The notes under the pieces: model-generated
Told to the model about the DNA's origin: nothing
The model's input: the letters and a program-made list of their open reading frames with translations, nothing else
Database searches by the model: none
Origin: Pristiophorus japonicus
Taxonomy: Eukaryota
Direction of reading: 5' to 3'
Assembly (NCBI RefSeq): GCF_044704955.1
Contig: NC_091979.1
Coordinates: 317,936,001-318,000,000 of the forward strand
DNA length: 64,000 bases
Part shown: positions 1-64,000 of the stretch, in pieces
Position numbering within the stretch: position 1 is the stretch's first letter
Layout of the letters: the number at the start of each line of letters is the position of its first letter
Translations under genes and position numbers: made by a program

Positions 1-134
1 CCCTTTTTGTTTTTTGCCTTGGGTTTCTCTGCCCTCCACTTTTACTATTCTCCTTTCTATCTTTTGCTTCTGTCTCCATTTTATTCCCCTCTGTCTCCCT
101 GAATAGATTCCCATCCCCCTGCCATATTAATTTA
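1..134 (-). mobile_element. CR1 LINE fragment (ORF1 end/inter-ORF region), cut by window edge
   Basis: Closely matches 48405-48538, which lies in a CR1 upstream of its endonuclease. Confidence 0.75.
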
Positions 135-1104
135 CACACTCTGGTGGCATGAAACAAACAGAATAAAATACAGTACAACACACAACACTGGCCCATCTGA
201 ACAGGCCCCCATCACAAAGTACCCATGACTAAAACACTCCTGTTTGGCTCAATAGGGCACCACTGAATCTGTCCAACAGATTGTACATACGCCTATGATC
301 CATGCAGAAACCTCTCCATTAAATCCCTAAGGCTTGGTTGGGACACACAACACCCCTTCATACCATGCTGTGGTCTTAAGACATGTGTGGGCTGGGATAA
401 TGCTCACCAGTTACCCCTCTGGCTTACTCACTGCTTCTCCCGATGAGGGAGGCTCTCTTTGCTCATAGCTGGTGGTTTCTTCTCTCCGTCCCAGACCGAG
501 TGCTCAGTCCTTGTGTGCGTTGAATGAAACAAGTAAGCTTGGAGGAGGAGAGCGATGGCTGCAACTGCCGTTTCTCTTATACCTGAAAATACTTCTGAAT
601 TCTTCGTGCCAAAATTCAGTCTTTTGCCTGAGGCAGTCCAACTGAAAGAGCAATGAATCCTGTGTCTTTGTTACTGGGCCATTCTGGGGATAAAGGCTCC
701 AATGAGTCTGGGTGGCCAAATGGCTTCCTTTGTCCTGAGGTTCCTGTGCTCTGGGGCTCGCCGTCATTTCGATGGCTTGAGCTCTGACCAATTTACTTGG
801 TCTCTCACTGATGACAAAGGGTCCCATCAGCCATCTTCCTGCAATTTTAGCCATTGACCCATCCCCACCCACCTGATGTGTATTCCTGTGGAACATGTAT
901 GGACCTATCCCAAGTCCGCTGTCTGCTCTTCTGCAGTAACAGAAAATATGGAAAAGCAAAAGTCCAAAATTAAAGTACAAAATGTTTTGAAGTCTGTCGA
1001 TGTTTCTGCCGATTCTTACAATCAGCAATCTCCAAGTGTGTTGCTAATGGTTACTCGAAGGATATGCTGCTTTAATGCAACCAGAATTAGTCAAATTTAG
1101 AAAA

Positions 1105-2495
1105 CCATTGGAGTGCTTAAGCAGCGCTTTAGATGCCTGGACCAGTCAGGAGGCGAGCTCCAAAACCACCCTGAGAAGGTGGCTCAATTCGTGGTGGTGT
1201 GCTCCATGCTGCACAACTTGGCTATCAGGAGGGGACAAGAATTGCCTGAAGTGTCTGACAGTCCACCTCACCACAGAGAGGAAGAGGAGGACAAGGAGGC
1301 AGATGCTGAAATTATGCCAGACAATCAGGCTGGCGCTGAAGCCATGCCCCTGCCCCCCTGTAAACCGCATGAAAGGGCCCGTGGTGGCATGATAGCTGCA
1401 AGAGCCTTAGGTTAGGAGCTCATCAATGAGCGCTTTGCCTGGAAGAATGTTGGTGTTATTTACAAGGCTGACACACTGCTGGGTGTGCAGATCATACATC
1501 AATGGTGGGCATCATGTTGGTGACAGTTAAAGTTTACATTGATTGAAATTAAGTGTAATTATACCCTTTGATGTTAAGGAATCACCAGCATGTAACGGTG
1601 CAGCTACCTGAGCCTATGCGCAACTAGGTTTTGTTGAATAAAAATCATTTAAACCACACAGTTGTCTGAAATCATCAGTATTTCTGTAAAAAACAATCCT
1701 TCCCCTTGCCGTCCTCGCCCCCCCACCCCGCTTTTCCTCCCCACCTCTATCCCTTCCACTTCCCCTCTTGACTCCAAGCCGCCTGGCCGAGGAGCTCCTC
1801 AGGTGATGCTTCATTGTGGAGGGTTGAGGGGGATGACGGCTGAACTGCTGAGTGGACGGATACGGGAGAGGACGATCCCAAGGTGGAAATGTGCTCCGAG
1901 CCAGAAGCAAGATGTTGATCGTGGCTCTCATGTGTCGTGGCAATGGTGGCGTGGCACCTTGGGATGCAATGCTGTGCTCCGGGACCACTGGGAGCTCTCT
2001 GCCATCAGTGTTTCTGGCTACTAGCTCCAGGGCCTCCACCATCCCTTTCATGTTACATCTTATTTGTTGGATAAAAACTCGGTGCCAACAAAGTTCTTGG
2101 TGCTTAGTCGGCTCCTTGCTGCTGGTGAATCTCCCTCGTGCCTCCCACAACAGCCAAACAAGCCCACACCACAGCCACACACCAGTCCCTCTCAGCTCCC
2201 CCTCTCTCTGTCTCCTCTTCTGTGCATGTCATGGTGACCCTTGACCTCCTGAATCGCGGGAATCGAGCGCTAACATGCCATTGCTAAGGATGATGACACT
2301 TTACAGCAGAAGTTCAGAGAGATTTAACGCTACCGTGCATTTCATATCGCTCGCGGTAACGCCTAATTTCAAAAATGCTGACTGGTGCTTTGAGAATGGG
2401 CGAGAAGCCGACGATCTGAAAACCCTTTCTTACCGCCCACGCCGGAAATAACACCAATTTTTGGGCAATATGCACAAAAGTGGAAAATCTAACCC
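1105..2495 (+). mobile_element. PIF/Harbinger DNA transposon remnant (nuclease C-terminus plus one terminus)
   Basis: ORF 1113-1415 LKQRFRCLD...VVVCSMLHNLAIRRG is the HARBI1-type DDE C-terminus. The region ends in Harbinger-like TIR sequence GAAAATCTAACCC at 2483-2495. Confidence 0.8.
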
Positions 2496-2499
2496 ATAG

Positions 2500-2683
2500 T
2501 GTTTAATCAGACTTTAAGATGGAATATAACACATTAGTTATATTGGAAAAACATACAATCGTAACAGGTAGCTGATAGATATTCCGTCTTTAGTTCAAAA
2601 CAATGATTTAAACACAGCATTCGTATCAGTTTTATACATTCATAACAGTTTTATACATTTTTCGGTATCCCTGATTTCTAACA
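2500..2683 (-). repeat. ERV 3' LTR with large internal deletion
   Basis: TG...CA termini on the minus strand, next to the PPT (2684-2696). Its two halves match the two ends of the ~1.55 kb 5' LTR. Confidence 0.85.
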
Positions 2684-2969
2684 TATTCCCCTCCTTGAGA
2701 GAAAGTTATTTTGATCTCTCATTTCCGTACCTCTACTAACCATGCCAACTCTAGATTTTGCTAAGGGTGATTCAAAAATGAAGATTTTCCCCTTTCTTAC
2801 AATCCGTTCCTTTAAACGGGAGAAGCAACCTCTGACCCCTTTCTCAAATTCAATTCACTGTTCCGGTGTTCCAATTGTGCCCTGCCTGGGCTATCCTCTG
2901 TTTCTTGTATCTCTCCTGATCTTACCCCACCTGGGGTTTCCTCTGTGTTGCTTCACATATTCCCTTTTG

Positions 2970-3240
2970 TTGTGTTCAATTAATCAAATATCAAATACAC
3001 TATCATCACAAGTTAGATAATTACCAAGCGTGTGAAATAATTTGAACCTAAGAATGTACTGATATATTAGGCCCAATATCCCACCATTCTGAATGTCGTA
3101 CCAATTGCATCACTTAATTGTGCAGCTTATACTGAAGTATCTCATTTACTGTCAGTTTCACTTCGGTATCGGTTTTGAAAGAGGTTCTGTTAGACCCATA
3201 AAACATGCTACAGGAGGCACCATCAAAACCCTCATACTGG
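2970..3240 (-). pseudogene. env: Putative env remnant (membrane-proximal region plus TM helix)
   Basis: Manual translation gives ...EWWDIGPNISVHS*VQIISH/LVII*LVMIVYLIF, located between integrase and the PPT. Both stops are one change from W and Q codons. Confidence 0.5.
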
Positions 3241-3699
3241 ATTCATACTGGCTTTTCCCACGCTCTGTTACCTACAAAACATAATTATTATAGTTACAAT
3301 TCAGTCTGACAATCAGTAGCACATCAACTAAGTATATACATGTCCAGCAAACATTGATGCAGGTAATGAAAACAGACATTGTACAGAAAGCTGAAGTTTA
3401 ACATCTAATCAACAAGTCATGGACTTAAAAGATTCTCCAAATCTCTATTTTTGTCATTAATTAGATCGTTTCTCGATGGAGTATGTGTTAATTGTCTCAC
3501 TTCCCTGAGCCACATTAACCATTTCACATCTTCTGTTGTCAAGTAACTGAGCATGGCTGAGACCTGTTCGAATGTCTGAAGTAAATGATGACCTCCAGCA
3601 GGAGGGTTCGATAACTGATCATTCTTAACTGGTTCTATAAGATAAAACATGCAATATTTATTCTTTCACGGTTTTCAACTGATTGATATGGTACTATTT

Positions 3700-6600
3700 A
3701 GCCCCCTTGGTCCTCCCCTTTTTCCCCAGGGAATTGCAACAGATAGACCGAAGGACTGACCCCGTCAATAATTGGGAATGGGGCCATCCACCTTGGTTCG
3801 AAGCAATGTTGTTGCTTCCCATAGTTTAGTAGCATTACGATATCTCCCACTTGCTGTTCAAAAGGTCGGAACTGCTTATCGAAGTGTTTCTATGCCTGGC
3901 TTCTTGACTTCCCTGTCTGTCTGGCTACATTTCAAGCCATTTTTGGTTGGCAGTTCCCTGTACTAAGGGTGTAACTGAAGGGGTTAACAGATGGGCTGGC
4001 ATTCGCATTAGTCGCCCAGTCATAGCTTGGTAGGGTGAAATACCCGTTGTGCTATGCGGGGTGGATCTAATAACTATCTGGCACATTGACAGCATGCTAG
4101 ACCATTTGGTGGGGTGATCTGCACCAAATTTGTTTAACATAATTTTCAGAATTCGATTTCCTCTTTCCACCATTCCAGATGATTGTGGACGGTGGGAGAT
4201 GTGAAGTTTATGCAACATACCCATTGTCCGTTGCAGCTCGGTAAAACTTTGTGCGGTATCAGCCTGAATTGGCACTCCCTGCCTGCAGCTCACCTCACCC
4301 AATAATAGGCGAGCTGCTGTCAATACTGTGTTTGTTTTACATGGAAAAGACTCCATCCATTTTGTAAACGTAGCAACTACAACCAGACAATACCACAACC
4401 CAGAAGGTCCTGTAGGCAAGGGCCTATAAAGTCAATTTGAAGGTGAGACCATGGCCCCTCGGGAGGAGGGGGACTACCCAACAGTGCTCGCTTCATGTGG
4501 CACTTGGGTTTTGCTGTAAACAGGGCAGGCAACATTCACTCTATGAGTGACGTCAGTTACACAATTATGATGCCATGCAAATTTGCGTAGTCTCTGAACA
4601 GTTGCATCGGCTGAATAGTGTCCTCCCACCGGGTGTCAGTGGAGGAGATCAAACATTTTGGGTGCCATGGATGGGGGAACACAGACAACTGGGAGATCAG
4701 ATGATAGCCACCGCAAGCAGGGCCCATACATTAACAGGAGGGCAGATTTCCCAGACTGATCTGGAGCCAATTGTGTGTCCACAGCCCATGGAGTGGGCTG
4801 AGACAACGGACATCCATCCCGATGCCATGCAATAACAACCGCATAGGGAAGATAACTGGCCTAGAGACCGGGAGATCGATATCCCCACCTTGAATACTCG
4901 GGACAGACCTTAAGGGAGGGGTAGGAGCTTGCCAGAGGTCACCGTTAACGGTGGCATCTGTAGCAGCATGATCTGCTTGTGAGTTGCTCCGGGTGTGTAA
5001 GTTCAAAGATGCTGAGTGAGACTTCTTCTTACCAACATAAACAGGGGCTGATCGTGTTCCGAGCATACAGCGATAAAGGTAACAAAGTGTTAATCGCATA
5101 GGCACTATCTGGCCAGGCATTAACAGGTATGTCATAAGTCATTTGGATTGCTGTCACCAGGGCTGCAACTTCAGCACATTGAGCAGAGTGGGGAATGCAT
5201 TTATACTTAATTTCTCGGTCAGGCATAACTAATTCAAATCCACTAGGGGTTTTCCATTTCTGTGATAGGATGATCCATCAATGTAAACATCCGTGGCATC
5301 ACCTATTGGAGTAAGAGAGATGGGATGACGGTCGAACTTCAGTGGTGAAAGTGGACATTCATGGCTTCTGCCCTCATAAAATACGAGCTGAGGTAGAGTT
5401 GTCTGCTTTGGCGTTAATTCCAAATCTCTCTGAGTTAATAGAAGTGTCCAATGACTGAGTTGAGCAGAGGAGACCAGCGTGCCCCCCGGTTTAAGTAGAA
5501 GATTCAAGGGAGTGTGGGGGCTATGAATGATCGGTTTATTTAAACTGATAATAAACAAGAATTGTTTGACTGCCCAAAAAGTGGCCAGCAGATGTCACTC
5601 ACACACAGTAAAATTCTTCTCCACGCCAGTCAAAATACGAGAGGCCTACACAATTGGCATAAGTTTACTCTGTACCTCTTGACACAAAATGGCACCAAGA
5701 CTCTGATCGGTGGATCCCATCTCCAGGTGGAAAGGCTGAACTCGGTCAGGCTAATCAGGCATGTGACTTGCATATCGGCAATTTTAAGGAGGGACACCGC
5801 TGTTGTATGTTCGATGATCCAGTCACAGGCCACAGTGTCCTCTTCTCCCTTTAATAGTTCATATAAGGGTTTGGCCAGCTCTGCAAATCTGGGAATGAAC
5901 GAGCGCTGATATCCCACCAGACCCAGAAAGGAGAGAAGTGCTGTTTTGGATACGGGCAATGGTACCTAAAGCATAGCAATCTTATCCTGGTCGGGACTGA
6001 GTCCCTTTGGCCCCACAATAACCCCTAAAAATATCACTTCAGGCAACAACAATTGTGCCTTTTTGGGATTAATGTTCAACCCAGCTTTCGGAAGAAGGTC
6101 TAATAACTCTTCCATGAAGAAAGACTGGATCGACTAGGCTTATATTCACTGGAATTTAGAAGAATGAGAGGAGATCTCATAGAAGCATATAAAAGTCTGA
6201 CGGGATTGGACAGGTTAGATACAGGAAGAATGTTCCCGATGTTGGGGAAGTCCAGAACCAGGGGTCACAGTCTAAGGATAAGGGGTAAGCCATCTAATAC
6301 CGAGATGAGGAGAAACTTTTTCACCCAGAGAATTGTGAACCTGTGGAATTCTCTACCACAGAAAGTTGTTGAGTCCAGTTCGTTGAATATATTCAAAAGG
6401 GAGTTAGATGTGTCCCTTACGACTAAAGGGATCAGGGGGTATGGAGAGAAGGCAGGAGTGGGGTACTGAAGTTACATGATCAGCCATGATCTTATTAAAC
6501 GGCGGTGCAGGCTCGAAGGGCCGAATGGCCTACTCCTGCACCTATTTTCGATGTTTCTATGTTTCAATATGAGTTTGTTTATCAGATGTTGCAAGCAAAA

Positions 6601-7601
6601 GGTCATCAACATACTGCAGCAGACAGTCAGGTCTCAAAAAAGGGTTTAAGTACCTGAGCCATCCGTTTGTGGAATATAGTCGGGGCGTTGTGAAAGCCTT
6701 GAGGCAAACATGTCCTTCATGTTCCTTTGATCTTCAAAGGTGAAAGCAAACTTGTTCTGATCCCTTCCCTTGACAGGGATACTCCAGAACCTGGTTGAAA
6801 TATCAAAGGTGGAGACGTAGCAGCGACCGGGGGGAATTTGGGACAGGAGAATGTGGTCTCCCGATCAACAGAGGCACAAGCTGGAGTAACCGAATTAAGC
6901 TTGCGATAATCAATTGTTAAACGGCAACTATCGTCTAGTTTCCTAACTGGCCAAGTTGGAGAATTAGTAGTAAAAGTGCCAGTGTGAATAACGACCCAAT
7001 AGTAGACCCAACATAAGGTTTCCTCTCAGCTGGAATGGCATACTGCTTAACAGGAGGGTGGGAGGGCCCAATAATCTTCTCCTCCCCTGACATTCTACCA
7101 CAATCGTGTCTGGATTTAGCAAAAACATCTGAAAATTTACACTCAGCAAATCAACCCCGGGGTCTTCAGTCCAGGGAAGGGTGAAGTTCTCGGGTTTTTT
7201 AATCGTATATACCAAATGGGCATCCGAACAGGCCTCGGTGGTCCCTCACTAAAGTGCCACCATAAACAATAGTCGAGAACAGCGTGGTGTGTACGTAATG
7301 TGTCACTCCCGAGAATTCCTTTCTGGTCATAAGTAGTCAGATAAACGGCAGAGCGAACATTAACGGAATCCCCCTTGATAGATAGAACAATAGGAATTAA
7401 CCCCTGATTAGCCACCCGCGTAGCAGCATTAAAACCAGAAAGATTCAGAGCAAGACCTGAATGGGCAGGGTCGTGTAAAATAGTCATGGAAGAGCCGGAG
7501 TCCATGAGCATGACATGGTGGCGGCCTTCATGATCAATAGTTGGTCTGAAGGGTCTCGCATCCTCCTGATACCAAATGGGAGAGGAGGAGGAGTTGGTCA
7601 C
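3700..7601 (-). pseudogene. pol: ERV pro-pol (PR-RT-tether-RNase H-IN), disrupted
   Basis: DSG in ORF 7143-7601; YVDD at 6602-6613; SFLGLVGYQRSFIPRFAELAKPLY (5630-5959); RNase H fragments in ORFs 5229-5558, 5029-5226 and 4731-5135; integrase core in ORF 3925-4419. Confidence 0.9.
6113..6566 (+). mobile_element. 5'-truncated CR1 inserted into the ERV RT domain
   Basis: RGDLIE...FFTQR..NLWNSLP C-terminus followed by a TTCTATGT-type tail. The ERV RT frame resumes on both sides. Confidence 0.95.
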
Positions 7602-7699
7602 TGGTGAGGTTGGTGACCGTCACAGTGTTTGGGAAGGGGTGGATAGTTCTGGCCATGTACCCCCACTACGGGAGGCAGCTGCCACAGTTTGCCCCCCAT

Positions 7700-9432
7700 T
7701 TGATTGTGTTGCATGGTCTCTACCATTGCCGACAAGCACTCCAGTTTCTGTAGCATCTGTCTTGAATCCAGTCTGCTATCGTCTTGACCTGGAGAATGGT
7801 AACGCGGCCCATAATTTGAGCGTCGACTACCTCGACATTCTCGAGAAATGTGACCGGTTTTTTTTACAGTGAAAGCAAGTCACATCGCGTCTGTCCCTCT
7901 CATTGGGAGAGCCCTGTGGTGGTTGGGGATCTGGGTTTAGGGGACCCTCCACCGCTGAAACCCGAGCTTGAGGTCGAAGGGACTTGCTCGGTCCAGGCTT
8001 GAATACAGACTCCCATCAAGTCCACCCACGGGGTCCGTTTATGAACTGCTATTCCCAGAGCATCTCTTATCCCAGGCAAAAAACCGTTCAGAAACTTCAG
8101 TTTGAATTTCTTAGCTTCATTTGCATCTGGATATCATTGGGCCTTTTCGTATTAGCCATATAACCGAGAACGAAAGGAAATAGGGCGCTCATCTGGTGAG
8201 CGCATCCCATCAGCTGGTTAAAGTCAATTGAATCCATACCCAGTCGGACGGACACTGCCTCCAACACATACCACCAATCTCTGTCTGAATCATACACATC
8301 CTGGGGGAGCACATCCCAAAGGTCCTCGGAGACACATCACAACAAAACCTGTTTTAAATCTGCCGTCTCTAATTCAGGATAGCTACGGCGGAACCTGCCC
8401 CAGTTACGGGTCAGGGTGATCGGATTCATCCCCAAGATGACGGGTCCCATCGATTCTACGAGTGCCTTTAATTCATCCGGTTTCAGACTTCTGCTAGTAG
8501 TGGTGACGCTTTCTCTCGGGGGTTGGTCATATGTCCCGGAGACCTCAGAATTAGTGTCAAACTCATCTTCATTATCTGCCTGGGCTGTTGTAATAGTGGT
8601 AGTGATCAGATTAACCTTCTTTGTCTCTGCCGGGGTGTTCCCTCCTGGATAAGGGGGAGGGGGCGTGAGGGTCGGGGGCTGTCCTGACAATAAGAATCTT
8701 TGTGGGATTATTTCTGTTTAGTCAGGCCTTCCGGGTTAACATTGGGGTCTCCCAGTTTAGAGCGAGTGATGGCTGCCACAACAGCTGATTGCTTTCCCAG
8801 TTTCCCCTGCAATTCTAGTATTTTTAATTCACACTGGGAGTGACCAATGCCCACCGGAGGGGGGCTTACAAGATACTCTCTGAGAACTCCTCTTGAGTTC
8901 CTCAGTTGTGAGGACAAGAGTTTAACCTTGGATTTTAAAGACTGGTTTTGCTCAAAGGCCTGCTGATGACGTTGTGAAGCCAGTCGGGCTTCCTCTCCTC
9001 ATGTCGAAGGAAAGAACAGACATTAGCATATCGATCCTGCCAGTCCTGTCATTTTTTTTCAAGTGAAGTATTTTGTTCTAAGCGCTCGAGTTCTTTCGAG
9101 CGGACGGCACACAAGTGGGCCATATTGGGCTGTATATGACTAGCTTCTTTAAGCTTAATCTTCTTCTCATTCACTTGGGATGCTATCCCATCCCAGTGCT
9201 TGGAGTAACTACACCCCTCCTCTTGGACCACTCTAATAACCTCTTTGGCCCTCTGGACCCCGAATTTCTCGGAGAGACTGCTCATGATTTTATGTCTACA
9301 ATGAGCATCCGTGATTTGTTTTTTGGTTTCCGTGACGAAGCACACCCCCATACGGGGTTTCCTACCCAGTCGTTCCACCTGATACCCTTTATGACATTTT
9401 AGAGCAAGTCTGTCTCCAACTCGTTTCTCCAC
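7700..9432 (-). pseudogene. gag: ERV gag, disrupted
   Basis: Coiled-coil-like N-terminal fragments (ORFs 9049-9432, 8708-8917), PPPPY at about 8649-8663, and a frameshifted zinc knuckle CFHCKK/GHISREC at about 7835-7880. Confidence 0.75.
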
Positions 9433-9552
9433 AATAACCTTTTTACAGTCCTGCCCCCGAAGCCAATTGGTTGGAAATAGCCAAGTTTAAGGCTATCTCT
9501 GGTCCCTTTAATAATCAGGATCAACGGTAAAACCAATCTGGTGGATACATTA

Positions 9553-11105
9553 TATTTAATCAGAGTTTAAGACAGAATATAACATATTAGTTATAGAGCA
9601 AAAACATACAACCGTAACAGGTAGTTGATACCGATTCCGATCGGACAAAAGGCTGATACAAGTGAGCAGTACTCTGGCTTGCAGTCTCTTTCTCTCGTCT
9701 AGATCTTCCTTCGGTAAAGCATGGGATCTTTCTCGAAAAGTGTTCAATCAGCTAAATTTCTGTTTCGCCCTTCCCTCACACCATCTATACCATCATTCTT
9801 CAGGAAGCTACTTTTATTCTATTTTTAGGAGTGGGCCTGACCCTGGATATTGACAAGACCGTTTGACCTTTCGAGGTGCCCCTAAAAACTTACTATCCAA
9901 TAAGCTTTCTAGTTCTTTGTCTCAATTCTTGTTTCAACAACCCGCCTTAAAGATGTCTTACAATTTTGGTCACATTTCACTATTTATATCTTATCGAAGT
10001 AGCTTTTCTGTGGAATTCCTTTGATACCTCTCTGTCTCTATTCTCCCAGGAACAATCACTACACAGCCTTATTCCTCTACTCTTTGAACTATGAAGCTGA
10101 TGTGGAGTATTACAAAGATGCTCAACACAAGTCTGTTTTGGAGAAAAGATTTGTTTATTAAGTACTCGATCGAGAGAAAGACAGCTTCTGCACGAGTTCA
10201 GTAACTCGGTGATCCAAACTAGCTGTTCTCCTCGAACAAGCGTCAGGTTACTATTTTTATAGTAACAGTCAAAATACATACAAAATTATGAAGTTCCGTG
10301 TGGAAGCTTTCCATTTGTTGTTTCCCTGCCGCATCACAAAGTTTCGCCTAACTTTATGATTGCAAATATTAATTAGTTAATACAATTATATTGACAGCAA
10401 GCTTCGTTACCTCCCCTGTGCGCCTTTTATCTGATAAGTTACGTGCTACATCATTCTCAGGTCTGCACCTCTTGGCTGATCTGCTCTCAACCAGTTGAGA
10501 TTTTTCTCAATCCGCCTTTGTTTCCCGTAATCATTTATCACCTCATGTGACCTAACCTTGGCCCAACTGTCTGGGTTATACTGTGATAAGGTGATTTATC
10601 TTCCGAAGAGTTGGAGTTTTAACATTTTCCCTGTGTTTCGGAGCACGTATTTCTTTTGTTTCTGACAGCCTTTGTTTTTGGTTGTTAACGTTACTTAATT
10701 AGGTCCCCTTTGATTAATTAGGTTCCCTCTACTTCATTTTTTTTCTACAGAAGCAAAACCAGAAAACTGCTCACCCCAGAGTGTTACCTCTTTTACGACA
10801 TAGCAACATGTTTACCGTAACTCTACAAACTTCCTTTCATTATCTACGCCAGCAGTTTTGTTCAGGTAACTTTAAACCCTACCCGTTGCATTATACATAA
10901 AATACATCAACAAGTATTTAAATTGCCTAGCATCAGGGAGATTGTAAATAGTACAAAAAACTATACCCTCCATTTCTAAGCATTTCTCTGATTCGAATAG
11001 ATATTCCGTCTGCAGTTCAAAACAACGATTTAAACATAATATTCTTATCCGTTTTACACATTCGTGACAGTTTTATACATTTTTAGGAATCCCTGATTTC
11101 GAAAA
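9553..11105 (-). repeat. ERV 5' LTR (~1.55 kb)
   Basis: Both ends match the 3' LTR. Minus-strand AATAAA at 10154-10159. Terminal dinucleotides are decayed and no clear PBS is visible. Confidence 0.75.
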
Positions 11106-11606
11106 AGTGCTGACAATCAGATGCCCCTCACAACCAACAGTAATACAATAACTCATTGATAGTCTATATGTTACAAGCAGTAATAGGTGTAATGTCTCTC
11201 TATCCTACGTGTAACTAGCAGTAATACTTTAACCCACTGATACTCACCCTGAAACCATACCCAGAATCCCCCTGCACTGCACCAGGTGAGGTCAGGCTCC
11301 CCAGTTGAAGCCACATTTAACAGGCCCCATCTCTCTCTCTATCTCCTTGGAATCTGATTTGGTCTCCGGTTCCGTGTGAAGGTGACAATTCTGAACTGGG
11401 AACCTCAGTCTGAGCTGATCTGTATTTGGACTTCACACGTCAAACCCGGCCGGCACAGACCCACCTGAACCAATCCGAGAGATTGCGCAAAGGGCAGTGA
11501 GCTCAGTGTTTGGGGCACTTCTCACAGGGAACATTGTCCTAAACTCAGCTCAGCACCAACATTTCTAAACCATTCCATGTGTTCGGTCTCAATAAAGGAG
11601 GGTTTT

Positions 11607-11810
11607 CATAGAATTATAGAAATGACTACACAGGAGGAGACCATTCGGCCTCGGAGCTCGCACTCTCTTCTGTAATCCCATTCCCCCCAGATCTTATAAC
11701 ATTCTTCCTTTTCAAATATTTATCACGTTCCCTTTAGGTTTTAGAATCCTTGGTTTCTGTTCCATAGTTCCCCATTCGCCCACCACTGGAAATAATCTTT
11801 CACTATTTAC
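11607..11810 (-). mobile_element. Old CR1 3' fragment
   Basis: catagaa...acacaggaggagaccattcggcc is the reverse complement of a CR1 tail, followed by degenerate CR1 3' sequence. Confidence 0.6.
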
Positions 11811-11930
11811 CCACAGTAAGGTCCCCAGGTTTCACTCACCCCTTTACTGGCTGCTCCTCTCTCAGTGTCACTCCCACTCACCACGTTGCTGCTGCTCCCG
11901 GCTCTGGGGGAAATACTGGAACCCACACCC

Positions 11931-12713
11931 ACCCCATTCCCCAGTCTCCCTCTCCCCGAGCCCCCATTCCCCAGTCTCTCTCTCCCCGAGCCCCCATTCC
12001 CCAGTCTCTATCTCCCCGAGCCCCCATTCCCAAGTCTCCCAGTCCCCAATCCCCCATTCCCCAGTCTCCCTCTCCCAGAGCCCCCATTCCCCAGTCTCCC
12101 TCTCTCCCCGAGCCCCCATTCCCCAGTCTCTCTCTCCACGAGGCCCCATTCCCAAGTCTCCCTCTCCCCAAGCCCTCATTCCCCAGTCTCCCGCTCCCCG
12201 AGCCCCCATTCCCCAGTCTCTCTCTCCCCGAGGCCCCATTCCCAAGTCTCCCTCTCCCCAAGCCCTCATTCCCCAGTCTCTCTCTCCCCGAGCCCCCATT
12301 CCCAAGTCTCCCAGTCCCCAAGCCCCCATTCGCCAGTCTCCCGCTCCCTGAGCCCCCATTCCCCAGTCACCGTCTCCCTGAACCCCCATTCCCCAGTCTC
12401 CCTCTCCCCAAGCTCCCATTCCTCAGTCTCCCACTCTCCCCAAGCCCCCATTCCCCAGTCTCCCTCGCCCGGAGCCCCCATTCCCAGTCTCCCTCTTCCC
12501 AAGCCCCCATTCCCCAGTCTCTCCCTCTCTCCCCGAGCCCCCATTCCCCAGTCTCCCTCTCCCCCACCCCCCATTCCCCAGTCTCCCTCTCCACGAGCCC
12601 CCATTCCCCAGTCTCCCTCTCCCTGAGCCCCCATTCCCCAGTCTCTCTCTCCCCAAGCCCCCATTCCCAGTCTCCCTCTCTCCCCCAGCCCCCATTCCCA
12701 GTCTCCCTCTCCT
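11931..12713. repeat. 30-bp minisatellite (CCCCCATTCCCCAGTCTCCCTCTCCCCGAG)n, ~26 copies
   Basis: Direct tandem periodicity. The same unit recurs at 16047-16530. Confidence 0.95.
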
Positions 12714-12721
12714 CCGGCCAC

Positions 12722-12788
12722 CATACATAGAATCATAGAATGGTTGCAGCACGGAAGACGACCATTTGGCCATCCAGCCCGTGCCGAA
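12722..12788 (-). mobile_element. CR1/HER1-type 3' terminus (stem-loop region plus ATTCTATG repeats)
   Basis: Minus strand reads CGGCACGGGCTGGATGGCCAAATGGTCGTCTTCCGTGCTGCAACCATTCTATGATTCTATG. Confidence 0.85.
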
Positions 12789-13037
12789 TTAGACATATCT
12801 CATTTACATTAAACACCAAAAGACCCAACTGGAGATTTCTATCCAATCACCAAAAAGAAAATATCCCCAAACCCACTCAATGATAGATACGTTACCGATT
12901 ACTATTAACACTGGCAGCAGCCAGTGACAATCAAACGAAATGAAGATGCAGAATCGTGGATTGCTTCTGAATGAACCCTCCTTGCGACACAGCAAGTCCA
13001 GATTCTAGTCCCAGTGAACTTCACTTCGGGACCAGCC

Positions 13038-14105
13038 TCAGGCTTGGGCTGGTGAGTTTGGGGATAATTCTCCTCGTTCAGCAGGGTTCGCTGGGCTGTA
13101 ACCAGATGTCTCCTCTCCTCCTCTCCTCTTCCACACAACCGCACCGATCACAATAGCAATCAGGGCGACGGCAGCAATCACAATTCCAACAATCAAACCC
13201 CTATTTGTTCCCTCTGGCGATCCTGGAGTCACTCGGAACGTCCCGTCCCAGTCTCGGGTCTTCCCTCCTGCTTGGCCGCTCTGCTCATACTGACAGGAAT
13301 AGGTGGCTCCATCCGCGGGCTCGATCTGAGCCCATGTCGTGAGCTGGTAGGTGCCATCGTGGTTGGGCAGGATGCCCGTGGATTCCGTGTCCCTGATTGG
13401 CTCGCCATTTCTCAGGAGGGTCACTTGGATTTCGCGAGGGTAAAAACCTGTGAGGAGACAGGAGAGTTGGGGGGCTTTAATATTCGACGCCTTGTCCACA
13501 GAAGGAAACACTTGAGGAGCAACAGCTCCCAGTTCTCTCTCTCCAGCCTTCAGGTATTTCTTCAGCCACTCGATGCACTCCTGCTCCAGGTAACTTTTGT
13601 CCTGCTGCATTTCGGCCCTGTCCTGGTCCCACTTGTTCTTGGTGATCTCTCCCCACGGTACCGGGGTGACCCACACCAGGCGATCCTTGTCGAAGCTGAT
13701 CAGGTCCTTCCCGTCCCAGCCGTACTGCCAGAAGCCGCTGGTGGTGCCGTCATCCCGCAGCTCACAGCCGCACAACCTCTGCAGCGTGTGGATCCCGCCG
13801 GTCTGGTTGGTGCGGGTTAAGACGGTCTGAATGTTGCCTTTCATCACCTGCTCCTTGCCCCGCAGGATCTGTGTGTAGCGCTCCCAGTACTCGGCGCCCT
13901 CGCTCTCCCTGATCCACCGCTGCCGCGGGGTGTACTGCCGGCTCACACTGTCATAGTAAATAAACTGCTGGTCATCCACATAACCCACATCGGTGAACTC
14001 AGCAATGCCCGGGAGCGGAGTGATAGCCGTGTGCATGTACCGCAGGGAGTGAGAGCCTGCACACACCTCTCCACACAGAAGGGCCAGCACGGTCAGTCCA
14101 AACAT
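13038..14105 (-). CDS. MHC class I heavy (alpha) chain, intact, single-exon, classical (UAA)-like
   Basis: 355-aa ORF: signal peptide; GSHSLRY alpha1 with NQT glycan site; alpha2 with CELRDDG...YGWDGKD...TKNKW...YLEQECIEWLKKY; alpha3 Ig-C1 with CLLTGFYP...PNHDGTYQL...YSC; TM GLIVGIVIAAVALIAIVIGAVVW; tail with GYSPA. No introns at any domain junction. Confidence 0.97.
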   Translation of the reverse strand: MFGLTVLALLCGEVCAGSHSLRYMHTAITPLPGIAEFTDVGYVDDQQFIYYDSVSRQYTPRQRWIRESEGAEYWERYTQILRGKEQVMKGNIQTVLTRTNQTGGIHTLQRLCGCELRDDGTTSGFWQYGWDGKDLISFDKDRLVWVTPVPWGEITKNKWDQDRAEMQQDKSYLEQECIEWLKKYLKAGERELGAVAPQVFPSVDKASNIKAPQLSCLLTGFYPREIQVTLLRNGEPIRDTESTGILPNHDGTYQLTTWAQIEPADGATYSCQYEQSGQAGGKTRDWDGTFRVTPGSPEGTNRGLIVGIVIAAVALIAIVIGAVVWKRRGGEETSGYSPANPAERGELSPNSPAQA

Positions 14106-14201
14106 TGTTACTTCCCTCGACAGGCTGGAATGAGCGGTTTGCAGGCAATCCTTTTCCGAGAGACCGTCCGTGAGCTGCGCCCAATTCAGACCGTGTGATT
14201 C

Positions 14202-15360
14202 CTGTGCCCTGTGCCGATACTGTGTCTCTGGGACTGTCTCTCTGTGCCCTGTGCTGATACTGTGTCTCTGGGACTGTCTCTCTGTGCCCAGTGCTGATAC
14301 TGTGTCTCTGGGACTGTCTCTCTGTGCCCAGTGCTGATACTGTGTCTCTGGGACTGTCTCTCTGTGCCCAGTGCTGATACTGTGTCTCTGGGACTGTCTC
14401 TCTGTGCCCAGTGCTGATACTGTGTCCCTGGGACTGTCTCTCTGTGCCCTGTGCTGATACTGTGTCTCTGGGACTGTCTCTCTGTGCCCTGTGCTGATAC
14501 TGTGTCCCTGGGACTGTCTCTCTGTGCCCAGTGCTGATACTGTGTCCCTGGGACTGTCTCTCTGTGCCCTGTGCTGATACTGTGTCTCTGGGACTGTCTC
14601 TCTGTGCCCTGTGCTGATACTGTGTCCCTGGGACTGTTTCTCTGTGCCCTGTGCCGATACTGTGTCTCTGGGACTGTCTCTCTGTGCCCAGTGCTGATAC
14701 TGTGTCTCTGGGACTGTCTCTGTGCCCTGTGCTGATACTGTGTCTCTGGGACTGTCTCTGTGCCCTGTGCTGATACTGTGTCTCTGAGACTGTCTCTCGG
14801 TGCCCTGTGCTGATACTGTGTCTCTGGGACTGTCTCTCTGTGCCCAGTGCTGATACTGTGTCCCTGGGACTGTCTCTCTGTGCCCTGTGCTGATACTGTG
14901 TCTCTGGGACTGTCTCTCTGTGCCCTGTGCTGATACTGTGTCTCTGGGACTGTCTCTCTGTGCCCTGTGCTGATACTGTGTCTCTGGGACTGTCTCTCTG
15001 TGCCCTGTGCTGATACTGTGTCTCTGGGACTGTCTCTCTGTGCCCTATGCTGATACTGTGTCTCCGGGACTGTCTTGGTGCCCTGTGCTGATACTGTGTC
15101 TCTGGGACTGTCTCTGTGCCCTGTGCTGATACTGTGTCTCTGGGACTGTCTCTCTGTGCCCTGTGCTGATACTGTGTCTCTGGGACTGTCTCGGTGCCCT
15201 GTGCTGATACTGTGTCTCTGGGACTGTCTCTGTGCCCTGTGCTGATACTGTGTCTCTGGGACTGTCTCTCTGTGCCCTGTGCTGATACTGTGTCTCTGGG
15301 ACTGTCTCGGTGCCCTGTGCTGATACTCTGTCTCTGGGACTGTCTCTGTGCCCTGTGCTG
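14202..15360. repeat. 40-bp (38-bp variant) VNTR between MHC-I promoter and ATG, ~29 copies
   Basis: Unit CTGTGCCCTGTGCTGATACTGTGTCTCTGGGACTGTCTCT, very homogeneous. Confidence 0.97.
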
Positions 15361-15545
15361 TCTGTTCTTGCGCTTTGCCCAGTGCAGAGTGTTTTACACT
15401 CAGACTCCTCCGGTTCGATTGGTTCGAGGGTATATTTGTCTCCAATTACAATAAAAACAGGCTGTGAGTCAATAGGCTCCGGGTAGAAAAGACACGGGGA
15501 GAGTTTGTGTTGGTGCCGAAATAAACTTTCCAAACATTGAACTAT

Positions 15546-15587
15546 CCAATCAGACAAATACTGCGAGCTGCATCATCAGTTGCCGGG
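15546..15587 (-). promoter_or_regulatory. MHC X1-X2-Y promoter module (RFX, CREB/ATF, NF-Y)
   Basis: Minus strand: X1 CCCGGCAACTGATG (15587-15574), overlapping X2-like TGATGCA, a 20-nt spacer, then Y box CTGATTGG (15553-15546). Oriented toward the MHC-I ORF. Nearby: AP-1 TGAGTCA (15465-15471), a second CCAAT (~15418-15422), TATA-like AAATATA (~15431-15437). Confidence 0.8.
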
Positions 15588-15714
15588 TAGGTTAAAGATA
15601 ATCCCCGCCTCTCCCGGTCCCGAGTTCTCCCACCACCCTCCAAACCCAACTTCCCGACTCCCAACCCCCCGAAAGCTCTGCCCACCCCCGGCAGCTCGAT
15701 CTCCTGAGGGGTTC

Positions 15715-15890
15715 AAGGGATCTGCTGCGAGGGGGCTGAAGGGATCTGCTGGGAGGGGGCTGAATGGATCTGTTCGGAGGGGGCTGAAGGGATCTGCTGG
15801 GAGGGGGCTGAAGGGATCGGCTGGGAGGGGGCTGAAGGGATCTGCAGGGAGGGGACTGAAAGAATCTGCTGGGAGGGGGCTGAAGGGAGT
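15715..15890. repeat. 24-bp minisatellite (GGGAGGGGGCTGAAGGGATCTGCT)n, ~7 copies
   Basis: Direct tandem periodicity. Confidence 0.9.
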
Positions 15891-16046
15891 TGCTGTGGTG
15901 TGTGAGAGAAGGCCAGGGCTGGAGAGGCCCAGTGACCTTGTCTGGAGCCCAGGGATCAGTCCAGCTCTTCCAGGCCCCCACAGAATAAATTACACTCAAC
16001 CTGGCCTCTTCTACCTCCCGCCTGGCCTCACCATGATCCCCCCTGA

Positions 16047-16530
16047 CCCATTCCCCAGTCTCTCTCTCCCGAGCCCCCATTCCCCCTCTCCCCGAGCCCG
16101 CATTCCCCAGTCTCCATCTCCCCGAGGCCCCATTCCCCAGTCTTCCTCTCCCCGAGCCCCCATTCCCCAATCTCTTTCTCCCTGAACCCCCATTCCCCAG
16201 TCTCCCTCTCCCCGAGCTCCCATTCCCCAGTCTCCCTCTCCCTGAGCCCCCATTCCCCAGTTTCCCTCTCCCCAAGCCTTCATTCCCCAGTCTCCCTCTC
16301 CCCGAGCCCCCATTCCCCAGTTTCCCTCTCCCCAAGCCCCCATTTCCCAGTCTCCCTCTCCCCGAGCCCCCATTCCCCAGTCTCCCTCTCCCCGAGCTCC
16401 CATTCCCCAGTCTCCCTCTCCCCAAGCCTCCATTCCCCATTCTCACTCTCCCCAAGCCCCCATTCCCCAGTCTCCCTCTCCCCGAGCCCCCATTCCCCAG
16501 TCTCCCATTCCCCGAGCCCTCTTTCCCCAG
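16047..16530. repeat. 30-bp minisatellite, second array (~16 copies)
   Basis: Same unit and orientation as 11931-12713. Confidence 0.95.
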
Positions 16531-16532
16531 TG

Positions 16533-16895
16533 TTAAGGGATGATCTAATTGAGATGTTTGATATGATTAAAGGATTTGACCGGGTCGATCGAGAGAAACG
16601 ATTTCCTCTGGTGGGGGAGGCCAGAACAAGGGGGCATGAAATAGAAATTTGAGCTCAGCCATTCAGGGGTGATGTCAGACAGCACCTCTTCACACAAAGG
16701 GTAGTGGAAATCTGGAACTCTCTCCCCCAATAAGCTGTCGAGGTTAGGCCAATTAAAAATGTCAAAACTGAGATGATAGAATTTTGTTAGACAAGGGTAT
16801 TAAGGGTTAGAGAACCAGGGTGGGTAGATGGAGTTGTGATACAGTTCAGCCATGATAAATTAAATGGTGGAACATGTTCCTATGTTCCTACCTAT
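16533..16895 (+). mobile_element. Degenerate CR1 3' fragment
   Basis: Encodes LRDDLIEMFDMIKGFDRVD and FTQRVVEIWNSLP. Confidence 0.85.
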
Positions 16896-18199
16896 GATCA
16901 TACTAATGGATGATCGTGGATTTCTGCTGGCACTCATGAGCCAATTGTTCATTTGTTGTTGCCTCCGGGACCATTACGGGATTCCAATGGGTTTCCCCCG
17001 AACTGAGGGATGCCAGGCAGTGAGGCTGCAGGGAGGTGTTCCGGGCCCATGTGCACTGACCTGCTCATCTGTTCTGCTATTCTGACTTTACCAGCATTGC
17101 TATGTTGATTATATATGAGCTAAAAATGTAAGTTAGATACACATAAGATGGGCTTTGATTATTTTGTTCTCTTACAGCAACACACTGAATGATTGCTTGA
17201 AAGCAAAACTTGGCCAGCTTCAATGTCACTTCACGTGGGGCCCACAGAGAGACAGCATTGACTTGGACGACATGAAGTATAGATTACAAGATTTAATACA
17301 GGCTCGTGTGAAATATCAGGCCAGGTCTGACAACCACCTCGCATTTGTAAACTGTCAGCAAGGCAATTCAAAGGGGCAATTCAAAACTTAAAGGAAGCTG
17401 AAAAGATTCTGAGGGAGAACCATGAACATTAATTTGAAAGAAGAAGCATCATCACCTATGGAAACTATGCCTGGGTATATTATCACATGGGCCAACTGAC
17501 AGAGGCCCAGTCCTACCTCGACAAGCTGGAGATGATCTGTAAATAATTTACTGATGGCTCTCAGTATACAGCACTGATACCTGAAGTATACGGGGAGAAG
17601 GGTTGGTCACTGTTGAATTCTCCTTGTCAATACTATGAAGAGGCAAAGGAATGTTTTGAGAAGACTCTGGAGGAAGATCCTGATGACACTGAATGGAACG
17701 TTGGCTATGCGACTGTTTTGTTCCGTCTGGAAGGGTTTTCTGGTACCCCAGAGAGTGGTGACTGCAGCCAATCAGTGAAGCAGTTGTGACGTGTGCTGGA
17801 ACTTGATCCAGATGACTCTGTAGCCATGTTGGCTCTAAAACTACAAGAGTTCAATCAAAAGGTGGAAGAACACGAATTAGTTGAACAAGCATTGCAGAAG
17901 TCCCCTGATCTTCCATATGTAACTCGTTATGCAGCAAAATTTTACAGAAGAGAAGGAGATGTGGAAAAAGCTGTGGAGCTGTTGAAGAAAGCATTAAAAA
18001 TTACTCCAAACTCTACCTTCATACACCACCAAATAGGTCAGTGTTGCAGAAAAAAAATATTTCAACTGATCAAATATCCAGGCAGCAAAGCCCCTCGCAA
18101 TCCTGCTTTTCAACAGAAAGCTGAGTTGATCAATCAATGCAAGTACTATTTTGAAAAGGCATTTGAGCAGAAGCCATCATTTATTTTTGCACAATTGCA

Positions 18200-20810
18200 A
18201 ATCTACAACGCAGAAGGAGGCCATTTCGGCCCATCGTGTCCACACCGGCCGACAAAGAAACATACGGCCCTCAGTCAGCAGCCCTGAAAGTTACATATAA
18301 ACGTATGAACAATGAACAATGGCAGAAAGGTAAAGAGCACCCAGCCCAACCAGTCTGCCCCACACAACTGCGACACCCCTTGCACCGAAACATTCTACAC
18401 TCCTCCCCAACCGGAGCCATGTGATCTCCAGGGAAAGGCAAAAAACAGATAAAAACCCAGGTCAATTGGGGAAAAAATATCTCGGAACATTCCTCTCCAA
18501 CCCATCCAGGTAATCGAAACTCGTCCAGGAGATCACCCTGGATATATTCGATTTGCTGCAGTACTTACCATCATAGCTGTGCCTGCCAACAACAGGTTAT
18601 CCAGTCTAATCCCACTTACCAGCTTTAGGTCCATGTAACCCTGCAGATTATGGCACTTCAAGTGTCCATCCAAGCACCTTTTAAATGTGTTGAGGGTTTC
18701 TACATCCACCACCCTTCCAGGCCCTAAGTTCCAGACCCCCACAACCCTCTGCTTGAAAAAGCCACCCCTCAAATCCCCTCTGAACCTTCCACCAACCACC
18801 TTAAAACTATGCCCCCTCATAATTGAACCCACCACCAAGGGAAATAGGTCCTTGCTATCCACTATATCCAGACCCCTCAAAATTTTGGACACCTCAATGA
18901 GGTCTCCTCTCAACATCCTCTGTTCCAATGAGAACAAACACAGCCTATCCAATGATGTGGTATATTTGGACTTTCAGAAGGCTTTCGACAAGGTCCCACA
19001 CAAGAGATTAATGTGCAAAGTTAAAGCACATGGGATTGGGGGTAGTGTGCTGACGTGGATTGAGAACTGGTTGTCAGACAGGAAGCAAAGAGTAGGAGTA
19101 AATGGGTACTTTTCAGAATGGCAGGCAGTGACTAGTGGGGTACCACAAGGTTCTGTGCTGGGGCCCCAGCTGTTTACATTGTACATTAATGATTTAGATG
19201 AGGGGATTAAATGTAGTATCTCCAAATTTGCGGATGACACTAAGTTGGGTGGCAGTGTGAGCTGCGAGGAGGATGCTATGAGGCTGCAGAGTGACTTGGA
19301 TAGGTTAGGTGAGTGGGCAAATGAATGGCAGATGAAGTATAATGTGGATAAATGTGAGGTTATCCACTTTGGTGGTAAAAACAGAGAGACAGACTATTAT
19401 CTGAATGGTGTCAGATTAGTAAAAGGGAAGGTGCAACGAGACCTGGGTGTCATGGTACATCAGTCATTGAAGGTTGGCATGCAGGTACAGCAGGCGGTTA
19501 AGAAAGCAAATGGCATGTTGGCCTTCATAGCGAGGGGATTTGAGTACAGGGGCTGGGAGGTGTTGCTACAGTTGTACAGGGCCTTGGTGAGGCCACACCT
19601 GGAGTATTGTGTACAGTTTTGGTCTCCTAACTTGAGGAAGGACATTCTTGCTATTGAGAGAGTGCAGCGAAGATTCACCAGACTGATTCCCGGGATGGTG
19701 GGACTGACCTATCAAGAAAGACTGGATCAACTGGGCTTGTATTCACTGGAGTTCAGAAGAATGAGAGGGGACCTCATAGAAACGTTTAAAATTCTGACGG
19801 GTTTAGACAGGTTAGATGCAGGAAGAATGTTCCCAATGTTGGGGAAGTCACAGTCTAAGGATAAGGGGTAAGCCATTTAGGACCGAGATGAGGAGAAACT
19901 TCTTCACCCAGAGAGTGGTGAACCTGTGGAATTCTCTACCACAGAAAGTAGTTGAGGCCAATTCACTAAATATATTCAAAAGGGAGTTAGATGAAGTCCT
20001 TACTACTCGGGGGATCAAGGGGTATGGCGAGAAAGCAGGAAGGGGGTACTGAAGTTTCATGTTCAGCCATGAACTGATTGAATGATGGTGCAGGCGAGAA
20101 GGGCTGAATGGCCTGATCCTGCATCTATTTTCTATGTTTCTATGTTTCTATCCTCATAGCTAAGTTTCTCCATTCCAGGCAGCATCCTAGCAAATGTCCT
20201 CTGCACCCTCTCTATTGCAATCACGTCCTTTCTATAATATGGCGACCAGAACTGCACGCAGTACTCCAGCTGTGGCCTAACCAAAGTATTATACATTTTA
20301 AGCATAACCTCCCTGCTCTTGTATTATGTGCCTCAGCCAAGAAAGGCAACCATTCCGTATGCCTTCTTCACCACCTTATCCACCTGGCCTGCTACTTTCA
20401 GGGATCTGTGGACAAGCACTCCAAGATCCCTTTATTCATCTACACTTTTACCGGTTAATGTGTATACCCTTTCCTTATTAGCCCTCTCAAAGTGCATTAC
20501 CTCATACTTATCCAAATTAAATTCCATTTGCCACTGCTCTGCCCACCTGACCATTAGATTGATATCCTCCTGCAGTCCATGACTTTCTGCTTCATTAACG
20601 ACCACACAGCCAATTTTGGTGTCACCTGCAAACTTCTTAATCATACTCCCGATAATCAAATCTAGATCATTGATGTATACCACAAAAAGCAAGGAACCCA
20701 GTACTGAGCCCTGCGGACCCCACTGGAAACATCCTTCCAGTCACAAAAACATCCATTTACCATTACCCTTTGCTTCTTACCGCTGAACCAATTTTGGATC
20801 CAACTAGCAT
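18200..20810 (-). mobile_element. Older CR1 with long 3' UTR, interrupted by a younger CR1
   Basis: RT C-terminus in ORF 18533-18952, continuing at 20151-20810 (YINDLD...KFAGDTK). Confidence 0.9.
18952..20150 (+). mobile_element. Young 5'-truncated CR1
   Basis: DVVYLDFQKAFDKVPH, GVPQGSVLGP and FADDTK motifs, plus a TTTCTATG tail. Confidence 0.95.
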
Positions 20811-21918
20811 GTTGGCATGGATAGAGGATTGGCTGACGAACAAAAACAGAGAGTCGGGATAAATGGGTCATTTTCTGGTTGGCAAACAGTGACGAGTGGG
20901 GTGCCGCAGGGATCGTTGCTGCGGCCTCAAGTATTTACAATCTATATTAATGACTTGGATGAAGGGACCGAGTGTAATGTAGCCAAGTTTGCTGATGATA
21001 CAAAGATGGGTGGGAAAGCAAATAGTGAGGAGGACACAAAAAATCTGCAAAGGGATATAGACAGGCTAAGTGAGTGGGCAAACATTTGGCAGATATAGTA
21101 TAATGTGGGAAAATGTGAGGTTATCCACTTTGGCAGAAAAAATAGAAAAGCAAATTATAATTTAAATGAAAAAAAATTGCAAAGTGCTGCTGTACAGAGG
21201 GAACTGGGGGTCCTTGTGCATGAAACACACAAAGTTAGTATGCAAGTAATCAGGAAGGCAAATGGAATGTTGGCCTTTATTGCAAGGGGGATAGAGTATA
21301 AAAGCAGCAAAGTCCTGCTACAACTGTACAGGATATTGGTGAGGCCAACCTATCGAGTACTGCGTACAATTTTGGCTTCCATATTTAAGAAAGGATATAC
21401 TTGCATTGGAGGCTGTTCAGAGAAGGTTCACTTGGTTGATTCCGCAGTTGAGGGGGTTGACTTATGGAGGTAGGTTGAGTAAGTTGGGCCAATACTCATT
21501 GGAGTTCAGAAGAATGAGAGGTATCTTATCGAAAAATAAGATAATGAGGGGGCTTGACAAGGTGGATGCAGAAAGGATATTTCCACTCATCGGGGAAACT
21601 AAAACTAGGGCACATAGTCTCAGAATAAGGGGCCACCCATTTAAAACTGAGTTGAGGAGGAATTTCTTCTCTCAGAGGGTTGTAAATCTATGGAATTCTC
21701 TGCCCCAGAGCACTGTGGAGGCTGGGTCATTGAATATATTTAAGGAGGAGATATACAGATTTTTGAGCGATAAGGGAACAAGGAGTTATGGGGAGCGGTC
21801 AGGGATGTGGAGCTGAGTCCATTATCAGATCAGCCTTAATATTAAATGGCGGAGCAGGTTCATAGGGCCAGGTGGCCTACTCCTGCTCCTATTTCTTATG
21901 TTCTTATGTTATTATGTC
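20811..21918 (+). mobile_element. 5'-truncated CR1 (different subfamily)
   Basis: GVPQGS and FADDTK motifs, plus a TTCTTATG-type tail. Confidence 0.92.
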
Positions 21919-23699
21919 CTGATAAACAGCAGGCAGTGTCTTTGCAGTTTGGGTTATTTGAACTGCACTAGAAAGGATCTGAATCAAATGCAATCACCAA
22001 TTTTCTGGAAGGACTTACAATTGAACAAGGCACAAAAGGTTGGCAATTGTGTCACGAAAATTTGAGAAAGATTGTATCAAAACAAATTGACAGGAATCCC
22101 AGAGACAGCAAGGCCTTTGGTGTTCCTGGGTTACTGCACCAGCTGGATGGGGAGAAGTGCGAAGCTATTTAATGCTTTGAAAAGGCCTTGGAGTTTGATT
22201 ATGACAAAAAATAAGCATTTTTAATAGAAGTGCCCAGCCTTTCACCTGTGGGAAACCTGATTTAAGATAACTGAAATGTCTGAAAAGAAAACTATACTGA
22301 GCCATTTATTAGTTTCATTGTTATACATTAGTCAGTTTGTAAGTCAATAAAGTATGTTTAATATGTAAAACTTTTAAATCATGCCGACTAGTGCCTGGTG
22401 CCTAAGACAATTAGTTTAATTTGAAAACCTTCCTCGAACGGGTGCAATCGGTGGAAACTCGCCATCCTCGTTATTTCTATCTGTGGGCCGGGCCAGTTTT
22501 GTAGATTTTTAAACCAGTGTTAAAGATCACGGAATACTTGATTTACACTTGATGTAAATCATGCTCGAGTTCCCGTGATCTTTTGCGCTGGTTGAGCAGT
22601 TTTCACCGGATTGTGCTGATAAAACTATCACAAATTAGCAGAGACTCTACCCCAGTGTTTGAAAGATGCTGTGATGCTCTCTGATCAATGAACAAGTTTG
22701 GCAGCATACTCATCCGACTTACCTTATTTAATATATACTGTTAATATTTTTATTCGAAGCAGCCTTTTGCTTCAGTATTTGTGAGTACAGTCCCCACCGA
22801 TTTCCCCGCTTTGTACGGGATGGTCGGTATCACGCCTGAATAAAGATTATGTTCTCTCTCTCCGGGAAATGAGCCGCCCACAGCTCCCTGATTTCCAGCC
22901 TCTTCAATGGAAGCGGTTAATTTCTACCGCGTGACTTATGGATAAATGATAAAGTAATAGATTAAAATGGTTAAAAAATAATAAAGCTTTATAGTTGCAG
23001 AGATAGCTTTTCCCAGCAGAAATGTTAATTTGCTGTAATATCAGAGACTGAGTGTTAAAATAACCAATAAAAATGAACTGTAGTTACGATTTTATTTGTG
23101 TCATTGATCTGCGCTAATGCTGACAGTAAGTGTCACTCATAGTCCATACTTTGTGATAGTGAACTGTACCAGCTCTGTAAGGAACATTCAGACCAGCCTT
23201 TAACACAGGCAGTAAACTGAACAGCTGTTGATTGTGGAGTGACACATGGACCTTACACTGATAGCTGTAGCCATAATGCTATTAGAGAAAGGTTAGGGAG
23301 GAATGGTTGGGAAAGTTCCGTGGAATTGGACAGTGGAAGAACCTAACATTGGGAGAGGTGCAGATGCCTCACACCATATTTACACCGAATGGAAAATCAC
23401 CTCCTTGAAACAGCACCAGAAACAGCCTTTCTGTGGAGGTTTTCTCAGGTCCGTGCAATGCTGGAAACTGAACTTAAGGTATTGGAGATGATACACAGTC
23501 ACCTGAGGGGCTAAACTGGATCGCCCTGAAGACGGGCTCAGGGATCGTGAAGCGTGATTAACCCACGCCGGTTGATTGAAATGCAGGCAGCACGCCAACT
23601 TGGTGCTGCGCCAACCGGCACCTCTTAAAGGGGTGCTGCATTGTGGCTGGAGCAGGTGCTGGGGGTCGTGGTTGAAGAGATTCTGACCTGGGAAAGAGG

Positions 23700-24250
23700 A
23701 AAGGCACAACAGGGGAGCTAGCGGTCTCCAAGTTATTGGGACGTTGCACTGAAGGCCTTGATGGAGGATGTGGAAAGGAGGCGCGATGTCCTGAATCCAC
23801 AGGGGGGAAGGCAGCCCTCCAGACACACGGTCAAAAGGAAGTGGAAGCAGATAGCCGTGGTGGTCAGTGCCCGGAGTCAAGCCCCGAGGACCCGCATACA
23901 GTGCCGCAAGAAGTTCAGTGACCTCAAATGAGTGGTCAAGGTCAGTGAATGCAACCTCAAATGCCATGTCTTCCCAACTGCAACAGGAGCCACACCCACT
24001 GCTCAATTCACCACATCCCCATCGCTCACCTCCCAACAATCTCTCTCAGTCAGGCTTCATACCTGACATAGCTTCACCTCACCCTCACATACTTCACACT
24101 GCCGCAAGCCTCACACTCACATCTCACAGCTTGCACACACTGCTAGCTATTCAACCATGACAGCCACATCAGTCAAACAGATTGCCCTGGAGTCTGTCTG
24201 TATTGAAGGTTAATCTCCAGCACACTGCTGTGAGCAACTAGGGAGAACAT
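23700..24250 (+). mobile_element. Harbinger Myb/SANT ORF remnant
   Basis: ALMEDVERRRDVL...WKQIAVVVSARSQAPRTRIQCRKKFSDL followed by the donor AAG/gtcagt. Confidence 0.75.
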
Positions 24251-24315
24251 TCACGGGGACATGAAATAAATGGTGTGTTTTTAACATTTTCTTTGAATCC
24301 TTTTGTTTATTAGTA

Positions 24316-24882
24316 CAGGTACAACGTCTGAAATCCGCTGTTGGCGCTCCTCACCATCGGCCAATCCTCCGCTCCTCGCCATCGGCCAATCCTCCGCTCC
24401 TCACCGCCGGCCAATCCCCCGCTCCTCACCGCCGGCCAATCCTCCACTCCTCACCGCCGGCCGATCCTCCGCTCCTCACCGCCGGCCAATCCTCCGCTCC
24501 TCACCACCGGCCAATCCCCCGCTCCTCACCACCGGCCAATCCTCCGCTCCTCACCACCGGCCAATCCTCCGCTCCTCACCGCCGGCCAATCCTCCGCTCC
24601 TCACCGCCGGCCAATCCTCCGCTCCTCACCACCGGCCGATCCTTCTCTCCTCACCACCGGCCGATCCTCCGCTCCTCGCTGGCCGCCGATTCTCCGCTCC
24701 TCACCGCCGGCCGATCCTTCACTCCTCGCCACCGGCCGATCCCCCGCTCCTCGCTGGCCGCCGATTCTCACTGGCCGTGGACCCCCGGCACTGCCCTCCG
24801 TTGCCACCTTGGCCGCTTCAAAACTGTCCAATTTTCGGACAATTCTGGTTTTGGGAATTCTGGATTCTGGACGTTGTACCTG
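24316..24882. mobile_element. Tc1/mariner-pogo-type MITE containing a 25-bp tandem array
   Basis: Perfect 13-bp TIRs CAGGTACAACGTC / GACGTTGTACCTG, with TA at the left flank. Internal (CTCCTCACCGCCGGCCAATCCTCCG)n at about 24347-24775. Confidence 0.8.
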
Positions 24883-25890
24883 GAATATAAATATTGGAGG
24901 TGGGGAAAAAGGCTGCTGTCTCACAATAAAAAATCATCCAATCAGGTTCTGGAGTCTGTTCCCTTTCCTATTGGTGGGGGAATGTGTGAGGATGTGCGAG
25001 TCCGGTAATCACTGATGGGAGCTCAGGGTGGGGCTATTGGAGGTGGGAGGTCATGTGATAAAACATCCAGGAATACGTCCAACCAGAGTTGGCAACACTA
25101 CTTCAACCATCCCAGCAGCTTTTTTCATGATAGCTTTGAAATACCATTATATCTTCCTGAGCTGGGTTTTCCTCCAGGAAGGGTTTGTGTCAGAGGTGGG
25201 TCAAGCGGGGCTTCCACCGAACACTCTGACCCACGTCAACCGACCCATTTTCCTGGGTTGGGGCTCATTAGACCCGCAGGGCAGGCTCCCAGCGGGATCT
25301 CCGTTACACTTCAAGGAGCCACCACTGATAGCCAGGGAATGGTGGCATCGCACAGCAACACCAGAGAGAGGAACATCCATCATTAACGGGGGCAGAAACA
25401 CCCCAAAGATTAGCAGCGCAATTTTACTTACCGCTTCAGAATGAGCAGCATTTGTACAAACTGAGTGACTGGGGACAGAAGCGAGGGAGAGGTGCCCACT
25501 GTTGGGCCTTCTCTGTCCATAAGGGCGTTCTGCTACTTCCCCAGCCTGTATTATAAATATATCTAGATAGCAATACAAGTTGTTGTTGTATTGCCGGCCC
25601 TCACCTGGTGGCCCGTTTCCCACTCCCTGCCCCCCTCACCCCACCAACATATCAAATGGGGTATGGGGGGACTTTCTGGTGGTGCTCTGAGGAGTGAGGT
25701 TCTGGCGGTCGGCTTCCGCACCCCATTTTCATCCTTCCCCATTTTTGGGTGGTGCAACTGAAGTAAAACCAGACCCTTGTTTCTCACTCAGTGGTGGATG
25801 TGTGAGTCGACTGTTAATTCTACAGTCACCATTTTAATTCTACCAATCTGGAGTTATTAATTTGCAAAAAATAAACTTTAAAAATATAAA

Positions 25891-26340
25891 GGCCTAGAAA
25901 TTCGTTAGCCCCCGAAAACGGGCGCGGGGATCGCGATGTGCGATCAACACACGCCAGTTGTGGGGAATGCAAGCAACACACGAACTTCATACTGCCTGCT
26001 CATTTCCATGGTTATGGCATTCAGCCCAGTGTCGAACGTGCTGCTGAGTGGCTGAATGCTCAGCACGGGACCCAAGGTCGTGCGAGGCTAGTACCACATA
26101 AAGCTAGCCTGCACTACTTAAAGGCAGTCTACATTTCTGAAAGGGGAGGTGCATTCTGTCTGCAGCAGCTCATTGAACTGGCTGGGGAAGACAGTGAGAG
26201 GAGGAGAAAAGAAAAATCATGTCACAACAGCGAAGAGAGCGTGTGGCAAGTTTCTCGGATACAGCACTGGAGGCCTTGGTGTAGGGGGTCAACTCGAGGA
26301 GAGAGGTGTTGTTTCCACAGGGAGCCAGGAGACATTCATC
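25891..26340 (+). mobile_element. Harbinger-derived fragment
   Basis: GGCCTAGAAATTC terminus-like start, and a degenerate FSDTALEALV...RREVLFP Myb start. Confidence 0.55.
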
Positions 26341-26349
26341 ACCAAATCA

Positions 26350-27303
26350 CATCATGGTCTCTCGCCATACTCCTCTGACACCTCCTCCTTTGAACAGCTC
26401 ATCTTGTTCCACATCTCTGTCATCTCATGTAATTCCTCATTCTCCATCGCCCAGCCAAATACCAAGTAATTTCCACTCAGATATCTTCACAACCTCTTCA
26501 CCGACTGACTTCTCATCTTTGGTGATTTCAAGTACGTCCCAACTCAGCTTTCTCTCTCACCTCTGACTTCACTGCCCTCCTATCCTCCCTTAACCTCTCC
26601 CTCCATATAAACTCCACAACCCATATTCACGGCCACCCACTCGATCTTGCCAGCTCACTTGGCCCATTTTCCACCCTCCGTGAACTTGAATTCATCCAAA
26701 ACTCTGCTGCCCGTACCCCAACTCACACCGTCCCGTTCACCCATCACCCCTTTGCTCACTGACATACATTGGCTCCCAGTCTGGCAACGCCTCAATCTTT
26801 AAATTCTCATTTGGTGAGAAGGCAGATTGCAAAACAGTTTTGTTTAAGAGGTTAAGCTTCTAGTTTCACAATCAGGAAACAAATAATCTGGATAATAGAA
26901 TAACATACACAGGAATTCAGTTGCCAGCTCTGTTCCCCTTTTGTAACTGACTTTGTGGTCCCGATTTTAACTCCTCCCCACCGCCTGGCAAAAACCGACA
27001 GGCAGGCAGTTAAAATGGAGTGGGGTAATTGCTATGTAACCAGGCCGATGGAACTTGAGTTTCCCTGTGTCCATTCTCGTGAGCATTTTGTCTGCCTCTC
27101 CGGACCCGAGCCCATCACTTCTACTTGTGCTTTTCACTGACACTTTATTTTATTTCTCTTTACCCTTCATTGATCCCTCACTTCTGTCGACGTGTCTCCT
27201 ATCATTTCTCCCCTCTCGGGTACTCGGCCCTCCCAATTCCCTACTCCAATCTGACAGCTCACCTCCACCTTCCTGCACTAATGCTGCCCTCACAGGTTTG
27301 ACT
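26350..27303 (+). repeat. Local segmental duplication copy (L2 pieces plus spacer)
   Basis: 26680-27303 matches 29840-30462, and 26350-26665 matches about 27680-27995. Confidence 0.85.
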
Positions 27304-29960
27304 GCATCTTAGATAAGCTTACAGCTGCCCCCTGTGCCTCGCTTGGCACTCTCCGGAGAGCCTAACAAGACACTCAGCATTCTCTCCTTATGAGCAACAA
27401 CTCAAACTGCCTCATCCTATTCTTCGCTGAGCTTACTACTCAGTGTGAGAGCTGGGCATTAACCTTTCCAATCTCCATCCCGTCCCACTCACCCCTCCCA
27501 AAGCTAACCCTGTGGATGATTGCTGCGACATCAGGGTCTTGACAGAAACCTGGCTGATGGTTGAAGGTGCCTTCCCCCAAGTGAATCTTTCCCACCAGGC
27601 TATACCTTTCACCACTGGCCTCACCCAAACGACCGCTGTGGCGGTGTGATACTTATCACCAAATCACACCGAGGTAGTTCTCTGTACTTCTCTGGCATCT
27701 TCTCTCCCTTTGACCATCCCACTTTGTTCTACCTCTCTCAAATTTAAAATCCTCATTCTCTAATGCCCAGCCAAATACAGAGCCAAATTTCTACCGAGAT
27801 ATCTTCACTGCTTTCCTCCCTTAGTCTCTGCACCAACTGACTTCTCATCTTCGGTGATTTCAACCTCCATCTTAAATCAACATTCTCTCTCACCTCTGAG
27901 TTCATTACCCTCATATCCTCACTTAATCTTTCCCTTCATATAAACTCCCCTACCCATATTCATGGCCATCCCCTCGACCTTGCCTCCTCACTTGGCCTCG
28001 CTGTTCCCCCCGTGTCAATCACAGATAAGGCCATCTCTGATCACTTCCTAGTATTGCTCACAACACACATCCCCCTTTCCCCTCACAACTTCACTTCGTT
28101 CTGTGTCTGCCACTGTAAAAAAAACTCTCCCCAAGTCACTTAACACTGCACTTTCAAATTCTCAACTGCCTCGCATTTGTCCCTCCATTGATCACAACAT
28201 TTCTTCATTTACTGATCTGCTCAATCACTCCCTCACCTCCACCTCTGATGCTCTTGTCCCCATTTAAACCATTAATCTCTTTCACTCTGGTTCTTCTCCC
28301 TGGTACGGCCCTCATCACTGCTCCCTCAAGCCCAAGGGATGCAGACATGAATTTTTATGGTAAACAAATGGTTTCGCTATTCATTGCCAGCTCTGACTGC
28401 AGCATATAAAGTATTATCGGGCCCTGCGCTCCTCTGCCAAAAATGCTCACCTTTCCACGATCTTTCTGGAAGGCATTGAAAGCCCCTGGCTTCTATTCTA
28501 TTGACACACAGTCTTCCCAAATCCCTCTTCCTGCCTCTTCCACCCTCATCTCCAAAAACAAGTGTGAGGAGGTCATACATTTTTTGGTCACAAACATTGA
28601 GACCATCCGTTCAGCCGCATCACCTGCTTCCGTCTTTTCACCGAGCCCACCAGGTCAAACTTCACCTATGGTTTCCCTCTGCTCTAGCCCTGAACTTGCA
28701 TATTTCTCCATTTCTCCCCAATCTCACCTCATGCCCACTCCAAGCTCCCCTTGTCTATTCGACCCACCTCCTGCTCACTCGAACCCCATTGTTACCAAAT
28801 TGATAACCGCCCAACTTCCCTTCCTGGCCCCCATAACAGCAGATATTGTTAAATCTCCTCAAGTACTGTCCCCCAGCCCTTCACATCTGCTTTCATCATC
28901 CTTCTCCTCAAAAAAAATCATTCCTAACACCTCTGTCCCTGCAACCCACTGACCCATCTCCAAAATCCTTTCCTCTCCAATGTCCTTGAATGTGCCATCG
29001 CCTCCCAAATCCATGCTGATCATTCCCGCAGATCCATGTTTGAAACCCTACAATCAGTTTTCCTCCAGTACTGATTCGAACCTTATCAAAGTCACAAATG
29101 ACATCCTATGTGTCTGTGACTGTGTTAAACTAACCCTCTTCATTGTTCTCAACCTGTCTACAGCCTTTGACACGGTTGACCACAACATCACTTGCAACAC
29201 CTCTCCTCCCTCCTCCAGCTGGGTGGATCTGCACTCTCCTGGTTCCATTCTTCTCTATCCAATCATAGTCAGACAATCATCTGCAATGGATTCTCTTCCC
29301 ACTACCACAGCATTACCTCTGGACTCCCCAAGGATCTAGCCCTGGCCCCCTCCTTTACTCTACATCATGCTGCCCCTCGGTGAAATCATCCCACAACACA
29401 GCATCAGGTTCCATATCTGTGCTGACAACACCCAGCTCTACCTCACTACCACCTCTCCCGACCCATTCACAGTTTCTAATTGGTCACACTGGTTATCCAA
29501 AACTCAGTACTGGATGAGCAGAAATTTCTTCCAACTAAATATTGGGAATCTTCACCACAAACTCCGTTCCCAAGCCACTGACTCCATCCCTCTCCCTGGC
29601 AACTGTCTGAGGCTGAACCAGTCCACTCGCAACCTTGGTGTCACATTTGACACCGAGATGAGCTTCCGACCACATGTCAGCTCCATCAGCAAGTCTGCTA
29701 ACTTCCACCTCAGTAACGTCACACAACTGCACTCCTGCCTCAGCTCAGCTGCTGCTGGAACCCTCATCCATGCCTTTGTTACCTCTGGCCTTGACTATTC
29801 CAATGCTCTCTCGGCCGGCCTCCCATCTGCCATTCTCCATGAACTTGAATTCTTACAAAATTCTGCTGCCCGTATCCTAACTCACACCGTCCCATTCACC
29901 CATCACCCCTTTGCTCACTGATATACATTGGCTCCCAGCCTGCCAATTTTTAAATTCTCA
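27300..29960 (+). mobile_element. Degenerate L2 LINE (EN and RT)
   Basis: GDFNLH; HGHPLDL; LNLSTAFDTVDH; ADNTQLY; LIHAFVTSGLDYSNAL; QNSAARIL. Confidence 0.88.
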
Positions 29961-30462
29961 TTTGGTGAGAAGGCAGATTGCAAAACAGTTATGGTTAGTT
30001 TTGTTGAACAGGTTAAGTTTCTAATTTCACAATCAGGAAACAAATAATCTGGATAATAGAATAACATACACAACAAATCAGTTGTTGGCTCCGTTACCCC
30101 TTTGTAACTGACTTTGTGGTCCCGATTTTAACTCCCCCCCTACCTGGCGAAAACCGACAGGCAGGCAGTTAAAATGGAGTGGGGTAATTGCTATGTAACC
30201 AGGCCGATGGAACTTGAGTTTCCCTGTGTCCATTCTCGTGAGCATTTTGTCTGCCTCTCCGGACCCGAGCCCATCACTTCTACTTGTGCTTTTCACTGAC
30301 ACTTTATTTATTTTTGTTTCCCCCTCCTTGATCCCTCACTTCTGTCGACGTGTCTCCTATCATTTCTCCCCTCTCGGGTACTCGGCCCTCCCAATTCCCT
30401 ACTCCAATCCGACAGCTCACCTCCACCTTCCTGCACTCATGCTGCCCTCACAGGTTTGACTG

Positions 30463-33400
30463 TGTTATGTATGCTTGCTTGTATTGTTTTATGGTGTTTG
30501 TAACACTGAATGTACCTTACACTGTACACATCTTACTGTACACCAGAGGGTGCTGCTGCTGGAGACCTAAGGGTTACCTACACACTGCAGGTAACCCAGT
30601 CTAAAAGGGAGCTCACAGCTTGGTGTCCCAACTCAGGAGCTGCAAATAAAGGACTACAGTGTACACAGTTTAAGTACCATACACTGCCTCGTGGAGTCAT
30701 TACCAAAGGTGCCTGCATACACTGCAATTGGCGATGAGATCACGAACTACATGCTCAGCATGTCGAATCTCAGCAACTTTCAGCAATTTACCGATGGGGA
30801 AGATTGGGATACTTTTGTAGAAAGATTGGAACATTTCTTCATAGCCAACGACCAGGATGGGGACACACTGGCTACACGACTGAAAGCGCAGGGCCATCCT
30901 GCTTAGCAGTTGTGGGCCCACCATCCATTGTCTCGTCAGGGACTTGCTAGCCCCTGTGAAGACAACCACCAACAGCTATGAGGAACTTGTAACACTAATA
31001 CAGGAGCAAGTAAAACCAAAAGAAAGCATCCTCAAAGCCAGGCACCGGTTCTTCACTTACCGGCGACCCGAAGGCCAGGAAATTACTAAGTATGCTGCAC
31101 ATTTAAGAAGACTAGCTGCACCGTGTGATTTTGGAGACCACCTGAATGAAGCATTAAGGGACATATTTGTCATCGAAATTGGCCACAAGGGCCTCCTACA
31201 CAAATTGCTCTCTGCGGACATCACAGTCACCCTGCAGAAAGCAATTCAAGTGAGCCAGGCCTACATGGTTTCGGCCGGCGACTCCAGGCGAATACTGACC
31301 CAGGACTCTAAACCGGCGAGCGCAGTGCACCGCATGGACACTTCTAAAGGCAGAAATGCTGCCCGAGTCCCGCAACCCTGGTCCGCCACATGGGGCAAAC
31401 CGGATGGCCCCGTGCTGACGCTGTGGAGGAAACCACAGGGCCCACCAGTGCCGCTACAAAGACTAGACATACAAAAGCTGCAAAGAGAAAGGGCACCATC
31501 AAAGGATGTGTAGAAAAAGCTTTACTCACTGTGTCACTGAAGAGGAGGCTGATCACCGGGGCTCCGACACAGATGAAGATGAAGCTGCTCAACCCGTGGA
31601 ACAAAAGAATGGAGATAATACCTGCTCCACTGAAAGTTCTCTGTGGACGATGGAAATCTACATCGGTGGGGTCCCAGTTTCCATGGAGATCGACACAGGG
31701 CCGAGCCAGTCTGTGATGAGCCAAACGACCTTTGAAAAAATTTGGATGAATCCCACCACTCGACCAAAACTGTCTCCTGTCCAGGCACAGCTGCTCACCT
31801 ACACCAAAGGTAAAATCCAAATCGTTGGCAGCGTGAACGTCCAGGTCTCTCAGGGCGACGTGTTGAACAAACTCCCCCCTGTGGATCATTGCTGGAGATG
31901 GTCCCACACTGCTGGGAAGGAATTGGATGAACCCGGTCCAAATCAGGGGAAGTGGCGACGGCCTCCAGGCTCCAGCAATCGACATCCCACGCAGCCCCGA
32001 ACATGGATCCATCGCTGCACCGAGAGATCCCAGCGACCAGTCGACTGCGGGGTGACGACTCCACAACACCGTGACAAGATCTCAGGAACCGAAAATCCAA
32101 CCTTCATCTTCCAGGCCAGGGCAGGACTCCAAGAGGTGGACATCATCGAAAGAAGTGGATTCCCGACGTCCATGGCCAAACCTGAGGAAGAAAAGATCAC
32201 CACAGCCGAACTGGAGGAGAGCCAGAAGATAGCTGCCTCACCACGAGGAAAAAAAACTAAAATCAAAATGGCCGGGACCAGATCATGAGGGGCAGCATTG
32301 GAGGAGCGACACGTGACATCGAGCGGCCAATCGGATTTGAAGGCTCCCTTAAAGGAGACCGGTAACCAAAAAAATTTAAAGGGGCAGTTTCAACTTAAAG
32401 ATGACAGGGACTTTAAAGCTAAAAATGCAGTAAAAGGGTGGACGTATGATAATGTAACCATGAATTGTGATGCTGGTGTAACTAATGTGAAAAATAAAAT
32501 GAATGCTTGTGTAAGTAAGTTTAGGAACAAGCTTGTTATGTATGATGATTATGGCAGGGAGTTTGAAATACCTAATGTAACCATGTCTGGTGAGACCATG
32601 ATACCAAAAAGTGATGCAAATGCTGTTATTAACAATGTAAAGGCAGTCAATAATATAGACTCAACTATGTATGATCAGAGCTAGGGTGTCATGTATACAG
32701 GTAGGACACTGTTAAAGCACACAGTGTTCGACAGGGACCATGCAAATGCTAGAGGAATCCCCCCATGGGAGACCCCCAGGTCCAGTTGGCTACCAGACCA
32801 TGTAGCCTGGATCTTTGGAACGAGTGTGATGCCCCAGGAAGGACACACACACACCCAGCACACCCAGTGGAAGCAGACCCACTACAGGGACAGTGGTCAA
32901 TGGGCAACACAGCCACCACCACTGGCAACCTGCCCCAGACCAGCCCTACACCTCCTGGCCACGAGGGCCAACACGAGGAGCGAGAGGCCAATACCCTCCA
33001 GCTTTCCTGGCAAACCCTGGGATGACCAGACTCTCATCCCAATTGGAGGACAAGGAGCCCACACAGTCCTGTGGTCCTGCCCACCACCACACAACTACCC
33101 ACATCTCAGAATATGCACCCTACCCACTGCTGCAATGACTACCCCACTGAGGGATCCCACAACAGTGACACCCACATGGTCTGTGTGAGGGATGGGGGGG
33201 AAATATATGAGGCCAGCCTTAAGAACAGGGATCACACCTGGCACCCACACAACCCTCACTACACCTAGCACCCACACAACCCTCACCACAACCTCCCATA
33301 ACCCACTACCGATCACTTCCCCAGGTCATTACAATAAGGACTTGAAAAATGCTTAGGGGGGAGTGTTGTTATGTATGCTTGCTTGTATTGTTATATGATG

Positions 33401-33631
33401 TTTGTATCACTGAATGTACCTTACACTGTACACACCTTACTGTACACCAGAGGGTGCTGCTGCTGGAGACCTAAGGGTTACCTACACACTGCGGGTAACC
33501 CAGTCCAAAAGGGAGCTCACAGCTTGGTGTCCTCACTCGAGGAGCTGCAAATAAAGGACTGCAGTGTACACAGTTTAAGTACCATACCCTGCCTCATCGA
33601 GTCATTACCAAAGGTGCCTGCATACACCACA
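30463..33631 (+). mobile_element. Non-autonomous Gypsy-type LTR element (gag and protease, no RT/IN)
   Basis: LTRs 30463-30726 and 33367-33631 (TG...CA). PBS-like TGGCGATGAG follows the 5' LTR. Gag DWDTFVERLEHFFIAND, degenerate CCHC, protease MEIDTG. PPT at 33355-33363. Confidence 0.9.
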
Positions 33632-34737
33632 GTAACGGCTCCCCAGTTTATGACCTGGACCAGCCAGGATCCCACGTTACTGCCTGCTAACGGCAAACCG
33701 CTAGACGGGATGTTGCAGCTTATCCGTCGCAAACACAGGTTGCTCATCCCATCAGATTGGCTTCTATGGGGCAATCCTGCTACGTTGCAAAGAAAGGGAG
33801 GGAGGCTATACATAGTTGGTGGTCCGGGCCTCCATACCATGGCCCAGGATTCACGGGGACCCTCCCACGACCACTGAAAGTCTCAAGTCCATATCAGCCA
33901 TCCTTGGCTTGCCAGACCTTAGGGTCAGAGACAATAGTCCGGAGCGGGCAGCCCAAATCATAAAGCCAAGCACCACACGTGTCACGGTAGACTCTCCACA
34001 GACCCAGATATCTCGGGTGCTACGCAGTTACCAGACAGAATCACTCAGAACCGTGCTTTCCTTATGCTATCAGCAGAGAATGCACCACGATCGCATGGCT
34101 CCTCCACGCGACATCAGAATAAATGATGTAGACCATGTTCAAGGCCCCAGATGGGCTGCTAGCACTGTATTAGCCAACGAGGGGAATGGAGTGTTTGTAA
34201 TAAAAATGGAACGTTTGTTGTGGAACCATGTACTGGGCAAACGCACAGAGCATTTGGACCAGACCCAACTGCGAACTACAGATAAACAGGAACCACAGGA
34301 ACCACTGGCCCCCAGCAACACACTAAACACAAGTGACCTCGCCGTCAACCACGAGGATGAACCCACCATGCCCATCAGTCCGATCAGACCAGCCGCGTGG
34401 CCGTGCAGCAACGATCAGACCAACTCACCCGTGCCAGGACTTCAACTCAGGCGATCGACGCGGGGTGCCAGATCACCTCAACTTGCAAATAACTTGTACA
34501 TAAGACTTTGGGGGGGGAGCGATGTTATGTATCTATGTAAACCTCACCAATATGTAAGACTTGCCACTAGGGGGCATACCTGTGGGAGACCTAAGGGTCA
34601 CCTGTGCACCCTGAGCAAGCAGGTATAAAAGGTCATTCACCATGCTGTCTCCTCACTCTGGAGTCTGAATAAAGAGACCAAGGTCACAACAGTTTGAGCT
34701 CACAATACAGTCTTGTGGAGTTATTCTGAACATAACA
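33632..34737 (+). mobile_element. 3' part of a second Gypsy-type element
   Basis: Deleted integrase remnants (PWPRIHGD, ERAAQIIK, LRRSTR), a G-rich PPT, and an LTR at 34523-34737 with TATAAAA and AATAAA. Confidence 0.8.
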
Positions 34738-34887
34738 AGACTCATTTCCAGATTCTTGTTTTTTTGGCTCTAAGCCAAAGGAGACCACCTGAACCTCTTC
34801 ATTTGAAACTGGTTCAATCTCTCAGTGCAAAGCTTTTATGAGAGGAAGATTCAAGGGGAATAATTCATCCTATTTGGAAGAAACATC

Positions 34888-36264
34888 GGGCCTAAGTTTC
34901 CACACACGCCTAGAACGGCGCAGTCCCGACCTGGACGCCCGTTTTTCGCGCCACAAAGTGCGCCTAAAAAAATCCTCGGTATTCTCTACCTCCCTGCAGG
35001 TCCTCTGGCCCTCGCGCAGCGCAGCACGAGCTGTGGGGGGGCGGAGCCAGGTCCCTGCGCTGAAAACAGTGCCGGGACCTCTGCACATGCGCGCTATAGT
35101 GGGCACGCAAGTGCAGTAGCTCCAGGCGCCCGAAGCAAGCATCCCCTAGCCCTGGCCGAATGGCCTCACTGGGTCTGCGTGAATAAGGCTCCTCCCCCGG
35201 CCAGCTCCTGCTTCCCCCCCCCCCCCCCCCGCGACCAGACCCGGCACCCGCTCTCCCCCCCGCCCCCCGACCGGACCCGACCCGATCCGACCCGCGCTCC
35301 TGTTCCCCCCCACCCCCGACTGGACCCGACCCGACCCGACTCCCGCCCCCCAACCTGACCCCCCCCACCCTCCGACTGGACCCCCCCCGACTCGACTCCC
35401 ACCCCCCCCCCCAACCCGACCGGACTCCCGCTTCCGCTCCCGCTCCGCCCCCCGCCGACTGGACCCGACCCGCGCTCCTGCTCCCGCTCCCCGCCCCCCC
35501 ACCCCGACTCGACCCGACCCGATCTGACACGACTCGACTCCCGCTCCCCCCCCCGCCCCCAGACTGGATCCGACCTGACCTCCCCCTCCCCGACCTGACC
35601 TCTNNNNNNNNNNNNNNNNNNNNNNNNNNNNNNNNNNNNNNNNNNNNNNNNNNNNNNNNNNNNNNNNNNNNNNNNNNNNNNNNNNNNNNNNNNNNNNNNN
35701 NNNNNNNNNNNNNNNNNNNNNNNNNNNNNNNNNNNNNNNNNNNNNNNNNNNNNNNNNNNNNNNNNNNNNNNNNNNNNNNNNNNNNNNNNNNNNNNNNNNN
35801 NNNNNNNNNNNNNNNNTCTCTCTCACCCTCCCCCCTCTCTCTCCCCCCCTCCCCCACTCTCTCTCTCTCCCTCCCCCCCTCTCTCTCCCTCCCTCCCTAC
35901 CCCCCCTCTCTCTCCCTCCCTCCCCCCCCCGCTCTCTCTCCCTCCCTCCCTCCCCCCGACCCGACCCGAACCGAACCTCCCCGACCCGACCCAACGCCAC
36001 CTACCTGTAAATCTGGTGCTGGGGACGTGCCCTGCCCGAAGTCTCGGGCCGGCCCGTTCAGCCTTCGGTCCCGAAAGGCCTGCCTGAAGCACTTTCACAC
36101 AGGTAGGAAGATGGTTTATTTAATCTTTTCTTTGCTTATAAATGTTTATTCAGGTTGGATTTATTTGTTTAATATTTGTATAAGTATAAATAAAGATTTA
36201 TTATAGAATTTAATGACTTCCCTTCCCTCCCCCTCCCCCCCCCACCTCGTTCTGGACGCCTAAT
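34888..36264. mobile_element. GC-rich non-autonomous element with (CCGAC)n low-complexity core
   Basis: GGGCCTAAGTTTCC terminus-like start, CpG-rich. Spans the assembly gap. Confidence 0.45.
35604..35816. other. Assembly gap (213 N)
   Basis: Run of N. Confidence 1.
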
Positions 36265-36269
36265 TTGTC

Positions 36270-37185
36270 TTTACCATCCACCTCACCAGCCTATTCATTC
36301 ATCGGATCATCCTGCACCATTCCTGCCCCCTCCAGCGTGATTCCACCACCAAACACATCTTCCCCTCCCCTTTCAGCATTCCGAAGTGACCGTTCCCTCC
36401 TCAATCACCCCCAGCACTGCTCCCCTTCCCACAGCACGTCCTGTGCAAACGCAGGAGATGTAAGACCAGCCCTTTCATGTCCTCCCTTCCCACCGTTCAG
36501 GGCCCCAAGCACTCATTCCAGGCCAATCAGCGATTTACTTCTCCTTCTTTCAATTTCACAAACTATATTTGTTGCTTACGATGCGGTTTGATCTACACTG
36601 GGGACACCAAACGCAGATTGGATGAACCCTCCGCCGAACCCTTCTGTTCAGTCCACAAGCGTGACCCTGAGCTTCCGGTCACAATTAGTTATAAATCTCC
36701 CTCCCACTCCCACTCTGACCTCTCTGTCCTCGGCCTCCTACATTGTTCCAATGAAGCCCAACAGTAACTCGGGGAACAACACCTCATCTTTGGATTACCA
36801 TCTTCAGAGCCTTCCGGTCTCAACATTGAGTTGATCAATTTCACTGCTCCCACTTTTTCAAACAGGTCATGGCTCTGCTGTTGCCATTTACAGCTCCTCT
36901 AGAACCATCTTTTGTTTCTTTACTTGTTCCATTACCACCCCCTTTTGCCTTGCACCATCATCCCTTTTGCCATTTGATCACTCCTGCCTTCCACCTATCA
37001 CAAACCTTCCCTTTTGTTCCTTCTGGCCCTCACCCCTCCTTTCCCTGCCTCTGTACTTCCTGAAAACCATTACATCTCGAACATTTTCCAGTTCTGATGA
37101 AAGGTCACCTACCTGCAACATTTCTCTCTCCACAGATGTTGCACGATCTGCTGAGTATTTCCAGCATTTTCTGTTTTTATTTATT
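36270..37185 (+). mobile_element. Penelope-like element 3' remnant (GIY-YIG endonuclease plus terminal repeat region)
   Basis: YICCLRCGLIYTGDTKRRL...PELPV...EQHLIF, followed by CTGATGAAAGGTC...CTGCTGAGTATTTCCAGCATTTTCTGTTTTTATT. Confidence 0.8.
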
Positions 37186-38269
37186 GAACCTATCAGCTCA
37201 GATACAATCAGATAGCACAATACAAGCTTCACTACTGCATTCCAATATTTATCTATTGTTACTGTTGATCATCTGGTCCCTTTCAATTGGGATTGATTCC
37301 TAGAGATCTGATTGGTCCTTAGGAATCAAATGACCCACAACTCTGTTGTTCTTCTGCCAATACTTTGGTTGATGGGATCATGTGACCCATATCATTAATA
37401 CTGCTCTAGTGATCTGATTGGTCTGTGGGAACATGTAACCCGCGGGAGGGGACTAATTGGCCTGTTTTCTTTCAATAATGACAGACAATCTGATTCCTTG
37501 TTTAAACAGGCCCTGCTCCCACCTCGGCCTCACCAGTCAGGGCCAGAAGTGTCCCCCTCGAGGGCTTCAGGCTCATGTTCCCCGCCCTTCTTACTGTGTG
37601 AAGATGCCTTTGTACATTTAAAATGTATGAATACAGCTGCACTAAGCGGGCTGCAAAGGATCAGGAACTCAGCTCTGTGGCCTGAGGGTGGGGGAATGTC
37701 CTGGAAGTGACCACCCCCTTTACACTCACGGCCCTGATCCTGGGATTGGGGATGGTGTCAGTGCGAGGGCAGACTGCTGGTCAGGACGTGCTGCTCCAGC
37801 ACAGTTCCAGTGGCTCAGCAGTCTGACTAGACTTTCCAGTTCGAGGCGTTACCGACACTGAGATCAATTTACCATGGAGATGTCACTGAAGCATGTTGTA
37901 TAACTGCATTCCAGAGGAGTTGATGAGTGATATGGTCAGAAGGCAGAGAGAAAAGCCGTGGTGGTTAGTTATATTTAACAGTTTCAGTAAATAGTTTCAC
38001 ATTGAGAAAACAAATAGCTGGAAATTATAACACACCGAGTACTGATCTCAATCAACTCACCATTGGAGGGAAAGCTGAAGAAGGAATTTGCCGCATTTTC
38101 CATTCGATTCGCATTATGAGGTATAGATCATTGGAATTCCTTCTGTATTTAAATTTACATTCAGACGATTGAATGAGGAATTTTCTTTCAGGAATAAAAT
38201 AGCATACTCAATAGTATACAACGAAGCAGTTGAAATGCACAGAGCTGGGATAATTTGCTCACAGTGGGA

Positions 38270-38590
38270 ACATAAGAACATAAGAATTCGGAGCAGGAGT
38301 AGGCCATAGGATGCCTCGAACCTGCTCCGCCATTCAATAAGATCATGGCTGATCTTCTACCTCAACCCCATTGTCCCACTCTGTCCCCATACCCCTTGAT
38401 TCCTTTAATGTCCAAAAACTATTGATTTCAGTTTTGAATATACACAACTGCTGAGCATCCGCAGCCCTCTGGGCTCGAGAACTCGAAAGGTTCACAACCC
38501 TCTGAGTGAAGAACGTTCTTTTCATCTCAGTCCCAAATGTCCCAATCTTTTTCCTGAGACTATGACCCCTAGTTCTAGACTCTCCGGCTC
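38270..38590 (-). mobile_element. CR1 3' fragment
   Basis: SRTRGHSL...FFTQRVVNL, plus a CR1 tail. Confidence 0.9.
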
Positions 38591-38799
38591 CCCACATTCC
38601 CCCCAACCCCTGCTACCCTCTCTTGCACTCCGAGGGAAGTGGAGTGCTTGATTTATTGCTCTACTTCCCTCTTGGAGTAAATTTGGGAATTTCTCAAATG
38701 ATTGAAAAGACTAACGCCTGGCTCTAACTTTACAAACATTTTTCACTGAGCTCCCCAAACTGGACCCCAGGGGAATTTCTACCCCATTGTTCCAGAAAA

Positions 38800-39250
38800 C
38801 TGTCTCAAACGCATTTCATAAATTGTCCTCAAAACTACTTTTGCCATTTTGGGTTGCCCAGTATATCTGAAGATTAATGTCCCCACGATTATTGCATTAC
38901 TCTCGTTACATGCTCCTCTAATTTACTGATTTATACTCTGTCCAACACTGTTATGGGGCCTATAAACTACTCACACCAATATTTCTGTCCATTGCTATTT
39001 CTTCGCTTCAACCAAACTGATTCTACATCCTGATTTTCTGGGCTAAGATCCTTATTCACTGCTGTCCTTATCTCATCCTTTATTATCAGGGCTACCCCCA
39101 TCCTTTTCTATTTCAACTATCTTTCTTAAAAGGCAAGTACCCTGGAACATTTAGTTTCCAGTCTTGGTCACCCTGTAACCACGCCTCAGTACTGGCGACT
39201 AAATCACACACATTTATCTCTATGTGTGCCATTAGTTCATCTATCTTGTT
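38800..39250 (-). mobile_element. Degenerate CR1 endonuclease fragment
   Basis: Resembles 47600-48070 (GGVALIIKDE, VVYRPHN, VGDINL). Confidence 0.7.
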
Positions 39251-40508
39251 TCATGACGTCATCTCTGGATGCATCGCCCCGGTAGTGACCCATATCATTA
39301 ATACTGCTCTAGTGATCTGATTGGTCTGTGGGAACATGAAACCCATGGCCGGGGTACTAACTGGTCTGTTTTCTTTCAATAATGACAGACACTCTGATTC
39401 CTGTTTAAACAGGCCCTGCTCCCACCTCGGCCTCACCAATCAGGGCCAGAAGTGTCTCCTTCGAGGGCTTCAGGCTGTTAGTCTCATGTTCCCCGCCCTT
39501 CTTACTGTGCCTGCGGACGTGAGTGCTGGGCTGATTGCATGACACCCGCACTCCCCATTGGTCGAGGTAAGTTAAAACATTAATTCAGAGTTTGCAGCCT
39601 GGGCCCTTGCTGTTAATTCAGGGAAGAGCCCCTACAATGCAGCAGTGCCATGTGTCATAGTGCATAGTGCTGCTGAGCCGTGCGCCTCACTCACAATCTT
39701 CCCCCCATCTTGCGCTCCAAGAAGGAAGTGGACCGATTTAGTGCTCCACTGCCCTCGGAGCAAAAAGTGGGAATTTCAGAGAAGCTGGAAGAAGATAGCT
39801 CCTGGCTCTAACCTTTCCAGCTTTCCTGATTTAGCGTGTCAAACGGGACCCGAGGGGAATTTCTAACTCGCCTTTAATTTTAACTTTTTACTATTTTTCC
39901 CTGATGTGACCTTAATCACTAGAGCCCTATGACCTTTGTTAACCTCTCTCGGTTAGAAATTCATCATAGCCTAGAATGGGCGGTAGGATTAGAAAAGTTT
40001 GAGGGGTCGAAATTCGGTCGCGCCGTTTTTGAGGCGGTATCACTGTTTGAATGGAGATTTTACCACCAGGCGGCAGTTGCCGTTACCAACCGTGAAATTC
40101 AGTTTTGCTGCCTGAAAAGGGGATTGCAGGGTTAAAGCAGGTGTTGTACGCTCCCCTGGAGGTGGTAAACGGCGGTAAATGGGGTGGAAAGTGAGGCAGC
40201 AACACCCAGACGGCAATTATCATTTGTAAATGTGCCACAGACACACTCCCGCCACCTGCATTCAATTGAGGCGGTGATTGGGTGTGGCACCGCCTTGTGC
40301 GTATACTGGCTTCCTACGCACTCACTCACAGGGTGAAGATTACAGATGCAGCCGCAGCTAGCCAGCGAGCTCTCCGCTTCTCCGACACCGCTATCGATGC
40401 ACTGCTTGATACCCTGGAGAGGGGTTGAGAATTACTTCGGACAGAGGCTGGCAGCAGGCCACAACCCCAAACATTTCGAAAGCTCTGGTGGGAAGTCGCT
40501 GAAATAAT

Positions 40509-43500
40509 GTCAGTGAGTGACACGGTCCCCAGGACAGCGACCCATGTCACAAGTAGTGTCAGTGAGTGACACGGTGCCCAGGACAGTGACCCATGTCACA
40601 AGTAGTGTCAGTGAGTGACACGGTGCCCAGGACAGTGACCCATGTCACAAGTAGTGTCAGTGAGTGACACGGTGCCCAGGACAGTGACCCATGTCACAAG
40701 TAGTGTCAGTGAGTGACACGGTGCCCAGGACAGCAACCCATGTCACAAGTAGTGTCAGTGAGTGACACGGTGCCCAGGACAGTGACCCATGTCACAAGTA
40801 GTGTCAGTGAGTGACACGGTGCCCAGGACAGTGACCCATGTCACAAGTAGTGTCAGTGAGTGACACGGTGCCCAGGACAGTGACCCATGTCACAAGTAGT
40901 GTCAGTGAGTGACACGGTGCCCAGGACAGCGACCCATGTCACAAGTAGTGTCAGTGAGTGACACGGTGCCCAGGACAGCGACCCATGTCACATAGAAACA
41001 TAGAAACATAGAAAATAGGTGCAGGAGTAGGCCATTCGGCCCTTCTAGCCTGCACCACCATTCAATGAGTTCATGGCTGAACATTCAACTTCAGTACCCC
41101 ATTCCTGCTTTCTCGCCATACCCCTTGATCCCCCTAGTAGTAAGGACCTCATCTAACTCCTTTTTGAATATATTTAGTGAATTGGCCTCAACAACTTTCT
41201 GTGGTAGAGAATTCCACAGGTTCACCACTCTCTGGGTGAAGAAGTTCCTCCGCATCTCGGTCCTAAATGGCTTACCCCTTATCCTTAGACTATGACCTCT
41301 GGTTCTGGACTTCCCCAACATTTGGAACATTCTTCCTGCATCTAACCTGTCTAACCCCGTCAGAATTTTAAATGTTTCTATGAGGTCCCCTCTCATTCTT
41401 CTGAACTCCAGTGAATACAAGCCCAGTTGATCCAGTCTTTCTTGATAGGTCAGTCCCGCCATCCCGGGAATCAGTCTGGTGAACCTTCGCTGCACTCCCT
41501 CAATAGCAAGAATGTCCTTCCTCAGGTTAGGAGACCAAAACTGTACACAATACTCCAGGTGTGGCCTCACTAATGCCCTGTACAACTGTAGCAACACCTC
41601 CCTGCCCCTGTACTCAAATCCCCTTGCTATGAAGGTCAACATGCCATTTGCTTTCTTAACCGCCTGCTGTACCTGCATGCCAACCTTCAATGACTGATGT
41701 ACCATGACACCCAGGTCTCTTTGCACCTCCCCTTTTCCTAATCTGTCACCATTCAGATAATAGTCTGTCTCTCTGTTTTTACCACCAAAGTGGATAACCT
41801 CACATTTATCCACATTATACTTCATCTGCCATGCATTTGCCCACTCACCTAACCTATCCAAGTCGCTCTGCAGCCTCACAGCATCCTCCTCGCAGCTCAC
41901 ACTGCCACCCAACTTAGTGTCATCCGCAAATTTGGAGATACTACATTTAATCCCCTCATTTAAATCATTAATGTACAGTGTAAACAGCTGGGGCCCCAGC
42001 ACAAAACCTTGCGGTACCCCACTAGTCACTGCCTGCCATTCTGAAAAGTACCCATTTACTCCTACTCTTTGCTTCCTGTCTGACAACCAGTTCTCAATCC
42101 ATGTCAGCACACTACCCCCAATCCCATGTGCTCTAACTTTGCACATCAATCTCTTGTGTGGGACCTTGTCGAAAGCCTTCTGAAAGTCCATATATACCAC
42201 ATCAACTGGTTCTCCCTTGTCCACTCTACTGGAAACATCCTCAAAAAATTCCAGAAGATTTGTCAAGCATGATTTCCCTTTCACAAATCCATGCTGACTT
42301 GCACCTATCATGTCACCTCTTTCCAAATGCACTGCTATGACATCCTTAATAATTGATTCCATCATTTTACCCACTACCAATGTCAGGCTGACCGGTCTAT
42401 AATTCCCTGTTTTCTCTCTCCCTCCTTTTTTAAAAAGTGGGGTTACATTGGCTACCCTCCACTCTATAGGAACTGATCCAGAGTCAATGGAATGTTGGAA
42501 AATGACTGTCAATGCATCCACTATTTCCAAGGCCACCTCCTTAAGTACTCTGGGATGCAGTCCATCAGGCCCTGGGGATTTATCGGCCTTCAATCCCATC
42601 AATTTCCCCAACACAATTTCCCGGCTAATAAGGATTTCCCTCAGTTCCTCCTCCTTACTAGACCCCCCGACCCCTTTTATAACCGGAAGGTTGTTTGTGT
42701 CCTCCTTCATGAATACCGAACCAAAGTACTTGTTCAATTGGTCCGCCATTTCTTTGTTCCCCGTTATGACTTCCCCTGATTCTGACTGCAGGGGACCTAC
42801 GTTTGTCTTTACTAACCTTTTTCTCTTTACATATCCATAGAAACTTTTGCAATCCGTCTTAATGTTCCCTGCAAGTTTCTTTTCATACTCCATTTTCCCT
42901 GCCCTAATCAAACCCTCTGCTAAGTTCTAAATTTCTCCCAGTCCCCAGATTCGCTGCTATTTCTGGCCAATTTGTATGCCACTTCCTTGGCTTTAATACT
43001 ATCCCTGATTTCCCTTGATAGCCACGGTTGAGCCACCTTCCCTTTTTTATTTTTATGCCAGACAGGAATGTACAATTGTTGTAGTTCATCCATTCGGTCT
43101 CTAAATGTCTGCCATTGCCCATCCACAGTCAACCCCTTAAGTATCATTCGCCAATCCATCCCAGCCAATTCACGCCTCATACCTTCAAAGTTAGCCTTCT
43201 TTAAGTTCTGGACCATGGTCTCTGAATTAACTGTTTCATTCTCCATCCTAATGCAGAATTCCACCATATTATGGTCACTCTTCCCCAAGGGGCCTCGCAC
43301 AACAAGATTGCTAATTAATCCTCACTCATTACATAACACCCAGTCTAAGATGGCCTCTCCCCTAGTTGGTTCCTCGACATATTGGTCTAAAAAACCATCC
43401 CAAGTATTGTCATTGAGTGACACGGTGCCCAGGACAGTGACCCATGTCACAAGTAGTGTCAGTGAGTGACACGATGCCCAGGACAGTGACCCATGTCACA

Positions 43501-44138
43501 AGTAGTGTCAGTGAGTGACACGGTGCCCAGGACAGTGACCCATGTCACAAGTAGTGTCAGTGAGTGACACGGTGCCCAGGACAGTGACCCATGTCACAAG
43601 TAGTGTCAGTGAGTGACACGGTGCCCAGGACAGCAACCCATGTCACAAGTAGTGTCAGTGAGTGACACGGTGCCCAGGACAGTGACCCATGTCACAAGTA
43701 GTGTCAGTGAGTGACACGGTGCCCAGGACAGTGACCCATGTCACAAGTAGTGTCAGTGAGTGACACGGTGCCCAGGACAGTGACCCATGTCACAAGTAGT
43801 GTCAGTGAGTGACACGGTGCCCAGGACAGCGACCCATGTCACAAGTAGTGTCAGTGAGTGACACGGTGCCCAGGACAGCGACCCATGTCACAAGTAGTGT
43901 CAGTGAGTGACACGGTGCCCAGGACAGTGACCCATGTCACAAGTAGTGTCAGTGAGTGACACGGTGCCCAGGACAGTGACCCATGTCACAAGTAGTGTCA
44001 GTGAGTGACACGGTGCCCAGGACAGTGACCCATGTCACAAGTAATGTCAGTGAGTGACACGGTGCCCAGGACAGCGACCCATGTCACAAGTAGTGTCAGT
44101 GAGTGACACGGTGCCCAGGACAGTGACCCATGTCACAA
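40509..44138. repeat. 49-bp minisatellite (~25 copies) split by a CR1
   Basis: Unit AGTAGTGTCAGTGAGTGACACGGTGCCCAGGACAGTGACCCATGTCACA in arrays 40509-40992 and 43401-44138. Confidence 0.95.
40991..43400 (-). mobile_element. Young CR1, 5'-truncated, with open RT domain
   Basis: ORF 41091-42911 (606 aa) has all RT motifs. The upstream piece 42920-43300 is offset by a small deletion. Confidence 0.97.
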
Positions 44139-44636
44139 GAACGACATGACTCGGTTCTGAGGGTGAGTATATTTTACATTAACCTGACCATGCCACGCTC
44201 TGAGCTCAATGTGCAGTCTCTCCTCAATGTGAATGTGTCTGACCCCATGCTCTATGTGGGTGAGACCAGATACAAGGTTCCCATTTGCAGCCTCACCCAC
44301 TCCAAGGCCTGTATACACAATTAACCTTCCTACTCCCTTGTGGAGACCCACCCCTCATCCTGTTACCTCCTCAGTCTTCAGATGTATCTGGAAGATGCTA
44401 ACCTCACAGTAACTGTTAGGTCCTGGCTCCACTTCATTCAAGCATTGCCACAAGTACTCGGAGCTAATGGAAGTTACATCAAACTTTACAGAGTCTCAGA
44501 CACGAACATGTTCTGAACTATGTAAGGCACTTCAAACAGACAGATAGAAGGGCACGAATTATGACGTTCTTTTTAATCTTGCAGGCCAAGTTTGCACAGA
44601 TTGGAAGAGACCAGATGCAGAACGGAGGAGGGGATA

Positions 44637-47600
44637 TAACATAAGAATTAGGAACAGGAGTAGGCCATCTAGCCCCTCGAGCCTGCTCCGCCATTCAACA
44701 AGATCATGGCTGATCTGGCCGTGGACTCAGCTCCACTTACCCGCCCGCTCCCCGTAACCCTTAATTCCCTTATTGGTTAAAAATCTATCTATCTGTGATT
44801 TGAATACATTCAATGAGGTAGCCTCAACTGCTTCCTTGGGCAGAGAATTCCACAGATTCACAACCCTCTGGGAGAAGATATTCCTTCTCAACTCGGTTTT
44901 AAATTGGCTCCCCCGTATTTTGAGGCTGTGCCCCATAGTTCTCGTCTCCCCGACCAGTGGAAACAACCTCTCTGCCTCTATCTTGTCTATCCCTTTCATG
45001 ATTTTAAATGTTTCTATAAGATCACCCCTCATCCTTCTGAACTCCAACCAGTAAAGACCCAGTCTACTCAATCTATCATCATAAGGTAACCCCCTCATCT
45101 CTGGAATCAGCCTAGTGAATCGTCTCTGTACCCCCTCCAAAGCTAATATATCCTTCCTTAAGTAAGGTGATCAAAAATGCACGCAGTACTCCAGGTGCGG
45201 CCTCACCAATAGCCTGTACAGTTGCAGCAGGACCTCCCTGCTTTTGTACTCCATCCCTCTCGCAATGAAGGCCAACATTCCATTCGCCTTCCTGATTACC
45301 TGCTGCACCTGCAAACTAACTTTTTGGGATTCATGCACAAGGACCTCCAGGTCCCTCTGCACCGCAGCATGTTGTAATTTTTCCCCATTCAAATAATATT
45401 CCCTTTTACTGTTTTTTTTTCCAAGGTGGATGACCTTACATTTTCCGACATTGTATTCCATCTGCCAAACCTTAGCCCATTCGCTTAGCCTATCTAAATC
45501 TCTTTGCAGCCTCTCTGTGTCCTCTACACAACCCGCTTTCCCACTAATCATTGTGTCATCTGCAAATTTTGTTACACTACACTCTATCCCCTCTTCCAGG
45601 TCATCTATGTATATTGTAAACAGTTGTGGTCCCAGCACCGATCCCTGTGGCAAACCACTAACCACCGATTTCCAACCCGAAAAGGACCCAGTTATCCCGA
45701 CTCTCTGCTTTCTGCTCGCCAGCCAATTCTCGATCCATGCTAATACATTTCCTCTGACTCCGCGTACCTTTATTTTCTGCAGTAACCTTTTATGTGGCAC
45801 CTTATTGAATGCCTTTTGGAAATCTAAATATACCACATCCATCGGTATACCTCTATCCACCATGCTCGTTATATCCTCAAAGAATTTCAGGAAATTAATT
45901 AAAGATGATTTCCCCTTCATGAATCCATGTTGCGTCTGCTTGATTGCACTATTCCTATCTAGATGTCCCGCTATTTCTTCCTCAATGATAGTTTCAAGTA
46001 TTTTCCCCACTACAGATGTTAAACTAACCGGCCTATAGTTACCTGCCTTTTGCCTGCCCCCTTTTTTAAACAGAGGTGTAACATTAGCTGCTTTCCATTC
46101 CACTGATACCTCCCCAGAGTCCAGAGAATTTTGGTAGATTATAACGAATGCATCTGCTATAACTTCCGTCATCTCTTTTAATACCCTGGGATGCATTTCA
46201 TCAGGACCAGGGGACTTGTCTACCTTGAGTCCCATTAGCCTGTCCAGCACTACCCTCCTAGTGATAGAGATTGTCTCAAGGTCCTCCCTTCCCACATTCC
46301 TGTGACCAGCAATTTTTGGCATGGTTTTTGTGTCTTCCACTGTGAAGACCGAAGCAAAATAATTAGAAACATAGAAAACATAGAAACATAGAAAATAGGT
46401 GCAGGAGTAGGCCATTCGGCCCTTCTAGCCTGCACCGCCATTCAATGAGTTCATGGCTGAACATTCAACTTCAGTACCCCATTCCTGCTTTCTCACCATA
46501 CCCCTTGATTCCCCTAGTAGTAAGGACCTCATCTAACTCCTTTTTGAATATATTTAGTGAATTGGCCTCAACAACTTTCTGTGGTAGAGAATTCCACAGG
46601 TTCACCACTCTCTGGGTGAAGAAATTCCTCCTCATCTCGGTCCTAAATGGCTTCCCCCTTATCCTTAGACTGTGTCCCCTGGTTCTGGACTTCCCCAACA
46701 TTGGGAACATTCTTCCTGCATCTAACCTGTCTAACCCCGTCAGAATTTTAAACGTTTCTATGAGGTCCCCTCTTATTCTTCTGAACTCCAGTGAATACAA
46801 GCCCAGTTGATCCAGTCTTTCTTGATAGGTCAGTCCCGCCATCCCGGGAATCAGTCTGGTGAACCTTCGCTGCACTCCCTCAATAGCAAGAATGTCCTTC
46901 CTCAGGTTAGGAGACCAAAACTGTACACAATACTTCAGGTTTAAGGTCTCAGCCATTTCCACATTTCCCATTATTAAATCCTCCTTCTCATCTTCTAAGG
47001 GACCAACATTTACTTTAGTCACTCGTTTCCGTTTTATATATCTGTAAAAGCTTTTACTATCTGTTTTTATGTTTTGCGCAAATTTACTTTCGTAATCTAT
47101 CTTTCCTTTATTTATTGCCTTCTTCGTCATTCTTTGCTGTTGTTTAAAATTTTCCCAATCTTCTAGTTTCCCACTAACCTTGGCCACCTTATATGCATTG
47201 GTTTTTAATTTGATACTCTCCTTTATTTCCTTGGTTATCCATGGCTGGTTATCCCTTCTCTTACCACCCTTCTTTTTCACTGGAATATATTTTTGTTGAG
47301 CACTATGAAAGAGCTCCTTAAAAGTCCTCCATTGTTCCTCAATTGTGCCACCGTTTAGTCTGTGTTTCCAGTCTACTTTAGCCAACTCTGCCCTCATCCC
47401 ACTGTAGTCCCCTTTGTTTAAGCATAGTACACTCGTTTGAGCCACTACTTCCTCACCCTCAATCTGTATTACCAATTCAACCATACTGTGATCACTCATT
47501 CCAAGAGGATTTTTTACGAGGAGATCGTTTATTATTCCTGTCTCATTGCACAGGACCAGATCTAAGATCGCTTGCTTCCTTGTAGGTTCTGTAACATACT

Positions 47601-48580
47601 GTTCTAAGAAACAATCCCGTATGCATTCTATGAATTCTTCCTCAAAGCTTCCCCGTGCAATTTGATTTGACCAATCGATATGTAGGTTAAAATCCCCCAT
47701 GATTACTGCCGTTCCTTTTTCACATGCCTCCATTATTCCCTTGATTATTGTCTGCCCCACCATGAAGTTATTATTTGGGGGCCTATAAACTACGCCCACC
47801 AGTGACTTTTTCCCCTTACTATCTCTAATCTCCACCCACAATGAATCAACATTTTGTTCATTGGAGCCAATATCGTCTCTCACAACTACCCTGATTTCAT
47901 CTTTTATTAACAGAGCTACCCCACCTCCTTTCCCTTCTTGTCTATCTTTCCGAATTGTCAGATACCCCTGTATGTTTAATTCCCATTCTTGGCCACCCTG
48001 CAAACACGTTTCTGCAATGGCCACCAAATCATACCCATTTGTCATGATTTGTGCCGTCAACTCATTTACTTTATTTCGAATGCTGTGTGCGTTTAGGTAG
48101 AGTGTTTTACTACTAGTTCTTAAACCATGATTTTTAGTTTTGACCCCTCCTGCAGCCCCTTTATATTCATACATATTGTCCCTTCCTATCACCTTGTGGT
48201 TTACACTTACCCCAGTGCTACTCTGCTCTGTTGCCTCCTGTCTTTTGCATTCTTTCTTGGGATCCTGTTCATCTGAGCTCTCACACATTCTAACTAGCTC
48301 AGAGCCCTCTCCTGTGTTCCGAATACTCCTCGCATTGAGGCACTGAGCTTTCATGCTTGCCTTTTTATTACACTTTGACCCTTTAGAATTTTGCTGTACA
48401 GTGGCCCTTTTTGTTTTTTGCCTTGGGTTTCTCTGCCCTCCACTTTTACTCATCTCCTTTCTGTCCTTTGCTTTTGTCTCCTTTTTGTTTCTCTCTGTCT
48501 CCCTGCATTGGTTCCCATCCCCCTGCCATATTAGTTTAAGTCCTCCCCAACAGCACTAGCAGACACTCCCCCTCGGACGT
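44637..48580 (-). mobile_element. Long CR1 (ORF1 end, EN, RT) interrupted by a younger CR1
   Basis: EN in ORF 46471-48453 (GDFN, SDH), RT in ORF 45171-46415, and a CR1 tail at ~44640. Confidence 0.93.
46366..46938 (-). mobile_element. Young CR1 3' fragment nested in the older CR1
   Basis: Near-identical to 40995-41555; it splits the host peptide ETLN/NYFA. Confidence 0.93.
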
Positions 48581-50289
48581 TAGTTCCGGTCCGAGGGGGA
48601 CTCTGAGGCGCAACCCCTGACTCATGTGTAGGAATACCTCTTGGCCCTGATGGATGCACAAGTGGGTGAGGCTGATCCCCCTTGGTACAGTGACGGTATG
48701 TTGAGTTCCTTTACAGCCTCCAGCAGGCCACTCAGCCCTGACAGCACAATTCTTCACCACGTTCCTGAGATGAGCATTTCCGAACATCTCTCCCATCCTG
48801 GCCCCCTCACCTGTAGGTAACCACTCTTCTCTGGCTTTGTACTTTCCGATGGCGACTCAGATGGCCAGGGGCCTGCACGTCAGCCTTCCACTGCTGGTGG
48901 TGGTGGAGAGGAGGAGGAGGCGAAGGACACCTCTCTGGATGTGACCGAGGATCCAGCGTCCTCAGAGAGCAGTGCCAGCAGCTTTTTGACGGAAGGCGTG
49001 GTCGGTGAGATTGAGGTGGGTGATGCTTCGGGACCCAGTGGCCTACAGCAGTGCCATGGGGGAGGGGAAAACAGGGGGCCAGCTCCCCGGAGGGTGAGTG
49101 TGCACCTGAGTGATACTCAGCAGCACTCTGATGATGAGCCCAAATTAGAGGATGTTGCAAGACAGTCATTGTGGATGCACAGTGATCTGCTGGGTGTATT
49201 GGCAAGGGTGTCCGAGAGTCTCAATGCAATAGCTGTGAAGATGGAGGAGCCTGCCTCAACTTATACACATGTCTCTCAGAGCCCATGGAGTCCATCATTG
49301 GTCGACATCAACAGATGTTGGATGCTTCCAGTGAGCATGGGGTCCCAGACATGGTGGGACGGGCTATGGCTGAGGTGGCAGTAGCGATTGAGCACCAGGC
49401 CGATGCTATGGTAGATCTGCATACTATCATGCTGTCAGTATGTGGTGGCATCAATCAGCTCTGTAATGTGCTGCAGATGCTGATGCAGAGCCAACTTGAT
49501 GCCACGTAGCCACTGACTGCTGCCATCGTGTCTGCGGCCCCATCAGTTCAACAGGGACCTCATGTTGCCGAAGCAGGGCAGCAATCTGTTCTCACCCAGG
49601 TTGCTCCAGATGCTGAGGGAGTGTTGGGCCTTTTGCAATTTGATGTCCTCTCATAATTCTGCACTTGCCCCTGCCGCTCTCTGCAACCCATCCACCACAG
49701 TGTGCTGCTGTCCATGCTGCGGTGATGTAGTCTGCATGGGCCCGAGCTGGTGCAGCACGTCCTGCTAGGCCATCAGCTGTGGCAGCGGTGTCACTTAAGC
49801 GTCCTTCTACAAGCCTTACTGCGGGCACTGAGACCCTATTGAGGAGGAGCAGTAGGCGTGGGAGGGGGAGAAGTGAATGAGTGGAAAAACACGAAGAAAG
49901 ATCTACTAAAAATGTGTGTGCTAATGGCCAGAGATGGTGACCTTGCTCAAATATGAACTCATGTAAATAGTTGCACTTGGATGAGCCACTAAAGAATTAT
50001 GTGATCGTGGCCAGAGATGCTGTCCTTGTTTGAATATGAATTAATCTAAATAGTTGCACGTGGATGTGGGTGAGAATGTTTCAAGTGGTCTGATTTCAAT
50101 TATTCTTTGCTGTGGATGATGGCATCCTTTTGTGCTTCTTTACAGCACACTGTGGTTTTTGTTGTCACACTCCTGACTTGCCATTTATATACACAGAAGC
50201 TGGGCGGGTGGGGCGCGATGTCTTCAGCAGATCGGCAGGTGAAGTAGACTGGCCATTCGGCACATCTTGTGTCATTCACTGGAATCGAT

Positions 50290-51480
50290 GCGCGATGAAT
50301 CTCTGACGAGCAGTCTTTGCAGCCACAACAGTGTCAGGCTGCCTCCTCAGCACTTTGTCGTCCTCCTTATCATCATTGTCCTCCTGAGGTGGAGCTGCCA
50401 TCTCTTTTGGTAATGGCTAGCCCAACATGATGGCCAGGTTGTGCAGTATGCAGCACACAACAGTGAAGATGGACACTCTGTCAGGTGAGTACTGAAATGC
50501 CCCTCCAGAACGCTCAAGGCAGTGAAAACGTTGCTACAGAAACCTGATACTTTGCTCTCGAATGGTCCTGGTTGTGATATGACTGCTGTTGGAGCGCTGC
50601 TCGGCTGGTGTGGTGGGATTGCGGGCAAAAGCACGTTCCAAAAGGCCTGACCCACTGCTACTCACCCGGGGCAGAGCCTCAGCATCTGGTGTCATCAGCC
50701 AGGTGGCGAGACCATATCCTTTGTCGCCGATGAGCCAGCCACACCATTCATGCGATAGCTGGAACAGTCAGGACACACTGCGCTCCTGCAGGATGAAGGC
50801 ATCGTGGCAGCTGCCAGGATAGCGTGCATTGATACAGCGAGGATCATCTGCCTGTGATCGCAGACCAGCTGAACGTTGAGGGAGTGGTCGCCCTTTCGAT
50901 AGCGGAACACCTCTCCATTGTGAGGCGGGGCCCTCAATGCCACATGCATACTGTCAATGGCCCCCTGAATCATGGGGAAGCCCGCTATCCTGGCAAAGCC
51001 ATGGGGCCGCTCATCCTGGCTCTCCCTGGACATACTGAACTTTATGTAGACCATTCATCGGCTGCAGAGAGTGCAGACACCTGGCGAATGCGGCAATGTA
51101 CTGCAAACTGCGAGATGTTGCAGATATCGCCGACAGGAGACTGGAAGGAGCTGGTAGCATAGAATTGGAGGGCAACTGTCATTTTCACTGCTATTGACAG
51201 CGAGGTCCTGGTGCCAATGTCAGCTTCGAGTTATGTCTGCAGGAGGTGGTAGAGCTCAGTAACGACCTCCTTCCGGAACCGCAGTCTTTTTATGTACAGC
51301 TCCTCGGACATATCCAGGTAAGAATAATGCACACGGTAACCCCTGCGTCTCTACGGTCTCTTGCCCTGACATCTGGGGCCTCTCCTCTGGCATGGACCCA
51401 CATTGGCCGGAAGCTGTCTCTGTAGCCGGTGCCTTGGAAATATTCACTGCAGGACGAAGTTGTGTGCCATCACTGCCCCC
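50290..51480 (-). pseudogene. Harbinger transposase (HARBI1-like), disrupted
   Basis: AGFPMIQGAIDSMHV, RKGDHSLNVQLVCD, PGSCHDAFIL and GDKGY motifs, with frameshifts. Confidence 0.9.
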
Positions 51481-52186
51481 ATTAATTTGCAGAAGTTAGC
51501 CGCGATATGGTAGTTGCAAATGGATCCAACCTCAAACCCACCAATGTTTGCGAAATGCTCGTTGTGAAGCTGAGTAGTCGCAGCACACCAACACCTACAC
51601 ACTCTGCGAGGAGAGAACGCAACACTGACCGCGACCTCTGTGGCCGGCTGCAACTCCCTTTAATTACTGCCCCTTGATTTACCTTGATTTGTGAATGGTA
51701 ACTTTTTTTGGCGTGTTCCCCGCCAGCCGGTAAGTGAGGCAGAAAAATGAATTTGGCGAGACCGGCACCAAGGAGGCATTGCACGCGTACTGATGTCAGG
51801 ATTTCCATGGCGGTAGTCGGCGAGGCGGAAAATCTTTGCACCCTTGAAGAAGCAGAACCGAATTTCCCATCAGGCAGCACCACCGTCTAACGCTGCCGCC
51901 GAGCCATTTACGCCCCATTGCCGCCTCTCCCAGGTGGTATCAGCTGGCGGTACAACCGAATTTCGACCCCTGAGATTTCGCGCCAGGCGCTAATGCTTTA
52001 GATTGCATGCAAAATTCATTCTCACTGCTCAAAGAAATGATTTGGGCGCTAAATCAAGTCTTAAAGGCCTAGTTCAGTGGTGTCACACTCACAGGGTGGA
52101 CGGATATCGGGTGCAGTCTAATCACAACTCATTATTGCCACAGGTTTTTGCCAGTACTTAAAGGGAAGGTTCTTTGATACTGCAGC

Positions 52187-55100
52187 CAGGGACGGATTAA
52201 GAGTGCCTTGGGGCCCGGCTAGTATCCTGATCATGGGCCCCCTATTCCCATTCACATCCTGCAGTAAATGACATTCGTGAGCTAAGTCACAGGACACTAT
52301 ACTGAGTATGTATCCGGTCACGGTCAGGTCAGGTCTACGCCTCAGGTTATGTTCTCATTGCTACTATAACGACTCCCATTTAATATTTTATGTTTCCAAA
52401 TAATCAAACCGATACCTTGATGAAACCCTGTATAAACAGTAAACAACAACGCTTTAATTTAAAAAATCCTTACATTTTGAAACTAAATCGACAATGACAA
52501 CAATTTCGAATAAGACTGTGCAATTTTATTGGAAGACCATCATTTGTCATTGGCATTCTATTTTCTCCACAGAGGCAACTACCAGTGTGACATTACATTG
52601 GTCTTTTCCTAGATTTTTGTCGGCTAAGTTCGTCAATGATTTTTGAGAAGTCAAGTCCTCGCAGTACTTCGCTCTTAATTCTCACGATTGAAAGACTCTT
52701 AAGTCAATCTTGTCCCATTTGGTTCCAGACCTCATCCTTGATGCGTTTTAGTTTCGAGAAGGATTGGTCACCACTGCAATTTGATACCATCCTCGACAGG
52801 TATATCCGAAGAGCTATTTCAGTGTTAGAAAAGGTTTGGGTGAGGGCGTGTCTATTGAGCAATTGGTACATTCTCAGCTCTGATGGCTTCGTTTGTTTGA
52901 CACAACTTGAGGGTTGAAGCTCTGTTGAGGATGTCACCAAGTTAGAAAACTGGATGAATTAATTTTCAATCCTAGGTTCCAGATTGTTGGGATAGGAACA
53001 GGCAAGATTTGCTGTGGCTTGCTTGATCTCATAGTCGAGAGAGCGGCTAGCTTGGACAGGAATCCAAACTTACAGTTGATTTCCTTGTGTGCTTCAAGGT
53101 GATGTTTCAAGGTATTGATTAGTTGATCAATGATGACAAGGAACACTTCAGTTTTGAATTTCTCCTTGGGTGACAGCACAGTGTTTTCAGCGTCTCCATC
53201 GTCATAGTGGCGACTGCATACCCGAACGTGCCTCGGAGCTGAATTGTACTCATTCTGGCCACAGTTTAATCCCTCGGTCTTCGAAGTCCTCAAACTCTGT
53301 TCACCGTGTCTTGACAAAATCGACAAGGAACCCGAGTAAGGACATCATGACATTTAGATTCAAGCCGATCTCTTGAAGCGAGAGATTGGTCAGGTGAAAG
53401 CGCTTCAAGGCTGTGTTCCAAATAACAATGAGAATCGCTGAATCCAGGTCGCCCAGTTTGTCAAGGATCAACTGAGCTTCATTTCAGCATTCAACTTTCT
53501 GTTTCACCTCAGTTGCCAGGGATTCCAACACTTCACATATGGGAGTGTAATCTTTGAGCAGGGCTGACACTGCTTCATACCTCGCTGACCATCGAGTAGC
53601 AGAAAGCTGTTTGACGACAGACAGCCCTAAAAACTTTAGTTTTTCATAAAGCAGTCGCCAGCGATACGTTGATGCAGAGAGAAAAGTGTACAACTTTTGT
53701 ACAATGTCAAAAATCTGATGATCACTGGGCTGCGTTCGGCATTGTTTTTCCCCACAAGGTTGAGTGAGTGTGCTGTGCATGGTATAAACGTCGCATATGG
53801 GCATTGCTCTTTGATGATAATTTGGACACCAATGTATTTACCACTTGTATTTGAAGCATTATCATAAGATTGTCTGTGGCAATTTTGTACATCAATCCCA
53901 TTCTCATCCAGAAAGGCCAGTGTTATTTCTATTATTTATTGTGCAGTATGACCGATTATCGGCAACAACATGAGGAATCTTTCCTCAGGATCAGTCGGTA
54001 GAACATAGCGGACAACAAATGTCAGCTGATCTGAGTGTGTGGCATCTGGTGTTGAATCAACAGATACTGAATAGAACTTCACTGATTTCAATTCCTGGAT
54101 AATTGTCTCAAGTACTTTGCCACCCATCAGACTAATCAGTTCTTCACAAGTGGTGGAAGACAAGTATGAAGTATGTCCCTTGCCTTTGTTGACAAACTGC
54201 TTGATGTGTTCAGCAAGAAATGCATCGTCGTTTGCGAGATCCTCCAACACACCCAGATAATCACCATTTCTTGGAGACCCAACGATTTTGTCTCCACCTC
54301 GCAATGAAAGACCTCGTTCACAGAGAAATGTTATGACACAGACAGCCCGCTCTAGCACCTTGCGTCAGCACTGCAATTCATTTTCAAACTGGAAGACAAT
54401 ATGACCATCCACAAAACCAGTGCCTGCTTGTCCAGTGCACATTACTACCATGGCTTCTCTGTGCTGGTGGCTGTTTTTGTGAGATGAAATCGTCTCATCT
54501 CCATGCTTCCAGTCATTAAACCCATGAGTAAAGTAGTTACTTGTTCGTGCTGTGACCTTGCAAACAAAGCAGTATACACTACCGTTTGAAGGTGACTAAC
54601 AGAGCCACATTCACTCCACATGTTCCCCTGTCAGTTGGTGCACACGTGTGAAGAAGGACTTCGAGCAGTATCAGCGACATCCTTCCTTGGCATGAATCAC
54701 ACCGGAGTTTTGGAAGTCTTTATCACAGTTTCGGTGGTCCTCACTACCTTTTGCAACCCAATGGCTTTACATGTCTTCTGAGATATTGTCTCCCCACAGC
54801 CCAATGTCGCTCGTAAGTTGCGTCTCTTTCAGCTCAGTATGCGCCAGTTGGTTGTCATCTTCTTCAACTTTTTAGACTTGGAGCTCCAACTCGCCCAACT
54901 CCGAGTCTGGTGCCACGAGTGGTTTCATTGTTGAACTTAACTGCACAGCATCATCTTGGCCTTCATCTTCATGATCTTGAGGTTTTAGTTGGAAAAAATT
55001 ATCTAGTTTAAGCAGTTTAGCTACTTCTCGTCTCTTTTGCTCCTTGCGTAGCTAGTGTTCTTTCCTTTTTTTAACCTAGATTTGTGTGTAGAATGCATCT

Positions 55101-57413
55101 CTAGAAAAAGGGCATCTAGAGGCTGTTTACATCAAGTCGACAATAACATGCGTCTGAGCCCTCGTGGCTTCGCTTCGCTCTTGCTACATCACTTACCTCA
55201 ATACTGTTTACCCTTACACTTAATCCCACCCTGTATGGGCCCCACTCTCGGCTTGGGCCCCACTCTAGGCTTGGGCACCACTCTAGGCTTGGGCCCCACT
55301 CTAGGCTTGGGCCCCACTCTCGGCTTGGGCCCCACTCTAGGCTTGGGCCCCACTCTAGGCTTGGGCCCCACTCTAGGCTTGGGCACCACTCTAGGCTTGG
55401 GCCCCACTCTAGGCTTGGGCCCCACTCTAGGCTTGGGCCCCACTCTAGTGTAGGCTTGGGCACCACTCTAGGCTTGGGCCCCACTCTAGGTTGGGCCCCG
55501 CTCTAGTGTAGGCTTGGGCCCCACTCTAGGCTTGGGCCCCACTCTAGGCTTGGGCCCCACTCTAGGCTTGGGCCCCACTCTCGGCTTAAGCCCCACTCTA
55601 GGCTTGGGCCCCACTCTAGGCTTAAGCCCCACTCTAGGCTTGGGCCCCACTCTAGGCTTGGGCCCCACTCTAGGCTTGGGCCCCACTCTAGGCTTGGGCA
55701 CCACTCTAGGCTTGGGCCCCACTCTAGGCTTGGGCTCCACTCTAGGCTTGGACCCCATGCTCGGCTTGGGCCCCACTCTAGGCTTGGGCCCCACTCTAGG
55801 CTTGGGCCCCACTCTAGGCTTGGGCCCCACTCTAGGCTTGGGCACCACTCTAGGCTTGGGCCCCACTCTAGGCTTGGGCCCCACTCTAGGCTTGGGCACC
55901 ACTCTAGGCTTGGGCCCCACTCTAGGCTTGGGCCCCACTCTAGGCTTGAGCCCCACTCTAGGCTTGGGCCCCACTCTAGGCTTGGGTCCCACTCTAGGCT
56001 TGGGCCCCACTCTAGGCTTGGGCCCCACTCTAGGCTTGGGCCCCACTCTCGGCTTGGGCCCCACTCTCGGCTTGGGCCCCACTCTAGGCTTGGGCCCCAC
56101 TCTAGGCTTGGGCCCCACTCTAGGCTTGGGCACCACTCTAGGCTTGGGCCCCACTCTAGGCTTGGGCTCCACTCTAGGCTTGGACCCCATGCTCGGCTTG
56201 GGCCCCACTCTAGGCTTGGGCCCCACTCTAGGCTTGGGCCCCACTCTAGGCTTGGGCCCCACTCTAGGCTTGGGCACCACTCTAGGCTTGGGCCCCACTC
56301 TAGGCTTGGGCCCCACTCTAGGCTTGGACACCACTCTAGGCTTGGGCCCCACTCTAGGCTTGGGCCCCACTCTAGGCTTGAGCCCCACTCTAGGCTTGGG
56401 CCCCACTCTAGGCTTGGGTCCCACTCTAGGCTTGGGCCCCACTCTAGGCTTGGGCCCCACTCTAGGCTTGGGCCCCACTCTCGGCTTGGGCCCCACTCTA
56501 GGCTTGGGCCCCACTCTAGGCTTGGGCCCCACTCTAGTCTTGACCCCACTCTAGGCTTGGGCCCCACTCTAGGCTTGGGCACCACTCTAGGCTTGGGTCC
56601 CACTCTAGGCTTGAGCCCCACTCTAGGCTTGGGCCCCAGTGTAGGCTTGGGCCCCACTCTAGGCTTGAGCCGCACTCTAGGCTTGGGCCCCACTCTAGGC
56701 TTGGGCACCACTCTAGTCTTGACCCCACTCTAGGCTTGGGCCCCACTCTAGGCTTGGGCACCACTCTAGGCGTGGGCCCCACTTTAGGCTTGAGCCCCAC
56801 TCTAGGCTTGGGCCCCAGTGTAGGCTTGGGCCCCACTCTAGGCTTGAGCCGCACTCTAGGCTTGGGCCCCACTCTAGGCTTGGGCCCCACTCTAGGCTTG
56901 GGCACCACTCTAGGCTTGGGTACCACTCTAGGCTTGGGCCCCACTCTAGGCTTGGGCCCCACTCTAGGCTTGGGCACCACTCTAGGCGTGGGCCCCACTA
57001 TAGGCTTGAGCCCCACTCTAGGCTTGGGCCCCAGTGTAGGCTTGGGCCCCACTCTAGGCTTGAGCCGCACTCTAGGCTTGGGCCCCACTCTAGGCTTGGG
57101 CCCCACTCTAGGCTTGGGCACCACTCTAGGCTTGGGTACCACTCTAGGCTTGGGCCCCACTCTAGGCTTGGGCCCCACTCTAGGCTTGGGTACCACTCTA
57201 GGCTTGGGCCCCACTCTAGGCTTGGGCCCCACTCTAGGCTTGGGCACCACTCTAGGCTTGGGCACCACTCTAGGCTTGGGCCCCACTCTAGGCTTGGGCC
57301 CCACTCTAGGCTTGGGCCCCACTCTAGGCTTGGGCCCCACTCTAGGCTTGGGCCCCACTCTAGGCTTGGGCCCTAGGCAACTGCCCCATTTGTCTCCCCT
57401 TCATTTGTCCCTG
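52187..57413 (-). mobile_element. hAT DNA transposon (ZMYM1-like transposase), degenerate
   Basis: CAGGGAC termini in inverted orientation. 8-bp flanks ACTGCAGC / ACCACACC. Transposase fragments FYSVSVDSTPDATHSDQL, LSATRWSAR and SFSKLKRIK at about 52600-55100. Confidence 0.88.
55237..57373. repeat. 18-bp minisatellite (GGGCCCCACTCTAGGCTT)n, ~118 copies
   Basis: Direct tandem periodicity, within the hAT subterminal region. Confidence 0.97.
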
Positions 57414-57780
57414 ACCACACCAGCACATTCTCAGCATTGCTGGCTGTGCAGCTGCCTCACAAGGAGAAGCACAACAAGGAGAGGGAGTTGGAGGTCTGAA
57501 GCAGGTGTGCTGATGGCACATCCACCTCAGTCGGGTGGTCAGGGTGATTGAATACTTCAACAAATGCTACATACCACCATCTGTACCACAAGCTTCACAC
57601 ACTGCCCAAAGGACCAGACTCCTAGCACTTACCAACCAACAATCTCCACCTACTAACACTCACACCCACATCTCACGCCTTGCAGACAATGACAGCTATT
57701 TAACTATGGCAGGCACAAGGGTCATTAGTTATTCGAATGAATGTGATATGTGTGATATGTTTACGCGCAAATTTATTAAT

Positions 57781-58713
57781 GATGACACTAAGTTGGGTGG
57801 CAGTGTGAGCTGCGAGGAGGATGCTATTAGGCTGCAGAGTGACTTGGATAGGTTAGGTGAGTGGGCAAATGCATGGCAGATGAAGTATAATGTGGATAAA
57901 TGTGAGGTTATCCACTTTGGTGGTAAAAACAGAGAGACAGACTATTATCTGAATGGTGACAGATTAGGAAAAGGGAAGGTGCAACGAGACCTGGGTGTCA
58001 TGGTACATCAGTCATTGAAGGTTAGCATGCAGGTACAGCAGGCGGTTAAGAAAGCAAATGGCATGTTGGCCTTCATAGCGAGGGGATTTGAATACAGGGG
58101 CAGGGAGGTGTTGCTACAGTTGTACAGGGCCTTGGTGAGGCCACACCTGGAGTATTGTGTACAGTTTTGGTCTCCTAACTTGAGGAAGGACATTCTTGCT
58201 ATTGAGGGAGTGCAGCGAAGATTCAGCAGACTGATTCCCGGGATGGTGGGACTGACCTATCAAGAAAGACTGGATCAACTGGGCTTGTATTCACTGGAGT
58301 TCAGAAGAATGAGAGGGGACCTCATGGAAACGTTTAAAATTCTGACGGGTTTAGACAGGTTAGATGCAGGAAGAATGTTCCCAATGTTGGGGAAGCCCAG
58401 AACCAGGGGTCACAGTCTGAGGATAAGGGGTAAGCCATTTAGGACCGAGATGAGGAGAAACTTCTTCACCCAGAGAGTGGTGAACCTGTGGAATTCTCTA
58501 CCACAGAAAGTAGTTGAGGCCAATTCACTAAATATATTGAAAAGGGAGTTAGATGAAGTCCTTACTACTCGGGGGATCAAGGGTTATGGCGAGAAAGCAG
58601 GAAGGGGTACTGAAGTTTCATGTTCAGCCATGAACTCATTGAATGGCGGTGCAGGCTAGAAGGGCTGAATGGCCTGCTCCTGCACCTATTTCCTATGTTT
58701 CTATGTTTCTATG
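57781..58713 (+). mobile_element. Young 5'-truncated CR1
   Basis: Runs from DDTKLGG through the C-terminus and tail; nearly identical to 19233-20150. Confidence 0.96.
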
Positions 58714-59409
58714 TTAATGGAGTTTGCAACATGTTGTGGTCTCTCTTATTTCACCCTTGTGCCCAGGAGGACGCTGTCATAGGGCAGGACACGGTGATGG
58801 TATGATGGACATGTGATGAGCAAAAGGTTTCTGGGGTTTAAGTCATCCTGGTGAGAGCCCTGATGCCCCTCCTCATCCCTGTGCGCACATGTTCCCACAT
58901 TTCTGGCTGCCTACGCTCTCTCCGCCGTAGACCCTGGAGGGCGAGGTGACATGTGTAGCAGTGTGGCAAATGTGGCAGTGTAAATCTGTGAACAATAAAT
59001 GTAGCCACTTTGCGAAACAATGCTGATAAAAATGAACCTTGAAATGACTCATACAAACTGATCCCCTGGTTGAAACTGACCAGAGACCTCAGAAACTAAC
59101 CTGCTGATAGGTGCGAGTGATTAATGCGGATGCCAGCATCCTGAAGCTGTGTGCCTCCTCTCCCTGTTACTGTCTGGTCCAGGTGCAAAGTTAAGCATCC
59201 ATAATGAATTTGGCAGATTGGGCGCTCGCTGATGTCACGATCTGCCTGGCGTTGAAGTCCCCGGCGGTACCTTGTACCGGCAGCGCAACGGAGGGTCCGG
59301 ATTTGCTGTGCACCGCGGGATTCGCCTCACCCCAGCGCTCCTGCATCAGTGCCCCATTACCACCCTCTGCAAGCGCTAACAGGAGGCACTAACCAACTGA
59401 ATGCTCCCC

Positions 59410-60300
59410 CCTCTGTTCCTTCCTGACATGCTGCTTGATTTTACCCAAATCACTACTCTGCTCTACAGCCTTGACTTTTGTCTTTAGAATTATAAATTTG
59501 CCCTTACCTGAACCTTCTCCCCATGCTGTCTTATTACTTTAAAGCTCTATCTAGCACCCTAGTTATTCAATTCTCCAGGACACTGGTCCCAGCCTGGATA
59601 ATGTGGAGTCCATCCCAATGGAATAGCTCCCTTTTAGCCCAGTACTGGTGCCAGTGCCCCATGAAACGAAACCCCTGACTCCTGCACCACTCTTTCAGCC
59701 ACGCATTTCACCTTCTAATCTTTTTGTCCCTGTGACAATTTGTACGTGACTCAGGTAGTAATCCAGAGATTATTTCCTTTGAGGTTATGCTTTTTAATCT
59801 CTCAACAGAACCTCATTCCTAGTTCATCCTATCTCCCCACATCAATGGCCTCCTGTAACACAGTGCCATGGTTAATTTGCCCATTCTCCCTGCAGTTTTT
59901 GTTCTTATCCACACAGGTAGCACGTACCTCATACCTGTTGGACAAGGACAAAGGCTGAAGTTCCTGCACCACTGCATATGAGGTCCCTTTACCTGCCTGA
60001 CTCGCAGGCACATCCTCCTGTACCTGACCAATAGCTAAATCTCAATCACTACTTGACATAATGGGTGTGACTGCCTCCTGGGTCAAAGTGTCCAGGTATC
60101 TCTCCCTCTCCTTGATACACCGCAATGTCTGCACCTCAGACTCCAGCTCAACAACTCTGAGCCAAAGTCCCTCAACATTTACCGCAGATGTGGTTGCCTG
60201 GGATCATGCTGCTCGCCTCAAACTCCCACATGCTGCAGATATTGCACACCTCCTCCACTGCCATCTCTATCCAACCCTTTTTTACTTTATTTAATGAATA
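59410..60300 (-). mobile_element. Degenerate CR1 ORF1 region
   Basis: QPLSLSNRYEV motif, plus an esterase-end remnant GFRFMGHWHQYW...DGLHI. Confidence 0.65.
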
Positions 60301-60380
60301 AGAGGTTTTATACAATAAATTCTCTTTCTTTTTTTTGTTATTTCAGAAGAATTAATTGATCTGGGGGCCAATTTTAATGA

Positions 60381-61870
60381 CTGCCGCTCACTGCCATCCA
60401 TTGCCATCCACTGCCTCTCACTGCCATCCACTGCCATCCACTGCCACCCACTGCCGCCCACTGCCATCCACTGCTGCTCACTGCCACCCACTGTCGCCCA
60501 CTGCTGCCCACTGCCACCCACTGCAATCCACTGCTGCCCACTGCAACCCACTGCCAACCACTGCCTCCCACTGCCTCCCACTGCCGCCCACTGCCACCCA
60601 CTGCCATCCACTGCCACCCACTGCCATCCACTGCAACCCACTGCCATCCACTGCTGCCCACTGCCACCCAGTGCCATCCACTGCCACCCACTGCCTCCCA
60701 CTGCCACCCACTGCCATCCACTGCCACCCACTGCCATCCACTGCCACCCACTGCCATCCACTCCCATCCACTGCCGCCCACTGCCATCCACTGCTGCCCA
60801 AGGCCACCCACTGCCATCCAGTCCCATCCACTGCCATCCACTGCCACCCACTGCCGCCCACTGCCATCCACTGCCATCCACTGCCGCCCACTGCCACCCA
60901 CTGCTGCCCACTGCCATCCACTGCCATCCACTGTCACCCACTGCCATCCACTGCCGCCCACTGCCACCCACTGCCATCCACTACCACCCACTGCAACCCA
61001 CTGCCATCCACTGCCGCCCACTGCAATCTACTGCCGCCCACTGCAACCCACTGCCATCCACTGCTGCCCACTGCCACCCACTGCCATCCACTGCTGCCCA
61101 CTGCCACCCACTGCCATCCACTGCCTCCCACTGCCATCCACTGCCACCCACTGCCTCCCACTGCCACCCAGTGCCATCCACTGCCACCCACTGCCTCCCA
61201 CTGCCACCCACTGCCATCCACTGCCACCCACTGCCATCCACTGCCACCCACTGCCATCCACTCCCATCCACTGCCGCCCACTGCCATCCACTGCTGCCCA
61301 AGGCCACCCACTGCCATCCAGTCCCATCCACTGCCATCCACTGCCACCCACTGCCGCCCACTGCCATCCACTGCCATCCACTGCCGCCCACTGCCACCCA
61401 CTGCCGCCCACTGCCATCCACTGCCATCCACTGTCACCCACTGCCATCCACTGCCGCCCACTGCCACCCACTGCCATCCACTACCACCCACTGCAACCCA
61501 CTGCCATCCACTGCCGCCCACTGCCACCCACTGCAATCTACTGCCGCCCACTGCAACCCACTGCCATCCACTGCTGCCCACTGCCACCCACTGCCATCCA
61601 CTGCTGCCCACTGCCACCCACTGCCATCCACTGCCTCCCACTGCCATCCACTGCCACCCACTGCCTCCCACTGCCACCCACTGCCATCCACTGCCGCCCA
61701 CTGCCACCCACTGCCATCCACTGCCGCCCACTGCAACCTACTGCCATCCACTGCCATCCACTGCTGCCCACTGCCACCCACTGCCTCCCACTGCCACCCA
61801 CTGCCATCCACTGCCGCCCACTGCCATCCACTGCCATCCACTGCCTCCCACTGCCGCCCACTGCTGCCAA
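60381..61870. repeat. 10-bp satellite (CTGCCAYCCA)n, ~149 copies, within a GC-rich MITE-like element (~60364-62449)
   Basis: Strict 10-nt periodicity; imperfect GGGGC..AATTT termini flank the element. Confidence 0.95.
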
Positions 61871-62802
61871 CATTCCTCTGCTCGAACCGCCCAGTGCCAC
61901 TTTCGATGTGGCCTGGAGCGGGCGGGAAGGGAGAGCTGCCGGGAAGTGCCCGTCAACGTCAGTGGACGGCCGATGTGCGTAAATTGACTCCCGCCCGCCG
62001 AGATGCCCGATTGGTGTGGGCGGGAGTCGGCGGCAGGACGGCGGGGGACCGCTGGGTGGAGGCTGCTCTGTCCTCAACGGTAAGTGTCAAGATCCTGTAA
62101 CAAAGGTAAGTGGAATGTTGATAAATTATTTATTTACAGGGACTTACCTGGAGGTCCTCAGATGTGGTTTTTTTGTTGGTGACGATTTTTATTTTGACCT
62201 CTTCGACCCTCCGTGGGCCCAACTCCATCCTCGGCGGCACTTGGGAGGCAAGCGCCTCTGCCGCTGAGAATGAGACTCCCGCCCGCTGCCGCCCAGATTG
62301 GTGGCGTACGTCGTTGGTTTGTCACCCTCCAACATCGAGGGACCTCGGCGATGAAAACCCCGCCGAAAGTACCGTCCGATCCTCGGCGGCCATCGGCGGC
62401 ACTTTGGGCGGCACTTGGGCGAGCGGAGACCTTGACCAAATTCAGCCCCATAGTTTAAATTATTAATTTAATCCTGTATTAGCAAGTTATCGGGCCTGAA
62501 CTTGATCAATGAGCTGCCCAATACCACCCACAGCCGCCAAGGTAGTGCTGCCTTAAATATTTTGTTGTGATTCCTCATGTACAGCCCATCTGCCACCCAG
62601 ATCCCGCGGGGCGGGAGTTTCTTCAGGGAAGTACCACCGGTGCAACTTCCTACTGCCCGCTCAGGCTGGAGGCTCCAAAAATGGGATTGTGGTGGTCTAG
62701 GATCCTCTAACATGCTGCTCCCGCCAACCAGACTGACCGCTGGGAAAAAGGTGCTCTGAGCGGGTTGTGATTCGGGCGGCAGGGACAATCGCACAGAATA
62801 GT

Positions 62803-63903
62803 CCAGAATGTACATCCCGGGGAACAGACACACACTGCACCATTATCACACCCTCAGAGTGGTCCAGAGTGTACATCCTGGGTAACATATACACACTGCA
62901 CCATTATCACACCCTCAGAGTGGTCCAGAGTGCACATCCCAGGGAACATACACACACTGCACCATTATCACACCCTCAGAGTGGTCCAGAGTGCACATCC
63001 CGGGGAACAGACACACACTGCACCATTATCACACCCTCAGAGTGGTCCAGAGCTGCACATCCCGGGTAACAGACACACACTGCACCATTATCACACCCTC
63101 AGAGTGGTCCAGAGTGTACATCCCGGGTAACAGACACACACTGCACCATTATCACACCCTCAGAGTGGTCCAGAGTACACATCCCGGGGAACAGACACAC
63201 ACTGCACCATTATCACACCCTCAGAGTGGTCTAGAGCTGTACATCCTGGGGAACAGACACACACTGCACCATTATCACACCCTCAGAGTGGTCCAGAGTA
63301 CACATCCCGGGGAACAGACACACACTGCACCATTATCACACCCTCAGAGTGGTCTAGAGCTGTACATCCTGGGGAACAGACACACACTGCACCATTATCA
63401 CAGCCTCAGAGTGGTCCAGAGCTGCACATCCCGGGTAACAGACACATACTGCACCATTATCACACCCTCAGAGTGGTCCAGAGAGCACATCCCGAGTAAC
63501 ATACACACACTGCACCATTATCACACCCTCAGAGTGGTCTAGAGCTACACATCCCGGGGAACAGACACACACTGCACCATTATCACACCCTCAGCGTGGC
63601 CTAGAGCTGCACATCCCGGGTAATAGACACACACTGCACCATTATCACACCCTCAGAGTGATCCAGAGCTACACATCCCGGGGAACAGACACACACTGCA
63701 CCATTATCACACCCTCAGAGTGGTCCAGAATGTACATCCCGGGTAACAGACACACACTGCACCATTATCACACCCTCAGAGTGATCCAGAGCTACACATC
63801 CCGGGTAACAGACACACACTGCACCATTATCACACCCTCAGAGTGGTCCAGAATGTACATCCCGGGTAACAGACACACACTGCACCATTATCACATCCTC
63901 AGA
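62803..63903. repeat. 61-62-bp minisatellite, ~18 copies
   Basis: Unit approximately CACACACTGCACCATTATCACACCCTCAGAGTGGTCCAGAGTGTACATCCCGGGGAACAGA. Confidence 0.95.
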
Positions 63904-64000
63904 ATGAGTTCACAGATGCAAATTAACTGCACAAAGACTTCACAGATGTAAATAAAAAGTACTCTGTTGAAGGGCAGGTGTGGTATAGGAAGTGGAAATG

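What the first reader, a model, noticed from the sequence alone, without database searches (positions are those of the whole stretch)
13038..14105. Fully intronless, intact MHC class I gene with classical features
Seen: leader, alpha1, alpha2, alpha3, TM and cytoplasmic tail all lie in one uninterrupted 355-aa ORF. By HLA numbering, anchors Y7, Y59, R84, T143, K146, W147, Y159 and Y171 are kept and only position 123 differs (L). The N86 glycan site, both disulfides, W167 and the tail tyrosine are retained. Known: class I genes normally have about 7-8 exons, one per domain. Inference: a functional retrogene, or an intron-stripped locus derived from the classical UAA lineage, that could present peptide. 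Every other protein-coding region nearby is decayed or transposon-derived.
Basis: partly seen in the sequence, partly recalled or inferred. Interest (0 to 1): 0.85.

Follow-up and report, generated by a model that had tools for sequence, protein, structure and literature searches.

The report
Intronless shark MHC class I retrogene copy
A Japanese sawshark carries an intact antigen-presenting (MHC class I) gene with no introns in its coding part. It was pasted, promoter included, into a satellite next to an interferon-induced IFIT gene and then duplicated, and it looks able to work, but nothing shows that this particular copy is used.

Summary
A 355-aa ORF on the minus strand (13038-14105) encodes a complete MHC class I heavy chain with every classical anchor.

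- **Species and family:** the species is Pristiophorus japonicus. The ORF is one of at least 6 annotated proteins that are about 99% identical. The scan has already met sibling copies on other DNA of this genome.
- **Insertion:** the gene sits in a 3.3-kb block (16046->12726). The block ends exactly at a CR1 terminal octamer repeat and interrupts a 30-bp satellite without breaking its phase, with about 5 bp duplicated. That marks a CR1-type retro-insertion.
- **Promoter:** the block also carries an MHC-type X-Y promoter module.
- **Duplication:** a sibling's annotated 5' exon is found 100% identical outside the block (16974-16904). The copies therefore spread by DNA duplication, together with a head-to-head IFIT gene that is decayed in this window.
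- **Relatives:** the nearest relative is the highly expressed P0005, at 74% identity.
- **Constraint:** only 2 of 78 conserved columns are changed, which indicates long purifying selection.
- **Expression:** contigs from runs that look like RNA show family transcripts at low depth. They carry the majority letters, not this copy's private ones.

Function is plausible but not shown. The closest precedent is the processed L-lineage class I genes of teleosts. I found no shark report.

The parts
13038..14105 (-). Complete class I coding sequence in one exon: leader 14105-14058, alpha1 14057-13797, alpha2 13796-13521, alpha3 13520-13242, connecting peptide/TM/cytoplasmic tail 13241-13041, stop 13040-13038
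12726..13037 (-). 3'UTR (312 nt) with no poly(A) tract after it. It is homologous (84% over 12770-12934) to the 3'UTR of the abundant P0005 mRNA
12726..12787 (-). CR1-like 3' tail ending in two perfect octamers, ATTCTATG ATTCTATG. In the DNA run, 98 contigs of this high-copy repeat all diverge exactly at 12726, the repeat's canonical 3' terminus
   Evidence: octamer hallmark in PMC2612034
14106..14201 (-). 5' leader. An AG acceptor at 14126-14125 means a spliced exon would start at 14124. An RNA-like contig also reads through unspliced up to 14175
14202..15360 (.). 40-bp satellite (29 copies, 95% alike) between the promoter-like segment and the leader. It lies inside the inserted block, and contigs of it occur in the RNA-like runs
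15546..15583 (-). MHC-type X-Y module: GCAACTGATG-ATGCAGC-13 nt-CTGATTGG, with 20 bp between the X core and the Y box (inverted CCAAT)
   Evidence: 1 match, 0 in 100 shuffles; the pattern was chosen after seeing the sequence; spacing rule and H2-D X core in PMC4374748
15361..16046 (-). 5' part of the inserted block: unique sequence plus a 24-bp repeat (15708-15895). There is no other copy in the window
12726..16046 (-). The whole 3321-bp inserted block
   Evidence: the satellite phase is continuous across it
16047..16531 (.). 30-bp satellite, upstream half of the target array. It ends at phase 9 (..GGGGAATGGG), with ATGG at 16051-16048
11932..12725 (.). 30-bp satellite, downstream half of the target array. 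It restarts at phase 4/5 (tATGGtGGCc), with ATGG at 12724-12721, a putative duplication of about 5 bp
16904..16974 (-). Candidate upstream exon outside the block: ATG at 16974, 23 codons 100% identical to the N-terminus of sibling protein P0124, then TA|GT with the donor at 16903-16902. There is a TATA-like TATATAA at 17115-17109
17155..18287 (+). Decayed IFIT-like gene, head-to-head with the class I gene: ORF pieces in two frames, an in-frame stop at 17790-17792, then cut by a LINE

Best explanation
This is one copy of a young multi-copy family of a retro-inserted, promoter-carrying MHC class I gene of classical type. Shown: a 3.3-kb block (upstream region with an MHC-type X-Y module, a 40-bp satellite, the leader, the intron-free coding sequence and the 3'UTR) ends exactly at a CR1 terminal repeat and sits inside a 30-bp satellite whose phase runs on across it. 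Inferred: a class I transcript that began upstream of its own promoter, had its coding introns spliced out and ended in a CR1-derived 3'UTR tail was reverse-transcribed and inserted by CR1 machinery beside an IFIT gene. Shown: the abundant relative P0005 also has that CR1-derived tail in its mRNA. Shown for one sibling, inferred for the rest: the class I/IFIT module was then duplicated at the DNA level. The duplication gave at least 6 annotated copies that are about 99% identical, lying 1.1-1.3 Mb apart on this chromosome. Inferred from sequence: the protein can pair with beta2-microglobulin and hold peptides by their termini. Its lineage evolved under purifying selection. The family is transcribed at a low level compared with P0005. 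This copy's own use is not shown, and its neighbouring IFIT gene is dead.
For: An intact ORF with all the classical anchors is present. The CR1 octamers lie at the exact end, where 98 repeat contigs diverge at 12726, and there is no poly(A). The satellite phase is continuous, with about 5 bp duplicated. The P0005 mRNA shares the 3'UTR and runs into the same CR1 tail. An X-Y module with 20-bp spacing is present. Six proteins are about 99% identical. The P0124 5' exon is 100% identical at 16974-16906, outside the block, although the body of P0124 differs from this ORF at 4 residues. The donor and acceptor are in place. An IFIT-like gene lies head-to-head. Only 2 of 78 conserved columns are changed, against 2-4 in presumed working genes and 5-13 in divergent ones. 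The family's stem branch is 0.26, against 0.18 for P0005 and Squalus. In the two RNA-like runs, near-identical contigs cover 12729-13866 and 13984-14175. The family-to-satellite depth ratio there is about 1, against about 1:60-100 in the DNA run, so this is not DNA carry-over.
Against: An RNA that includes its own promoter is unusual for a retrocopy. The 5' end of the block has no independent mark of being RNA-derived. The kind of runs X5 and X6 is not on record; I infer RNA from their depth pattern. The RNA contigs carry the majority letters at 14043, 13154, 12775 and 12794, not this copy's. Spliced mRNA from an unseen intron-containing twin would look the same. The selection signal cannot be split into the time before and the time after intron loss. 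Among the young copies, the 8 known amino-acid differences fit neutrality as well as constraint. The rough dN/dS of about 0.4 against P0005 rests on 22 codons. I could not read the sibling loci, so the duplication unit is inferred from one protein model.
Confidence: 0.6

Rival explanations
1. This is a young, still-intact processed pseudogene family. It was retro-inserted and duplicated so recently that no disabling mutation has had time to occur. The transcripts are noise from a carried-along promoter or from the neighbouring IFIT promoter.
For: The copies differ by only about 0.3% (5 private letters in 1477 bp), so intactness of all of them is expected by chance. The 8 amino-acid differences among 6 proteins fit neutrality. 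Family depth is about 100- to 1000-fold below P0005. The partner IFIT gene in this window is dead. Summed DNA depth rises toward the 3' end, as expected if many truncated dead copies exist.
Against: The family is 26% diverged from its nearest known relative, yet only 2 of 78 conserved columns are changed. Nearly all of that divergence therefore happened under constraint. For this to be a pseudogene family, a near-identical intron-containing parent must exist or have been lost very recently. None appears among the annotated proteins, and the 961-nt DNA contig is not broken at the exon junctions.
Confidence: 0.3
2. Each copy is an independent CR1-mediated insertion. On this view the class I gene with its CR1 tail behaves as a non-autonomous retroelement.
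For: The block has element-like ends. Summed DNA depth rises toward the 3' end, as for 5'-truncated copies. Other notes of the scan list truncated class I retrocopies on other pieces of the genome (not checked here).
Against: A sibling locus shares an exon 860 bp beyond the block's 5' end, on the far side of the satellite. Another sibling is also described as head-to-head with IFIT (not checked here). Both fit DNA duplication of a larger module.
Confidence: 0.1
3. The introns were lost in place. A genomic duplicate with its own promoter recombined with a cDNA, and no retro-insertion was involved.
For: The MHC-type X-Y module lies upstream of the coding sequence, which a normal mRNA would not carry.
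Against: The block ends at the exact CR1 terminus and splits a satellite in phase with a short duplication. That marks an insertion of the whole unit, promoter included.
Confidence: 0.07
4. The gene is an assembly artefact or cDNA contamination.
For: None found.
Against: DNA contigs run from the coding sequence into the 40-bp satellite. There are several annotated copies. The junctions with flanking repeats are clean.
Confidence: 0.01

Closest known systems
Processed L-lineage MHC class I genes of salmonids (Dijkstra et al. 2007, as summarised in Grimholt et al. 2015, PMC4364491)
   Same: These are class I genes that lack the introns between alpha1, alpha2 and alpha3. They are thought to come from retrotransposition of (partly) spliced mRNA. 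They are multi-copy, expressed, and in some cases induced by interferon or viral stimuli (PMC6797598 and PMC11695323, titles and abstracts).
   Different: L-lineage genes have two exons and are non-classical, without the peptide N- and C-terminal anchor residues. The sawshark gene has its whole coding sequence in one exon and keeps every anchor. It is in a cartilaginous fish, ends in a CR1 tail, and carries an MHC-type promoter module.
Squalomorph classical-type class I genes: P. japonicus P0005, Squalus acanthias Q8HWH7, Heptranchias perlo P0007
   Same: They fall in the same strongly supported clade, have the same length (351-355 aa), and share the same anchors and tail motifs. P0005 shares the 3'UTR and the CR1 tail.
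   Different: Protein identity is 68-74%. The alpha1 domain is the most diverged, at 54-64%. P0005 is about 100- to 1000-fold more abundant in the RNA-like runs.
Nurse shark Gici-UAA*01 (PDB 6LUP)
   Same: It is the best solved-structure match (E 5e-94), with the same peptide-terminus anchors.
   Different: It is 58% identical and lies in a different clade of the shark class I tree.
Retrogenes that inherit a parental promoter, and CR1-dependent retrocopies (Suh 2015, cited in PMC5381603; not read here)
   Same: A spliced gene copy is inserted by LINE machinery. Because CR1 reverse transcriptase needs its own 3' end, an mRNA with a CR1 tail is a suitable template.
   Different: I know these cases from general knowledge only. 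None that I know of concerns an MHC gene.

Membership tests
MHC class I heavy chain | alpha1-alpha2 groove domain plus a C1-set alpha3 domain, TM and tail | tested here: met
   Pfam MHC_I 8e-53 and C1-set 1e-14; 6LUP 5e-94
Classical-type (peptide-presenting) class I | Conserved peptide-terminus anchors Y7, Y59, Y/R84, T143, K146, W147, Y159, Y171 | tested here: met
   All 8 are present; the list comes from PMC4364491
Classical-type (peptide-presenting) class I | High, broad expression | tested here: not met
   Family contigs have depth 6-50, against about 900 to 100000 for P0005, in two RNA-like runs. Depth is a poor measure, and the tissues are unknown
Classical-type (peptide-presenting) class I | High allelic polymorphism concentrated in the groove | not testable with these tools
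   Only one animal's reads were available. The copies differ at 8 scattered residues
Classical-type (peptide-presenting) class I | Linkage to TAP/PSMB8 in the MHC-Ia region (elasmobranch rule, PMC10751288) | not tested
   There are no MHC framework genes in the 64 kb, and the neighbour is IFIT-like. Chromosome-scale position relative to the MHC is unknown
Processed retrogene (LINE-mediated) | Absence of the parental introns | tested here: met
   One ORF; DNA contig across the junction positions. That relatives have introns is general knowledge, not read here
Processed retrogene (LINE-mediated) | 3' end defined by the LINE's recognition tail or poly(A), plus a target-site duplication | tested here: met
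   CR1 octamers at the exact end; about 5 bp duplicated and the satellite phase continuous. The duplication is short and lies within a repeat, so it is weak on its own
Processed retrogene (LINE-mediated) | Lacks the parental promoter | tested here: not met
   An X-Y module with MHC-I spacing lies inside the block. The template must have started upstream of the promoter
Teleost L lineage | Non-classical groove without peptide anchors; teleost-specific clade | tested here: not met
   The anchors are kept, and the sequence falls among shark sequences. It is analogous in origin, not a member

The most novel reading that the evidence does not exclude
An elasmobranch has a working, classical-type MHC class I family outside the MHC proper. 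It was created by CR1-mediated retro-insertion of a promoter-carrying transcript into an IFIT locus and amplified together with it. As a result, peptide presentation by these copies is wired head-to-head to interferon-induced genes. That would be an exception to the reported rule that all elasmobranch class I genes lie in the MHC (PMC10751288).
Probability: 0.25. Interest if true: 0.8.

Novelty: new variant of a known kind. Interest (0 to 1): 0.6.

Why it matters
Class I genes are a textbook case of one exon per domain and, in sharks and rays, of strict residence in the MHC. An intact, constrained, transcribed, intron-free classical-type class I family sitting in an interferon-gene cluster would have three implications.

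- Retroposition could seed new antigen-presenting loci early in jawed-vertebrate history, as proposed for the teleost L lineage.
- It would give a natural test of whether a class I gene can work away from TAP and the immunoproteasome genes.
- It would show how an mRNA can be copied by CR1, a LINE that is normally too selective to make retrogenes, simply by having a CR1 tail in its 3'UTR.

If the copies are dead, it is still a clean example of that mechanism.

Tried and rejected
- I could therefore not read the DNA of the sibling loci, of P0005 or of other sharks' genes, and could not run a proper dN/dS or compare exon structures.
- **Not held:** the key shark papers by Almeida et al. are not held.
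- **Paper searches:** searches for intronless or processed class I genes in sharks, and for any MHC work on P. japonicus, found nothing relevant.
- **Window searches:** tblastn of the ORF against the window found no second class I piece.
- **ISRE:** a strict ISRE pattern has no match near the gene; its 2 matches are at 36.5 and 53.5 kb, at chance level. Interferon control is therefore only a guess from position.
- **Bacterial scan:** the bacterial promoter/terminator scan does not apply to a vertebrate, and I ignored it.
- **Copy number:** depth in read laying is not a copy number. The estimate of about 9-10 copies (depth 59 against 4-7 for diverged single pieces) is only a hint.
- **Organism B:** a run labelled as another organism holds near-identical pieces (303 nt with 1 difference). 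Its identity is coded, so it dates nothing.
- **Steps I left out:** no structure or complex was predicted. Sequence homology already fixes the fold, and no sawshark beta2-microglobulin was at hand.
- **Handling of restricted sequence:** The N run at 35604-35816 was left alone.

Full report
**1. Observation**

The window holds a 355-aa ORF on the minus strand at 13038-14105. Pfam reports MHC_I (17-192, E 8e-53) and C1-set (199-275, E 1e-14). The best solved structure is 6LUP, at E 5e-94, which is nurse shark Gici-UAA*01 (PMC8236899).

- Peptide-terminus anchors: Y23, Y73, R98, T155, K158, W159, Y172 and Y184. These correspond to HLA Y7, Y59, R84, T143, K146, W147, Y159 and Y171. Grimholt et al. 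give this set as the conserved anchors and note that R84 is usual in sharks (PMC4364491).
- Other conserved features: the N100-Q-T glycosylation site, both disulfide pairs, W180 and the tail tyrosine.
- Position 123: L135 is common in cartilaginous fish, where the residue is F in 25, L in 12 and Y in 9 of 52 sequences.

A 961-nt DNA contig of a public run lies unbroken on 13285-14245. It crosses three domain-junction positions and enters the upstream satellite. The intron-free state is therefore in the reads and is not an assembly artefact. That run is probably from the animal that was assembled.

**2. Species and family**

The closest database protein, P0001, is 99% identical and comes from Pristiophorus japonicus. 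Its 90% cluster has six distinct proteins, one of them this window's own. They differ from each other at 1-4 residues.

The scan's earlier notes list sibling intact copies 1.32 Mb before this window and 1.12 and 1.33 Mb after it, plus fragments elsewhere. So the scan found this before on other DNA of the same genome. I treated those notes as leads.

The next relatives are:

| Protein | Species | Identity |
|---|---|---|
| P0005 | same species | 74% |
| Q8HWH7 | Squalus acanthias | 72% |
| P0007 | Heptranchias perlo | 68% |

**3. Anatomy, read in gene sense (minus strand)**

1. 30-bp satellite, 16531->16047.
2. Unique sequence with a 24-bp repeat, 16046->15361.
3. 40-bp satellite, 15360->14202, 29 copies.
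4. 96-nt leader.
5. Coding sequence.
6. 312-nt 3'UTR whose last ~62 nt are a CR1-like tail. The tail ends in ATTCTATG ATTCTATG at 12726.
7. The same 30-bp satellite again, 12725->11932.

Two perfect ATTCTRTG octamers are the known terminal repeat of CR1 elements (PMC2612034). In the DNA run, 98 contigs of this high-copy repeat diverge at exactly 12726. That position is therefore the repeat's canonical 3' end. No poly(A) follows.

The upstream satellite stops at phase 9 of its unit (..GGGGAATGGG). The downstream one resumes at phase 4/5 (tATGGtGGC). The array is thus continuous across the block, with about 5 bp (ATGG-) duplicated.

Together these features mark a clean insertion of 3321 bp (16046->12726), primed at a CR1 tail.

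**4. The tail belonged to the mRNA**

A very abundant diverged contig in runs X5 and X6 is the P0005 mRNA. All 12 amino-acid replacements predicted from its listed differences match P0005. It is 87% identical over 13027-13415 and 84% over the 3'UTR, and its loose end continues into the same CR1 tail.

So the CR1 fragment was already in the 3'UTR before the two lineages split. This explains how a selective LINE such as CR1 could copy this mRNA.

**5. The block carries a promoter**

At 15583->15546 lies GCAACTGATG-ATGCAGC-13 nt-CTGATTGG. This occurs once in the window and never in 100 shuffles. I chose the pattern after seeing the sequence, so this is a lead and not a test.

- The X core resembles the H2-D sequence ACTGATGAC.
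- The 20-bp X-Y distance fits the 20-22 bp reported for MHC-I SXY modules (PMC4374748).

A normal mRNA would not contain its promoter. The template must therefore have started further upstream. This is the least secure step of the model. Intron loss in place by cDNA conversion would explain the promoter, but it would not explain the insertion marks.

**6. How the copies spread**

Sibling protein P0124 has a 30-aa N-terminal extension.
- Its first 23 residues are encoded 100% identically in this window at 16974->16906. That is 860 bp beyond the block, on the far side of the satellite.
- They are followed by TA|GT, with the donor at 16903-16902.
- The acceptor AG at 14126-14125 gives TA+C = Tyr and then LSREVT-M, exactly as in P0124.
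- The body of P0124 differs from this ORF at four residues, so it is another locus.

The duplicated unit therefore extends beyond the block, which means DNA duplication after one insertion.

Just beyond that exon, head-to-head, lies an IFIT-like gene:
- It has the ..LQCHFTW.. motif.
- It matches IFIT5 at 2.5e-30 and IFIT1 at 4e-29.
- In this window it is broken by a frame change and an in-frame stop at 17790-17792.
- It is then cut by a LINE.

**7. Relationships and constraint**

In a 59-row tree and a careful 30-row tree, the family sits in a fully supported clade with P0005, Squalus and Heptranchias, plus several divergent galeomorph genes. Nurse shark, horn shark and Triakis UAA lie elsewhere.
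- Family + P0005 has support 91/77.
- P0005 + Squalus is not rejected (p-AU 0.45).
- The family is therefore about as old as the sawshark/dogfish split, or nearly so.

Domain identities form a mosaic:

| Domain | to P0005 | to Squalus |
|---|---|---|
| alpha3 | 84% | 73% |
| tail | 73% | 86% |

The stem branch of the family is 0.26, against 0.18 for P0005 and for Squalus.

At 78 ectodomain columns that are at least 90% conserved in 51 other cartilaginous-fish class I sequences, departures are as follows:

| Sequence | Columns changed |
|---|---|
| this protein (F24M, P35A) | 2 |
| P0005 | 4 |
| Squalus | 2 |
| Heptranchias | 2 |
| nurse shark UAA | 3 |
| divergent genes | 5-13 |

Nearly all of the family's 26% divergence therefore accrued under purifying selection.

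A rough count on the listed differences from P0005 gives 10 synonymous and 12 non-synonymous codons, a dN/dS of about 0.4 for both branches together. It is a subset, so this is weak.

None of this says whether the constraint continued after the introns were lost. No near-identical intron-containing parent shows up among the annotated proteins or as a break in the DNA contig.

**8. Expression**

The kind of runs X5 and X6 is not on record. They are small, and their depths range from 0 to 1e5 on one gene, so they are almost surely RNA.
- In X5, near-identical contigs cover 12729-13288, 13275-13589 and 13581-13866, at depth 35-50.
- In X6, they cover 12842-13019 and 13984-14175, at depth about 7.
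- P0005 has depth 2e4-1e5 in X5 and about 900 in X6.
- In X5 the flanking satellites are no deeper than the gene, whereas in the DNA run they are 60-100 times deeper. DNA carry-over is therefore excluded.

The contigs carry the majority letters. This copy's private letters are not seen (14043 C; 13154 T, which gives I318; 12775 C; 12794 C; 12822 G). Contigs drop rare variants, so this copy's expression is neither shown nor excluded.

One contig reads through the acceptor to 14175, so unspliced leaders exist.

**9. Comparison with what is known**

The nearest precedent is the salmonid L lineage. These are two-exon class I genes without introns between the three ectodomains, and they are ascribed to retrotransposition of partly spliced mRNA. 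They are non-classical and lack the peptide anchors (PMC4364491).

Veríssimo et al. found no elasmobranch MHC-Ia or MHC-Ib genes outside the MHC in the species they studied (PMC10751288). Whether this IFIT-side locus is outside the sawshark MHC was not tested.

I found no paper on intron-free shark class I genes or on the MHC of this species. The proteins are in public annotation under a generic name.

**10. Verdict**

The new details are the CR1-tail mechanism, the carried promoter module, the 5' exon and the IFIT partner. Function is plausible (about 0.4-0.5 for the family) but open, and this copy is not singled out by any evidence.

It is a new variant of a known kind, and of clear interest to comparative immunologists.

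Noticed in passing
window 17155-18287 (+): Decayed IFIT-like gene with the hallmark ..LQCHFTW.. motif; it matches IFIT5 at 2.5e-30. Its ORF pieces lie in two frames, with an in-frame stop at 17790-17792, and it is cut at about 18.3 kb by a LINE with an RT ORF (18687-19871). It lies head-to-head with the class I gene.
   Followed up: partly
window 41091-48453 (-): LINE ORFs: endonuclease (46471-48453) and two reverse-transcriptase ORFs (45171-46415, 41091-42911). I did not check whether they belong to the CR1 family whose tail ends the class I block.
   Followed up: no
window 11600-11650 (-): A second, more diverged CR1-like 3' end (ggccgaatggtc...catttctataattctatg) just beyond the downstream satellite. 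It shows that such tails are common here.
   Followed up: no
window 12974-13243 (read depth): In the DNA run, the summed contig depth of class I-like pieces rises about 5- to 10-fold toward the 3' end of the gene (TM, tail, 3'UTR). This would be expected if the genome holds many 5'-truncated or diverged retrocopies. Depth is not a copy number.
   Followed up: partly
window 13059-13207 and 13496-13798 (run X7): A 2021 run labelled as a different organism holds pieces with 3 differences in 149 nt and 1 in 303 nt. The identity of that organism is coded, so it could be a related sawshark or a mislabel.
   Followed up: no
window 14202-15360: The 40-bp satellite inside the block contains no ATG in its consensus unit and appears in the RNA-like runs at about the same depth as the gene. 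It may be part of a very long 5'UTR or of a 2.8-kb intron.
   Followed up: no
window 55500-62100: Long overlapping ORFs on both strands, without Pfam hits, in G+C-rich, CpG-poor sequence. These are probably more satellite or low-complexity DNA.
   Followed up: no

Follow-up and report, generated by a model that had tools for sequence, protein, structure and literature searches.

How does an MHC class I gene that contains no introns come to carry the X1-X2-Y module of a class I promoter upstream of its reading frame? The question is raised by a stretch of 64,000 nucleotides from Pristiophorus japonicus (G000:C3:317936001-318000000), which was analyzed at its full length and is referred to here as the window. 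The original prediction placed an intronless class I gene beside the module, and this was borne out by an ORF of 355 aa at 14105-13038. It also held that a simple retrocopy should lack such a promoter, a point that we accept; the module is native class I promoter sequence of the RFX/CREB/NF-Y type. The features of the insert and of its surroundings are given in Table 1.

Table 1. Layout of the class I insert and its insertion site (window positions)
Feature	Position	Strand	Basis
Insert 5' end, putative upstream exon	15851..16034	-	80-82% identity, same orientation, to a block 5' of 5 native class I loci
24-bp tandem repeat, 7.8 units	15708..15895	-	apparent expansion of the upstream-block end
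110-nt segment, contains kB-like site 15606-15597	15597..15707	-	matches within the family only
Junction, native-promoter homology begins	15591..15596	-	natives have ISRE, S box and acceptor-like ...TTCAG immediately 5'
X1 box and overlapping X2-like TGATG	15574..15590	-	native class I alignment; label presumed from consensus
Y box CTGATTGG	15546..15553	-	spacing equal in 3/5 aligned native promoters
Remaining native proximal promoter and 5' UTR start, with AP-1 at 15465-15471	15361..15545	-	native class I homology
40-bp VNTR within class I 5' UTR, 29 units	14202..15360	-	tandem-repeat detection
Native-type 5' UTR	14106..14201	-	native loci match at 73-77% identity
Intact intronless class I ORF, 355 aa	13038..14105	-	colinear with 8-exon parent
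3' UTR, joined directly to stop-codon exon by splicing	12791..13037	-	parent comparison
CR1-type LINE 3' tail, terminal ATTCTATG repeats = insert 3' end	12726..12790	-	no poly(A)
30-bp minisatellite, insertion-site left arm	11932..12724	.	tandem repeat and empty paralogues
30-bp minisatellite, insertion-site right arm	16047..16531	.	tandem repeat and empty paralogues
Broken IFIT coding exon, head-to-head with class I copy	17180..18197	+	IFIT similarity

All of the principal motifs that had been claimed (X1-X2, a 20-nt spacer, Y and AP-1) were found on the minus strand. The X1-X2 motif CCCGGCAACTGATG (15587-15574) is separated by the spacer (15573-15554) from the Y box (15553-15546). The X-Y pair has one match in the window, compared to one in 100 shuffles, for a pattern that was chosen post hoc. 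No S box was found at the canonical position of the module on the minus strand, in agreement with the prediction, and it is missing in 10 of 10 copies of the family. The kB-like site GGGGATTATC (15606-15597) and the weak ISRE-like site AGTTTATTTC (15527-15518), both on the minus strand, are present as predicted, but neither is above chance. The kB-like site is not one of the 136 window sites that are within one mismatch of GGGRNWYYCC, and it falls outside the part inherited from a native promoter; the ISRE-like site has more than one mismatch to TTTCNNTTTC, and its sequence is common to the closest native promoters. The Y box is located 1.44 kb from the ORF because a 40-bp tandem repeat occupies the 5' UTR. 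The labels X1, X2, Y and S follow what we take to be the consensus of these boxes. Their order is also that given in PMC7922096.

According to PMC7922096 and PMC4374748, the class I SXY enhanceosome consists of RFX, CREB/ATF and NF-Y with NLRC5, and the Y box is 20-22 nt downstream of X (PMC4374748). We compared the window with the native class I promoters of the same genome. There are 17 genome matches to 15361-15700: ten family copies (nine on C3 and one on the small contig C3585), six native class I loci, and one 40-bp match. The native loci, located on C19 and C11, are intron-bearing, and have 75-84% identity to this region. In the alignment, five of the six have the order ISRE TTTCNNTTTC, S (CCAACCT), X1, X2, Y, while in the sixth (L059, G000:C19:57.15 Mb) a 25-nt deletion removes the S box; the Y box is degenerate in both C11 loci. 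L059 is a second naturally S-less class I promoter. Homology to native class I promoters, a check of which had been proposed, was found: the X1/X2 box is homologous, the Y box lies within the 20-22 nt distance from X, the X1-Y core (54 nt) is 94% identical, and the AP-1 site is present in six of six native promoters, being disrupted in three of the ten family copies. This homology sets in between S and X1 without any transition, either at an acceptor-like AG or no more than 5 nt from it, at a junction common to all ten copies. The ISRE and the S box, which are directly 5' of the break in five of the six natives, are missing in all ten copies, and the upstream ISRE/enhancer A is missing from the window module. 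In terms of sequence, the module is the X1-X2-Y half of a native MHC class I promoter, of the predicted RFX/CREB/NF-Y type. Set against the enhanceosome outlined above, the window has the X1-X2-Y order and the 20-nt X-Y spacer, and the native shark promoters have the full ISRE-S-X1-X2-Y, whereas the window module is without S and ISRE.

The closest parent of the intronless gene was found at C19:54.657-54.676 Mb. It has eight exons, all of its introns are GT-AG, and its 355-aa protein, identical to P0005, is 74% identical to the window ORF product (also 355 aa) without a single indel. All seven introns, one of them 3' of the stop codon, are lost in the copy. PSMB- and TAP-like exons are located 130-270 kb from the parent on C19, which resembles the elasmobranch class Ia region, where PSMB/TAP genes are beside class I genes (PMC10751288, sections cited); the copies are on C3. 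Judged by this comparison, the window gene is a processed retrocopy of the class I gene beside the TAP-/PSMB-like exons. The TAP/PSMB linkage that characterizes classical class Ia genes was not found for the copies, and by linkage the copy family is not a class Ia locus. In the alpha-3 tree, the parent groups with the copy and Squalus AAN77874; the alpha-1/alpha-2 tree gave the copy no resolved placement. The alpha-3 tree also contains two deep groups of shark class I, with the window gene, its parent and Squalus AAN77874 apart from the nurse shark 6LUP group.

The best PDB match of the protein encoded by the copy is 6LUP (E 5e-94), and a database protein from Pristiophorus japonicus is 99% identical to the ORF product; the best matches from other species are at most 72% identical, in a protein search that carries no gene structure. 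Eight of nine peptide-anchor positions are kept (Y7, Y59, R84, T143, K146, W147, Y159 and Y171, in what we take to be the standard numbering), position 123 being L, and N86 and all four cysteines are kept as well. The copy shares the fold match and the anchors with elasmobranch classical class I (nurse shark 6LUP, Squalus AAN77874 and P0005), but the copies are intronless, located outside the MHC, nine in number and near-monomorphic, with L at position 123.

The 3' end of the insert is informative with respect to the carrier. The insert stops at 12726 in ATTCTATG repeats without a poly(A) tail, and the homology of the copy to the parent ends exactly at the CR1 tail, with no parental 3' flank beyond. 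The 60-nt tail is also present in the 3' UTR of the parent; the parental ATTAAA, 42 nt beyond the tail, is absent from the copy, and no poly(A) signal was found close to the copy's 3' end. There are eight distinct tail matches in the loci examined: four follow the end of a LINE ORF2, and the other four are the window, the parent, a second class I insert and one repeat end. The second insert (L029/L133) is a 5'-truncated cDNA that has the same tail end, but a different 5' end and flank. It sits inside another repeat, which is dispersed over many contigs and of which L029/L133 is the least deleted member. The 3' end of the copy equals the 3' end of a CR1-type LINE, which is also present in the template, and two independent inserts end there. 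Because two independent inserts have the same 3' end, we infer that a CR1 LINE enzyme used the tail within the 3' UTR as its priming site when it copied class I RNA. Such common 3' ends suggest a concrete route for tail-specific CR1 LINEs to copy host mRNAs. Tail-specific LINE recognition and the shark HE1/HER1 pair have been described (PMC3747384); there, as presumably here, a LINE that recognizes the tail copies an RNA with this tail at its end, and the copy terminates in the tail repeats, although the shark class I passenger is a protein-coding mRNA with the tail in its 3' UTR. CR1 is described as rarely copying mRNA in the relevant sections of PMC5470649 and PMC3136929.

Other class I cDNAs are present in this genome. 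Copies of the 5'-truncated second insert, from alpha-3 to the 3' UTR, are dispersed over many contigs (L012-L017, L019-L023, L025, L029, L030 and more) and have shared flanks; those examined are all fragments, many of them with stops. Further separate processed class I pseudogenes are L039 (C13:26.08 Mb), L040 (C6:62.07 Mb), L042 (C2:319.83 Mb) and L043 (C17:3.90 Mb).

The insertion site is foreign to class I genes. The insert interrupts a 30-bp minisatellite of an IFIT array, and this minisatellite is uninterrupted at 14 of 14 paralogous sites examined. ATGGT is found at both ends of the insert; a target-site duplication was not seen at the empty sites. The original prediction had suggested that a native locus lost its introns by way of cDNA; such a gene would then have been moved as DNA. 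The native promoter sequence and the native upstream block are indeed kept in the copy, as expected under this scenario; however, the match to the parent goes no further than the CR1 tail and parental 3' flank is absent, the flanks are IFIT-array minisatellite on another contig, empty in 14/14 paralogues, and the intron-bearing parent persists on C19. We reject this scenario as very improbable. Even less credible, and likewise rejected, is the idea that the insertion site supplied the X-Y promoter of a different gene: class I promoters match the module, which runs without interruption into the class I 5' UTR and is the class I promoter itself, and the empty sites are without a module. The preferred reading, retroposition by a CR1 enzyme into the IFIT array, includes a subsequent spread. 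There are nine coding copies in the array on C3, eight of them intact and one frameshifted by a 20-nt deletion; in this one genome, they are 97-100% identical and were duplicated together with their flanks. The 40-bp VNTR has about 21-139 units among the nine copies, with no ATG within, and a short array of the same repeat is present in one native class I gene. Insertion into the minisatellite was followed by amplification and VNTR expansion. At the empty sites the minisatellite is followed by an ISRE cluster, and we considered the ISRE of the head-to-head IFIT gene as a substitute enhancer for the copy. This candidate was rejected: there is no such site in the window, and the cluster is missing behind all ten copies. 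The IFIT expansion is very large, with 91 IFIT-like matches in the genome, most of them at C3:316.3-319.5 Mb and others at C5:24.7-25.1 Mb, many with open frames of 476-515 aa.

The 5' end suggests how the promoter half may have been included in the RNA. The matches of the block at 16034-15851 in five native class I loci are located 2.7, 7.2, 8.4 and 14.7 kb upstream of the matched promoter at four of these loci. A GT donor is present in the block at five of five native loci, and the window has TT there. In three of the five native copies (L071-L075), the block opens with ATG (about MSRPGGSEEHGQKRP), and it is possibly an unannotated upstream first exon of class I paralogues. A search of the 54 kb upstream of the closest parent did not reveal the block, and the true donor locus would thus be an ancestral state. 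The native sequence 5' of the break has an acceptor score of 12-13, compared to 10-15 for the seven true acceptors of the parent, on a crude scale of our own devising. An AG-free run of 28-104 nt precedes the break at four of four loci tested. Equally good acceptor sites occur at 0.004 per nt, and the chance that a random break falls within 6 nt of such a site is approximately 0.02. The posterior for the break is 0.83 within 0-5 nt after the AG, 0.27 exactly there and 0.28 five nt later. Two points speak against splicing. The putative upstream exon would end in ATC and not in the usual MAG. The 110-nt segment 15597-15707, just before the junction, has no genome match outside the family, which leaves the donor putative; when it was compared with eight native intervals, nothing but a low-complexity, G-rich match scored better than shuffled sequence. 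Among the contigs of the public runs, where a blank proves nothing, no native transcript spliced into the X1 acceptor was seen.

These observations suggest the following sequence of events. A rare RNA of an ancestral class Ia gene would have been started upstream. Splicing of this RNA into the AG between S and X1, which we consider probable, would have made X1-X2-Y exonic and dropped the ISRE and the S box. On balance, the intron-free copy with its X1-X2-Y module likely arose when CR1 copied this long, probably spliced, upstream-started RNA. The original prediction had listed a transcript started upstream of the module among its explanations, and the upstream block, the comparison with the spliced parent and the acceptor-like break all argue for it. 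An alternative is that the same retroposition used a founding RNA that kept the whole upstream stretch including the ISRE and S, which was lost either through template switching during reverse transcription or through a subsequent deletion in the DNA. The position of the break is ambiguous by 5 nt, the end of the upstream exon is atypical, and a large deletion next door did remove the ISRE cluster that is present at the empty sites, all of which would fit such a loss. Conversely, the break is at an acceptor-like site with its AG-free run, at the low chance expectation given above, and the junction is common to all copies; we regard this alternative as rather improbable. Inheritance of a promoter through a 5'-extended transcript accounts for approximately 3% of expressed mammalian retrocopies, according to the cited section of PMC5470649. 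As in the Pgk2-type retrogenes outlined there, upstream-started RNA brings promoter sequence into the copy; the shark case differs in that an immune enhanceosome was cut in two, apparently by splicing, the putative carrier was CR1 instead of L1, and tandem amplification of the copy followed.

Whether the copy is used was addressed by substitution counts and by public reads. On the branch of the copy, 116 scorable codons contain 12 synonymous and 19 non-synonymous changes and no nonsense change (pN/pS 0.54), compared to 37 synonymous, 94 non-synonymous and 14 nonsense changes pooled over ten dead fragments (pN/pS 0.87; Fisher p=0.28). There are 0 stops on the branch versus 3.3 expected (p about 0.04); it should be noted that the dead fragments are interrelated and that some of the changes may predate retroposition. 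Changes affect 1 of 33 promoter box positions versus 20 of 150 positions downstream (p=0.13). These comparisons are at most suggestive of purifying constraint on the copy.

Near-exact contigs were found in three of three public runs, which belong to two studies and whose kind is not recorded. Run X1 has contigs of 560 nt (2 differences), 315 nt (0 differences) and 286 nt (1 difference), run X2 has contigs of 178 nt (0 differences) and 192 nt (1 difference), and run X3 has one contig of 303 nt (1 difference); no contig of run X3 fell on the promoter, an absence from which nothing follows. No RNA record was listed as containing the coding stretch. Among the variant letters listed for the runs, 39 of 40 equal the spliced parent, compared to at most 25 for any of the ten dispersed fragments. 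Because one contig of run X2 crosses four parental exon joints, we infer that run X2 and, probably, run X1 contain RNA; genomic carry-over may account for the near-exact contigs. One contig of run X1 (15401-15668) includes both the module and the junction, which indicates that some molecules extend 5' of X1, and for part of the RNA the start may still lie 5' of the module. Such RNA would contain four upstream ATGs, and only RNA starting below 15537 has none.

The X1-X2-Y module may now act as a weak promoter with a poor response to either NLRC5 or interferon. [quoted passage not shown] The proposal that the copy is open to immune-regulated expression is thereby weakened, the native ISRE and S box having been cut off and the kB- and ISRE-like sites being at chance level.

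We tentatively consider, as a possibility somewhat short of even, that the copies are a working, transcribed family of peptide-binding class I retrogenes outside the shark MHC, with an S-less and ISRE-less promoter uncoupled from NLRC5 and interferon, tuned by the 21-139-unit repeat and co-amplified with IFIT, the CR1 tail having made class I mRNA a SINE-like passenger. A competing view is that the module and the ORF are passengers of the IFIT-array duplication, with read-through transcription only, or none. In accordance with this view, the tests of selection are not significant, the near-identical copies were duplicated with their flanks, 12 of the 17 variant codons among the copies are non-synonymous, one copy is frameshifted, and the 3' end is without a nearby poly(A) signal. 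However, 355 codons have remained without a stop or an indel despite approximately 10% change in the 3' UTR on the branch, whereas the ten dead fragments with their 14 stop-making changes are younger, and the near-exact contigs come from runs of two studies. Taken together, the passenger status is somewhat unlikely.

The family bears on the history of the elasmobranch MHC. In the sections consulted, a 2023 survey reported no class I genes outside the elasmobranch MHC, and its model of MHC origin is partly built on that (PMC10751288). The nine class I copies, eight of them intact, in an IFIT array on another contig contrast with this report. MHC-unlinked class I genes have been described in wallaby and newts, and a processed pseudogene, Ptal-06, in a bat (PMC2719672, PMC12863176 and PMC4753418, in the parts cited); they resemble the present case in that class I genes are located outside the MHC and that class I retrocopies exist. 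As far as these parts describe them, the unlinked wallaby genes mostly have full promoters and are not presented as retrocopies, and Ptal-06 is truncated and promoterless, whereas the shark copy is intact and promoter-bearing. In the accessible portions of the open-access literature, we came across no account of an MHC class I retrogene that is intact and carries a promoter. The native and copied promoters form a natural pair with and without S, which bears on whether the S-box requirement of NLRC5 is as old as jawed vertebrates.

Several minor observations concern other class I genes and the window itself. At G000:C11:148.36-148.57 Mb, intron-bearing class I genes have ISRE-S-X and a degenerate Y box, and are on a different contig from that of the TAP/PSMB-linked gene. 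They are a possible second exception to the rule that all class I genes are in the MHC, or the MHC may be split. At G000:C19:56.61-56.68 Mb, the nearest alpha-1 exon was found approximately 65 kb from exon 1, and the alpha-2 exon is like that of the class Ia gene, with alpha-3 of a different type, which suggests a mosaic gene. Positions 3900-9400 of the window contain pieces of an LTR-type retroelement, with integrase- and protease-like ORFs.
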